Source: Yuukianura sp. NJ FZ-2021
Taxonomy: Eukaryota
NCBI GenBank assembly: GCA_046563655.1
Contig: CM102287.1
Span: forward strand, 7,502,001-7,566,000
Length of the DNA stretch: 64,000 nucleotides
Reading direction: 5' to 3'
Positions 1 to 64,000 of this stretch are shown here, piece by piece. The notes below the pieces were generated by a model. It worked only from the letters and a program-made list of their open reading frames with translations, searched no databases and was not told the origin of the DNA. Position 1 is the stretch's first letter. Every line of letters starts with the position of its first letter. Both the position numbers and the translations under genes were made by a program.

Positions 1-1150
1 GTGCTTTGGCCATAATTTCCAGCCTGTGCGAGTCAAAATTTTGGCAAATTAAGCTTAATTTCTTAATTAAATTGAATAAATTAACTTATTAATCAATAAT
101 AAGAATGTAATAATTTACCGAGAGTGTTTGATAGCTTCGTGTAGATCCTTCGTCTGTCGATAGGGAACGATGAGGTCTCGTTTACCCCAAACTATGAGCG
201 TAGGAATGTTGAAGTTATCGTATCTTCTGAGCCATGTGACCTTGTCCTGATTGGCATATTGGTGCATGATCATGTCGTGCCATGCGTACCAGTGCTCCAG
301 CATCATCTCCCGCTTGCCTTCAAATTCCGCTTCCAACATGGCAGCAAACGGACCAGTAACGTTCGTCACGTCTCGATACCCTGAGACAAATTGAGAGGTC
401 AAAGGTCAACTTCGAACTTTGGTTACCATTTAGTATATCGGAGGAATTTGCTTTGCAGTAATTCATTTACAGCAATATGTACTCACATCGGTTCAGTTTG
501 ATGTCCTCTTCTTCAAAACGATCCCATCCTCCAAGTAGCAAAAGTCTATTCACCATTTCTGGATGCTGGAGACTGAACAGAAGAGCCGTCTGACTACCGC
601 CACTGTAGCCCAAGATGGTAAACTTTTCATGGCTTAGCGTCTGCGCGTGGAGTAAAAATCAATTGATTTCATAAATTCATAAAAAATGCGTATTAATGTG
701 GATTAGCGTGACTGACCTTGAGCAGAGCGTATGCCAATTGTACGTCCTTCTGGAAACTGATGTCCTCCAGAGCCCTGCGTGGTGGTTTGCTTCGGAAGTA
801 GCCTGGCTGGTCCCATCCGTAAAACGTGTACTTGGAACAGAAAACTGGGTCCAGCAGCATCAATGTCGCCAATGGTATAAAACTGGATTTCAGCGGGCCT
901 GGCACCAAAATAAGCTTAACATTTTTTCATTGAATTCAAAATTTTCAGTTTTCAATGTCAAAATTTCATAATTCAATTTCAATTCAAAATTGTAGCTGAA
1001 CATCTTACCCATTATTCCTGGAAAAGTGAAAATGGGTATTGGGCCATGCCCAATCTTGACATAGCTGATGTGGTAGCCTTGCGTCTGGAACGAGTGGTAG
1101 TATGGAACTAAGGGGTCAGCGAGGTCAGCTATTGGCGGTGTTGCAGCCAT
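1..1150 (-). CDS. Alpha/beta-fold serine hydrolase (valacyclovir hydrolase/BPHL-like); 3' end runs off the window start
   Basis: Exons 1150-1009, 898-717, 640-487, 380-119, 23-<1 with GT-AG introns. Motifs: GHGPIPIFTFPGIMG, GWDQPGYFRS, nucleophile elbow ILGYSGG (G-x-S-x-G), PTLIVWGKRDLIVP. Confidence 0.85.
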
Positions 1151-1830
1151 TTTCTTGCAAATGTCTTACAAACTGAATTTCTCAACTGTTTAAAGAACTT
1201 TTGTGCTCGAAACACATTCGGGTACTAAAAAATCTTTAGTTTCTTCTGTTAAAAAAAGACTAGAGATAGAAACCCCTACCCAACTTCATGTCAAAAACTA
1301 ACGGTTTTACCCTCTTTTTTGGAAAACAACAAAAGGAAATTGAATTTTAAAATTCTAAAAATGCAATGCTAAAAAAAGGTGTTGCTTGTTATTTGAACTC
1401 GCCTAAAAATCATCCAAAACCGTTTAAAAATTCTTTCACAGCACCTATTTCAGCCAAGTGTCCACATTTTTTAGCCAAAAGTTGATTAATATGCTACCAG
1501 TGCACGCGCATTTGATTCGAATTCTGTCAATGACTTTCCGTTACCTTCCATTCCGGTTTGTCTACGGAAATTAACAAAAAGTGCTCCACTTTTGACATAT
1601 CCCAATAAACATTTAATTGGGAGTCCCAAGGATATTTAAGTTATGTAATTACTAAACAATTTTATTTGGTTCATAATTTCACTTCATGTCATACAAAGCT
1701 CTTTGCAATTGTCCTCTAATTTGGCACAAAAACTAAACTTTCCTGTTTTTTCTGTTTCTTGTTAACACAACTGTTAATTGCTTTGTTAAGGATGATGATT
1801 GATTAGGTCACATTGAATTAAAAAGTTGTT

Positions 1831-4157
1831 TTACCACCCTGATCCGAAGTACGAGTGACTCACGCGCGATACTCCATTGTCATAGCCATAATTGAACGTC
1901 AAGGGATTCAGGCGTCCTTTGGTCACCACGCCCTGTACTGGCTGTGCTGGGGCAACTTGCAACTGTGCTGGTGCAACCGCTTGAATCACGGCAGGCTCCT
2001 GCACCTTCTGAGTTGCCGGGAGGTAGGATGTCACAGGCGCAGTCGCGTAACGCATTTCTGGAAGATGTTCCACAATTTGCTCATATGTATGTTGCTGTAC
2101 TGGAGGTCGTGCAACGACAACAGGCTGTGCGGTAGGTTGTGCAAAGACAACTTGTTGAACCGGAGGTTGTGCAGCTACAACTTTTTGGACCGGTTGTTGT
2201 GCAAATACAAATTGCTGCGGTGGGGGTTGTTCGTACACAACTTGCTGTACTGGAGGTTGTGCAGCTATAACTTTTTGGACCGGTTGTTGTGCAAATACAA
2301 CTTGCTGTACTGGAGGTTGTTCATACACAACTTGCTGTGCTGGAGGTTGTTCATACACAACTTGCTGTACTGGAGGTTGTGCAGCAACGACTTGTTGGAG
2401 AACAGGAGCTTGTACATGCGTCGCCTGTACGTGGTGTGCAACTGGAGCTGGCTCGAGCTGTTGTTGTTGAGCATAGTGCAACTGGTGATGAAATACTTGT
2501 GCTGGATTATGAGTGTACTGAACTGCCGGTTTCTGATAGATAATCGGTTGCTTGTGAATAACTGGTTCCTGATATACTATTGGCTGCTTGTGAATGACCG
2601 GTTGCTGATAGATTATTGGCTGCTTGTGAATGACTGGTTGCTGATAAATTATTGGTTGCTTGTGAATTACCGGTTGAATTTCTGTATGATGCTGCAACAG
2701 TACCTGTTGTGGTGCAACAACTGGGGCAACGTGGTATACCGGTTGCACTTTCCTTATTTTTTTAATTTTCGGGCCAAATTGAAAATACTTTGTTGTCTGA
2801 GGTGGCGAGACAGTAGATACCGCGATCACAACTTGTGTTGGAGGGGGAGTTACGATTGTTTGTTCCGTTGGCGGCACAGCTTGGATTACATGTTCCGTAG
2901 AAGCTGGTGGGAGATACGTTTCTGGTACTGGTGTTGTAGTTGTAGTAGTGGTCTCAACCTGTGGAAAAATATTGAAAAACTATGCAATTTAATATGGTTC
3001 AAATGTGTTAAATTTTGGAATTTTTAACCTTTGGGAGGGGATATTCCAACTTTTTATCTGGTACTGGATATTCATAGCCACCAGAAGTAGCCACCGTGGT
3101 TTCCTTCAACACTTCCGTCGTAGTTGCAGGGGTTGATTCCGTTGTGGTTGTAGCAGGAGTAGTTGGCGGGGATGGTGGTGGATACTCAAGTTTGATCTCT
3201 GGCACTGGATATGCGTATCCTCCTACTGGTGCTTCCGTTGTGGCTGGAGGCTGTGCCTTGATTACCTGGACAGGCGCAGAAGCAAGAACGAATTTCTGTA
3301 CAGGCGCAGGAGCCAGAACCAGTTTCTGGACTGGCGCAGGCGCTACAATCAATTTCTGGACAGGTACTGGTGGAGGAGCCACGACGAATTTCTGGACAGG
3401 CGCAGGAGCAGAGGCCAAAACCAATTTCTGGATCGGAGGTTGGGCCACCAAAAAGTTTTGCACTGGAGCAACTGCTTTGACTATTCCAGAATGTGGAATG
3501 ACTGCTGCTGGTGGATCAGTTTTGTAAAAGTGTCGGGTGTCCTTTACAGTATAAACCGGCGTTCCGTATGACGCTGCATACTGAAGTGGGATCCCCGCAT
3601 TTGAAAATGCTTCTAAACTGTTTGAAATTGGCGCTCCGGCGACCAATGGTTGAACAACCTTCGTCACAGCTTGGTTGACCTGCCCATGCGGATAAGAGTA
3701 GGTGACCGTGGGACGGAATCCTTGGTCGTCACTAACGTAGGTGACTGTCCTCAGACGCCCATCCGGTTCTACAACACTGAAACAATCGTAAATCAAAATT
3801 AATCGAAAGACTCAAGGTCCAATTCCAAAATGGCAACCAACGCCTCTCTGCCCACGCGCACCCCCACTTCTCACTTTCAAACGGGAATTCAAGTTAACTC
3901 ACACAAAAATGAAAATTTATAAAACATTTTTCAGAATGCGGAAATTCCTCAATTCATAAAAATCTTAGAATTTGTTTGAACAGATTTATTTTATATTACC
4001 TGTAAAATCCTTGCGCAGCATCTCCGAGCCTACTTTCCCCTTTTTGCTGGAAGTTGGCTTGTGCTGGATCAGCAATGTTCACTTGGTACGAGTAGTTTGG
4101 ATTCGCACTGTGTCCAAACCCTACCAATACACCAAGGAGGCACAGTTTGAAAATCAT
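1831..4157 (-). CDS. Cuticular protein with RR-2-type chitin-binding domain and long V/Q/P-rich repeat region
   Basis: Exons 4157-4000, 3776-3029, 2958-1831. Signal peptide MIFKLCLLGVLVGFGHS. RR consensus [33 protein letters not shown] spans intron 1. Alternative in-frame ATGs at 4172 and 4220. Confidence 0.88.
2125..2690 (-). repeat. Coding tandem repeats in the cuticle gene (30-bp QQVVYEQPPV-like and 36-bp QPVIHKQPIIYQ units)
   Basis: Units are visible in both the DNA and the translation of ORF 1831..2877. Confidence 0.85.
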
Positions 4158-5505
4158 TTGCGGAGTGTCCATTTCAGAAGACTTGTTGCGACTGCGTGAG
4201 GTGTGTCCACTGCTCTCCATTTTATCAACAATACCATTTTCCCAATTGGACTAATTGATTCATACCTGGCAAATGGCCATCTCGGGTGCGGCTGTTATTC
4301 ACACTTCCTTTTCATATCACCTACTGCAAAAGAGTCTGATGACAACCAACACAACGAAATAGGAACAAATCCAATTTACTTCTGCAGAAGGCAATGTGTT
4401 GCACATGACATTTTTAAATTCTGGCCTTTGTAAGTTCAATATTTGGAAGAATGTTGTAACATTAGGTGGAAAATGGCAATCAAGCAATACTGACATTGTG
4501 GAAAACATAAATCCTGACATTCCTTAGAAGGTCGTTTACTCGTGACTTTGCGGTGATTAGTTTTCTTACATTTAGCTCCAATTTATGCAGTCCAAACGAT
4601 TGACGATTACCACGAAATGTAATTGCGTGCATGTATTTATTATGATATTGCTGTTTTACAAAAAATTCAACAAAGACGTGTGGAGTAACCTTTACGTTTT
4701 TATCCAAATCAAGAAAAGGAAAAAAATCTGTGTTTAGAACTAGGCAAAGTGTAAGCCAGAGGCAGAACTTTAAGTCTAATTTTTTTTTTCAAAAATTTTC
4801 TTGTGTTATGAATATGATTTTATGATAATTTTAGAAAAAAGCGAAAACATTTTAACACACGGATCGTAACAATGCAGATCGTGTAAAATGTTGCCGTGTT
4901 CAACTTGTTTCTTCAATTTTTTTTTCAAAAAACTTTTTTAAGTAGCCCTCCCTTAAATTTTTTGTTGTGGATTATTTTTAACCAAAAGTGAGGTCAGCCG
5001 GCGTTAGCAAGTGCGAGTCTTGTCTAATTATAGTATCTCCAATTAATCCATCATCAGGGTCCATGACAGACGTCTTGTATTTCATGAGCTAACTGCATAA
5101 GTTCCAGCTAATAACACTAGGAAAGAGAGGGGACTTGGATTTTTTTTATTGAATTAGTCTAATTTCCAACCAAGGGATGCTAAGGGGACTTATTTAGTAA
5201 GTCTGAATTCTAAACTCATCTCGCACTTGTTGCTGCGTGGGAATTTTTTGAGCAGGGACTTCCAGGAGTACTAAATCCAGAAGATTCAATTACTACTTTA
5301 CATTTGGCATGGAGGAAGAGAGTTAAAAAAAGTGTCATCAGATGTAGATCTGAGATGAGATCATCACAAGGGGTCACATTTCAATTCACACATGGTGACT
5401 TACACTCATCATCACCATCATTTTCGCGTCTTATGCTTTTTACGATTTGGTCATGCACGTCGTCAGTTCGGATTTGCAGGAAGTCGGAGCGACTACGAAT
5501 TCAAA

Positions 5506-6591
5506 ATGTGCTCGTTACCTAGCAGCACGAATCTGGAAAAATCCGGTGTAGACGCAGAAGATTTTGTAGAAAAAGGTAATAGCACTGGTCTCAAGTGCTT
5601 GTGGATTGACTGCAAAGCGAGTTACACCAATCAGGTAACAGTCTAAAAAATGAATCGAAAATGGAAATTTTGAAACAAATTTTGAAATTTGGAATCACGT
5701 TTTTCAAGGGAAACTTGGTGAATCACATCAACGGAGTTCATGTGGAGACGCGGCGAGAGGATTTCGTTTGCCTGTGGCACGCATGTCCAAGGCGTCGGAG
5801 ACCGTTCAATGCCCGCTACAAACTTCTTATCCACATGCGTGTACATACCGGATTCAAGCCCAACACATGCTCAGTAAGGTTACGTTATTGTCATCCATGT
5901 TGCTTTGCTTATAAAATTTTGAAAAACTTTTTGAAACATGGAAAACTGAAATTCAATTTTATTTTTAGTTTCCGGGCTGCTCAAAATCATTTTCAAGACT
6001 GGAAAATCTAAAAATTCACATGCGATCCCACACAGGTACCAGAGAGCTCTGCTGGTTTCCTGTTTTCAAAAAGTGTTTTTTTTTTGTAATTTTAATATTT
6101 CTGAAATTTCAATTTTTGAAGGTGAGAAGCCCTACGTGTGTCCATTTTGCCCCAAGGGATTTTCAAATTCTTCTGACCGAGCCAAGCATCAGCGTACTCA
6201 CTTTGATCGGAAGCCTTACGCATGCTCATACGGAACATGCGCTAAAAGGTAATTTTACACTTCAATTCTCTTTGTCCGAAATTCAAAAATATATCAATTA
6301 CTTTGCTTTTAACGAAATAGTTTTTGTGCTTACTTGAACAGGTACACTGACCCATCGAGTCTCCGGAAGCACTTCAAAACACATTTCAAGGATCAAGAAA
6401 TCATGTCACCCACAGTATCCTCTTCATCATCTTCGTCTTCCACTGATGTCTTTACCTTTGACCTCCCTCATCTTCCTCTCCAGAATTTAGATGACCTTGT
6501 AACCTGGTCAGAAGTGGACGAAGACTGGACTTTGCCAATGAACTTCCTGGAAGGAGACACCATCGACTTTTCCGAGCTCCTTGGACTCTGA
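5506..6591 (+). CDS. GLI/GLIS-family five-finger C2H2 transcription factor (GLIS1/3, lame duck-like)
   Basis: Exons 5506 (or 5392)-5634, 5709-5873, 5969-6035, 6122-6248, 6342-6591. Translation CLWIDC...[30 protein letters not shown]...[20 protein letters not shown]...[14 protein letters not shown]...[23 protein letters not shown] is GLIS1/3-like. Confidence 0.9.
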
Positions 6592-6979
6592 TAAAAAAAG
6601 ACTGAATATCCCAATAAGCCAATAAGTGTAACAAAGTCTTTCATTAGTATGTTAGAGACTTCGAGTATGTGGTTTCGGACTTACGTTCAAAATGCATGTA
6701 AATTGACGCTGGATTTCCACTTTGGTAACATTGAAAAATGAACATGCATTTTAAACTTGTTGTAAACGATTTCATTACAATGACATGAAACCGTATGAAC
6801 TGCATGTTCCCAAACGTTTTATTTTGTTATTGTCATGCTCGGTAATTTCTTTGTAATATGTGTGCATAAAAAATAAAATAAAAACAAAATCTTAAAAGGT
6901 TATTGTGTTACGAACGCTAACAAGCGTCCGTGATTTGGAGCGTCCGTAAAACCTGACCGAGTCTGAATCGGAACGATAT

Positions 6980-8642
6980 TCAGATGTTGTGCATAGGACT
7001 GGCTTCTAGAGGCGACTCGACGGCCTTCCGAGTGGTGGCTTTGTAGAGATATCTGCAACAAAACTTGATTGTTAGTTCACGTGGAACCAATTTTTATAAA
7101 ACGTATTTGGACATACGCAAATCCAGCGAAGACAATCAAGTAGAGGCCAGCAGCGATGATGTAGATTGCTCCAGGGAAGGAGTGGATTGTGGCGATGTAG
7201 ACAAGGTTGGAAAGTGGTCCAGCTAAGATTGGCATCACAGACTCAATTACCCCTACGCACGAAAACGCTTTTCCAATCTCAGTTCCAGGAATCAAAAATG
7301 ACAGCAGAGAGCGAACGACAATCGACAATATACCCTGAGCAAACTGGATACTAGCACCTACGACAAAATAAATTGCCTTCAAGTATTTCATCTTAAAAGC
7401 TTTAGTAAGTATGCAGTATGCGACTCACCCAAGTAGAACAACCACGACACATCAGCAAGCCCCCACACAATTGAACCCACGACGCATGTGCAAGAAACAA
7501 TTGCTCCCATTGTAGGACTTGACAGTTTGAGGACCTTGAATCCCAGGTATGACATGAGGATCACTCCGAAAGCAGTGACGATCCCATCATAGGTCGTGTA
7601 AAACGAAAATTCTGGTTGACCCCACTGGAATCTGAGGCGACTGAAGAGGTATGCCACGGACCAACTCGAAGTGACACACACAATCCGAATACAGGAGATG
7701 CCGACCAGTAGAAACACGTTCCTAGAAGTTCAAAAGCTAAGCATTTCCAGTTTTTTAAAGTTTTAGTTTAGTTTTGAAAAACATTTACCCTCGATGAGGT
7801 CGTTTTTTGAACAAAACGACAAGAGTGTCTCTCCAAGCTCTGATTCCAAACACACTTTGACGACCGACCGGAACAGCAGGTTTGTTGTTTTTCAAAAAGA
7901 AGAACACCACAACCAACGCCACGAATTCCATGATGAAACACGTCAAGAAAACGGCGCCAAACCCACCCCATAAGAACAACTGAAATTCAAAAAACATGGA
8001 ATTTCAAAAGAAAAATTTAAAAATTTCAACTTTAGTTTTAAAACTCGCTTGAGACCCGAGCAGCGTTCCGACAGGTTGGCCCAACTGAATAGCTCCCTCC
8101 ACTGTACCGATCCGGAAACTCCGATTTTTTTCGCTTGTAGTGGACACAATGTACTTGAATCCTGAAACCGAATAGGCCACGCCCCCTCCGAAACATCCAA
8201 TAGCAATCGAAGCGATGAGGAACAGTGCTGGTGGAACCCCACCGAAGAAACTGAGTAGGTAGAACAAGAGTGGGTACAGAGCAAACCCCATCATGGGAAG
8301 CATTATGGGTAGTTTTGACCCCAGTTTGTCATTGAGTTGACCCCAAATGAGTCCGAGGAACAGGGGCGGAACAGCTTCAAGCAGCAATCGATAGATGGCT
8401 AAGCCAGCAGCCTCTTGCTGGACAACTTCTTCCTCGGATCGATGCTGTGTCAAGTTGAAACAAATAGAAGCATTTTCTCCAGTATTTCGATACTCACAGA
8501 TTTTGTAGATGTAGAAGTTCTGGACGGTAATTTGAAGAGCGTTGGTCATTACGGCTGTGGTGAAAGCGATGGGCTCGATCAGCGTGCAGTAGCGCCTACC
8601 GCCCATCTTGCTCTGCTTTTTCTCGTCAAGTCCACCCTCCAT
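6980..8642 (-). CDS. MFS transporter, SLC46/proton-coupled folate transporter-like
   Basis: Exons 8642-8049, 7979-7789, 7721-7429, 7357-7117, 7052-6980. Motifs IEP..F, YKIC...C...EEVVQQEAA, GQLNDKLGSK, EIGKAFS. Multiple TM helices. Confidence 0.85.
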
Positions 8643-8960
8643 CGAGATGGAATTCAAACAAAACCAAATTCAAAATAAAAGTTGTACCTGCTTCAAAAAA
8701 CTTAACTTTTTTTGTCAATTTGAGATTTTTTTTCCTGACTGGAACACTCAAGTGAATCCCAGTCCGTGACTGAATGACTTTCAAAACTTAAGAATTTCAA
8801 GACCATGAGGCTGCAGAAACCGGTTTAGCATGCATACAATTCCGTCTTTATTGACTTCATATAAAAAGGCGAAGAACAGAACATTACTTTCGCATCTGAA
8901 GCTATAAAGAGTTGAACACCAATGGCGATAATCCTTGACCTCGCTGCTTTTCCCAAATAA

Positions 8961-10915
8961 TCATGACCTCTTGACCTTGACTTGTGTTTGTACCAATGTT
9001 AACTTGCAGAGATATCTGATTATGGAAAAGACTGTATAAAGAAACAGGAGGATCACAATAAAAAGAATAGCTAAAATATCCAGAGAATTGAGGACAACAA
9101 AACTCAAGTCCCTCGCATTGGAACGCAAGTGCTTGGCACCTAAAACCGAGAAAATACTTCTTTAACTTGATTGAAATGCTTCCTATAACTCAAAATGTGT
9201 TGAGAAAGCATGTGACTTTATATTCAGCTTTACCTCCATGTCGAATAACGTATTCAATCCAGAAAATTGCTGAGTCCATTGGAGCCAGCGGTTGATCCTT
9301 GAGTAATCGAGAACGAGTAACTGCATTGCCTTTGTACCTAACCATACATAAAGCATCAAAAAATAAAAATTAAAATAGTACACTACAAATTTTAAGTTTT
9401 AAAATCGAAATTCAAGAGCAATTCCAACTTACTTTTCGTTCCTCAAAAGCTCCTGGAGACCATCGTAGAGTTTGGTTGATGTCAACGTCGTGAAATCCAG
9501 GACAACCGCAGTTCCCAGCTCCTCTGCTCGATCCAGGTTGACAAATTGGTCTGCTACGATTGGCAAACCCAACACTGGTACACCATGATAAATGGCTTCA
9601 GTTAGGCTCAGATACCCGCCTTGCGTGATGAACGCCCTAAAATTCATTGAGAATTAGTCTTGCATATTTCGAAAAACGTTTATTGGTTGCTATTTTTTAC
9701 TTGATGCTGGGATGCCCGAGGAGATCCTGTTGAGGTAGCCATGAGATTAGTTTGACATTAGGAGGCAAATTAGCTGGAGCATCGCCTTCCCACTTCCAGA
9801 TTATTGTTTCCTTCAATTTGGAAAATGCATTTAGAAACAATTCAATTTTGGCGGAGGAGAGTCCTCGGACGGATAAACCAGAACCAAAACTGAACAGGAT
9901 GAAACCATGAGGACCAGAATCTTTGACGATCTTTTCCAGTTCCTGTATAATCAGATATCGACAGACTCATAATTGAATTCGACTTTAGGGTAGCTTAGTG
10001 ATGAGAACTAAGTTGATGGTGGCATAACTTACGTGTGGAAGTGGTTTCGCAGGAACGCAGTGAAGACCACGAACGTCGATGACGTCTGGAAACGAAATAT
10101 AAACAATTCAGGATGAAGCACATTTATATTCTTGGACGTCCTGAGCATGCGTGGTTTGACTTAGTACCTGGAAATAGTGGACGCGGGTAGTCAGCCGAGA
10201 AGTGGCCATAGGAAAGTACCAAACTGGCATTGGCCCAGACAGTATCAACTGAAGGAATGGAAGCGTCACCCAGGCTTTGTCTGTACAGATCCGCATACTT
10301 GGCCTTGAATGTCCAGTCGTAGTAGGCAAACACAACTTTAGACCGAATGTTCTCCACTCGATTCCAAAATGAAGCGTCGTCCGAAGCGGTGTTCAGAACA
10401 CCGCCAACGGGTGACAGAACCCAGTCTGTGGATTGGACGAGCCCAAGCAGAATCAGACTTGTGTTCAGCTTATGCACGAAACCTGCTGCGCATGCGTTGA
10501 TCATTGGAGGGACCATGACAAGGTCAAACTTCTGGCTCAAGAGAGCCTGGACATTCTTGGCGTTGTAACAGAGTTCACAAGCAAGTTCAATTAATTGACC
10601 TGGTCTCTGGGGGTTGTCATATCCTTCCTTCTTCTCCAAAGTTCGGTAGTCTGGATTGTACTTGTCCAGGAATTCGTTGTAGTCCATTGTGAGGACATGC
10701 GTCAAGTTGGTCACATTTCGGTCCGTCCTGTGTGGAGAGACAACAGTGATATTGTGACCTCTTGCGGCTAAGGTTTCTAGCAGTAGCTCAAATGTGATCA
10801 TATGACTTTTCACAGAAACGAACGTAACGAATAGAATGTTGGCACTACTCACCAAATGCAAACAAACTGCAACACCAATTATAAAAATTAACGACAATTG
10901 GAATCGTACAGCCAT
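8961..10915 (-). CDS. UDP-glycosyltransferase (UGT2-like, ER membrane)
   Basis: Signal peptide then ANIL, KSH catalytic His, [53 protein letters not shown] signature, C-terminal TM and KVKRS ER-retrieval end. Six exons (10915-10168, 10085-10033, 9942-9701, 9636-~9433, ~9335-9235, 9139-8961). Confidence 0.95.
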
Positions 10916-11970
10916 GATGAAGTCCTTTCAAGTACTGCTGGACACTGTTGACCCGCTGACCGTATTTCTTGTTTTTTGCTTGTCCAGGACGAGAAACGCC
11001 TCTTAATTTCTACTACCCTATGTAGAAAAGACATCGAACTCAAAGAATATTACTAGTATAAGGTGATGTGAGGGTAGAAAAAATCGAATGTGGAGACAGA
11101 GAAGGGTGCAAGAGTGGAAAAAGAACCACCGGAAAACCAGAATTTCTGGTTACCCTATGCCTTTAAAACGTGGATTTTATGGCAACAAGTCGTAATACTC
11201 AGCTTGAACATGACCTTGATGTGGTGACAAGTCCACAGGATCATACTTTAGCCTCCGTTTTTCCAGAATCAAGAACCAGTAGATTTTTTATCCTCGAATT
11301 CAAAAACCAGGTTATTTTTTAGCAACTCTGGAACAATCTAAAACTTAAATTTTATATAGTAGAGTCTTTATTTTGTAATTGTCGATTTTCCAGGGCTTTG
11401 TTCCGAACCATGAAAGCAAACATAGTACATGTATTTATTTTCGTAACTATTAAAAGTGGAGTTATAGTTTTCTAAAGTTTCAATCCACGCTTCTCTGCTA
11501 AACGCAGTAAGCCACTTTTAGATTTGACTGGCAACAGAGTACTTTTTGTTCTAAATGTATTGAAATTGAGCTTACAACGGCAAAATGTCAAAGAAAATGA
11601 AATTTCCTTGTGCTACGTTAATTGATCTTTCCCTGTAACATTTTTTATTAACTATGAAGCTTTTAATCAGACCCGACAGAAATGGAACTCAAATAGTTGT
11701 CAGATCATTGATTCAAAGCGAATGACTTAGCTTAAGGGACTTTTCTTCGAATGTGAATTTGACAATGGGGTGTAATTGGCTTGGCAGACGCCCTTACATA
11801 CTTAGAGTGAGATTCTCAGAACGTACGATATTCGCTATCTTACCATGAATTCTCAATTACTAAATTTTCATGCGTCATAGTAATTTTGAAATAAAAGTAA
11901 TTCACGCTTATGATGAACATCCAAATAGCAATTCAGCACAATCAAGTTGGTTTTTAATTAACAATTTTAA

Positions 11971-13386
11971 TTAAGTGAGTACTAGGGCGTTTACAAGACA
12001 TTCAAACAGAAATTGAAAGTATGTTGCTGGTGTTGAACGTTTCATTACACAAAAATTGCGAACTCTAACTCCCAGAGGGCGCAAACTCTTAAGTTCCCGT
12101 AATGTGGTTTCACGGTCGTCATGTTCCATAGCTTGCCATTGTAAAATCAATCTGATACTGACAGTATTTACATTGGATCCAACAAACATTATTATAGGAA
12201 TTACGACCGTACCAATTACCATCTCAATTCCAAACATACAATATGTGGTAGTATCTAACGTTCCATGCTTGTTATTAATTAGAAATGTAGTTTGAATTAT
12301 CCAGATACAAGCGAATAGCGTCATTGCCACTGGAATATGAACGGGACCAAAACAGTCATTGAAGATTTGGTTAACAAGTTGGTAATGGCGGTAAAGACCA
12401 ATCCTACATCTTCCCTCGGCTCTGTTAAAGGTTTTATATAAATTCAGTTAATCATATTTATATTAAATAATTAACTCAATTTATAAGTTTAGTATAAAAT
12501 TGCACCTTACTTCATCAGCTTCATGGACTTAATAGTTGGAAGGATGTGAATAACCATATAGTAAAGAAGGAAAGGTCCAAAGCCTGAGAAGAGGTAGACA
12601 ATGTATGTATCCACAGCAGCACTTAATATGATCATGAGTATGTTGCCATGACAACTAAATAGCTTTTGAACAAAGTAGTACAAGTGAAAAGGTTTCATCG
12701 GAACTATCATCTCTGTCAATAAGACCCCTACTAATAAATCAAGTACCAATGTGTTATTCAACAATTTCGCAAAATTCTGGATTGCTCTCAACATGTTGGA
12801 GAACTTCGTTGGATAAATTTCTGAAAGTAAAATTTCAGTTTAGGTTAAAAAACCTAACCTAACTCCTTAAACAAATCAACGTTTGCTTTAGAAATGCTTT
12901 TACGTATCATGAAAACTACTTACGTTCAACCACGTTCTGAAGAAGAAGGACTTGATTTAAATTGAAGGCAAATTCCTGTACTTTACCAATGACGGCGACA
13001 TGGATTACACCCGAGGTCAAATAAGTTACGGCAAATAATATTGTGATTACAAGATCGAGAAATTTCAAATTCAGAATGTTAAAATAACTTTGTAATACTA
13101 ATATATAGATGAGGAATAGAAATCGAATAATGGTTAAGAACACCAAAACCATCCAAACGGTTTGCTTTCCTTTGGAAGCTACAACAAATTTCCCAGAAGT
13201 AGTGCTGAATTCGAAAGGAGATACACACAATTTACCCAAAAAAGCTATAAATTTGGCAATGTATTTCACTGGGTATGCAGGATTTGTGGGGTTAGCGTCA
13301 ATGTATTTCCACTCTTTTGGTAAAATGCTACCAACATTTATTCGAGTCTTTATTTTCAAAATTTCTGAAATAAAAATATGCCACAT
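11971..13386 (-). CDS. Divergent gustatory-receptor-like 7TM chemoreceptor
   Basis: Exons 13386-12924, 12820-12511, 12421-11971 join in frame. Several hydrophobic helices; C-terminus LKSLRPLGVRVRNFCVMKRSTPATYFQFLFECLVNALV resembles the GR/OR superfamily TM7 region. Confidence 0.65.
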
Positions 13387-13721
13387 TTTACTGCTGCAAG
13401 TTCTCACTAACAACAAATAAAGGTAGGCAAATTTTCTTAGGTTGGAATTGGAATGGCTACGCAAAGTTTATTTTTACTTGGCACACGAAGGTCAAAGAAA
13501 ATGAAACTTGTAGTTCCGCCGAGCTGATCTGTATCGTAGACAATTTTTTTAATTATGGAGGGTTTAATCAGCCTGTTCCATGCTAGAAAAATACTCGCAA
13601 CCTATGTAATGTGAACTTTTTATAGCATGGAAGGCTCTGAAATGTTAACCAATTCTATGTAAAATTTTAAAATTCTTTATAATGCTATGGTTACGGTAAC
13701 CTGAAATACAAATGTTAGTGC

Positions 13722-14097
13722 TGTGTTGTGCGTATGTTGTGCCTATGTTGTGACTATGTTGTGGCTGTGTTGTGACTATGTTGTGACTACGTTGTGGCTA
13801 TGTTGTGGCTATGTCGTGGCTATCTTGTGGCTATGTTGTGACTATGTTATGACTATGTTGTGGCTATGTTGTGGCTATGTTGTGACTATTTTTGAAAATT
13901 ATATAAAAAAAAATTATCCCAACACTACATGGTCAACACCCTTTATAAACGATTTGTGCATTACGAATAATATAAAATTTGCAAAAATGCCACTTTTTTG
14001 GCAAAAGCTTAGAATATTTTGTATATTTTTCTTCAAGAAATATTTTCTAAAAATATAAAAATATGTAATATGTAAGAAAATATGTTTTGCGCCTCTG
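13722..14097. mobile_element. Partial copy of a satellite-bearing dispersed element: 15 x 11-bp TATGTTGTG(G/A)C plus ~210-bp arm ending TTTTGCGCCTCTG
   Basis: Array 13722-13886; arm 13887-14097 aligns closely with 34305-34524. Confidence 0.8.
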
Positions 14098-14460
14098 ATG
14101 ATGTCTGATTGCGTCTATAAATTCCCAACAATTTTGAAAACGAGCTTCGCTATTTATTGTTGTATTAATTTATTGTTGTTGTATTAATTGGTGTTTGCAT
14201 GGCGCAAGTCATAACTGAATATTAACCAAGGCTTGATATTTACAAAACGTCTATCAGTCAAGCATTGATGTTCGTGCTATGCGTCGGATACAACTCGAGC
14301 TTTACAAAATTTGTGCGTAGTTTAGAATACGGCAATATAAAGTGTTCTACGGTGTTACACCGAGTTCTCACGGTGAAAATGGATCGATGATTCTGTAGGC
14401 AACTTTTACCTAAATCTTATCTATATTTCGGTTTTTCGTTTCAGTATTCAGCTCCAGTTC

Positions 14461-17400
14461 TCACGTTTTATTTTTTCGAATGTTCAAATATAGAGCCAAA
14501 AGCCAGTATACAACGCTCCATCCGAACGTTGTCAAGAAGCCAGGCCACACCTTCGGGTGCGTGAACGGCAATCCGCGACTTACAATTGAACGAAGTGATT
14601 CACCTGACAACGTGCATGGCAAAAATAGGCTTGCGATTCTCAGGTAGTTGGGCATTCCTTCCACAGGCCAAATCACTCCTACGAAGGTTAAATGTAACTT
14701 TAGACTATTATTTGTTTTAGTTGGTTGAATTTACTCGCCTGATATGACCAAATTGGGCATAAACGCAGCGATTGTCATTAAGACAGCTTCCAATTCCGTA
14801 TGGCAAATTGCAGCAGTAAAGAAGCCTTTACAAAACAAAAACGCTTGAACTCTAATTATTATGTATTTAAAAATTGAAACAGATTTAAACAAAAATTCAA
14901 AGCAAAGAAAACCCATACCAAACGTAATTCCTGAAATACCGACAAGCTGAACAATCATGAATGCCTGTAGAATAGATCCCTGGATTTCAATTTGGAAGAA
15001 TAAGAAAACAATCAAGAATGATATTAAGCCTTCGATTGTAGAGAGAACTAATTGCGTGAGGAAGTGGGAAATCATGATTTCCTGACTTCGTACTCCAGCT
15101 ACCAGGCTCCTTTCCAGCGCTCCAGAACTTTTCTCCATCACCATAGCCATTGCAGAAGAACAAATTGGAAAGAAAAACAAAATCCTATTCCAAAATTTCA
15201 TGACAAAATCAAGATTTACGACATTTATCTCAAGAGATCAAAAGTTATGTTTTGGTTTGCCCATACGCGACAATGGCCCCTGGGGCGATGTTCTCTGTAA
15301 ATGTTGTTGTCCAGGTACCGTACACGGGTTCGCCAAACTACATATATGAAATGTTGTAATGCGATACAACTGTTGTTACAAATGCATACTAACATACGTT
15401 TCTTTTAAAGTTGTTATACTATACACCTCAACTGGTTGAGTTTGTACACTCAACCCTCTTATATATTGAAAAATTGTGCAGTATTTACGTAAATAGGCAA
15501 GTCCACTCCTTCCACATCAAATTTACAACCGACGGCAGTTGACTTCATAAATGCCTGGAAAGCCTCCAAAATGTTCTTCTGAATCAGTAATGCTATCAAT
15601 TTGCCTGCAACATAAACGATGTAAGCACTGCCTGTAGTTGAGTTCAGTTACATTAGCGGCAAACATTACAAAAGTAGGGTAATGTAGCGACATCATATTA
15701 GAGGCCTTAACATGACAACGCCTCAAAACATTTTCACACGACACAAATATTACCTATGTAATTTACGTAACGGAACGTATACAGTCAGACATATTATTGA
15801 AATTTTTGGGGCTTACTTGAACCGTCGACTCGAATAGTAATTCTTGAAGCCATCAAAGTTTCGAGGCCTGCAAAAGCACCGTATTGCAATCTTTCTTTCA
15901 GGTTCTCTGTAAAGTTTGCTGGGAACGACATCAAGCCCCAAATTTTACTCTGTTGAGCGTCGCGTATTGCGACATCTTCCTTCTCATAGTCTACCTGTTG
16001 AATACACACAATTTAGCACTACAGTGTTGTAGAGTTAATACTTTAACTACTCTGATTGTATTTATCTTAACATTTGTTCAACATTGAGTTACCAGAATAA
16101 AAACTTCTGGATTCAAAGCCTTGATGAATTCGCAACTAGCTCTGCTGTTGTACTTGGCTGCTGAACTCATCATACATCCGACTTCGGCGGAAGAGGAGCA
16201 TTTGCTATCAGGTCCAACTTCGTTATTGATCACAGCCAGAGTTATATCATGAGGGTCCGGTCCAATGGCCAGACAGACTGTTACAATTTGCAGAGCAGGT
16301 TGACCAACCAGGAAAAACACAAAGCTGGAAGTAGAAACAAAGTTTGTACACTAACCTAACCTTCTCTACTGATGCTAAAAGCTAAACCTAGTTTGACAAC
16401 TTACAGCAAATTCCGAGCGAGAGTGAGTACATTTTTGATGAGAAGTGCCAGGATCCGACTGAATTTTTGCTTCGATTCTCTGACAAACTTTTCCGTTTTC
16501 GTTTCCTTATTTCCGGATATAGGGATTAGCAAAGCAGCTTTGTGCATTACGTCTCCTAGGCTTGGCCAGCGATTGAACGCAGGAACTTGCAGTGGTTCAC
16601 AAGGTGCAGTCACGGATAAACTTGGACTTGGTTCAGGCGCTGTGTGCAGGGCAGAAGCTGACAAGGTAATCTGGCTGCGCGGAACGTCCGGAGTCAACAG
16701 TAGGTCAGTTGAAGGTTTTGCAACTTGCATTCTGACTCTGGCTTTTGAAGCGTCTTCGGAATTTTCATCGTCCCCGCCCTGATCTTCTCCAGATTTGTCT
16801 TTCAGGCATAATTCAACTACGATTTCTTCCAAAATATTTGTTTGGTACTTTTTCATTAGAGCCAACGGTGTTTCTTCCATAAGAATCTTTCCATTCCGCA
16901 TTAACCCAATCTGTTTAACATAACACATAATGTAAGGAAACTAATGTAAAAGGAGCTCGGTTGTACATAGTTTTATGCAATTAATTTGTTATGTAATGTA
17001 TTCTTTTTTGTAATTACGCGGTTTGCATCGCGAGCTTCTTCGATGAAGTGAGTGGTAATGATGATTGAAATTCCAGAAGACGTGGCTAGTTTCACCAAGT
17101 GGCTCCAGATACTGGTGAAAGTTGGGCAATAATTAAAGTATTAATAATTAACACCAAAGTCTATTATTAGTTGATGAGTATTTCGTGATTAACCTTCTTC
17201 GTAGAAGAGGATCAACACCTACGGTTGGTTCATCCAAAATTAATAGTTCTGGATTATGAACCAATGCCACGGCAAACGACACTCGGCGTTGTTGTCCTCC
17301 ACTAAAATTTTTGAAATGAAAATTGTGATTAACCGTGAAACCGCAAATTTTGAAATTCAAGTCAAGGTTTATCTCGTCCCAGCCCAAGGTTGATAAGGAA

Positions 17401-18370
17401 AGAAATACGTTTTCTTTAATAGGTTAGGCAATAACTGGAGTTTTAATTTTTTGCTAAAAATTTTCAAAACTGAATTCACCCAGTTTCAATCGCCGTTGGT
17501 ATGGTAATTGGAATTAAAACTTCATAGAGATGCCTTTTCAATAGGCAAATTCAAAGTAGAAAAGGAAAAAAAAAACAAAGGTGGAAAAAATTGTTTGACA
17601 AGATTTCTTGAAAACTTGAGTTATTGCCCTACCTGTTGAAGAAAGTTCAATTTCGTTGTCAACGAATCTTGGTGCTAGCCTTTCCTATTCTGCATTTGAA
17701 AAGTTACGTAAATGCTTTGCAAAAATTTTGTTTCCCGGAATTCGGTAACTTTTCAACTGTATTTTTGTAAATTTCCAATAGCAGTTATTACATTAAGTGT
17801 CAAAAAATGATGCTAAGGATTTTAAAGTTTACTTCTTTTATTTTTACCTGAGAGAGTTGATGCGACGTTCTCCTGGGGGCAATTTGAGAAAGTTGATGAG
17901 AAACTTTTTGTTATCTTCGACATCTTCGCTGGACATTCCGAAAATTCTGCCGAAATAGTGTAATTCCTCTGAAATGCTAAATTCTCCATGCAGTGCAATT
18001 TCCTGTGGCATGAAGCCCAGCTTTCTTCCGGGCACTCCGCATTCCGGGTCGCCTGGAGTTTTTCCAAAAACGGAAATAGTACCGGAGTCGAGTCTCCGTG
18101 TTCCGATGACGCACGACAGTAGAGTGGTTTTCCCACATCCAGACGAACCCAACAAACTATAACTGTGGAATACAAATAATTCCATTAAATGAAATACTAT
18201 AGAGTTGAAATTTTGCTTAACTTTTCAGTATCATTGACTTACATTTTGCCACGCTGAACGTTCATTGACAAATTGTCGATGATAGGTTTAACTCCAGGTT
18301 TTTTAGAATACGCTTTAGTGGCATTTGTAACACAAACGGCGGAAATATTTGGTTCGCGTCTTACAGTCAT
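14461..18370 (-). CDS. ABC transporter subfamily H (NBD-TMD half transporter)
   Basis: Walker A GSSGCGKT, signature LSGGQQRR, Walker [31 protein letters not shown]-terminal [11 protein letters not shown] typical of ABCH. About 11 exons; one GC-AG intron (donor 14738). Confidence 0.93.
17385..17671. mobile_element. Degenerate MITE in ABCH intron, same architecture as the CAAGGTTC family
   Basis: Ends CAAGGTTG / GAATCTTG. Internal inverted repeat 17412-17444 vs 17611-17643. TSD only imperfect (gtcccagcc / gtgctagcc). Confidence 0.6.
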
Positions 18371-19530
18371 AAAGCTAATTGACCCCATGTTCATTATTTT
18401 CAACCTCGTTCAAAATTTCAATTCAAATTTTCAATTTTAAAATCAGAGCGCAGAAGTCAACGAAAACTCAAATAAATTCAAACTCCAAAGTAGTATGTAT
18501 GTTCAATCGTGCGATGGTGCTTCTTGAGACCCTTGTTTTCTTGCTGACAGCTTCACTGAAAAGAGTCTTCGTCAAACTGAATTTTGGAATTCATATATTG
18601 GGAAAAAGAAAATTATGAAACGAGGCGCATTGGAAAGTAATTTCGTTTAATACCAAATGAGCCAGATTAATTAACAGTATCTTCGAAGTTATTATGACCA
18701 AGACTGGAAGCTCATGGTGAATTTCAAAGCGACGGCCTTGAAATTACGGCCACGGCCATTAAAAAGCTAAAAAAAAGTCAAGATGAAATTTCTTCGGTTT
18801 GCGAATTCTTAGAAATTGCATTCATTATTTAACAAAACCGAATGAAATTTAAATCGCCACACAGAAAGAAAATGTAATTATATGCTGTGCAAAAACGTCA
18901 TTATTTTGAGGTTTTCTAGGTTAAAAAGTGTTTATGTAATGTACTTTCACCTAGAAGGTTACCTAAAGCTGTGATAATCTGAAAGATCATACTACATGCA
19001 AACTTCGCCTTTGGTTGTTTTTAAAACAATTTTAACCATACGTGACGTTCTAATCTGTAATGCAAAAATCATTGACAATTGGGATAATGCAACAAAGCAG
19101 TTCAATTTCATTTTTGATTCAACGATGTCAAAAAATCTAATAACACCTACTAGGATTATGTTATGTTAGGTTTTGCTTACTATGTAATTTTTATTGGGAT
19201 GCCAATCTCCCATTGTTTTCCAATATCATTTACAAAGTTACTGTTATTCCACATTTTGATAAAATTCGGTTATCTTATTAAATTTACAAAATCTACTCCC
19301 TCCGTTAATCTCTAACTCCCCAATTCCAGTGTTTTAGTTTCACGTTCTGCATTCTCGAAGAACTAAACTATCGTTATGATATCCTAGATTATCCATTCAC
19401 ATTGTGTGAGCAGCACGTTTATTATAAGGTGCTACTAAAAATTAGCACAAAATCTTATACAATTTACTTTAGTTATTAACTTATGCTAAATTACACATTT
19501 AGTGTTAAATCTTTATTCTTTGTTGTCGAA

Positions 19531-22440
19531 ATGGATACTGAAGGATCTGCTACATTCGAGTGGCCAGACTATTTAGTTTTTGGCGTTGTTCTTGCGCTGT
19601 CGGCTGGAATTGGTGTGTTCTATGGCTGTTTTGGTTCAAAGCAAGACACAAATGAAGAATTTCTTATGGGAAACAGGAAGATGGCTCCTCTTCCAGTGGC
19701 AATGTCGTTATTGTGCAGGCAAGTGCGGGTTATGCACTATGTCATTGGAGATGTTAAATCAAGCGCGACAATTTGTTACACGGCGTAACTTACACCTCGA
19801 TTGATTTGTAAATTTTACACAGGTAATTTTTTTCAGCTTTCTTTCGGCAATTTCGTTGCTTGGAACACCAGCCGAAATTTACTTTTACGGAACGCAGTAC
19901 TTCTTGGTTTTGGTTGCGTTTATTCCATTGACCATTTCATTGACGTATCTCTACGTCCCGGTTTTCTTTGAATTGAGACTGACTTCAGCTTATGAGGTAG
20001 GTTTAAATTTGCCATGATGCTACTACACTAACCAATTACATTAATCCTTCTCCAGCAATTCGTTCCGGATGAAAACACAATTTTTGATTTTGTTTCTGCA
20101 GTATTTAGAACTCCGGTTCAACAGGACGATTCGAATTGCTGTGTCGACAGTATCATGTTTATACCTCGTAAGAATACGCAAAAAGATGTGAAAATTAGCT
20201 GCAGAATTCTAAGTTTTTAGAGTTTCAAATTTTGTTTTGTAGCTTATGTACATGGCGATAGTGGTTTACGGACCTAGTCTCGCCTTAAGTCAGGGTAAAT
20301 CTATTATTATTTATATTATTCTGTATCGAATTCAAAAATAAGGCCAAACTGCTTTCTGCAATATTTTTGTCCTAAATTTTTTAGTTACTGGAATTAACCA
20401 TCGAATCTCCGTGATATCAATCTTCATAGTGTGTACATTTTATTCAACACTCGTAAGCTTGCTGTTTCAAAAAGTTTTAGAAGATATTTTGTTCACAATT
20501 TTGTTGTAATATCTCTTTGTAGGGTGGAATCAAAAGTGTAGTTGCGACGGATGTGATTCAGTGCTTGATTATGCTATGCTCAACGTTAGTGGTCGTTGGG
20601 AAGGGAGTTTATGACGTTGGTGGATTCGCGTACATTTGGGAGACAGCATATGAAGCCGGACGCATTGAATTTTTCAAGTAATTGGAATGGAAAGTTTTCA
20701 AGGTTGACTCTTTTTCGTTCGTAGTTTTGTGAACGAAAAAGAGTCAACCATGATAACTTTCTCCTGTTACCTCTTTGAAGAGGAAGCAAGTGAAAGTTTT
20801 TCGTGAAAAAATTAATATCCACTTTTAATATCCATCTACTTTGTTATTTAGCTTCGATTTAGATCCTAGGACAAGATACACAGTTTGGGGAACTGTATTT
20901 GGAGAGTACGTGGCTTGGTTGGCTGTATATGGTGCAACCCAAGCAAACGTCCAGCGATTTAGTTCTATTGGCTCAATTTCCGGCGTAAGGCGGTGTGTAT
21001 ACATCAATTATGCTCGTGTTTGATCAATTTTTTGTTTTGATTTCTTGTTAATTAATGTTTATTAGAGCTCTGATTTATAACTGGTTGGGTTTGACAGCCC
21101 TCGTAGGCTTATCACTCTTTGCCGGTCTTGTTGTATTTGCCAAGTATGTTGACTGTGACCCAATAAGCTCAAATGTAAGCTGTATATTTAATTTTATTGG
21201 AATTTAAAATCTAAAAGCTACCTTAACCATCACATAACCCATGAAAATTGTGGACAATGAATTTATAATGTCATTTTTAAAGCAAGTGCAAAGCCCCGAC
21301 CAATTGCTACCACTGTTCGTAATGGACACTTTGGGAAACACACCGGGGCTGCCCGGATTTTTTGTAGCAGGGATTACATGTGCGAGTTTGAGGTAAACTA
21401 TTTTGCAATTACTTCTGAATGTAGTTAGTAAAACAATTGAAAACAAATTCGGAATGTTTTTTTAGCACAGTGTCAAGTGGGCTTAACGCACTGGCAGCAG
21501 TGATTGGAGAAGACTTCATAAAATACTACCGCCCAAATTTAAAACCACGTACAATGGCCAATCTATCTAAAGCAATTTGTGTCATTGGAGGAGCTTTGTC
21601 CTTTGGGCTTAGTTTTGTTGCGGAACTAGCGGACAGCATATTCCCAGTACAAAAAATATTTAAAACATATTTAAAATTCAAAATTTTGAATTGTTGTATA
21701 ATGTACTACTATATAGTGCATATACAACTATTCAAAATACGAAATAATTTAACCCCATTGTAAACAGAAAAAAGTTACAAAAGAACAATATAATTGTGTT
21801 TTTTTTTGTTTACAGACCACCATCGCTCTAATGGGAGCAACATTGGGTGAGCTTTTTTCGTATAACCATTTTTTAGCAATTTTAATAAAATGAGAGGGAT
21901 TTCTAATTTTCAATGTCATAATTTCAGGACCAACACTTGGAATATTTTCGCTAGGACTGTTTTTCCCATTTGCAAATTCAAAAGTAAAACTTTTTCAAAA
22001 AAATTTTGTCAATTTTTTGTATTAAACTTGTTTTCCAGGGAGGACTTTTGGGACTGATCTTAGGAATCTCCATGGCCTTGTTTGTGAGTATTGGATCTCT
22101 GGTTGACCCCAACATACCAAATCAAAAACTGCCGCTGTCCACTGCTGGATGCATAGGATTCAATTCATCAGATCCAATTTCAGATGAAGGACTGTATTGG
22201 AAAGACAAAGAGTACAGTGTTCTCACGAACATTTTTTCAGTGTCATTCCTTTGGACATCGGTCATTGGAGCGTTTGGTTGTTTACTACCCGGTGTTATTT
22301 TTAGTTTATTTTTTACTACTAAACCCAATACAGTTGATGCAAGATGTATTAGTCCACCACTCATGCGTCTCTGGAAAAAACTGAACCCTCAAAAATTGAA
22401 TACTGTTTTAATACAACACAAGGAATCAAATTGTGATTAA
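19531..22440 (+). CDS. Sodium:solute symporter (SLC5A6/SLC5A8-like)
   Basis: [94 protein letters not shown]. About 13 short exons; first intron GC-AG (19719-19836). Final exon end uncertain. Confidence 0.93.
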
Positions 22441-23102
22441 AAGAATTTTACCAGAAAAAAAATAGCATGGTCATAAATTTTGCTGAATTTAGTAGGCTTG
22501 TTTTTGTTTGTATCTTCAGGTAACTGATGCTTGCAACTGCGTTCAAAGCATATGAAATTTTTGGAACGATAAATACATGGTGCTAAAGACAGAGACTTAT
22601 TGACAGCATGATAACATGGGAAAACGATCGGTGGAGAAGATTAATTGTGCTGTAGACTTGCTCTGTATAACGTCTACTGAATTCATGAAGACGTAATTTT
22701 ACACATTTTTCTTTAATTTTAGTAGAAACAAAGCAGCTTTCAAATTGATGCGGGATCGCATGTTTAACCTCACCTAAAATGGTGGATTTGTTGCATGGTT
22801 CCATGTATTTGTGTATGTAGTTAACACGAATTATGCAACGACATTTCGTAACTTTATTTTTTTAAAATACTTCATCCTAATCAAGGCTACTTGTCCACGA
22901 GTGTTTTATCATGTCAAGTTTCAGTTTAAATTAAATTGGCAGTTGATGTCGATTTTTTATTGTAAACCAACTCAAAAACTAGTTTTTGGTTTACTCAAGG
23001 TCATTCAGCCAAGTCCCAAGTTGTTAGCGTGTGCCATTGCAATTTTTGTCATTAGACGCTCACTTTAAAAGTCTACCACTTTTATCAACATCTACTGGAG
23101 AT

Positions 23103-25707
23103 ATGGCCACTCCGGAGATTTGTATCCTTGGCGCTGGGTATTAATTTTGTCAATTTGACTTTTGTGCTAAGTTGTAGATTTAGTTAATTTAGTTCGAGTA
23201 AAATATTGGCTGATTTAAAAAAAACGAAATAGGCAAGGCAGAATTTGAGGTTTAGCATTTTGATTTGCCAGATTTGCGGGGCTGACAGTAGCTATTCAAC
23301 TTCGTCGTACGTTACATTGGAATACGTTTACCATTTATGAAAAAAACGAAGACATTGGAGGCGCATGGTTTTCGAATGTGTATCCTGACTGCGCATGTGA
23401 CTTTCCCAGTCACTTCTACTCTTGGTCATTCGAACCAAATCCTGGTAACTTTAATGTTCTGTTGTTTTGAATTTTGTCTGAAATTGAAATTTTTGATTTT
23501 ATTAAACCCAGACTGGTCAAAAAATTTTGCTGATCAACCGGAGATTCTGGCGTACATGAAAACGGTAGCACGCAAGTACAAAGTCTACGATAACTTAAAA
23601 CTGAAAACTGAAGTTGAATCTGTGACATGGAACGAGAATGTAAACCAATGGACTGTAATTGCCATGAACAAGGACAGTGGTGTTAGAGAAACGCGAAATT
23701 TTGATTTTATGTAAGTGCAAATTTAATTTGAAACGTAGTATTTAAATAGAATTTTAATTTTTTTTTGCAATTTTAGTTTTTCAGGGGTGAATTGTCTTTG
23801 GCAGCCGAACAAACCTAAAATTTTTGAAAACTTTTCGGGTCCTTGTTTTCACACAGCCGAATGGAATGACTCGGTGGATCTGGAGGGCAAGGTCGTGGGG
23901 GTAGTTGGTACGGGATCGTCTGCTGTCCAAGTAATTCCTTGGCTTGCGCAGAAAGCAAAAACGTTGCATTCATTTCAGCGCCAAACAGCCTGGATTTTGC
24001 CCAAAGACGTCTACGAGTACAGCAGTTTCCAGAAATGGGCATTCCGGAACATTCCATTTGCAATGAAGTTTCATCGCTGGGGTCAATTCTGGGAGCTTAA
24101 CAATATGAACAAAGTGGCAGTTCATGGATCTGAATTGAACAAACAAGGTAACCAATAAAATTCGAATTGCCATTGTATCAAGGTTCGTAAACAAAAAAAA
24201 ACTTCTTTCACACTAGGTTGTTCAATAACTGGAAGTTTTGGAATTTGTTTGAAAAAATAATTTTTGCCTTTCTATGGTATTTTTTTGCCTATAATGTAAA
24301 TGGGATTGCTGCAGAAATTTGTGTGAACTTCAAACTTTCTGCACCAACTTCAAACTTTGAAGTAAGGTGTTTGGAAATCCTGAGGTATTGGACAACCTGT
24401 TGTACGACATACAATTTGTTGTATTTCGGTTGTCAAGGAACCTTGCATTGTATGCTATGACTATTATATTTCGACGTAAGTGAAAAAACGCACGCCCTCA
24501 TCTCATTTATACATGGTACTAAAATTCAAATGCTTTTAACAGTGAGGGAGATGGCCATTAATTTCATCAAAGAACAGACAAGAGCTAAACCAGACTTGTG
24601 GAAACAACTTGTACCAAACTATGATTTCGGATGTAAGGTCGTATCATTTTCGAGCACTTATTTTCCAACTCTGGCAATGGAAAATGTCAAAGTTCACTTC
24701 AACGGAATTTCTGATGTTACTGCCAAAGGTGTAGTCGCTACTGGAGAAAGTGAAACTCCTCTTGATGTAAGCTCGGAACGATTAAAATTTATTTCAAAAC
24801 TATTTACGCAAGGTTCGTAAACAAAAAAAAAACTTTTTCTACACCAGGTTGTCCAATAAATGGAAGTTTTAAAATTTGTTCAAAACAAAAACTACCTTTC
24901 TACCGTAATTTTTTGTATGTAATGTAAATGGGATTGGTACAGAAATTAGTTTGAAGGTATTTGAAAACCCTGAGGTATTAGGTATTGGACAACCTGTTGT
25001 AGGAAATACAATTTGTTGTATTTCCGATGTCAATGAACCTTGCATTTACGTGTCATATCAGGCTAATTTAAAAATGATTACAAATTATCATTATATTTTT
25101 GGCTTCAATTTTGAGGTGCTGATTCTTGCCACTGGCTTCAAATCACAAGAAATTTTTGGACCAATGAAAATGATTGGTGCCGAAGGACAAGACGTTTTAA
25201 AAATTTGGCAAGAGGATCGACCAAGAAATTTTTTTGGCCTGTGTAGTACGATTGCTCCAAATTGCTTTTTCATTGGAGGTCCGTACGGCGTAAGTTGAAT
25301 TTTTTGATGCTGTACTGAGTTTCTTGTAATTTAATTTTGAATTCAAATTCTTCCTAACTCCTACTAATATGACTTGTTTTTAATTTTTTTGTGCCTTACT
25401 ACTACAGATTATTCCAACGACAACTGGAACGTTCATGTACGAAACTCAAGCAAACCATGCAATTGAGCTTTTGAACTTTATGTTCAAAGCAGATAAGAAA
25501 TTTGTTGTAGTGAAGAAGGAAGCGGAAGACGCTCACATGGAAGAAGTTGACCAATCCATATCTACGCATGTCATTTCGAAGAATCCAGAAGCAGCATCTT
25601 GGGTTATTAATAGCAAAGGAATGTTATTTGCGGGAAGTACGTTTTCCAGTCTGGAATATTGGTGGAAAGCAAGAGCTTTTGACTCTTCAAAATTTGTTTT
25701 TAAGTAG
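23103..25707 (+). CDS. Type I Baeyer-Villiger-like flavin monooxygenase (bacterial/fungal type) with six spliceosomal introns
   Basis: Exons 23103-23137, 23272-23444, 23512-23710, 23777-24147, 24543-24766, 25116-25289, 25408-25707. FAD motif ILGAGFAG; GGAWFSNVYPDCACD; fingerprint FSGPCFHTAEW; NADPH motif VVGTGSSAVQ; DVLILATGF; YETQA. Confidence 0.9.
24179..24445. mobile_element. hAT-like MITE, copy 1 (BVMO intron 4)
   Basis: TIR CAAGGTTC...GAACCTTG; perfect 8-bp TSD CATTGTAT at 24171-24178 and 24446-24453; internal IR AGGTTGTTCAATA / TATTGGACAACCT. Confidence 0.9.
24809..25042. mobile_element. hAT-like MITE, copy 2 (BVMO intron 5)
   Basis: Same TIRs; aligns with copy 1 along its length; TSD TATTTACG / CATTTACG (7 of 8). 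Confidence 0.88.
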
Positions 25708-26195
25708 TATGTTCAAATTTTCATTACGCGTTGAAATGAATTGAAACTTTGAAATTGTAGTACCCATGTCCTAATAGTATTTTGTTATTTCGGTCCAAAC
25801 ATAGAATGCGCACAAAAATTGCACAAATATATAAAAAATCCATGTTGAATTTGATTCTTTTTTTTTTCCTCCCCATTCTTGGCAATTAGTGCGGTATCCG
25901 GCAGGAAGTAGATCGCTATCGAACAAGTCAAACAGAACGACAATAATCTATTTTTGGAAGTTTGTTTTTGAAATTTGAAGTTATTGATGAATTCGTTATT
26001 TGCAAAACAGGAATTGAGTTGCATGTTAGTCATTTCGTCGCCTTTATGAAAAGGAATTGCATGTTCTAATTTCATAATTTCTGAAATTGGAATTGAATTC
26101 TAAAGAAAACTGTTTTTGGTTCCGGTTAATTGTAATTGCTTTTATAAGACAGAATTAATGAAACGCAAAATTCAGAAAGAATTTACTCTGTAACC

Positions 26196-27882
26196 ATGAA
26201 TGGTCAATGGTTGATACTTGGCGTTGTACTGTTAACAAGCATATACGGTGTCCCACCTTCCTCTGGTTAGTTTGGTAACTTTTTTTTTAAATTACCCTAA
26301 CACAAGTTGTAATTTTTAGAATTTTCATGTTTAACTTAACCAAAATCTACTATTTTTCGCAGCATCCGGACATGGATTGTGTGGGCAAGCGAAACCTGAC
26401 ACGAAAAAAACCTGCATCAGTGTCCGCCTTCCCTGGAAAGCCGAGCCAATCTACTTCTGCACTGGTAACTGATATTCTTCAAAGAGTAAACTGGAGCATG
26501 AGCTTCATTTTTGGAAATTTTGTTTTAAAGTTCGTATTAAAATTTTCAGAAAAGGAGAATGTGAAATACGAAAAGAAATGCCCAGAGTCACATAAGTGCT
26601 TGCAAACGCAATGGAGCAACGTCACGCTGCTGATAGCCACGCCATGGGACTGTTGCCCCATAGCTTCCAAACCAAGTATACAAATAAACCACGTTCAAAC
26701 TTTCCAAAATTTTGAGTTATGCTGATTCTGAAGTTAAGCAAAAATTTTAAGGTTCCTTGAGGAGAACCGAATAGTGCTCCTAAAATAAGTTGTCCAACAA
26801 CTCGAGATTTTCAAAAATTTCGAGAAAAAAAAATGTTTTCCTCCAATTTTCGTACAATTTACACAACACGTAAATAATTATCATAGAAAGCTGCAGGAGA
26901 AAATTTTTTACAAATTGTTTAAGAATTCTGAAAACATTCAACTTTTGGACAACCTGGTGTAGGAAAAACTTTTACGCTTGTTGACGAACCTTAAAAATTC
27001 TTTCTAGGTAACTGTGAAAACGTCTTTTGTCCTCCGAAACCGCATAACCGTACTTGCGTGACGTTGAAGAAGCGGTACTTAGGCGGATGTTGTCCATCGT
27101 ACTTCTGTGAGGAATCTACTGACCCCGAGGAGACATGTAACTTCAAGGCCCTCGAACCTAGTTGTCATGCGCCGCCAAAGGACAAGACCAAATGCATTGG
27201 GTTTGTTGACCACTACGGTTGTTGCACAAAGTACCAGTGCGAAGGGGGTAAGATAACGGCGTAGATTTCAAATTAAGCTATGATTCAAAGTCCATTTTGA
27301 AAAATGTTTTTAAAAACTTATCCAAAATTTCCGTGAATGTTAAAAATTGTTATATGAGAACAGTTTTGTTGAGTAGAAGGAAAACCTGGAACATGTCCAG
27401 CACATTACCAAATCCCACCGAATGGCTATGTTCCCAATCCAAGGAATGTGGGCCAAGCAAACTTATATGATCGACAGATGAACATGCAAGACCATCCGGC
27501 CATCAACAACGCGTTACGGAAACAATTATTATTGGTGAAGCACTTTACACACCAGTCGCTCCACTGCATCGGAGACTGGAACTGTCCAGGCGACATGAAG
27601 TGTTGTCCAGTAGCTTACTCCGTCAGTTACGGCGTGTATCCAACTCGTGACAGTTCCGCCAGTAGTTTCTATACGACTCCGACTCCTACAACTGAACCGG
27701 ATGGTGACAGCAACAGCATCTTCTACGACTCCAGAGCCACTTATGGATACTGTACTCATCCGGCAAAGAAAGGGCATGGCAGGGGATCTGGACGTAACAA
27801 AAACAAAAGACCCATTACGCCTTCACCGGAAAAAACTGAAGATCATACTGAAGATCATACCGAAGAAGATGCGGAACAGTAA
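26196..27882 (+). CDS. Secreted cysteine-rich protein with CC-containing modules and an interrupted WAP-like domain
   Basis: Exons 26196-26265, 26363-26464, 26550-26675, 27008-27247, 27377-27882, all phase-1 introns. Signal peptide MNGQWLILGVVLLTSIYG. KPGTCP...CIGDWNCPGDMKCCP...GYCTHP. Confidence 0.75.
26748..26993. mobile_element. MITE related to the CAAGGTTC family, in intron 3 of the Cys-rich gene
   Basis: Ends TAAGGTTC / GAACCTTA; internal IR GTTGTCCAA / TTGGACAAC; shares TTGGACAACCTG-TGTAGGAAA with copy 2. Confidence 0.7.
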
Positions 27883-28654
27883 AATGTTTGCTGCTGTTAT
27901 AAAAAGATCAAAATTGTATAATTCTGCATGGTTTTTGGTAATCATGCTACCCATTAAACTTCATTATCTTAATTACGATTAAACTCTTTAAAAACCCAAT
28001 GCGTTGTTTAATTATGCTATAAATCGGGTAGTCACGGAAGAAAACCTGACTTATTACGTTAGCCGAACCTCTTACCTCTAGCACTATGAAGTCAGAAAAT
28101 GACCTCTAAAAAATATTTATCTCCGAAAAAGAATTTTTGTCCATATCACTTCGAAATATTAACTGCCTAGTTAAGGAAAAAAAAAGGAGTTTCGATATTT
28201 GATTAAACCTTGCATAACACTTAATTAAACACGCCGAGACTCGTAGAAAATGGATAGCCATAATAGCTTTCCGCAGTATATTGTTGGTAGTTACACACTA
28301 AAAATTTATGACCCCTGGTTTCATTTCAAGCTAAGAATATCTACACAGGACTAGACGCTATTATGGCCAATCTTCCAAATCGAGCTTTATTAGCTTCAAT
28401 TTATGCCGAAGAACACAAAATAAACTAACATAATCAACCGCAGCGCGGCTTACTGTTAACAAAATCAATTTCAATTTCAGTCTCTTTTAGTCGAGCCAGG
28501 GATGTCGGTGTAGCTGTAGCTCCAGGCTTTCACTTTATTAAAAACTTATCTCTTTAACTCGTACACCTCAAAAAACTAGAATTTTAGTTCCAAAATTTGT
28601 ATTAAATGCTAACATTGTATACGTTTTACTTAAAACTCACACCGTACAAATAAA

Positions 28655-30189
28655 ATGCTATCGGAAGAAGTAGTTGCCGCCTTTAGTAACTTTATGGCGC
28701 GAAATACCAAGCTGTACATTATACCTGGCTATTGGCGTAGGGAAGACAGGGAGTTTGTGCCGAGTACGAAGCGACATAGAGTATTTATGGCGTTCTGGGC
28801 AATGTTTAAATTACTATCCGTGATTTGGTTTGACTGCGCGTATGGGTACATGGTACTCCAATATCTGCAACAGCCCTCTGGTGTCGTCAAATCGTTCTTA
28901 CCTGCCGTCATGCTATGCGGGATTAACAGTTGTGTTGTAGCAGGCGTGACGATTTATGGGTATCAGACAGAAGTAGAACAATTCATTCATGGCTTCCTGC
29001 GACTCAACAAATCTCTGAGTAAGCTAAGTTCACATTTCCCGAGTTTTGAAAAACTTTTTATGAAGTTAAAATCATGTACGAAAATGGAAAATATGTAAAA
29101 ATGACAGTATAAAATATGAAGTATGTAAAATTACGAAGTTTTTATGATGTTTGGTTAATATTTTCTGTAGTGAATCTTTTGAACGCTGACGAAAAACTTG
29201 CCCCAAGTCAACGCCTGATGCGTCAATTTTTTCATCTTGCCGACGTTGCCATCATTTTTGGAACAGTGGCCATGGCATTCTTGTGGATACGGAATTACTT
29301 GAACATTAACGCTTACGTATTTTACTTTGGCGAGAATGTTGGCGTACATGCCTACAACGTATTCATTATGTCATTTATACATATGACATGGCATACTTGG
29401 TTCCAGTTGGTCACAGTCAACTTTCTCTACTTACTCAGCATGTACAATTGGCTTCAGGAAATCCTGTAGGTTTCTAAAAACCAGAGCTGCCAAAAATATT
29501 TAGTTCCCATGCCTGTAACGTTAAGAAAATCAATATTTCGTGCATGTTTGTTACGAATTATTTATTTATTTTTCCATGCTTTTAATATTAAATATTTTGA
29601 GATTTTTCAGTAAATATCGTATTTATTTAGATGTTTTACTGTTCTAAGTAAATATTTTTGGCAGCCCTGCTAATAACAATCATTTAAAAAATTCTCCATG
29701 AATTTTATAATTTGCAGAAAGCAAACTAAAGACGGGAGATTGGACTTTACAAAAACACTGAAAGTGTTCAGACACGTACGCGTAATGCAAACCCTTCATA
29801 GCAACGCCTTTTCAACATTTTACTTTCCGGGGAGCATGACTCTTGCTCAACTCTGCGTCATATCACCTATGGCTACCATGATTCTGTTCTATAATCAAAT
29901 TGGCCCGATCCCTATCATATTTCTCTCCATGTGTGTCTGTATTCAGTCTTTCATGATCATTATTATCACAACTGCATCGAGCCACATCACCGAAACTTCG
30001 GCAAAAATTCTCGAGCAGATGAAACAATCTCGAAATGTCGGACGTGCTGTAATGCGGCGTCACCTTAAACCACTTCGGAAAATACGTATTTACATTGGAT
30101 CTTTCTACTTTGTAGATCCAGGCACACTCCTTGTAACAATGGACAAAGTTGTAGGCAACATAATTAACATTGTACTAACCTACAAATAA
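28655..30189 (+). CDS. Second divergent gustatory-receptor-like 7TM chemoreceptor
   Basis: Exons 28655-29018, 29171-29465, 29718-30189. C-terminus RHLKPLRKIRIYIGSFYFVDPGTLLVTMDKVVGNIINIVL. Same three-exon, phase 1/phase 2 layout as the gene at 11971-13386. Confidence 0.7.
29482..29669. mobile_element. 188-bp hAT-like MITE in intron 2 of the second GR-like gene
   Basis: TIR CAG(A/G)GCTGCCAAAAATATTTA at both ends; 8-bp TSD CTAAAAAC / CTAATAAC. Confidence 0.85.
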
Positions 30190-30540
30190 TTTGTAGGACT
30201 AAAAGTTTGACGGGAAAGCGATTTCTCATGCGTAGGCTCCTTGCATAGGTTTAACCACATTTGTATCATTTCTGATATTAAACTAAATTTCAATGTAATT
30301 AAATAATTTATCGAATTCTTTTGAAATTGATGTAAATTAACAACACCAACCGTATTGAATTTTTCTGTAACAAGAGAATTGGCTTGGTGTGCAAAACTAT
30401 TTTAGCGTAGCATCTTCCGCCCGCGTACTCAAGGTTACGTTCTTAACTATTGTTTCTCTAATTTTAGAATTCATTATTCTTCCTTATTATTAGGATAGGT
30501 TAATAATAGTTATTAACGGTTAGTATTATTTATATCGTGT

Positions 30541-30919
30541 ATTATTACTATTATGTGTTCATTTATATTATTTGTTTTCAGAGTATTCAGAGGATTTAGT
30601 GTCGTACCAGCATTCCCTAGTTTGACTTACAAAAAGCTTTTAACTTCCTCATGTGCCACTACAACTTGCGGGCATAATTTTGAATAAATTGTTAAATTTA
30701 TTATTGAGACTACGTACAACACAGTACACAATACACAACTACAAGGTGAAGAGTCAGTCAGCTGTTAGAAAGTTTTTACGTAATTAAAACTGAGTTTGTA
30801 TTACTACTCTTATTCAAATATTTTTTTGTTAATAAATAAACATTAAAATATTCTATCAGTTTTGCCCAAATCTATCAACCTGGTAGGGAATGGTGGAGGT
30901 GGAACCTTTAGTTGAGTTG
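30541..30919 (+). repeat. Diverged direct repeat, copy A (paired with 34525-34894)
   Basis: Colinear similarity from ATTATTACTAT through TACCAGCATTCCC, ACAAAAAGCTT and ATCTATCAAC to TAGTTGAGTTG. Confidence 0.85.
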
Positions 30920-31644
30920 AAGGGCCACTTTTCAATTAATGTTCAAGCAGTTTGTGACGGGGATCTGAATTTCACAAATCTTGTAGCCCGATGGTACGGA
31001 TCAGCACATGATAGTAGAATCTTTGATAATTGCATCTTATCGCTGAAGTTGGAAAATCAAGAAGTACCCGGAATACTAGTTGGGGATTCTGGCTATGCCT
31101 TAACGCAGAATCTCATGACTCCTCTAAAAAATCCAAAAACGAGACCTGAACTTAGGTTAGCAAAATAGTTATGAATTTGATTTGTGTTCACATTTAATTT
31201 TGCAGTGGTGTAGTTTAAATTTAGTTTTTAGGTTCTAAAATTTCAGGTTCAATTTTTAAATTTAATTTGTAATTTCAAAATTTTAGGTACCAAAAAACTC
31301 ACATCAAGACCCGAAATTGTATTGAACGGTGTTTTGGAGTATGGAAAAAACGATACCCCTGTCTGAACCACTTGAGGCTGAAGCTAAACACTTGTCTCGT
31401 TGTTATTACTGCTTTAGCAGTTCTACATAACATCTCAAGGTAGTTATACATAACTTTTAATTACATGAACTCATACTGCTCAATACAATTTCAGCTAATA
31501 TTTATGAAATCTTTTAGGAAACGAGCCGACATTCATGAAAATGACTACTTCCAACCGGAAGAAGATGAGGAGTTGGATAATGCTGAGTTCACGGTTGCTG
31601 GGAGGGCTAAACAGCAAGCAATCATTAACACTTATTTTGCCTAA
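30920..31644 (+). pseudogene. 5'-truncated Harbinger transposase (HARBI1-like)
   Basis: Exons 30920-31155, 31287-31439, 31518-31644: KGHFSINVQAVCD, WYGSAHDSRIF, LVGDSGY, RNCIERCFGVWKKR, LHNI. N-terminal HTH and first catalytic Asp (IDGTH-type motif) are absent. Confidence 0.85.
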
Positions 31645-31716
31645 ATGAATTAATACTTTGTTTTTTATTTAGATCATCAATCTAAGAAATACAGTAATGA
31701 TTTTTAGCAAATGTAA

Positions 31717-32867
31717 TTACTTATCGAGGGCTTTTTCCAGAATTTTGAGTTCAAGGTCGTATTTTGCTTCTTCAAATGCCATTTTGTTTCTGTTCATGTC
31801 ACGCCGAATGACAGCATCTTCGTATTCTATACGAAGTGTTTTCAGTCTTAGCTGGTGTTCCTCGTATTCCATGTCCACCAAACTGCTTCTTGGGTCCTTT
31901 TCTCTTTTCCGTTTTGTTATAGTTGGTGTTTCTGCAAACAGAAAATTACAGGTAGCATTATCCTTCGGTTGTTGAATTCAAAACTACGCTATAACTTAAG
32001 TACATACCTCCAATTCTGGTTTTCACTGTCGCTAACGTACTGACCGGAATATCACTTTGGATAACGGTGCCGTCTTCGTCATAAAGAAGCACTTCCTGGG
32101 ATTCGTTGTTGGTAACGTCTTTGGTTAAAAAAGTTTAAATTAGTAAATTTGAATTATCGCTATGATTTAGTTTAGGTTTTTAATTTTTACCTTCGTTCAT
32201 GTTGCTGACATGGTTTGGAACGTCCATACTATCGAGATTGTCTGAAATATTAAATAAAGTTTATAATAATACGGAGTTTGTTATAAACATACAAAGCAAT
32301 TCCTAAAGTAAAAATTTCAAAATTACCATACACTCCATCCGAATCAAATTTGTTTTCCAACGATTTCATTTGGCTTGGGACGAGAGACATAATCCGTATA
32401 GTTTCTGGTTTCAAGTCCGGCGTTTTCTTTCCACCTCCAGTTTTGTAAAGTTTTTTACGATGTGTTGAAACCTATTTTTGATGTTAAAAGAAAAATATTA
32501 AATCCAATGATCTGAATTACACTAATTCCAAAACGGTATTTACGATATCATGCCGTACGTCTTCTTTTGCCCGTTTCTTGGAGTTCAACCACCAGTTCTT
32601 CAATTGAGGTGCTGACCGCTTCTGGACACCATTGTCACTCGAAAATTTTGAGCTAATTTTTGTCCAGATTTCTTTTTTCTTATTGTTTGTTCCGTAGTCT
32701 GTTCGTTTGTCCTCAATGATTGCTTTGTGCTCAGTTACCAGCTCGAGTAGCAAAGTCTTTTCGTATTCAGAAAATGGTTTAGCCTTCACTACCCATGAAC
32801 AGCTTCCAACTTCTTCTTCCAGTTGGGAATGTTCGTTTTCAGAGTCACTACCTAACTGTTTTGCCAT
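31717..32867 (-). CDS. Harbinger Myb/SANT-like DNA-binding protein
   Basis: FSEYEKTLLLELV...IIEDKRTD...KKEIWTKISSKF...QLKNWWLNSKKRAK, then KTGGG motif in exon 2 (starts 32471), small middle exons, coiled-coil last exon (31931-31717). No disruption seen. Confidence 0.85.
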
Positions 32868-33226
32868 TAGAGCTAGTTATTTAATAAATACGAATTAGCA
32901 AAATTAAGTAAAAATTAGAAAAAATTAGTAATGACTTCGGTTTGGCAATACTTCCAGATTTCAATTTCACACACAGCTGCGATTAGTTAGTAAATTCTAG
33001 TTGTCACATTTTTCGTCACTACTGCTGAAGTTAATAGGTGAAGGAAAATGTGACAAGTGGAAACTAACCTTCGGTTAACCTGACTTTGACCGTCAGGTTA
33101 GCTAGCCTCGGTTCACTTTTTCATTAAAAATATGAAACTTACTGTGACCTTGCGGTTAAGGTAAAGCCCTGGTTAGGTGAACCGTGGTCAACCCTTACTT
33201 TGACTTTTTCATTAAAAATACCACCC

Positions 33227-34304
33227 TATGTTGTCAATATGTTGTGACTATGTTGTGGCTATGTTGTGACTATGTTGTGGCTATGTTGTGACTATGTTGG
33301 GACTATGTTGTGGCTATGTTGTGACTATGTTGTGACTATGTTGTGGCTATGTTGTGGCTATGTTGTGGCTATGTTGTGACTATAGTGTGGCTATGTTGTG
33401 GCTATGTTGTGGCTATGTTGTGACTATAGTGTGGCTATGTTGTGGCTATGTTGTGGCTATGTTGTGGCTATGTTGTGACTATAGTGTGGCTATGTTGTGG
33501 CTATGTTGTGGCTATGTTGTGGCTATGTTGTGACAATGTTGTGACAATGTTGTGGCTATGTTGTGACTATGTTGTGGCTATGTTGTAACTATGGTGTGGC
33601 TATGTTGTGGCTATGTTGTGACTATGTTGTGGCTATGTTATGACTATGTTGTGGCTATGTTGTGGCTATGTTGTGACTATGTTGTGACTATGTTGTGGCT
33701 ATGTTGTGGCTATGTTGTGGCTATGTTGTGACTATAGTGTGACTATAGTGTGGCTATGTTGTGGCTATGTTGTGGCTATGTTGTGACTATAGTGTGGCTA
33801 TGTTGTGGCTATGTTGTGGCTATGTTGTGACTATAGTGTGGCTATGTTGTGGCTATGTTGTGGCTATGTTGTGGCTATGTTGTGACAATGTTGTGACAAT
33901 GTTGTGGCTATGTTGTGACTATGTTGTGGCTATGTTGTAACTATGGTGTGGCTATGTTGTGGCTATGTTGTGACTATGTTGTGGCTATGTTATGACTATG
34001 TTGTGGCTATGTTGTGGCTATGTTGTGACTATGTTGTCAATATGTTGTGGCTATGTTGTGGCTATGTTGTGACTATGTTGTCAATATGTTGTGACTATGT
34101 TGTGGCTATGTTGTGGCTATGTTGTGGCTATGTTGTGACTACGTTGTGGCTATGTTGTGACTATGTTGTCAATATGTTGTGGCTATGTTGTGACTATGTT
34201 GTAGCTATGTTGTGACTATGTTGTGACTATGTTGTGACTGTGTTGTGACTATGTTGTAGCTATGTTGTGACTATGTTGTGACTATGTTGTGACTGTGTTG
34301 TGAC
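33227..34304. repeat. 11-bp satellite TATGTTGTG(G/A)C, 98 units
   Basis: 1078 bp = 98 x 11 with phase kept; variant units TATAGTGTGGC, AATGTTGTGAC, TATGTTGTAAC, TATGTTGTCAA. Confidence 0.97.
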
Positions 34305-34524
34305 TATTTTGGAAAATTATATTTAAAAAAAATTATCCCAACACTATATGGACCTTTGATAAACGATTTGTGTATGACAAATAGTATAAAATTTGCAAAA
34401 ATGCCACTTTTTTTGGCAAAATCTTAGAATATTTTGCTAAATATTTTTCATATTTTTTTTCAAGAAATATTTTTTAAAAATATAAAAATATGTAATATGT
34501 AAGAAAATATGTTTTGCCCCTCTG
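34305..34524. mobile_element. Right arm of the satellite-bearing element, ending TTTTGCCCCTCTG
   Basis: Aligns with 13887-14097; similarity stops just after CCTCTG. Confidence 0.8.
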
Positions 34525-34894
34525 ATTATTACTATCGTGTACATTTATTTTGTTTGTTTTCAGACTATTCAGAGGATTAGTATAGTACCAGCATTCCCAA
34601 GTTTGTCTTACAAAAAGCTTCTAACGTCTTCATTCGCGACTACAACTTGTGGGCATTTTTTGAATAAATCGTTGAATTTATTATTAAAGCTATAAGTACA
34701 ACTACAAAGTGACAGTTTTAGTCAGCCGTTACAAAGTTTTAATTAAAAGACTGAATTTGCATTACTGCTTTCCTTCAAATATTTTTTTTTGTTAATGAAA
34801 GCATAACAAAATACAAAATTTGGGTTTTGCTTTTGCCGAAATCTATCAACTTGGTAGGGTAGGCTGGAACCGGCTGGAACCACTAGTTGAGTTG
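34525..34894 (+). repeat. Diverged direct repeat, copy B (paired with 30541-30919)
   Basis: Colinear with copy A, with scattered substitutions and indels. Confidence 0.85.
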
Positions 34895-35454
34895 CACACA
34901 AATGCTGGGTTGAAGTTAGGTCTGTAGCCCCGTGTAACCATCCAGTTTGTACCTAGTACTAACTTAACTGCAGTAGCGGGTTACAACGAGTGGCTGCATA
35001 TGTTGCCACTTCAGTCAGGTTTGGGTAGATTAGAGGTGTTACAAATGTTGCCACCCAGTTTAGGTTAGCCGCCTATTATAGTCATACGACAAGATGGCCA
35101 GAATGGTTAGGCTACATTGATCAAAGCTATTCCGTACTTGAACACAAGTAGTAGTAAACAATTCAAAAGGTTAGAAATTCTACTTCTCATTGAATTCGAA
35201 AATTTTTTTAATTAACAGAGCAGGGTTGATAATTAACTTGTTTTACTTTTCAGCACAATTTGGACACTTCTTCAAGTGTACTAAGCCAATAACTTCGTAG
35301 TGACTCCTGTACCAACGAGTTCACCTATCATCGTCAGTAATTGTCGTCTAATCAATCAATGTTGAATTTTGAATCTGATCTGCTGTGACTCTGGTTCTGA
35401 CATGCAAAATGCCGAAATAAGCACAGCCCATTGTTGAATGTTGATAATTTCACT

Positions 35455-38400
35455 ATGAATTCAAGCAAACCAATCGACGTTGGGGCTTCAGCGGTAACAT
35501 TTTATAATGATGAACATAAAATAAAATGAAGACAGTGAAATTATATAATCTATGTCGATCATTTTATGATTGTGTTACAAATTTTGTTTGATTTGGCAAT
35601 GATTTTGTTAATTCACTGATTTTAGGCATTGATCGAGCTAAAGGCGGAGCTCTATAGAAAGCAGAATCAGCTGAGATCCCAAACGACAGAGAAAGGAGTA
35701 TCCAAAAGTTTAAGGGTCAAGAATGAACCTAAGGGAGCTGCAAAATTAGCCCAAGGGAAGAATCTCAACGTTGAAAAACGTTCTGAAAAAGATGTCGAAG
35801 AAGATAAACTTGCGACGAAAACTTACGAAAAAGCCAAGTAAAGGACATCTTGACAAGTGCTACACTAGTACACAGTTTTCATGAACTATTATTATGCTTT
35901 CGAAGTGTTCTAATGTAAACTTTCTGTTTGAAGGCATGTCCTTGAAGCCAAAGCCAAACTCTACGACGAAATCAATGCAAAGGCTCTAAGTATTGATGAA
36001 GATCATCCCGCACTGGTCAATTCCTTAGTTGACTTTCAGCGTAAAGCCATTGGCCAAATCAACGAAGACAGACTTCAAGCGCCTCAACATGCTAGCAAGA
36101 GTGATGGCGGAAAATGGACGGAGTTTACAGACTCCCTGGGCCGAACTCGCCGGGTGCTAAAATCCGAACTAGCTGCCTACATCGCTGCAGACAAAGAACT
36201 CCATGAGTCCGGTCAAGCTGAAGAACCAACGGATCCAGCACTAGACGAACTTGTTCGCCAAGAAAAACGAGAGAAATGGGAGCAACAAGCAGCAGAATTG
36301 GCCAACAAAAACAAAATCCATTACCAGGATATCCTGTTTGACGGTAAGGCAAAGTTTTTTTTTCATAATTTTTTGATTACGCTCTGCTGGGTGTGGGTGA
36401 TTGGATTGACGAATTAATACTTCAAAGCTCGTTTCCACTTTTCATTCATTACACTCCGAAGATTTTCAAAGAAAGTTTCATTTTCTAGATTCCTGCACCA
36501 AGTTTTCCAAGTTTCCGAGACAAAGGTGTATGGAAAACTTTAGAAATGGGAAAATTAGGCACGAATTAACAAATTTCCCGCTCCTGGCTTGTAAAGCAAG
36601 ATGCGAATAGGTGATTAGCGAAACGTAGTACACTAGACGTTCCTTTTCGGCTTTTCACGGTTACCTTTACATAGCACTTTAGGCGGGAGGCAATCCATTT
36701 TTAATTACTTACAAATTTTTAGCTAAAGAGCTGAGCACGTCCCTGTTTTACGTGGTTAGAGGTCGAAGATTAAATAGTCACGCAACCATCGTTTAGGAAA
36801 TTGACATTGATGTATGAACAGAATTAAAATGGAATCTCTCTTCTCCATTAGTTGTATGTTGCCAGCATATGCTTCCCATAGCTCCAGTAGCTCCATGTTG
36901 GGATTATCGATTACCCACAAGACATTTGGGTCAGGCGTTCCCGCTCTTTGTTCTCACATCTCGCCGTCACCTAACCGTGTAAATACTGCCCTATTCTCGT
37001 ACTGTGTACTTGCAGATTAACTTTCTGATGTATCTACTTTTCCCAAGTGAATCATGATCTGCTTTTTGTCAAAGTGTTACCCGCTTTTTAATGGATCTGC
37101 TTTTCGCATTCTGTTTTACCACAAATCTCCTCCTATCCATCACTTAATTACCGGAGACAACACTTTCACCTGTTTAAATATACATAATATCTACCAAAAT
37201 CCTGATTACTACTCCATTTAATTATTGAGGTTTCACTGCGACACTGCGACTAATCGAAAAAATTCTACCATTTTGCTTTGTACTCTTCAGTTAATTAATT
37301 TTCGATGTTCGAAGTTCGATTTTAGCGTAGGCGAAGTCTCCCACGGTTGCAGAGATTCTGAGAAGTATCATCAAAGCACGAGAATTTCATTGTAAAAGGA
37401 CGCCGTGTGAGGCAGACCGTGGTGCTTTCGCTTTCTGAAATACTTCCCACGCTATTGGCAGTGTTATAGGAAATGCTGCTACTGGTGAATGCAGGATTTT
37501 GTGAATGGTGATGTTAAGGGAAAGCACGGAGTGAAAGTAGGATGAATATTCATGTGGCAATGAAAAATATGGACAACTTTCTCTCCTTTCTCGTTTCCAG
37601 CCAACTGGAAAATTAGTTTCTTCTTGCTTCGTCTCCTTTTCATGAGATTTTTTGGCAAATGTAGTTTTTTTTTCTAAGAATTTTTGGCGTTAGTGAAAGC
37701 AACTTGCTCACATCATCATCATCATCACTCACTCACTTACTCATCGCATCACTCTAACATGTCGCTCAATTTCTTTTGATCGGTGAGATTGTTTTGTTGG
37801 ATTTATTTTTTTGCTTTTCTACGTAACCTATTTTTATAGACTCAAACGGCTCTACGTGAATCAACACTTCATTTTTTCATCATCTTCACTTTTAGTCTTT
37901 GGTGAAGATGAATTGGATCCAATATCACAGTGTCATACTACCAACACTCTGATTTTGATTAATACTTAGAAATAGGGGATTGAAAGAACTAAGAACTACT
38001 GCGACGTTAACTGAAAATGGGAAAACTCAATGACGCTTTCGTCTCATTTCATTTTTGGATGATAGAAGTTTTATTATATTCTTAATTTAGTTCTTTGATT
38101 AACTTATTTTTTGTGAAGATATCTTTGTGATATAGGGTTCTTAGCTGTACTGTCTCGCCTGTCTGTCCCATAGAGGTCAAGAGGTCATGGTTTTGCAGAC
38201 TCCATTTGATCATAAGTTAGTTAAGTTTAGGTACATTTTGGCCAAGGACTTTTGATTAGTTAGCTTGTTGTGGTGGTAGTGACTAGATACACTAGGGAGG
38301 ATATGAGTAGGAGGATATTGCTTAGACTGGGCTTGTGACCTCGGTCGGAACGATTAATAGTAGGAGCATCTCGGTCCATCTCCTGCTGATCTTCCGTTAT

Positions 38401-41400
38401 GCTGCCATTGACGTTTTCGTTGGATGTCTCTTGGTTGTCAAGTTCAGGGATGCTGGAATCAGGGTTATTGGTATGACTAGGGTGATGGGCTTCGTTGTCA
38501 TTTTCAGCGGAATGAGTAGTTTCGTTGTTGCCGGTTGAAATGGCAATGGTAATAAGATGGTCACCATTAGGTTCATGAGCGTGACTCACGTTATGTCCAG
38601 CACTTGGTTGAACGGGCTTCACGAGCTCGTCGTCATCTTCGTCATACTCTTCGCTGTCTTCGTCTTCGTCAAAGTGACCACTGCCTTCGTCCTCGTCGCC
38701 GTTATCGTTATGATGATAGTGGCCTTGAGCTGCTGGAGTTGGGCGTTGGCGGTGAAATGAGGGGCGCGGACCCCCTGCGGCGGGCAGCAGCTCTTCGTCA
38801 TCCGTCAAACCCTGGGAGAAGTAGCGGGAAGTTCGAATTGGATCTCGGTCGAGCGGAAGGTCAGCTGACTGCTGGGCAGTGGCCTTGTCACGGTTGCAGA
38901 GTGACTGGGCACAGTAGCACAGAACGATGCTGTTGACGCTGTAGCAGTTTCGGGAATGCCGCGGAGTACAAGTTCTAGCACCGTGGATTCCGGTAGGAGA
39001 ATCTGTAACTTTAAAAAAAATGGGTTAGATTTGTGTAAAACTGAGGTTCTGGATTCTGGAAAGTTTTAGAGCGGTTTTCAAAAAATTGTCGAAAAAATTC
39101 AAAAAATTGGATAACTCGATCGGCAATGAACTAGAGTTGTAAAGAAAGCCGTGTCCATAAGGTATAGGTTTTTTTTTTCATTTTATGATTCATTAGTCAT
39201 TCATGAGTTGATCTAAGTTTGGAAATTTTGTGATTTTTGACAGTTGTCATTGTGGTGACATTGGGATTGTCTTACCAGTGTATCTTAGACTGCATCCTGT
39301 GTAGTCATTGGGACAGTCGAATTCATATTCATGAGCAATGTTGGCTGCGTCATCAGTTGTGACATTTGGAAATTTGGAGCAATCTGGAATTGTCTTGCCT
39401 GGAAAGAGGAGTTGAATGTCTTTGGATGTGGAAGATGTTTTGTCATCCGGTAAACAGACGTAACACCGATGTCTGGCTCCTGAGAAAATTTTGAAACAAG
39501 AAAAACCATTAGGATCAGCGTTTTTCCCTGACAGTTTTCTCATCTTTTATGTTTTGCACGAAACTACTTTTGCAAAAATTGAGAGTGATGAAACTTCAGC
39601 GTGTTTTGAACAAATATGGATTAATTAGGTTTTTGTCCAGGAATTGCTTACAATTGCAAATATTTTTTTGAATTGAGCTGTTAATTAGGTATCGTTCCCA
39701 CGCAACTTTAAACCGCCCCTTGGTCTAATTCATAATGCTGAGCAAACGGAGAATAGGATTAACATTACATTACTTACATAACAAAGAGATGATCTATCAT
39801 GTCAGTTTTTACGACGGATGAAGAGGCAGTGGACCCTGACAGGGTTTCCCCCATGACCTTTAGGTTTTTCGTCAATCCGGTTCACAGAATGCGGTGCTTA
39901 CGCAATTGCATTAAAAATGAAAATGGAAATCCGCTTTTGTTTCTATTTTTTGTGTAAAGTTTAGACTCTAAATCCTAAGTCCATTTTTTTTTGTTGTTGA
40001 CTTTACGAGTGTAGGAGTAGGAGTGTGCTGTTGTTTAGTTGCAAATTTAATGTGCAATGTCCTAGGGAAATATCCACATCCGTAAAGTAACATGAATTAG
40101 GCAGAGGAAGTGTCCAGGGTCACTCACAACAACAGATCCAGAGATCATGTATTATTTTCAGAATTTGGAAGGAATTTAGAAATTTTATCAGATTTGGTAG
40201 TCGTTTCACCGTAGGTTATGTTCTGGGTGGGTTACACCGGAGAAACGTTGGGTTCTGGAACATAACAATCCGAACACGAAAGTTCGATCGAATGTTGGGA
40301 ACGTGACGAGCTATGTAACGAGCTTCACAATTTTTCTTTTGGTTGGGCAATAACTTTTGAGGTTCGAAGATTCTGTGATTTGTAAGATTTCGTGTGCCAA
40401 ATGAAGTTACATAAATTACGTATTTACTTTCTTTTTATTTGAAAGAAGTTTGACATGAATGTACGAATGTAACTTGCGATTTTGATCAATTCGAGTGAGT
40501 TACTGGAAGTATTTTGGTTCTAACAACGGCAAGATGGATGGTGATGTAATGTCATGTAACGCTATAGATTGGGCATTCGAATGTTCGAGACTTGTGTAAC
40601 TTTTGAAAGTTACGAATGTTCCTGTTCTAATAAGTTTTTGACGCCGTTGGGTGGAGGGGGTCAGGGTTCACGTCTTTTGAAGAATTTTGTCACTGTTCCA
40701 GGTTCCTCCGGGACGGTTGACTAAGAAAACTAAAGTGGAAACCATAAGATGAAATGGAGATGCTTGAAAATGTTGGATGTTGGCGGTGGGCCCAACCGCA
40801 AGATGCTTAATGTTGTAGGTTTTAAGTCGTCAGCGGCACAAGCTACTCTACGGAAAGCGGTTTTTTGTTTTAGCAAATGAGAAGTGCTTACTAAATTAAT
40901 TTATGAATTTCATCTCATGTTATTTGTAGGAACACAAGAAGGTGGGCTTAGTTAGGTGGGAGTTGGTGGGTTAGTTTGTGGTGGCTTAAGATCCACTTCC
41001 TCGTGGCGTCCTTTAATTTTAAACCTCCCGTGTGTCTCTCTTTCGGTTTACTACTTGCCTAAATTCTCATTAACAATTCAAAAGAACGCGGGGAAAGTGT
41101 TAAGGGCTCTAAAAATGCCGACTTCTAGGCCTGGCTTTTCGGTTTTTCAACACCTTTCACCTTTTCCACACGCCCACATAACCTAACATTCTCACTTTGT
41201 TGTTCTACGTTATGTTAGTTGGTTAGAACACGTTAGGTTAGGGGAAAAGTGTGAATGTTAGGTTATGTAAGCAAAAGAAAATGTTGTTAGGGAAAGTAAG
41301 AAAAAGTGCAGAGAGTGGGGAAAAGAGAAAGTCGGCGTCACCTATTGTTTGCTCGTGTTCTGACAGGAACTTTTTATGTTTTGTTTGACTTTTTAATTAA

Positions 41401-44400
41401 TTCTGTGTTTGTTTCTAAAGTTAGTGTTTATCTATGCTATTGCTGAGGTTCTAGATTTAATTAATGGAACAATCGATACGTCAACTTGTGAGAAAATTCG
41501 GCCAGGTTTCTGGAGAAAGTTTTTTTTTTGAAAGAGGAGAAGGTGGATTTTTCAGAACAACGAAAAAGGAGACAGCGGATTTTTCAGAAATACTAAAAAA
41601 GAGAAGGTGGATTTTTCAGAAAAAGGAAAAGTGAATTTTTCAGAAAAAGGAGAAAACGGATTTTTTTTTAGAAAAACAAGAGCCGGGGAAAGTAGATTTT
41701 TAGAAAAAGGAGAAAGTGGATTTCTTTTTGAATAGGAAATTGAGAAAAAGCGGGCGGGATTTGGAGTTTTGTCTTAACGGAGTGTTGAATGTTAGGTTAC
41801 GTTTTGGTTTTGTACATTATGTTGTCGTGTTTAGTTTTTTCTGCCTTGTTTGTGGCGTGTTTTAATGGAAGAAAGTAATGTTTCGGATCGAGATGGGAGA
41901 TGTAAAACAAAATGGTGGTTGACTTTGAGCACGCAAGAAATTGGAATTTTGGGGATTGGAACAGGAACAGCCTCAATCACCATAAATTGGACTGTGGAAC
42001 AACGCAATTATCCCTACGAACCATGGGACATTACTGCCAAGCATTTCTGTGGACTTAAGGAACAGTGAACTTGGTTTCTTCATTTACTCTGCTGGTGAAC
42101 CACAAATTGTTGCATGTTGTTTACAGCGCCGAAGCGTTTTTCTGCTAGTGTGTGACACGAATTCTAAAAAGGTTTTAAAAAATTGGCTGAGAAGGTGGGT
42201 AATGCCCGCCGAATCACAGAATCTTTCAACAAATTAGACGTAATGTTGTGGCCTTTCCGTTGTGGGAGTTTGTTGGGTTACGTTAGGTGGTGTTTTTATG
42301 TTTATGTTGATATTGTTACCGTAAAACTTCTAATAAACGCCCGGCCATTTGCTAAATGTTTCAACTTTTGCCCGCGGCGTTTATTTCTAATTCGGGTGAA
42401 ACCCCCCGGCGTCACTGTTGCTGAATGGATAAAATATTTCTTCCACTCTCCTGAAAAAACGGTTTTGCCGATTTTATTAGTTTCTTCCGGACGAAATTCA
42501 ATTTCGTCCATCAGAACCTGAATTTTATCTGAATTTAACGCCTTGACAGAATGCCGAAAAACAATATCCGGCAACACTGTCCGGCATTTAGTGGTGACCG
42601 TGGGCTGCTTTTTAGTGGTCAGTGTTTATTACTGGTTTTACGGTCAACTATGTTCTAAAATATGTTGGCCCAGCGTAATACTTTATTGATTAGGTTAGTT
42701 TCAACCGTACCTCTCCGCCGGGACGTTATATCAGAAAAATTCAACGCCGCCACTGGGAATCGAACCACAGTAACTTTACAAGAAATGTTCAAATCATAAA
42801 TGCAAATGCATTTACCTTTAACCATTTACCCAACTTGCCTGTTGACAGCATTATCGATTTGTTTTTTTTTATTTAATTTGTAAGCGGTTCTTCCTGTTAT
42901 TGAAAAATCTAAAATTGAGAGGAAACGGAAATTAAAAAAAAAATAGTAAAAATTTCTGGGGAAAATTTTTTAAAAAATATTTTTTTTTTAGGAAATTAAA
43001 AAAATATCATTTTTAGGTGTATCAAGTTATGATGATCTTTTATTGCGATGAGTTAATCTATGATTAATGGTGTTTATTGTTAGTTTGACAGTGAAGGAAG
43101 CCAGAGAGCTGGCGATGAGGGGGATGCAATAGTAAAAACAAGGAGCTTAGGAGCTTAGAAGTTCTTAAATTTGAACTTCCATGTCGTCTAGTCATGGTTC
43201 AAGATGCACTCTGCATTTTGATCTTTGCACGTAACAAGAGAGAGCCTTGTAGGGAGATTTTGCAAAAGTGATTTTGAATTGACTCTCTCGTCATGTCTGT
43301 TGGGCTTTTGTGAATGTCGCGCTGTTGCCTTGATCGGGTTCTTAGATTATGTCGAGGCCATAAAAAATAGAATGATGCTTGTGAAATTCTAATGGGCGGA
43401 GTTGGGAAATGGTCTGGAAATTTCATGTTTTTAGAAAATGAAAAGAATGAAAACATTTTTTAGGTTGGTTTTAGCTTACCGTTTCCAGGAACAGGGAGGA
43501 GAGACAGAGCTGCTGTAAATGTGAGTAAGATGAGAGATAGATGACCTGGCCTCGCCCCGCCCCCTTTTAATGTCACTCCACGTCGAAATGGGGCGGAAAC
43601 TTGATGAATTTGGGTGCAAAATGGAGTGAGAAGTTCCAAGAATCCCATGGTTTCTTAGGAAGGTGTTGGAATGCTGGATCAATTTGGCAAACAGTTGTTC
43701 TGGACAGGGGACAGACGTAAAGGAATTTGAGATTTTTGAAATTTGGCGGGGTGAAAGTAGCTGTGAAATGGATGAGTTGTGCTGTCACCTCCGCTGCCTT
43801 GATTCAACTGTCGGCTGGACCATGTCAAAAGTGTCCACTACAAAAACTTATGTTACTGATAGTTTTTGAAAATATCAAAAAGTTGACAACTTTTCAACTT
43901 CTATGTTGTGTTGTAAGAGGATCTTCGGACTGAATGGACCAATTACGCTGATAGTGACAGGTTGTCAATACACTTTCTTTTTAAAGTTTTCGGAAAACGA
44001 AACTTTTTTGAAAACGCAGAACTGGAAGTTTGACTGTACTTTGACGAATGGTTGAATTTTGACTGTATTTGAGGGAAGTTTGACCGCACTTAGACTGTAT
44101 TTGACTGAAGTTTGACGGTGTTTGACCGAAGTTTGATTTAGTTGATCGAAGTTTGACTGAACTTTGACTGACTTTAACTTTAACTTATGAATGGAAAGTT
44201 GGACTGGAGGTGTCGATTACGTGGACGCTGAAGTGAGAATCTTCCTGGGATGTGGCAAAAGTGATCTGTTGAATTTCACTTTCGGTGGAGGTTTTAGGAG
44301 GGGGATGATAACCAGGGTTAGTTTCAGGGGCAAAGTGTAAGGTGGAGATAGCAAAGGTTATCTTTGCTGGAACGGGGTTAAGTAAAGGTTTTGAGAGATG

Positions 44401-47400
44401 TTTTTAGCACAGAAAAAGTGCTTGCAGGTTACTCAATCAGTCAATGGTTAGCGCTGAATCGCTGGAAAAAGTTTGGACTCCGAACTTCGGATGTTTTTCT
44501 GTGACGAAGCGACCTGTCGACTCGAAGCGTCTAAACTGAACTGTGAAGGTCCACAGCACCGTGCCTCTTCTTCCCCCTTTCTCCTCGCGTCTCTTCTCTC
44601 GTTTGATACTTCAACACTTTTGCTTTCTGTTGCTCTCTACCCTATGAACTTAAAGTTCTAAATTGGCCAAGAACAAAGTATCTTTCACTGCTGTTTCACT
44701 CTAATGCTCTGATCTCATTGGAATTTTAAACGCCCTCTTAGTCTGATTAACATTAAGGAAGACGCTCCTTGGAAATGGAATTGGATCGAGACGTTTCTCC
44801 TTTATGTTTGGAATTTAGAACTTGGGTTTTTAGAGGCGTAGAGATTGTTGGTTTCGCAGAAAAGGGGGAAATCTAGTGTCCAATCTCTGCTCCTTGTGAC
44901 ACTGGCCGACGTCTTTTGGGTTGTGAATTTATGAGTGACAGGAGAGACGCTGAATGGAAAATTGAAGTCGGAAGAGGGCAAATGTCAACTGCTAGACTGC
45001 GACTAACGGCAATCTTCCAGGACTCTACCAGATCCTCCTCCAACAGATTCCTTAAAGCTCCAGAACTCTCGTCCAGCAAAACCGGAAGGTCATGGACGAT
45101 CACTTCCGTACTAGTTTCTCGGTGGACCGCCATCTATGGACGAGTGTCCTTATGTACCGTCACTTTCGGACGGATAACTTCCTGAACGGTCCTGTATGGA
45201 CGAGCATATTTTCGGACGGTCCGTTATGGACGAGCATTTTTGTGAGCACTAAGACAAGAATCTTTGTGGGACAGTCACTTGTGGACGGAGCGTCTACATG
45301 GACGGCCATATATGGACGAGTTCCTTTTTGGACGGTTCCTAAAAGACGAGAATCTTTATCCACATTCAGTTGGAAAAGCGTCTTTGTCGGACAGTGGACG
45401 GAGCATCTTCATGGACGGTCATGTATGGACGAGTATCTTGGTGGACGTCTATTCATGGACGACCAGTTTTAGATTTTAGTGGGTTATGTTTAGTCAGAAT
45501 CTGGGAGTGGTCGAGAGAACTTTGAACTAAAAGATAGGATAGGTTTGGTACGAAAGTGGCCGTCCAAGAGTGTCCGGAACCCGTCCAGGAGGAAATGGAC
45601 TGTTATGGGACTGGAGACTCATGGTTCTTGGTGCAGAGTCGCAGATTGGAAGATTCTTTTTAGTTGGTTGATGTAACAAGAGTTCTTTTGTGCATGAAGA
45701 CAAATAGGAAGAAGCAGGAATTGGTAACAAAGGAAGTAAAAAAGACAATTGGAAGAATGATGAGGTTCGGAAGGGGAGGGCTAGGGCGGATCTGTGCATC
45801 TCTCCTTTTGTTTTCAATGTCTATTTTCCCAAGGAGTCAAAAACAGTTCTGGAATTAAGTGATTGATGGTTCATTAAACTCATTCTACTCACACGGTGTT
45901 AGGTTAAGAACTTGTTGCAATTGTTAGGACACAATGGTAGCCAGATTTTAATAGGCTCTATTTCATAATGTAAACTTGGCTTCTTGATGGTAGTTGGATC
46001 CCATTGTTCAAATGGAGACAGCAGCATCATCATCTTATAAGTGGGAAATGGGATAAGATGAGACAAGATCGAGTTTGAAGTGGATTTGAAATGGATCTGG
46101 GATGTTCCTTCTGGCTAAACATAATTTCCAACTGTCTCCAATTTCTTATACTCTGGCACATCTTCCTTCCTGTGTGCTCTTAACGTTAAATTTTTGTCAC
46201 TGAGTTCTGGAGTTCCGGAGTTAGGCTAAGGGGCTATGTGTAGGGAATCAAATTGTTCCCATGATGGTTTTAAGAAGCGCTTAAGAGCTTCTGCTGAGCG
46301 CCGTAACCAGATGCTACCGGTCTTTAGTTTTTGGAAATGTGAATTGGCAATAGAAAGATGGAGAGCGGCTATAAAAGTCGGAAATGCTGCGCGGGGAAGT
46401 ATTTTTTGAGGGAATGTGAACGTAAGGTTGTGCTTGATCTGATTGTTGACTCTTCGTCGGTTCAAGTGCTTGAGGGAACGAGAGAATGTGATTAGGAAGT
46501 GGAGTAATTATGAGGAATTTAATGAAATGAAAATTAAATCCAGTTTGGACGAAAGAAAGCTGTGGAGGGAGGGAGGAATTTGAAATGAAGTTAACGTTGG
46601 AGCTGAATGAAGCTTCGACTCTACCCGCCCTCGGAAGTGTGCAATTTTCCCGAGTTTCTCTGATTTGGATCACGGAGATCAAGTTTTTTTACGGACTGGT
46701 TTTCTGTGGGAAGATGACGATGGGGTCTTGTGCTAAGCTAGTGCGGTCATTCTCGTTATGAGTTGAAGTGTTATCCTTCCGTTTTCTTGTTAAGACCATT
46801 AATTCAATTGGATCGTAGTACTCATTTTCCATGTGAAAATACAAAGCGATGCTTAAAGTTGAAGCAAAAGAGAGATCGGAAGATCACTTTTCACGTTCCT
46901 GTTACGCAAGTTTTTTTTTGTGCTTCTCCAGATCTTCAACAACCCCTTGAGCTCAATGAACTTGAATGAAATGGAAACAGAAAATAATGTGTTTTTTTTG
47001 TCTTCGTTTTTCATTTTCTCTGTTTTTCGTAAGCGTGGGTTTAGAAAAGCGTGGTTTTCACAAAAATAAACAGCAGTTTTTTTTAAATTCTTTTTTTAAA
47101 TTTTTAGCAGAAACGGAGAATTTTTTATAAATTGTGGTTAGGTGTTAAATTCCGGTGACAAATCTTCACTTTTTCTTGGTTTTAGTTTTGACATGTCAGC
47201 TAGTTTCTTGAATTTTTGACGGTGACAGTGTTTGGGAGAAAGTTTTTGATAGGGAAATTTTTTTCTTTTTTCATTCTTTTCTGTTTTTCTTTTTCCCTTT
47301 TTTTGGAAAATGTTATTGAATTGAAATTGATATTTTTTGGCTTGACTGCTCGAGGTAGGCGATTGACCTTCTATTGTATTTGTACCTGACCTTATCCATT

Positions 47401-50400
47401 GTGGAATCTTTTGTACAGTGGTTAGATCCATGTTAGCGTAATTTGGAGTTGGTTTTGTATTTTTTTGTTCAGTTGAATTGACACTGCTTGACGTCTTGTG
47501 GTGGGATTTAGATTGATCCTATTGAATAAAGAACGACTTTCTCCCTGGCAGTGGGGAATTGATGCTTGGCTGTCGTGGAGAGAGAAAGTATTGATTCCAA
47601 AAGGCGTTTTGAGCTGTAAATTGAGTTGTCTAACCTTGGTCGTCCTCCTTTTGTGCTTGTTTTGTGGTTGTTTTGCACTATAACTTGACATTTATGGACG
47701 GTTTCGTATTTACCTATGTCCTTGGACGGACACTTGTGGACGATAATGTTAAGGACTAGTTGTTTTGGACATGGAAAAGTGTTTATGTTTGGTTAGGTTT
47801 CTTGATTACATAAGGAGTAAGGCGAGGTGACGGTTCATGAAGACGGCCGTCCAGTAGTGTCCAGGAATCGGCGTGCAAGGGAGCAGTGTATGTCCTTTTT
47901 ATTTTGGCAAGTTTTTTTTTCCTATTCATTGGACATGAGGCCCACTTTCTCTTTCCGTTTTTATGATTTATACGGTTTTCTCCCACGGTTTTCCTTTTGT
48001 CATCGTCTTCTAAACCTTTCAGAAAGAAAACGATTTTCGGAAGACAGAAGCTCCAGTAGTATGAATGGCACTGGAAGACGCTGACGCTGAAAATGGGAAA
48101 TATGAGCATCATTTTTAGGTTAGGGGGTTGTGGTGGCATTGGCTGCAGGAGGTGAAAGCTCTTGAGAGATAGAAAAAATGATGAGCTGGGAAATCGTAAA
48201 TCTGAGACTTTTTAAAATTTTGTGAAAAGACTTTTTTATGCATTGTTTGTGGCGTGGTTTGTTCAAAACGCTGTTTTCACTCTAGCTTTCTTTGTGTGGT
48301 GTGTCATTTCCTTACTTCCGCCCATCTTTGTCTTTTGTTTCTTTTGTGAGACATTTGAGTCGGCTTTTCTAGATCTTTTTGGAGTAGCTGGAAGAGATTA
48401 TGCAAAGAGACTATAGCAAAAGACTAAAAACAGAGAAAGACTAAAAGAACAAAGAGAAAGATAGTACACGGAATCATGCTTCTAGGCCTTTTGCTTATCC
48501 CAGGTTTTAGCTTTTTCTTCTTTTCGCCACGACTTTCTCCTGGCTTGAGTTTCCTCTGTACACAAGAAAATTTAAAATGAAAACTTAAAAGTAAAAGTTT
48601 TGTGTTGTTTGGAGGTTTAAGTTGGAAAATTTATGTTAGCTTTTCCACTTTATACTTTTGAAAGTGTTACGAGACAAATCCCTCTTCTTGTCTTAAGTTT
48701 TTACCATTACCACCATTCTCTCCTTTCTCCAAGTTATGCAGGAAACTACTGGAATTCGGAGAAAGTCGTTAAGGATTAGCATGTGTACTTTTCTTATAGT
48801 AGTGTTTGAGCTGATGCTTGCTCATTTGCTTATTTTTTGCAAGAATTTTGGAGAGAGACTCTGGTACAATGTAAAGCAAGTTCCAAAAGTTGGCGTAATT
48901 GGCCTGGTTTAATTGGGCTTTTCAAGCTTTGATGCTCTGGAGGGAGTAACTATTGATTTTGAACGAGGAAGGACTACTACTGTAAAGCCGTTTTCGTTTT
49001 TGATGAAATCCAGGAAGCGTGTGGTTAGGTTAGTAGCCTGACTAACCTAATAAGATTTGGTTAGTCTAGGAAATGAACTTTCGGTGGATTTGTCAGAACG
49101 GAAATCTCCGAACTCTGGCTTGTCTCGCTGCAAGATAAGAAGCCTGTTGTCATTTTTGTCACGCGTGCAGTGATTTCCCTTGACCAAAAAACGATCAATT
49201 AAGTGTGGTCGAAGTTAGTGAATTTTGGGAGAAGAGAAATTTTAGGACTTTGAAATTGGAGAAAGCTAAGGGCTTTCCCCGAGTCACTGTGTTATGCGTG
49301 TGCAACGAAATCCAATTTGAACTGAATGTGGGCAAGGGACGTAAGGAAAAGGAGATATTGGATGTCATGATGTAAGGCTCCTCTGGGACCCACCTTCCGC
49401 CAAAACCAGGTCAACTCCGTTTCCTAAAACTTGAAAACGAGTCATTTCGCATTCCGTTCTGAGCCCCCTCTTTTGTACTTTTTCTTTCTCTGGGAAAATA
49501 TACTTTCTCTTTTTGCCCAGTTTAGCTTGGGTAGTTGGTACAGAAAGTGGGCCTGTGAGGCGGAATGGGACATGGTAGACATGGTCAGGAAATTGGGAAA
49601 GTTTCCGTTTCGGTCTCTTTGCAAGACGACAGGTACTAAGGAGGACGACGACGGAGTACGTGAGGAACGTTTTTGAAAAAAAGAAAGAAAGTTTTTAGAA
49701 AAGTGTATTACTACTTGAGTAGTAAAGGCGGAGGCCTTGATTCGAAAAGAATCGTAACTTCCTCTTTTGTAATGATGGTTGAAATTGATAGAAAATAGAG
49801 TTGTCACAAGGAGAAAAGTTACGATCAGAGTATTTTGGTGGGTAATGTTTGGAGAAAGTGAAAGTTGGAGAAACCTAACCTAAGATTCTAGAGGAAAAGT
49901 AAGGAAAACATAACGTTAAATGTTTGAAAGTGGGGAAACCTAACCTAATGTTGGAAAGTAGTGAAAACCTACGTAATGTTAGTAAAGAGAATGAAATGGG
50001 GACAAGCGATGGGAAATGAGAGACGAAGAAGCAGAAAATCGGTGGCAGTTTGTCCTAATCTTGATAATTTCCCGGTTCCGTTTCCCAGTGTGGGAAAATA
50101 GAGCTTAGGAGTCCACACGGTTTTGTTCGTTTTTGCTATTTGGCGCTAGTTCTAGCGTAAGCGTCCTTGCTACTAGTTTCGAAACCTAGTTTTTGGAAGT
50201 TTTTTTGGGCGTAGGGCCTGGAGAGGACTTCTTTCCGATAAGCTTTACTAGACAAGTCCTCTGGAACTGGAAAGTGGTTCGGAAAATGATGATGGGATCC
50301 AAGACTTTAATGTTTCTTTGGCTCCTTTTGGGAGAAACCACCAATCCAAAAAGGGCGGAAGAGAAAGTGGACTTCTTATCTGACTAAACTTTCACTTGTA

Positions 50401-51464
50401 CTTAAATTCTTGACGGCTGAATTTCTTTCCGTCGTCGTAACATGTAAGGACGGATGGGTAAATAATACTTGCGAGTTTCAAGTGTGGGTGGAGACGCTTG
50501 AGGCAAATCGAAATCGAATGAATGTTTTTCCAATTTTTGGAAACGAAACGCTGCAATTTCTGGGAAAATTGAAATGAATTTGGCATAATTTCAGCAGTAA
50601 AGTAAATATTTACTGGACCTTTAATTTGGTTTTTCAGAGGTTCGGGAGCATGGTACTGGCTACTATGGCTTTTCGAAAGATGATGACCAGAGGGCCGTTC
50701 AGTTGGCACAGTTAAAGAAACTTAGTGAAGAAACGGCAGCCTCGAGGAAGAAAATTGAAACTGAAAAGAAAGGAAAGAAGGCACAACTGAAGGAAAGACT
50801 GAAGAAAATTAGAGCTAGGCAGAGAGCAAAGGCAGGCCTTCCGCCTGAGGAAGAAAGTGAAGAAGAAGATGAGGAGGAAGAAGACAAATTGGCGGAACCT
50901 GAGAAGAAAGTAGAAGAACAAGACAAGAATGAGGAATGGAGTCGACCTGTTGACCTCCGTGCGTGGGACTTTGGAAAACCAGGAGTATATGGCCCACAAC
51001 CCCCAAGCTTTGATGAATTAGATGCCAAGTGGCTCAAGGATAGGCGTGAAGATCGGAAATCGGAGTTTGCTCCGCCTTCGAGCTATGGAGGTGCTGGTGC
51101 TGGCAGTTCGACAGTCAAGTACGGAAACTTTGTGCCTGGAGGGACAAAAAGAAGCTACGAACCGATTCCGATATCGCCTTACCCTCAACGGATACAGCCT
51201 ATTCGAGATGAGCTTCCAGCGCCAGCACATTCCTCTAGTAAGGAATTTGAACGTGGGCGGCGAACGGAAATAGCACCTCCACCGACATATGAATATTATC
51301 ATGGTGATACGAAGCGCCAGCGAACGACGATTCCGAAACTGGCTTCAGAAGAAGCGGTTTCAGAAGCAATCGCTCAAGGGGTCCAGAACTTCCGAAAGAA
51401 GTTGGAAGAAAAGCTGGCCAAGACTGGAAGTGAGCATCCGAACCGATACGATTCGGACGACTAA
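35455..51464 (+). CDS. CCDC174: Coiled-coil domain-containing protein 174 homolog with a 14.3-kb third intron
   Basis: Exons 35455-35493, 35626-35837, 35934-36343, 50638-51464 join in frame: MNSSKPIDVGASAALIELKAELYRKQ, LEAKAKLYD, WTEFTDSLGRTRR, IHYQDILFD|EVREHGTGYYGFSKD, RLKKIRARQR. Confidence 0.9.
38260..43648 (-). CDS. Ly6/uPAR (three-finger)-like, probably GPI-anchored protein nested in CCDC174 intron 3
   Basis: Exons 43648-43480, 39479-39276, 39002-38260 with phase-1 introns. Hydrophobic signal, CYVC...C...C...C...RTC...C...CYCAQSLCN, acidic/His-rich stalk, hydrophobic C-terminus SNILLLISSLVYLV. Confidence 0.8.
41176..41268. repeat. Inverted repeat/hairpin, 23-bp arms with one mismatch
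   Basis: ACATAACCTAACATTCTCACTTT (41176-41198) vs AAAGTGTGAATGTTAGGTTATGT (41246-41268). Confidence 0.85.
41530..41735. repeat. Degenerate tandem repeat, GGAGAA(A/G)GTGGATTTTTCAGAAAAA-like
   Basis: About seven imperfect copies visible. Confidence 0.6.
42745..42839 (-). other. tRNA-derived SINE or pseudo-tRNA remnant
   Basis: On the minus strand, A-box-like TGGGTAAATGG (42832-42822) and B-box GGTTCGATTCCC (42766-42755). No clean cloverleaf. Confidence 0.4.
44025..44175. repeat. Degenerate ~10-11-bp tandem repeat (GTTTGACTGAA-like)
   Basis: TTTGAC(T/C)G cores recur. Confidence 0.6.
45090..45465. repeat. Degenerate repeat of (A/G)TGGACG(A/G) cores
   Basis: More than ten TGGACG/CGGACG cores at roughly 15-16-bp spacing. 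Confidence 0.6.
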
Positions 51465-51771
51465 ATCGGCTGAAATATTTCTTGAATAAGTTTAGCATAG
51501 AGTATGACGCGTATGTTATTTAATTTATACAATAAAACTTAAAGTTAATTGTAGCAGATTACCTTAGGCTTGAAAAATGGTATTGGAATGATAGATATAT
51601 CGTTCTGGTAGTGCATGGGACAGCATCCTGGGATTGGGATGTCGATGTCGGCGTAGTTTCTGCTCGAAGTTCGCCAGGTAAAACTTAATTATATTTTAAG
51701 TACACTTTGAAAGCGATGGTGACTAATAATTTAGAACGTAGGAAGCGCGGAGTAGTGTATTAATTAATCGT

Positions 51772-52436
51772 TTAGATTTGTAGGCCAAAGACCGAAACGA
51801 TGCAATAGAGAGTCTTGTTCTCCCATCGGACAGTGCAACATCCATCGGTCGTATTATCCCAGTAACAACTGCTGGCAGTATGGAGTCCGGCTCCTGTCTT
51901 CTGCATGATGGTACAATTGACTGAAACAGAAAACAACGTTGTATGTACCTAAACTGAAGGTAATTGAATTTAAATTGATGATTAATCCAGATTAGTTCTA
52001 TGTGTTTTTAGGTTTACCGATATACTTGAACGGTTTGTGCAAAGAGGTCAGTCCACCAATGCATCCTTCCACGACGCCTGATGTCCACTAAATAAACAAG
52101 AAACAGGTTCGTTAATATTTTATTTCATTAATTAACTTTAAACTAATTAATTGTTCGTAATTAGCCCATTACTATAACAAATGGACGAACTCACCTGTCC
52201 TACTTTGGTGTTCGTATAAGTCTGGCCCCCAATAGTCTTTTCAATGGTTTCTTTGACTATGGCACTGACCTCATCAGCAACAAATTGTTGAGTCTGAAAT
52301 TCATAATGTAACAGTTAGCTGCCACTAAAAATTAATTTTAGGGTAGAAACATGCAGATTTTAAGGACCCTATGCTAGAGGCAGAGAGTAGTTAATTAGTC
52401 TGGGTCAGTTACCTCTTCGTGGGCCTCATCTGTCAT
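51772..52436 (-). CDS. DYNLT1: Dynein light chain Tctex-type 1, copy 1
   Basis: Exons 52436-52413, 52293-52195, 52087-52018, 51920-51772: [26 protein letters not shown]...[55 protein letters not shown]. Confidence 0.95.
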
Positions 52437-53674
52437 TTTAATGTTGTGTGTAATCCGTCTCTTTACAGTTGCAGTTCAGTCTTTACTCTTTACGTTGACA
52501 GAGAGGTCAAGTCGAGGTCAACACACCACATGGGAAACTTAACACAAATGTAACTTTCGGACTGTCGATCGATTATCACAGAAGACAACACAAAGCGTGT
52601 TTTCTTAAGTTACTGTATTAACGGTATGACAGAAACAGAACAACTTATAAAAAAAATCTGGTATAAAATTTATCTAATTTGTTGTGATTTTTTAGTTAGT
52701 ACAACTACAACTCCAAATATCAATGTTGTTTGTGGGATTTCCTATGGATGAAACTCGAAGACAAATTCCAAATGAATGAGATGAGCAAATGAAAAACCAG
52801 CCAGAAGATTCCTTTCCGCCGAAGGCCAATGTACTCACGTGAGTGAAATTGTGCGAATAAGATTCTTCGGGTAGTAAATCCAAAGTTGTAATCATTAAAA
52901 CTAGGATTAAAATAAGATATTTTAACTTTTGCAGTTAACTAGGGTGGACGTGGAAGTCGAATTAGCAAGAACAAGGAGAGATAAAGAAAGGTGTTAAGTT
53001 TAGAACTGACATAGGAAAGTGCAGCTTAAGTTGTGCCACGCAGAAGCCACTTAAGAGACTCACTTGCTAAAGTGAGTCTGGACAGACTGGCAGACAGTGG
53101 ATTGCTGGCTGATGCTGACTGGCTTGGTTTATTGCAGACACGAAGTGAGTGACTGATTTGCGGTAAACGACCTTCGCATTTTAAAGGTATGGAAAATTTA
53201 ATTTTTGAGGTTGTATCTAATTTTTCCAAAATCTAAAATTATGTAGGGCATAGTTAAGATGTAAAGGAAAGTTTTCAGTTAAAACTTAAATATGTATTTA
53301 TAAAGTTACGTAGCAGAATTGGCAATGAACTGTTTATCTGTCGGGTTTAGGTTTTTGATTTACATTTGTCTAATTTTCTAATTAACTGGTTGACTATGGA
53401 CACTTTAATTTGTGGTTTGAGTTGAGCAAGCGGTACGTTAACCTTGGTGATATCGTTTGTGTGTGAATTGCTTTAGTTATTTTTGAATCGTTCGGACGTA
53501 AAGTCGAACTTTAACACTTAGGCTTAAAGTTGACCTTTAACAAGCTTGTTTCAATTTTAAACACTTTTTAATTGATTTTTTGTGTATTTTTGCAGATTGC
53601 ATTGGATCTATTTTCGTACTTAACAACGAGGTCATCAATCATAAGCAGCGAACGTACGACGAAAACACTCCATC

Positions 53675-54148
53675 ATGCTTAAAGTACTTACCAAAGCAAA
53701 TTCGACGTTGGTTCGCAGTTTAACACGACCCGCAGTTTCTGGATGCATGACCTCAGCGCAATACAGCAACAGCGCTCGCGGCCCAATTGATCAACCAGAA
53801 GTACTACCTTCATCCCACGTCCCACCGTATCGGCCTCGCGTCAATGAACCCATTGAAACCGTCAGAGCACGACTTCTGTACCAGTCTCGGAAGAGGGGAA
53901 TGCTGGAGAACGGCCTGCTGCTGAGCACATTTGCGGCAAAGTTTTTGCAAACTATGACCGAAGACGAATTGCGAGACTATGATCGACTTATTAATTTGCC
54001 ATCAAACGACTGGGACATCTTTTACTGGGCTACCGGAGTGAAACCAATTCCGAACGAATTTGATACTCCAATGATGCGGAAGTTCATTGTTCATGTCCAG
54101 AACAGCGACAGGGAGTCTCGATACCAGCAGCCAAGCCTCTCACCTTAA
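53675..54148 (+). CDS. SDHAF2: Succinate dehydrogenase assembly factor 2, mitochondrial
   Basis: [24 protein letters not shown]...[20 protein letters not shown]; basic N-terminal transit-like peptide; single coding exon. Confidence 0.97.
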
Positions 54149-54482
54149 TTTGGTACGTCCAAAAGCTATTTCAGTATTTGGAATATGTGTTTCCAACGCA
54201 ACGTATTTAAGATTCATGTTTGTAATATTTTATAGGAACTGAAACAAAACTGGTTGCAACTTGTTTGGAGTGAAGTTGTGCTGCTGATGATGTTTCCATA
54301 AAGCTTTAGCTTAGCGTGAAAATTCTTGACCTCCTCCAGTCCCGTGAGCTCATTCAAGCACCAAAAAGACTTCATTAGCTACATTTGAAATTAGAGTTAA
54401 TTTCACGTAATAAGAAAACAGAAATAATAAATTATTATTCTTTCCTTGGTAAACCCGTGTCGAATTCTTACACAACGGTACA

Positions 54483-55164
54483 ATGGGGGATGAATTCAAT
54501 GAAGAGGTAAGACTTTCTCAAAATCTAATATTTTGAAACTTCGAATTCTGAAAAATCTAATTTTGGTTTCATTTTTAGAATCAATTCGTTACGGACGAGG
54601 TCTCCATGATTGTTCGAGAGGCAGTTGAGACAGTGCTGGGATCGTCTGAGTTCAGCAACATTCTGGTGAAATCATGGACCAGCAGGTGAGTTACCTCTAA
54701 AATACAGAAGTTGGTAGTTGTATGAAACGCTGCGCAAGTATTCTAGAATTTTGATCGACAACTTTTAATTTTCTAGCATTCTGGAGACAGTCATGAATGG
54801 CCTGATTGCTCTTCAGAAGCCGTTCAAGTACACGGGTGAGTTTAAACATAACAATGTATGAGCGTTTTATTCAAAAGTATTCTGGGAAAAGTAATCGATG
54901 CAATTTTAATGTTTAGTGAACTGTGCCATCATGCAAAAAACCGGAGCTGGTCTTCATACTACGAGTTCCTGTAAGTATTTTTTTTTTTAATTTTTCGAAA
55001 GCGTACGTACAAAATCTGCTTTTGAATTTTGGAAACGACTCAGTGTGACAAATATTTTTATATTTGCAGGTTTCTGGGACATTGGGACGGACGGATGCTG
55101 TACTGTTCGTTGGGAAAACAAGCACTCCATCGTCATCGTGTCTGTGTTTGCTCTCGCTATTTAG
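54483..55164 (+). CDS. Dynein light chain Tctex-type paralog, copy 2
   Basis: Exons 54483-54506, 54579-54685, 54777-54835, 54917-54970, 55070-55164: [25 protein letters not shown]...[56 protein letters not shown]. Confidence 0.93.
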
Positions 55165-55503
55165 ACAGTCAAAGTTCACTGACCTCCAATTCAAAACATT
55201 TAACACAAGATAACAAGTTAAACGAGTTACAACAAGGATCAAATAATAACCACTTGTAAGATGCCTTAATCGAACTTGGCAATTGTTTGCTCTGATCCTG
55301 TTGACAATTGGGCGAGGTACTCAGATTGTTCGTTTATGGCCAACACCAACTTTGTTGAGACTTTTTATTTCTCAGTCTTCAGGTTTGTCTTTTTTCTTTT
55401 ACGTTATGGTATTTTTTCTTTTTCATTTTTAACAAAAATAATATAATATTAGAAATATTATAAAACAAAATAGTTATGGCTTTGGTAGAAGCGATTTTTC
55501 GAA

Positions 55504-56357
55504 CTAATAATGGCCACCCTGATCCGCTTTGCCTTGGTCAGCGAAACCACCTTGGGCGAAACCACCTTGGGCGAAACCGCCTTGCGCGGCGAATGCTGCC
55601 TCTTGAGCCTGGTTTTGCCCAATGAACTGATTAGCTTCAACTCGCTGCGCTGCATCCAGTCCCAGGCCGAGATCACCTAAAAGTAGAAATTACAATTTTT
55701 GATGATTCTTTCATTTTATGTTGTTTTTTTTTTAATTCTTTGAAAATGATGTAAAGATTTTGAAATTCACTGACCTCCTGGCGTCTTGTAGCGGATGAAG
55801 AAGACTTCTGGTTTGTGTTGTGCCGGTGGTGGTGGAACCGGAATGTTAAGTTCTGGCAATGGTTCTGGCTTCTTGGTCAGAACGTAAACTAGCGTCTTCA
55901 CTTCTGGAGCTGGTGGAATGAGCGGCACTTCTGGAAGTTCCACTGGAGGTGGGGTAGGTGCCTTGATGAAAATAATTTTGTAGTGTTTCTGTGGAGGTGG
56001 GGGTGGTGGATAAACTTTTTTGATTCTTGGCAAATAGGGTTCTGGAGGTGGGACATGGACGTAGACGTGCTTATGGATAATCGGAGCTTGGAGGTTTCCT
56101 AGAAGTGGAGCACCGATGCTAGGGCCTGGACCGATACCAGGACCTGGACCGAATGCTGGCCCTGGAGCTCCGTAGCCTTGAGCGTGCGCGAGACCCCCCT
56201 CGTACCCACCATATCCATGATCCAGTGGTGGATGAGCCCTTACTAGCATCACAAGGGACGCTAGCACCTAGACCACAACCAATTCCCTTTTGAAATTCTG
56301 AAAAATACCGAATCGAAATTTCAAATTTCGAAAAGTTCTTACCAGAAAGTGCTTCAT
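55504..56357 (-). CDS. Tweedle/DUF243 cuticular protein
   Basis: Exons 56357-56343, 56267-55775, 55676-55504. Four Tweedle blocks: IHKHVYVHVPP, KHYKIIFIKAP, KTLVYVLTKKP, KPEVFFIRYKT. Signal peptide; GGFAQ repeats at the C-terminus. Confidence 0.93.
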
Positions 56358-58527
56358 GACACTGAGGAAGTCCAATTGTAACAGTTAACTTAAGAAATTG
56401 TCAAGGGTACTTCAGGACCACTTCCGGTCTGGTCTTCCGTCACTGATCAATTGAATAAGACGAAGCCCTTGGTCTAGGCCTTATAAAGTCTCCTCTGTTT
56501 TCTCAATGTGGTCATCGCACCCTGCTGTACTTGCCATGTCGCTCTGTCAGATCTTTATCGTAGGGTGAGAGGGATTGACATGCCGCGTATCTTACAACAA
56601 CGTGTTACCACAATGGAGTCAAGTCTTTATTAATTCCCAAGTTGCAAATTTTGGGAATCCATGCAAAAAGTTATAAGCGAAAGTCTTTCAGGAAAGCCTC
56701 GCCTCACTTTCCTTTTGTTTTTTGGCAATTTGTGCTAACATTAAACTTTTAATTTCTGTCACAAAAACCAACGCTATCAAAAGCTTCCACCATATTTTGA
56801 CTTGAAATGCAAACAAACACGTCCGAAATAGTTCTTTGCAAGTTAATAAAAACGTATTTCCGGTTTAGTACATTGTTAAGAATGATGTGAGAAAAAAGTG
56901 AATATTTTTTTTTTGCAAAATGCAACGTGACCTTAATCCAGTTTCATGCAATTTAGATAGAGAAAGTTTTCATTTTGCGATGCAAAAAAAAAGTTTTGCA
57001 ATCAACGATGTAAGGGAATTGTTCATTGCTTCAACCATTCTCACAAGGTTCTCCAAATGAAAGTGAACTTGAAATTGACTGAAAAGGAAATGTTGCTTAC
57101 AAGCAGAGGAGGAGTCAGCACTTCAGTCAGAATAATATTGAAAATAACAAATTAATTGTGTTGGAAAAGTTGGAAGCTGTCAATTGAAAGTGAAACTTCT
57201 GCAATTTCAGGTTCTGACAATGAACTCTCAATGTGAACATTTTGATTCTCACATACACAAAACAAGTTTTTATTAGAAAATCATAAATTGTTTGACTCGC
57301 AATAATTCAACGTGCGTAGGACTTCGTGATCCTACAAATTTTACTCAAATGGAAATTCGATTTCATTATGAAGATTTTTAGGAAAATTTCCCAAGTTCGG
57401 AGAGCCTACGCCCAGATTCGCACGAACCTCAAGTGTCAAGATCTGCATTTCCGATTACGATGTTTCAGGCAGCCTTTAATAATGTGAAATGATGCATCAT
57501 CAGTTTTTTTTTTCAAAAATTAACCAGGTAAGTTTTTTAGGAAATGTTTTAAACCAAATTAAGAGAAGCTTTGCAAGGTTGGTTGTTGCAAAAAGTTGCA
57601 ATTTTTTAGAATTTTCTAAAACAAAAATAAAACTAGAAGAGTGAATGTGTTTGTGTAGTGCGGTGTGCGGTTGAAAGTTTTGAAGTGATGCTCATGAGAC
57701 CTAATGGGACTTCCAAAGAGAGGAGAAATTTAGACCGGATATTATACGGAGAGAAGAGGCAGGTAGGCTCCCTCCTTTGTTCACTGCAGGATAGGATCCT
57801 GTGTAGGAGAAGCGCGTGATGGGAAAAAGTAGAGGGAAGCAGAGGAGCCTTTTGGCTCCGCATAATCTCCTGTCAACTCGGACCGGCTCTCAGCATTTTC
57901 TTTAACAAACAAATACAAATCTCTCTCCAAAATTCTAAAACTGAAAATATAAATTTCAGGAATGGAATGCAGTAGAGAGATGATCTCTTCGCTAATAAAT
58001 TCAGTATTTTGAAAATTGTAAAAACTTCAAAGTCGGAGAATACGTTTCCAACAATTTTTTCGATTTTCCTCATTTTGGCGAGACGAGTTTTGTGCAAAAC
58101 TTTTGCACAAAGAACGTGAAATGTTGTTTTGCAATAATGCAATGCAAGGTGCGTGGTGGGGCCGCACAAAAGTTCTATCCAGTTCTGATTTACGTTTATG
58201 TAAAACTGAAAAACTTTGATTCTGGAAACAGACTGGTTTGCCAATTTCCATTTTTGCAAGCATTTTGCTGGAAGGCTTTACAAGCACAACACAAATCCGC
58301 ATTGAGGCATGCATTCAAAAACTGTTAACGCTACGTTAGTCTTGAATTGCGTTGATTTTCAACAAAGTTAAAAAAAGAAGCGTCAGTTCTGTTCCTGATT
58401 CGTTTGAAAGTAGACCCTAGCCTTCACTCTGCCTGAGGTCACTTGAAGCGTCCAACTTGCAATCTGCTAAACTTGTTTCAAAAGTTTCAGCCATTTTGTT
58501 CTGAAACAACAAAACTGCGAAGCCATC

Positions 58528-58990
58528 ATGAAGCAGTATACTGTGCGGTAAGTTCAACATTTCCGGTTTTAAAATCTCCGTAAACGTATTTAAGTTTATT
58601 ACGTTTAATTCACCGTTTTTGCTTGACAATGCTGAAAATTGCAATGAAAATGAATCTTTTCTGCTTCCTAGAGCTGAGAAGGCTCCAACTGCGGAAGACT
58701 CCGACAATTGGGACATTAAGTTAACTGGAATGAACGTTCAACAAGCGAAAGAATGGACTGGAACTACATTTGGACGGAACTGGACTATCCGCTACACAAT
58801 GCCATCAGATGAGTCATATCCGTGCTTCCTTTTAGCAAAACGTTCTGGAGAGAAAACTGGCGCCATGTTGGCAGCAGGCACTGCCGACTACCTAGAACAC
58901 GCTGATCGCTTCAAAATCAAATCCGGAAGTTGCAGTAAAGTCGCTGGGTACAGTTACACTTTCATCCTCGTCTCCAACGCCACCGACTAA
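58528..58990 (+). CDS. Hypothetical 112-aa protein, two exons
   Basis: ATG 58528, strong donor CG|GTAAGT after 58547, acceptor TTCCTAG before 58672, open to TAA 58990. No family recognised. Confidence 0.6.
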
Positions 58991-60372
58991 ATTCTGCAAA
59001 AAGTCCTTGCAAAATCGTACAAGTCAATCTCTAGCTACGACAGAACGAACTTGTCTTTCCTTACAAAGGAACCTTACGTAATTTTAGTATTTCACTATAT
59101 TTAGCTTTGAAATTCAAACGTTCATTTTACTTTTATTCAAAATACCACATAAAGTTAGTGTAGGTAGTTGCAAAAAATTGGTAAACTAAAAAATTGCACA
59201 TTGATTAGACATAACTTTTAGACAGTCTGCCCTTTTGAAGAGGTAGCCTTTTTGCAAATTTGCAACATCTCTGCAAAATGCAGCAGCAGCCTAGATATCA
59301 CGAGTTGTCTTCCTCATCATAAAAACTGTTTGCATGCAAAGTTGCTCTGTAATTTCTAAATCTAAAACATGTACACTATTTAGCTAGCTAACATTTTCAT
59401 AAAAATCAAAATTAAAAGCATGCACCAACCGAGAAACAAAAAAAAAGTTATGGTCAAGTCTTTTTTTAAGTTAAGTTCAACACAATTTACATCTCTAGAA
59501 CTTACTTTTCGCTCATTCTACCAAGTAACAATACAGTTTTGGTTTGAGGTCAGAGAGGTCACAGAGTCCGGATTTTATCCTACGCTTAATAATACTTTTG
59601 GGTATAGTACACAACACTTCTACAACATCTTTCTACAGTTGTCACTAACTTTATAGTTTACTAACTATCCTAAGTTAGTCTTTCTAACGCTCAACAACTA
59701 ACACTGTGAGCGACTAACAAATTTTGGTTTGCAAAAATAGTACGTTAAAAGTGTTAGACCGTTCTAGGGGTTTATTGTTTCACTTGCATTGCGGTTGCGG
59801 AAAAGGTGTCAAAATTGTAACGCTTGAGACTTTAATTTACAGTCCACAAGGACTAACGTTGCTTGATTTACCCTGCGGCAGGCCAAGTTACGAAAATTTT
59901 CAATGCAAATGGGCTTTTTAGAAAAACCATTTCGAAAAACTCAATTTCACGGTGCAATTTAAGATTAGACCGAAAATTTTCCTGGCCCAAGGATTTTTTA
60001 CGTTAGAAAGCCTAATTTTAACCGAATTTGAGTTTAGGGCGAACGACTAGTCACGTCCCATTTCATTTAACAGGTCGTTTAAGCAAAAAGCTTAAAATGA
60101 GCAGAAGCAACGGGGACGTTTACAAGTCTAACTTCCATTAAAAGTTAGTTTTGCTTAGTAGTTGCCTAATTTCCACAACCCGTTGACAGGTATTATTTAT
60201 AATTAAAGCGAAGAAGTCTCGTATTGTCTTTTTAGGGTATAGTTTCCTAATCGGTTTCGCAACAAAGCACAACTTCACAAATTGGCAAGATACGAACAAA
60301 CCAGAGCAGCCGGTTGCACTAAATCTATTTAAGTAAAATTCGGCGGAATTCGTAGGGTTTGGCAATTCTTTC

Positions 60373-63300
60373 TTAACTCTTTCCGCGTGGCTTGATACTT
60401 TCCGACATTTGCCAAAGGTCATCATCATTTAGAGACTCATCAAAGTTATTCAGGAACGAGAGCAAAGAGTCATTTCGCAAGAACCCGTAGTGACTACAAA
60501 AAGTAAAAAATAGTTCAGTTCCATCATCACTTTCCAAATTAATGAAGCTCGGGTATCCTTACCATGCGTGGAATCGACGTATTGGTTCCAGAACCAGCCA
60601 TTGCTGCCATCGTTTTAGCCAGTTGACCTTCCCGTCTGCCAAAGAGTCGGCGTTTCCAATGTGAACAAAGGTCAAGTCCTGAAGTACGAGTCCACTGAAA
60701 CGACAATTTCGTAAAAATAATGATGTATCAAATGAGGCATTATCCCTTCATTGGGATTTCGTTGTATTATTTAGCAAATTTTGAAAAAAGTGATTAGTAT
60801 TTACATGTATGGAATGCACGGCGGCTTGCTTTCCGACAGTGCCTGACGATACGTACGAAAAGAGCCTGACGAATCAGTCAATGCTGCATGGGGTTTGAGA
60901 GCCTCAGTTAGACGGCGCGAAAAGCCAAGTCTCCGAATGGGTGCGGAGTCGAGAGCTGCTAACACTGCCAGTAGGGAATTGAAATTGCTGTACTCCCTGA
61001 AATTGAATAAAACTAGAATTATGACAATCGAACCAAAAGTTGCATTTCAACTAAACTTCTCAAAATTCAATACAAGGTGCTTTGAAAAAAAAAATTATGG
61101 CAAAGGATTTCCCGAGGAAGTTACATTTTAGGAAGTTCTTTGGCCTAGCCCTCACTTTTACAAAAAGTAATACGTTAGAAACTTAGAAGGTGTAGAAGTG
61201 TTATGAAAAAACAAGATTTTGGAAAATTTTGATTTTACATGACTGAGGAAGTAACATTTTAAGTTTTCAGCGTAACCCTCACTTTTTAAAAAAATAGCAA
61301 TACATGCTTGTGATGCAACACAGAAAAAGTCTTTACCTTAACTTCCGCATTACTTCAATCATCTTCTTCATTGTACGATTTCTCTCTCTCGCTGTCGGAC
61401 ACAAAAGCACCTTTGATCTTGCCCTAAAAACAAATTAATGCATAGGTAAAGGACGTACAAACATCGATTCTGATGAAATATGACAATTACCAATAGGAAA
61501 CTTTGTTGAAGTGATCAGTAAAATTGTTGAGGGCGGGACAAAAGTCTTCTTGTTGCTCTCTGGCCCACAGCAGAAGTTCGGCGGGCTCCAGTTGCCGAAA
61601 GAGTTCAGCGTCAAGTAGGGTCATTTGTTGCGCAATACTAGCTGCACTCCACCGCAAAAGAGGTTGTGGCCTGGACAGGAGAAAACTGGGAACTATAATG
61701 CCGTAGCAGCTAAAAGCAGGCAAAATTGTTGCAAAAGTTGTAAAAGGAAACAAACTTACTCAGTCGTTACTGCGAGTGTAGCAGGAACTGGCTTCGGACC
61801 AAGTAATTTTATTCTTGCTTCGTACTTATCCAGTAGACCTTTCCTGGATTTGAGAGCACTGTGAATCTCTCCTCCATTTACAAGGTGATAAATACAATTT
61901 CGAACTTTGGTGATCATGTCTTCCTCCAAGTCCATCGGGCTACAAATTACAACAAAAGTTAACATGATTCATTCGAAATTGAGTGGTTACATCTTCAATG
62001 ATCCTGATCAGTCTTACGTGAGAGAACAAATAACATCAACAAATAGCTCCAGCGTAGCTCTTCTGTGAATCATTGAGATCCGATCGGCTTTCTTTTCGAA
62101 GTATTCAAAACGCTTCCAAAGAAGCGTAACCAGATCCAAGGGACGAACAAATGTTCGGTAAGTAAGTAGGAAAACTTCCCAGAATTTCAAATCCGTGAGA
62201 TCAGGACTTGCAGCATACACCTATAAGATATAACAGACGTTTAATTTAAAACTAAAACTAATCTTCAAATGTATAGTTTTAAGGTTACTAACCATGAGAA
62301 TGTGAGGGTCACCTCCCTTGACCTCTGGCCCATCAGTTCCGCCTTTCCCAGGAGTTTGACTATCATTATGCACCAGTCGGCTCGATACGTCGAGCAGGTA
62401 CAGATCCGGATTGTCATCATCTATGACTCTAGGACTCTCCAAAGTTTCAACTGCGCCAGAAGTAATTCCCAGCGCTGGTAAACTATGCGTTGGACTAGAC
62501 ACAACTTTAGTTGGACTCCTGGATGTATTGGGAAAAGAGGTCTCAGAACTTAGAATTTCGTCGTGCTCGCTTTTTGAGGCCTTCAACATCGCTGACTTCT
62601 TGGGTGGAAGAGCAGGAGGAGCCTGAGACAACGCTTGGACAAGACTGGAACTGGAGTTGGTTCCACTACCACTGTTGGGACCACCGGTGCTGTCGAATGA
62701 AGATGTTGGATTGTTGGGAATTGGTCGATACTGGTTAGAGACTTCGGGGAGGTCACCACGAAGAAGATCCTCGTCGGAACTTGTGGTCGGAGCAACATAA
62801 GTTGCTGTTGAAGAAAATGAGGAAAAGTGTTGATATGAAGTTGCTGTGGAGTTGGAATAGGAGGCTCTAGAGTTCATGTTCTGAGAGGCCGGAGTAACCC
62901 CGGGAATCCCGGGCAGCTGAGGATTGTATAAAGTGACGGTGGAAGCTCCTGGTGGAGGATAATGGCGATTCTTGGAAATTAATTGATTATGATATGCGGA
63001 GGCGACATGGTTAGTAATTGCTTGATGATTGATAAAATGCTGATGATGCGCAGAAGAAGAATCAAAGTTATGAAGCAGCTCGACGTAGGCAGTTACTGAA
63101 AAACAAAAGTCAAAATTAGCAAGTTCTCTAAGGATTTTTTAGCATTGTTATTTGAAATATTACTGCTGTGCTTTTTCTTAGGTGGCAGCGGTGGTCGATC
63201 TTCGGGGTAGTCAGTTCCATTTCCAGCGCCAAACCCAACCAACGTGGACCTGGACTCAGAGTAGCTCATGAATTGTCGTTGCTGCTGAAAAGTTCCTGCA

Positions 63301-64000
63301 CGAGACTGGATCTCTCCATGCCAAGTTGCGAGTTCAGATCTGATGTCATCTACATTGTCATAAGGACTTGGACACCTTCCATTTGTAGAAGTTTCACTCG
63401 GCCCTAGTACAAATTGCCGCATTTTCTTCGGTAGCTCCGGTGGAACATCGTCTTTTTCAGTTGTAAAAACGTCTCCATCAGGATCTTGGTCAGGGTCATA
63501 GCTGCTCAAACTGGCTAAACCTTGTCCGGACTTTCCTGCTGGGGAATGCGGACTGGTACTTTGATTGTTCGTGGAGGAAGTTGAAACGCGATGGCCAGAA
63601 TTTGGACTCAATCCTGAATGTTGGCTATGGGAGTCCACCAAAAGAAGATTGTCAAGAGAACTGCCAAGACTAAGAGACTGTGAACAGTGACTATGACTAG
63701 TCGTAGTCTGGGACACCAAATCGTCTTCACATCCTGGAACCATGATTCTGTCCAAAGATTCAACGGAATCACCGCGACCAGATCCACCATAAAACGAGTC
63801 CGACATTGTCCGCAGTTTCCGAATTCGGTCATTGTGGAATCCAATGTCGTCCAAAAGCTGATTCGGTGTTCCTCCCGTGGAACCTTTCGAAGAACGTGAC
63901 AAGTAGACGGCCGAATCAGTCCATTTTTCTCCAGCACATTCTTCTTTTTTATGGAGCTGCCCACTTTGTGTCAGAAACTGAGGTTGACTGGAATAGCGCT
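60373..64000 (-). CDS. RAPGEF1: Rap guanine nucleotide exchange factor C3G/RAPGEF1, 3' part (5' end beyond the window)
   Basis: Crk-SH3 motifs PPELPKK, PPLPPKKK, PPALPPKK; SPYDNV; REM EVFLLTYRTF; CDC25 domain IAQQMTLLDAELF, FTDHFNKVSYW, NFNSLLAV, PCIPYIGLVLQDLTFVHIGN; ends SESIKPRGKS*. Confidence 0.93.

What the first reader, a model, noticed from the sequence alone, without database searches (positions are those of the whole stretch)
23103..25707. Microbial-type Baeyer-Villiger monooxygenase domesticated in an arthropod genome (candidate HGT with six introns)
Seen: the spliced ORF has both Rossmann motifs plus GGAWFSNVYPDCACD and FSGPCFHTAEW. Known: FxGxxxHxxxW and [AG]GxWxxxx[FY]P[GM]xxxD are type I BVMO fingerprints typical of bacteria and fungi, whereas animal FMOs end the first motif in Y/F. 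The gene has six GT-AG introns (two holding host MITEs) and sits between animal genes, so contamination is unlikely. Inference: an old horizontal acquisition used for detoxification or defensive/semiochemical chemistry.
Basis: partly seen in the sequence, partly recalled or inferred. Interest (0 to 1): 0.75.

Follow-up and report, generated by a model that had tools for sequence, protein, structure and literature searches.

The report
Arthropod Baeyer-Villiger-type monooxygenase gene
This is a real, intron-containing arthropod gene for a microbe-like flavin monooxygenase; it belongs to a small family also found in springtails and fungus gnats, was probably gained long ago by gene transfer, and this copy has lost a key catalytic residue.

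Summary
At 23103-25707 (+) seven exons joined by six GT..AG introns give an uninterrupted 491-aa protein, colinear with 488-510-aa relatives. It carries GAGFAG, GTGSSA and FSGPCFHTAEW, plus an imperfect second BVMO fingerprint (YPD where YP[G/M] is expected).

The gene is integrated in the host. Introns 4 and 5 carry a repeat with 35-200 times the flanking depth. Arthropod-type genes share the contig, and GC3 is host-like.

It is not a private microbial acquisition. In two ML trees it falls inside an arthropod-only clade (support 100/99 and 100/100). That clade holds Collembola (Orchesella, Folsomia), sciarid flies (Bradysia) and unnamed environmental sequences. One unnamed environmental member of the clade shares 3 of 3 testable intron positions and phases.

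The clade's sister group is unresolved among Mucoromycota, Amoebozoa and bacteria (AU p = 0.28). An old horizontal origin is likely but not proven. Springtail members were already flagged as HGT in a genome paper's supplement.

This copy is the odd one. Its branch is long (1.0-1.5 against a median of 0.42). It deviates at 11 of 74 highly conserved columns, and the catalytic Arg (PAMO R337) is Val. I infer an altered, non-canonical function. It is a new member of a known kind, of moderate interest.

The parts
23103..23137 (+). Exon 1 (ATG; MATPEICILGAG, first half of the FAD Rossmann motif GAGFAG); ends in phase 2
23138..23271 (+). Intron 1, 134 nt, GT..AG, GC 0.29
23272..23444 (+). Exon 2; holds GGAWFSNVYPDCACD (imperfect BVMO fingerprint, D at the [G/M] position); PF13450 hit at E 6e-9
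23445..23511 (+). Intron 2, 67 nt, phase 1 in the D codon of 'DWS'; same position and phase in environmental relative L014
23512..23710 (+). Exon 3
23711..23776 (+). Intron 3, 66 nt, phase 2; same position and phase in L014
23777..24147 (+). Exon 4; holds FSGPCFHTAEW(N) and the NADPH Rossmann motif GTGSSA, followed by FQR
24148..24542 (+). Intron 4, 395 nt, phase 1; same position and phase in L014. Holds repeat copy 1 (about 24179-24449). An allele without the repeat (24170 joined to 24466 with 21 other letters) is present in runs X1-X3
24543..24766 (+). Exon 5; FGCKVV at codons 288-293. Val292 (GTC, 24638-24640) stands where 69 of 70 aligned relatives have the Arg that corresponds to the catalytic Arg of PAMO and CHMO
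24767..25115 (+). Intron 5, 349 nt, phase 0. Holds repeat copy 2 (about 24809-25046) with inverted arms 24835-24858 / 24983-25006; depth up to about 39,000 in run X1
25116..25289 (+). Exon 6 (VLILATGF ... GGPYG); same exon start and approximate end in environmental relative L001
25290..25407 (+). Intron 6, 118 nt, phase 0
25408..25707 (+). Exon 7 and stop TAG. The C-terminal part has several lost conserved residues (H396T, W448I, C454A, Y458V, W469S). Nine variants within 55 nt are seen among contigs of one sample
19480..22440 (+). Upstream neighbour: multi-exon sodium:solute symporter-like gene
26995..27882 (+). Downstream neighbour: cysteine-rich secreted-type gene with a WAP domain

Best explanation
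The locus is an intact nuclear gene of an arthropod. It encodes a 491-aa class B (two-Rossmann-fold, FAD/NADPH) flavoprotein monooxygenase of the Baeyer-Villiger lineage. It belongs to an arthropod-restricted clade whose named members come from springtails (Orchesella, Folsomia) and sciarid fungus gnats (Bradysia). The introns were already present before the window's lineage and an environmental relative diverged. The clade most likely began with one old horizontal acquisition from a soil microbe; the donor could be an early-diverging fungus, an amoebozoan or a bacterium and is not resolved. Later spread between soil arthropods is possible. The copy in this window has evolved fast. It keeps the FAD and NADPH motifs and an open frame but has replaced the catalytic Arg with Val and changed ten other near-invariant residues. 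It therefore most likely no longer performs canonical Baeyer-Villiger oxidation and serves an altered function, such as another flavin-peroxide reaction, NADPH oxidation or a non-catalytic role. Shown here: the gene model, the integration, the BVMO affinity, the clade membership, the shared introns and the residue losses. Inferred: the HGT origin, the altered function and continued selection.
For: Gene model: 7 exons, 6 GT..AG introns, 491 aa, colinear end to end with 488-510-aa relatives. BVMO affinity: exon 4 hits solved BVMOs at E 8.5e-12 to about 1e-9 and FMOs at 6e-4 to 1e-3; relative P0278 gives BVMOs at 3.7e-54 to about 1e-47 and FMOs at 4e-19 or weaker; the best NCBIfam match is the BVMO PtlE, far below its cut-off. 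Integration: the high-copy repeat in introns 4 and 5 is polymorphic in intron 4; a second study's run ('organism B') covers the gene with contigs carrying about 2-8% other letters, one contig spanning the intron-4 repeat; arthropod genes lie on the same contig; GC3 is 0.40, within the 0.33-0.52 of ten neighbouring ORFs. Clade: in the careful ML tree of 70 rows the arthropod set of 22 rows including the window has support 100/99; in the tree of 59 rows the set of 30 rows has 100/100. The best full-length identities are to arthropod-clade rows (40.6% to Bradysia odoriphaga P0278); fungal, amoebozoan and bacterial rows give 31-36%. Introns: 3 of 3 testable positions and phases are shared with L014, and the exon 4 and 6 limits agree with L001. 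Patchiness: among the best 120 of 4012 profile hits, the 13 named animal rows are all Collembola or Sciaridae. Orchesella BVMO-like genes appear in a supplementary GO table (Table S7) of the O. cincta genome paper, which I read as the enrichment table for its HGT set (PMC4987106 supplement). Sciaridae are reported to hold 'alien' P450 and terpene synthase genes from springtails and mites (PMC12051294 and PMC11665903, passages seen). Divergence: end branch 1.51 or 1.0 against a median of 0.42; 11 of 74 columns conserved at 90% or more deviate, against a median of 2; R292V is unique among the 70 rows, and the Arg aligns with the 'AKRPL' Arg of CHMO. In PAMO, K336 'precedes the catalytically crucial R337' (PMC2956058, passages seen). 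An open frame after so long a branch implies selection on the ORF (inference).
Against: The arthropod clade is not nested inside any donor group. Holding all 17 fungal, amoebozoan and other microbial eukaryote rows as one clade is not rejected (AU p = 0.278). The eukaryote/bacteria split is 95/98 in one tree but only 37/40 in the other. Tree 1 splits the arthropod clade into a Collembola side (94/76) and a side holding the Bradysia rows, unnamed rows and the window (95/97); tree 2 recovers only the Collembola side (96/95). This partly mirrors a springtail-versus-insect species tree, which also fits vertical descent with losses. The window's place inside the clade is unstable: with the Bradysia rows and unnamed rows at 95/97 in tree 1, unresolved in tree 2. 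The window's organism is not identified below Arthropoda. There is no evidence of expression. The solved-structure alignment of the Arg column rests on a relative, because exon 5 alone finds no solved BVMO. Coding variants among contigs are 8 synonymous and 9 non-synonymous in the 17 listed rows, a small and truncated sample; this shows only mild constraint. Absence from other animals rests on word-filtered searches that list 120 rows each.
Confidence: 0.6

Rival explanations
1. Vertical inheritance. The gene descends from a BVMO-like gene of the common ancestor of animals, fungi and amoebae and was lost in nearly all animal lineages, as Mascotti et al. proposed for the BVMOs of Hydra, Oikopleura and Adineta.
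For: In tree 1 the fungal, amoebozoan and arthropod rows form one side of a branch against bacteria (95/98). The arthropod clade is separate from both microbial groups, and tree 1 splits it into a Collembola side and a side holding the Bradysia rows. Shared introns show the gene is old in arthropods. PMC4498894 argues for duplication and loss for metazoan BVMOs (passages seen).
Against: It needs losses in every other animal lineage and in most insects. The best 120 profile hits name no animal other than 3 springtail and 2 sciarid species. The eukaryote/bacteria split drops to 37/40 when fragments are added. The holders are all soil- or fungus-associated, and one of them (Sciaridae) is reported to carry springtail- and mite-derived genes. 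BVMO-like genes of O. cincta appear in the supplementary GO table that I read as covering that paper's HGT set.
Confidence: 0.2
2. Recent, independent acquisition of a bacterial or fungal BVMO by the window's own lineage, followed by intron gain. This is the literal reading of the first-stage note.
For: The first search with exon 4 returned only prokaryote-type hits (3 of 7 named bacterial, the rest unnamed metagenome proteins) at 40-54% identity. The BVMO motifs are typical of microbes.
Against: The window groups with arthropod sequences at 100/99 and 100/100. It shares 3 of 3 intron positions and phases with another clade member. Identity to bacteria and fungi (31-36%) is lower than to its best arthropod hits (up to 40.6%). 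GC3 is host-like.
Confidence: 0.03
3. A decaying copy. After duplication or loss of need, the gene is drifting toward pseudogenisation and has no function, although no stop codon has appeared yet.
For: The catalytic Arg is lost, 11 of 74 conserved columns are changed, and the terminal branch is long. Non-synonymous variants are as common as synonymous ones in the listed rows (9 against 8). No RNA data are available. Two other long-branch clade members also lack the Arg (P0080 has L, P0156 has I).
Against: There are 491 codons without a stop or frameshift, and all 12 splice dinucleotides are canonical, despite about 1-1.5 substitutions per site on the branch. The FAD and NADPH motifs and the Lys before the lost Arg are kept. 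9 non-synonymous to 8 synonymous is well below the roughly 3:1 expected without constraint (my estimate). Contigs of a second study's run ('organism B'), carrying about 2-8% other letters, cover the gene.
Confidence: 0.15
4. Contaminant or mis-assembly: a microbial contig joined to arthropod DNA.
For: None found.
Against: Six spliceosomal introns; a host repeat of very high copy number in two of them; contigs of runs from two studies cover the gene and its flanks; host-like composition.
Confidence: 0.01

Closest known systems
BVMO-like genes of springtails and sciarid flies: Orchesella cincta ODN02459.1 and paralogs annotated 'Baeyer-Villiger monooxygenase', Folsomia candida 'Baeyer-Villiger monooxygenase', Bradysia coprophila 'FAD-binding monooxygenase ktnD-like'
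   Same: Same clade in both ML trees (100/99 and 100/100). Same length (about 490-510 aa) and end-to-end colinearity. Same motif set. Nuclear genes of soil arthropods.
   Different: At most 41% identical to this protein. The named members aligned here have YPG, the catalytic Arg in G[CN][KN]R and the conserved C-terminal W/Y residues, which this copy has lost. The window's species is not one of them.
Type I Baeyer-Villiger monooxygenases with solved structures (PAMO 1w4x, CHMO 4rg3/3gwd, STMO 4aos, OTEMO 3uov)
   Same: Closest solved relatives by sequence. Two Rossmann motifs, FxGxxxHxxxW, the FQR NADPH arginine and the Lys preceding the catalytic Arg (PMC2956058).
   Different: About 50 residues shorter. 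The relative's alignment to the solved BVMOs breaks between residues about 220 and 270. The catalytic Arg is Val. YPG is YPD. W is followed by N instead of P/D.
Metazoan BVMOs reported earlier (Hydra vulgaris, Oikopleura dioica, Adineta vaga; Mascotti et al. 2015, PMC4498894)
   Same: Rare BVMO-type genes in animal genomes, with a disputed origin (HGT or loss).
   Different: None of these taxa appears among the best 120 hits of the clade profile, so they probably belong to other BVMO subfamilies. The terms 'arthropod' and 'Daphnia' do not occur in that paper.
Animal flavin-containing monooxygenases (FMO1-5, insect FMOs; Pfam PF00743)
   Same: Same class B fold and cofactors. Pfam's FMO-like model is the best Pfam hit of relatives (E 1e-19 to 1e-23).
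   Different: The FMO motif ends in Y/F, here W. Solved FMOs score far worse than BVMOs.
'Alien' P450 and terpene synthase genes of Sciaridae, attributed to springtail or mite donors (PMC12051294, PMC11665903)
   Same: Same kind of taxon pattern (Collembola and Sciaridae, absent from most insects) for a secondary-metabolism enzyme.
   Different: Different enzyme families. In my searches no paper held both 'Baeyer-Villiger' and 'Bradysia' (0 papers). The one paper with 'Baeyer-Villiger' and 'Folsomia candida' concerns fungal metabolites, judging from its title and abstract in the search listing.

Membership tests
Type I BVMO (class B flavoprotein monooxygenase, subgroup B1) | Two dinucleotide-binding motifs GxGxx[G/A] | tested here: met
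   GAGFAG at residue 10 and GTGSSA at residue 180
Type I BVMO (class B flavoprotein monooxygenase, subgroup B1) | Fingerprint FxGxxxHxxxW (FMOs have Y/F at the last position) | tested here: met
   FSGPCFHTAEW at residue 155; fingerprint as quoted in PMC10682829
Type I BVMO (class B flavoprotein monooxygenase, subgroup B1) | P or D directly after that W | tested here: not met
   The next residue is N. The six closest relatives have D or N there
Type I BVMO (class B flavoprotein monooxygenase, subgroup B1) | Fingerprint [A/G]GxWxxxx[F/Y]P[G/M]xxxD | tested here: not met
   GGAWFSNVYPDCACD has D at the [G/M] position, so the regular expression finds no match. 67 of 70 aligned rows have G there
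Type I BVMO (class B flavoprotein monooxygenase, subgroup B1) | Catalytic Arg (PAMO R337, in the G-x-K-R stretch) | tested here: not met
   FGCKVV: Val292, where 69 of 70 rows have Arg. The Arg of relative P0278 aligns with the 'AKRPL' Arg of CHMO. R337 is called catalytically crucial in PMC2956058
Type I BVMO (class B flavoprotein monooxygenase, subgroup B1) | Sequence closer to solved BVMOs than to FMOs or NMOs | tested here: met
   Exon 4: BVMOs at 8.5e-12 to about 1e-9, FMOs at 6e-4 to 1e-3. Relative P0278: 3.7e-54 against 4e-19
Type I BVMO (class B flavoprotein monooxygenase, subgroup B1) | Placement inside the BVMO clade in a tree rooted with FMOs and NMOs | not tested
   No characterised FMO, NMO or canonical BVMO sequences were available as stored proteins for the trees
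Type I BVMO (class B flavoprotein monooxygenase, subgroup B1) | NADPH- and O2-dependent conversion of ketones to esters | not testable with these tools
   Needs an enzyme assay
Arthropod BVMO-like clade (Collembola and Sciaridae) | Monophyly with the named arthropod members, to the exclusion of microbial sequences | tested here: met
   Support 100/99 (22 rows of 70) and 100/100 (30 rows of 59)
Arthropod BVMO-like clade (Collembola and Sciaridae) | Shared intron positions | tested here: inconclusive
   3 of 3 positions and phases are shared with the unnamed clade member L014, and L001 is consistent. Genomic loci of the named species could not be fetched
Animal FMO | Motif FxGxxxHxxx[Y/F] | tested here: not met
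   The last position is W
Horizontally acquired gene (usual criteria) | Physical linkage to native genes, plus introns or host repeats | tested here: met
Horizontally acquired gene (usual criteria) | Recipient sequences nested within, or sister to, a defined donor group with support | tested here: inconclusive
   The microbial eukaryotes and the arthropod clade meet in an unresolved fork. AU p = 0.278 for microbial eukaryotes held as one clade. The eukaryote/bacteria split is 95/98 or 37/40
Horizontally acquired gene (usual criteria) | Absence from most relatives of the recipient | tested here: inconclusive
   The only named animals among the best 120 of 4012 hits are 3 springtail and 2 sciarid species. 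The searches are word-filtered and truncated, and many unnamed fragments exist

The most novel reading that the evidence does not exclude
The window's gene, together with other long-branch members that also lack the catalytic Arg (P0080 has Leu, P0156 has Ile), may represent BVMO-derived proteins in soil arthropods that have left Baeyer-Villiger chemistry for a new role. The whole family would then be a further case, after P450s and terpene synthases, of secondary-metabolism genes passed between soil micro-arthropods (springtails, mites, fungus gnats and the window's taxon) after one microbial acquisition.
Probability: 0.2. Interest if true: 0.7.

Novelty: new member of a known kind. Interest (0 to 1): 0.45.

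Why it matters
BVMOs are treated as essentially microbial enzymes. In the papers I read, the animal cases named are Hydra, Oikopleura and Adineta (PMC4498894), and the 2023 FMO review calls BVMOs more restricted in eukaryotes (PMC10682829). This locus adds a well-anchored arthropod example: it has introns, host repeats and linked native genes. The searches made here also show that springtails, sciarid flies and unidentified soil arthropods share one BVMO-like clade with conserved introns. That pattern bears on the debate between HGT and ancient loss for animal BVMOs. It also bears on the reports of gene sharing among soil arthropods. The loss of the catalytic Arg in an otherwise intact, fast-evolving copy offers a natural test of what a BVMO scaffold can become.

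Tried and rejected
- The window's whole genome is not held, so paralogs elsewhere could not be sought. Inside the window there is no second copy (tblastn).
- Earlier findings of the scan were not open.
- No RNA holder was listed for the stretch. Splicing and expression are therefore unverified, and only DNA contigs could be laid.
- Rfam at gathering thresholds found nothing in the 64 kb.
- Exon 5 alone finds no solved BVMO; its best hits have E 0.37 and 1.5 and are unrelated. The equivalence of Val292 with the catalytic Arg therefore rests on the family alignment and on a relative's alignment to CHMO.
- The remote searches were run with exon 4 alone or with relatives and a clade profile. The spliced protein was used only in local scripts, so no structure was predicted for it.
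- Taxon of the window: the Atlas look-up of the neighbouring SDHAF2 gave only 'commonest Arthropoda'. Run organisms are coded. The putative 7TM genes gave no credible Pfam family: four ORFs had none and one had only sub-threshold matches, best MARVEL at 20.2 bits against a cut-off of 32.8.
- Name look-ups of 30 representatives gave few names. Of the 20 picked as arthropod-clade candidates, the only taxon names were Ramicandelaber brevisporus, Orchesella dallaii and a partial protein from a Sphagnum jensenii assembly. The first 10 had named only Orchesella cincta and Hyaloraphidium curvatum.
- Ramicandelaber (Kickxellomycotina) was tested as a possible close fungal relative. It falls outside the arthropod clade.
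- Considered and rejected: an animal FMO (motif and PDB ranking), a contaminant, and a recent private bacterial acquisition.
Full report
**Observation**

Reading 22600-26200 and locating the borders by script gives seven exons on the + strand:

| Exon | Coordinates |
|---|---|
| 1 | 23103-23137 |
| 2 | 23272-23444 |
| 3 | 23512-23710 |
| 4 | 23777-24147 |
| 5 | 24543-24766 |
| 6 | 25116-25289 |
| 7 | 25408-25707 |

- All six introns begin with GT and end with AG. Their lengths are 134, 67, 66, 395, 349 and 118 nt, and their GC is 0.18-0.33.
- The joined CDS is 1476 nt and gives 491 aa without a stop.
- The second BVMO fingerprint is not matched strictly, because D stands where G or M is required.
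- The W of the first fingerprint is followed by N, not P/D. The fingerprints are as quoted in PMC10682829 (passages seen).
- Pfam on single exons gives only generic Rossmann and FMO-like hits.

**Integration in the host**

- Introns 4 and 5 each hold a copy of one repeat of about 240-270 nt with inverted ends.
- When Logan contigs of four DNA runs were laid on 21000-29000, the bins with this repeat had summed depths of about 7,000 and 39,000 in run X1. Flanking bins had about 150-500. The other runs showed the same pattern.
- Contigs of runs X1-X3, which come from one sample, also carry an allele in which 24170 joins 24466 with 21 other letters. The intron-4 insertion is therefore polymorphic.
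- Run X4 comes from another study and is labelled 'organism B'. Its contigs cover the gene with about 2-8% other letters. One contig spans exon 4, the intron-4 repeat and exon 5.
- Upstream lies a multi-exon sodium:solute symporter gene. Downstream lies a WAP-domain gene.
- The same window holds a cuticle protein with Chitin_bind_4, a UGT, and ABC and MFS transporters. It also holds an SDHAF2 whose nearest Atlas cluster is mostly Arthropoda.
- GC3 of the CDS is 0.40, inside the 0.33-0.52 range of ten neighbouring ORFs.
- Contamination is excluded. I could not place the organism below the level of arthropod.

**Which family**

- Exon 4 (123 aa) was scored against 1.84 billion representatives. 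It gave 4763 hits at E ≤ 1e-3 and none at E ≤ 1e-30; the best hit was 51% identical.
- Against solved structures, exon 4 hits BVMOs (STMO, PAMO, CHMO, OTEMO and others) at 8.5e-12 to about 1e-9. It hits FMOs only at 6e-4 to 1e-3.
- The full-length relative P0278 gives BVMOs at 3.7e-54 to about 1e-47 and FMOs at 4e-19 or weaker.
- The protein is therefore on the BVMO side of class B, not an animal FMO.

**Relatives**

- The first named eukaryotic hit was 'Baeyer-Villiger monooxygenase [Orchesella cincta]' (P0012).
- I built a profile from the window's exons and six relatives (alignment A1). It retrieved 4012 proteins at E ≤ 1e-30, of which the best 120 are listed.
- The named animal rows among those 120 are 13, and no other animal is named:

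| Species | Rows |
|---|---|
| Orchesella cincta | 4 |
| Orchesella dallaii | 2 |
| Folsomia candida | 2 |
| Bradysia odoriphaga | 2 |
| Bradysia coprophila | 3 |

- Next come Amoebozoa (Acytostelium, Planoprotostelium), Mucoromycota and Zoopagomycota fungi, then bacteria.
- Local blastp of the spliced protein against everything fetched gives the following identities:

| Group | Identity to the window protein |
|---|---|
| Best hit, P0278 (B. odoriphaga) | 40.6% over 490 aa |
| Arthropod-clade rows | 34-41% |
| Amoebozoa | 31-34% |
| Fungi | 33-36% |
| Bacteria | 31-36% |

**Trees**

Tree 1 is a careful ML tree of 70 rows by 511 columns (LG+C20+F+G4).
- All 39 eukaryotic rows fall on one side of a branch against 31 bacterial or unnamed rows (support 95/98).
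- An arthropod set of 22 rows, including the window, has support 100/99.
- That set splits into a Collembola side (94/76) and a side holding the Bradysia rows, unnamed sequences and the window (95/97).

Tree 2 has 59 rows: fewer bacteria, and added fragments, Ramicandelaber and a protein from a Sphagnum assembly.
- The arthropod set is 30 rows at 100/100, and the Collembola side is 96/95.
- The window's place inside the clade is unresolved.
- The eukaryote/bacteria split is weak (37/40).
- Ramicandelaber lies outside the arthropod clade.

Holding the 17 microbial eukaryote rows together as one clade costs 9.2 log-likelihood units and is not rejected (AU p = 0.278). The sister group of the arthropod clade, and hence any donor, is unresolved.

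**Introns in relatives**

- Two metagenome contigs are intron-bearing members of the clade: L014 (1221 nt) and L001 (1489 nt), both with GC of about 0.40.
- L014 has introns at the same codon and phase as window introns 2, 3 and 4. These are phase 1 in the D of 'DWS', phase 2 after 'FD[FI]', and phase 1 after 'LNK[QT]'. That is 3 of 3 testable positions.
- L001's exon limits agree with window exons 4 and 6.
- These introns are older than the split between the window's lineage and L014's.

**This copy is aberrant**

- Its end branch is 1.51 in tree 1 and 1.0 in tree 2, against a median of 0.42.
- In the 70-row alignment, 74 columns are at least 90% conserved. The window deviates at 11 of them, against a median of 2. 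Only two rows deviate more: the truncated P0291 and P0253.
- The changes are T43A, G51D, G141N, E244N, R292V, G328E, H396T, W448I, C454A, Y458V and W469S.
- At R292V, the other 69 rows all have Arg.
- The stretch reads FGCKVV, where relatives have FGCKR.
- In the alignment of P0278 to CHMO, this Arg pairs with the Arg of 'AKRPL'.
- For PAMO, the primer for K336 encodes FGTKRLIL, and the text calls R337 'catalytically crucial' (PMC2956058, passages seen). That R337 mutants lose activity is my recollection of Torres Pazmiño 2008, which I did not read.
- Two other long-branch members of the clade also lack this Arg: P0080 has L and P0156 has I.
- The FAD and NADPH motifs, the FQR Arg and the Lys before position 292 are kept.
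- Of the 17 coding variants listed among the contigs, 8 are synonymous and 9 non-synonymous. This is a truncated list, since only the best-supported rows are shown.
- An open frame of 491 codons and twelve canonical splice dinucleotides after such a long branch argue that selection has kept the ORF (inference).

**Literature**

- Mascotti et al. 2015 (PMC4498894, passages seen) report animal BVMOs only in Hydra, Oikopleura and Adineta. They favour ancient origin with losses. The terms 'arthropod' and 'Daphnia' do not occur in the paper.
- The 2023 FMO review (PMC10682829) calls BVMOs more restricted in Eukarya than FMOs.
- The O. cincta genome paper (PMC4987106) reports 253 HGT genes, 30.4% of them of fungal origin (passages seen).
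- Its supplementary Table S7 is a GO enrichment table that I read as covering its HGT set. It lists GO:0004499 with 4 significant of 9 annotated genes. These include Ocin01_04229, whose best UniProt hit is a Lichtheimia monooxygenase, and Ocin01_09211. Both carry Swiss-Prot 'Baeyer-Villiger monooxygenase' descriptions. One supplementary file could not be searched.
[quoted passage not shown] They also carry five terpene synthase genes attributed to mites (PMC12051294 and PMC11665903, passages seen).
- No paper in the library held both 'Baeyer-Villiger' and 'Bradysia' (0 papers).
- One paper held 'Baeyer-Villiger' and 'Folsomia candida'. Judging from its title and abstract in the search listing, it concerns fungal metabolites.
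- One paper held 'Baeyer-Villiger monooxygenase', 'horizontal gene transfer' and 'arthropod': the FMO review.

**Verdict**

The gene is BVMO-type and truly resident in an arthropod genome, and an old horizontal origin is the likeliest history.

The gene is nonetheless one member of an arthropod clade whose springtail members already appear in the Orchesella paper's supplementary table. The donor is unresolved, and vertical descent with massive loss is not excluded.

The new points are three:
- A further, very divergent lineage of this clade.
- Conserved intron positions within the clade.
- Loss of the catalytic Arg in an otherwise intact gene.

Function is inferred, not shown: an FAD/NADPH-binding protein that probably no longer catalyses standard Baeyer-Villiger oxidation.

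Noticed in passing
window 24170-24466 (intron 4): Presence/absence polymorphism of the intron-4 repeat. Contigs of runs X1-X3 join 24170 to 24466 with 21 other letters. Other contigs, including one from run X4 ('organism B'), contain the repeat. The repeat family has very high copy number (depth up to about 39,000 against about 200).
   Followed up: partly
window 25446-25500 (exon 7): Nine variant sites within 55 nt, falling into two alternative haplotypes among contigs of one sample. Five are synonymous and four non-synonymous. Exon 3 (23658-23669) has a similar cluster of six.
   Followed up: partly
P0080 (with P0387, P0388) and P0156, unnamed JGI and Logan proteins: Other long-branch members of the arthropod BVMO-like clade also lack the catalytic Arg (Leu and Ile at that column). 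The loss may be recurrent, or it may mark a subfamily.
   Followed up: partly
P0390 (NCBI CAK9250286.1, partial, 'Sphagnum jensenii'): A protein from a moss assembly falls inside the arthropod clade next to Bradysia-like sequences. It is most simply arthropod DNA in the moss assembly.
   Followed up: no
window 1831-3811 (-): Two adjacent ORFs rich in proline, valine and glutamine. The one at 3008-3811 carries the Chitin_bind_4 (R&R) domain, which suggests a tandem pair of cuticle protein genes.
   Followed up: no
window 10124-10927 (-), 14731-18224 (-), 8004-8669 (-): A UDP-glycosyltransferase, an ABC half-transporter (ABC_tran plus ABC2_membrane) and an MFS transporter lie within 15 kb upstream. 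The BVMO-like gene therefore sits in a neighbourhood rich in detoxification and transport genes.
   Followed up: no
window 11971-13467 (-) and 28634-30189 (+): Multi-exon ORF sets with many hydrophobic segments that look like chemoreceptor-type 7TM genes by eye. Pfam gave no credible family for any of them (four ORFs none; one only sub-threshold matches).
   Followed up: partly
L001 and L014 (both from metagenome Ga0194135): Two different intron-bearing members of the clade, only 42% alike in the exon-4 region, occur in one environmental sample. This suggests paralogs in one soil or freshwater arthropod, or several such animals.
   Followed up: partly
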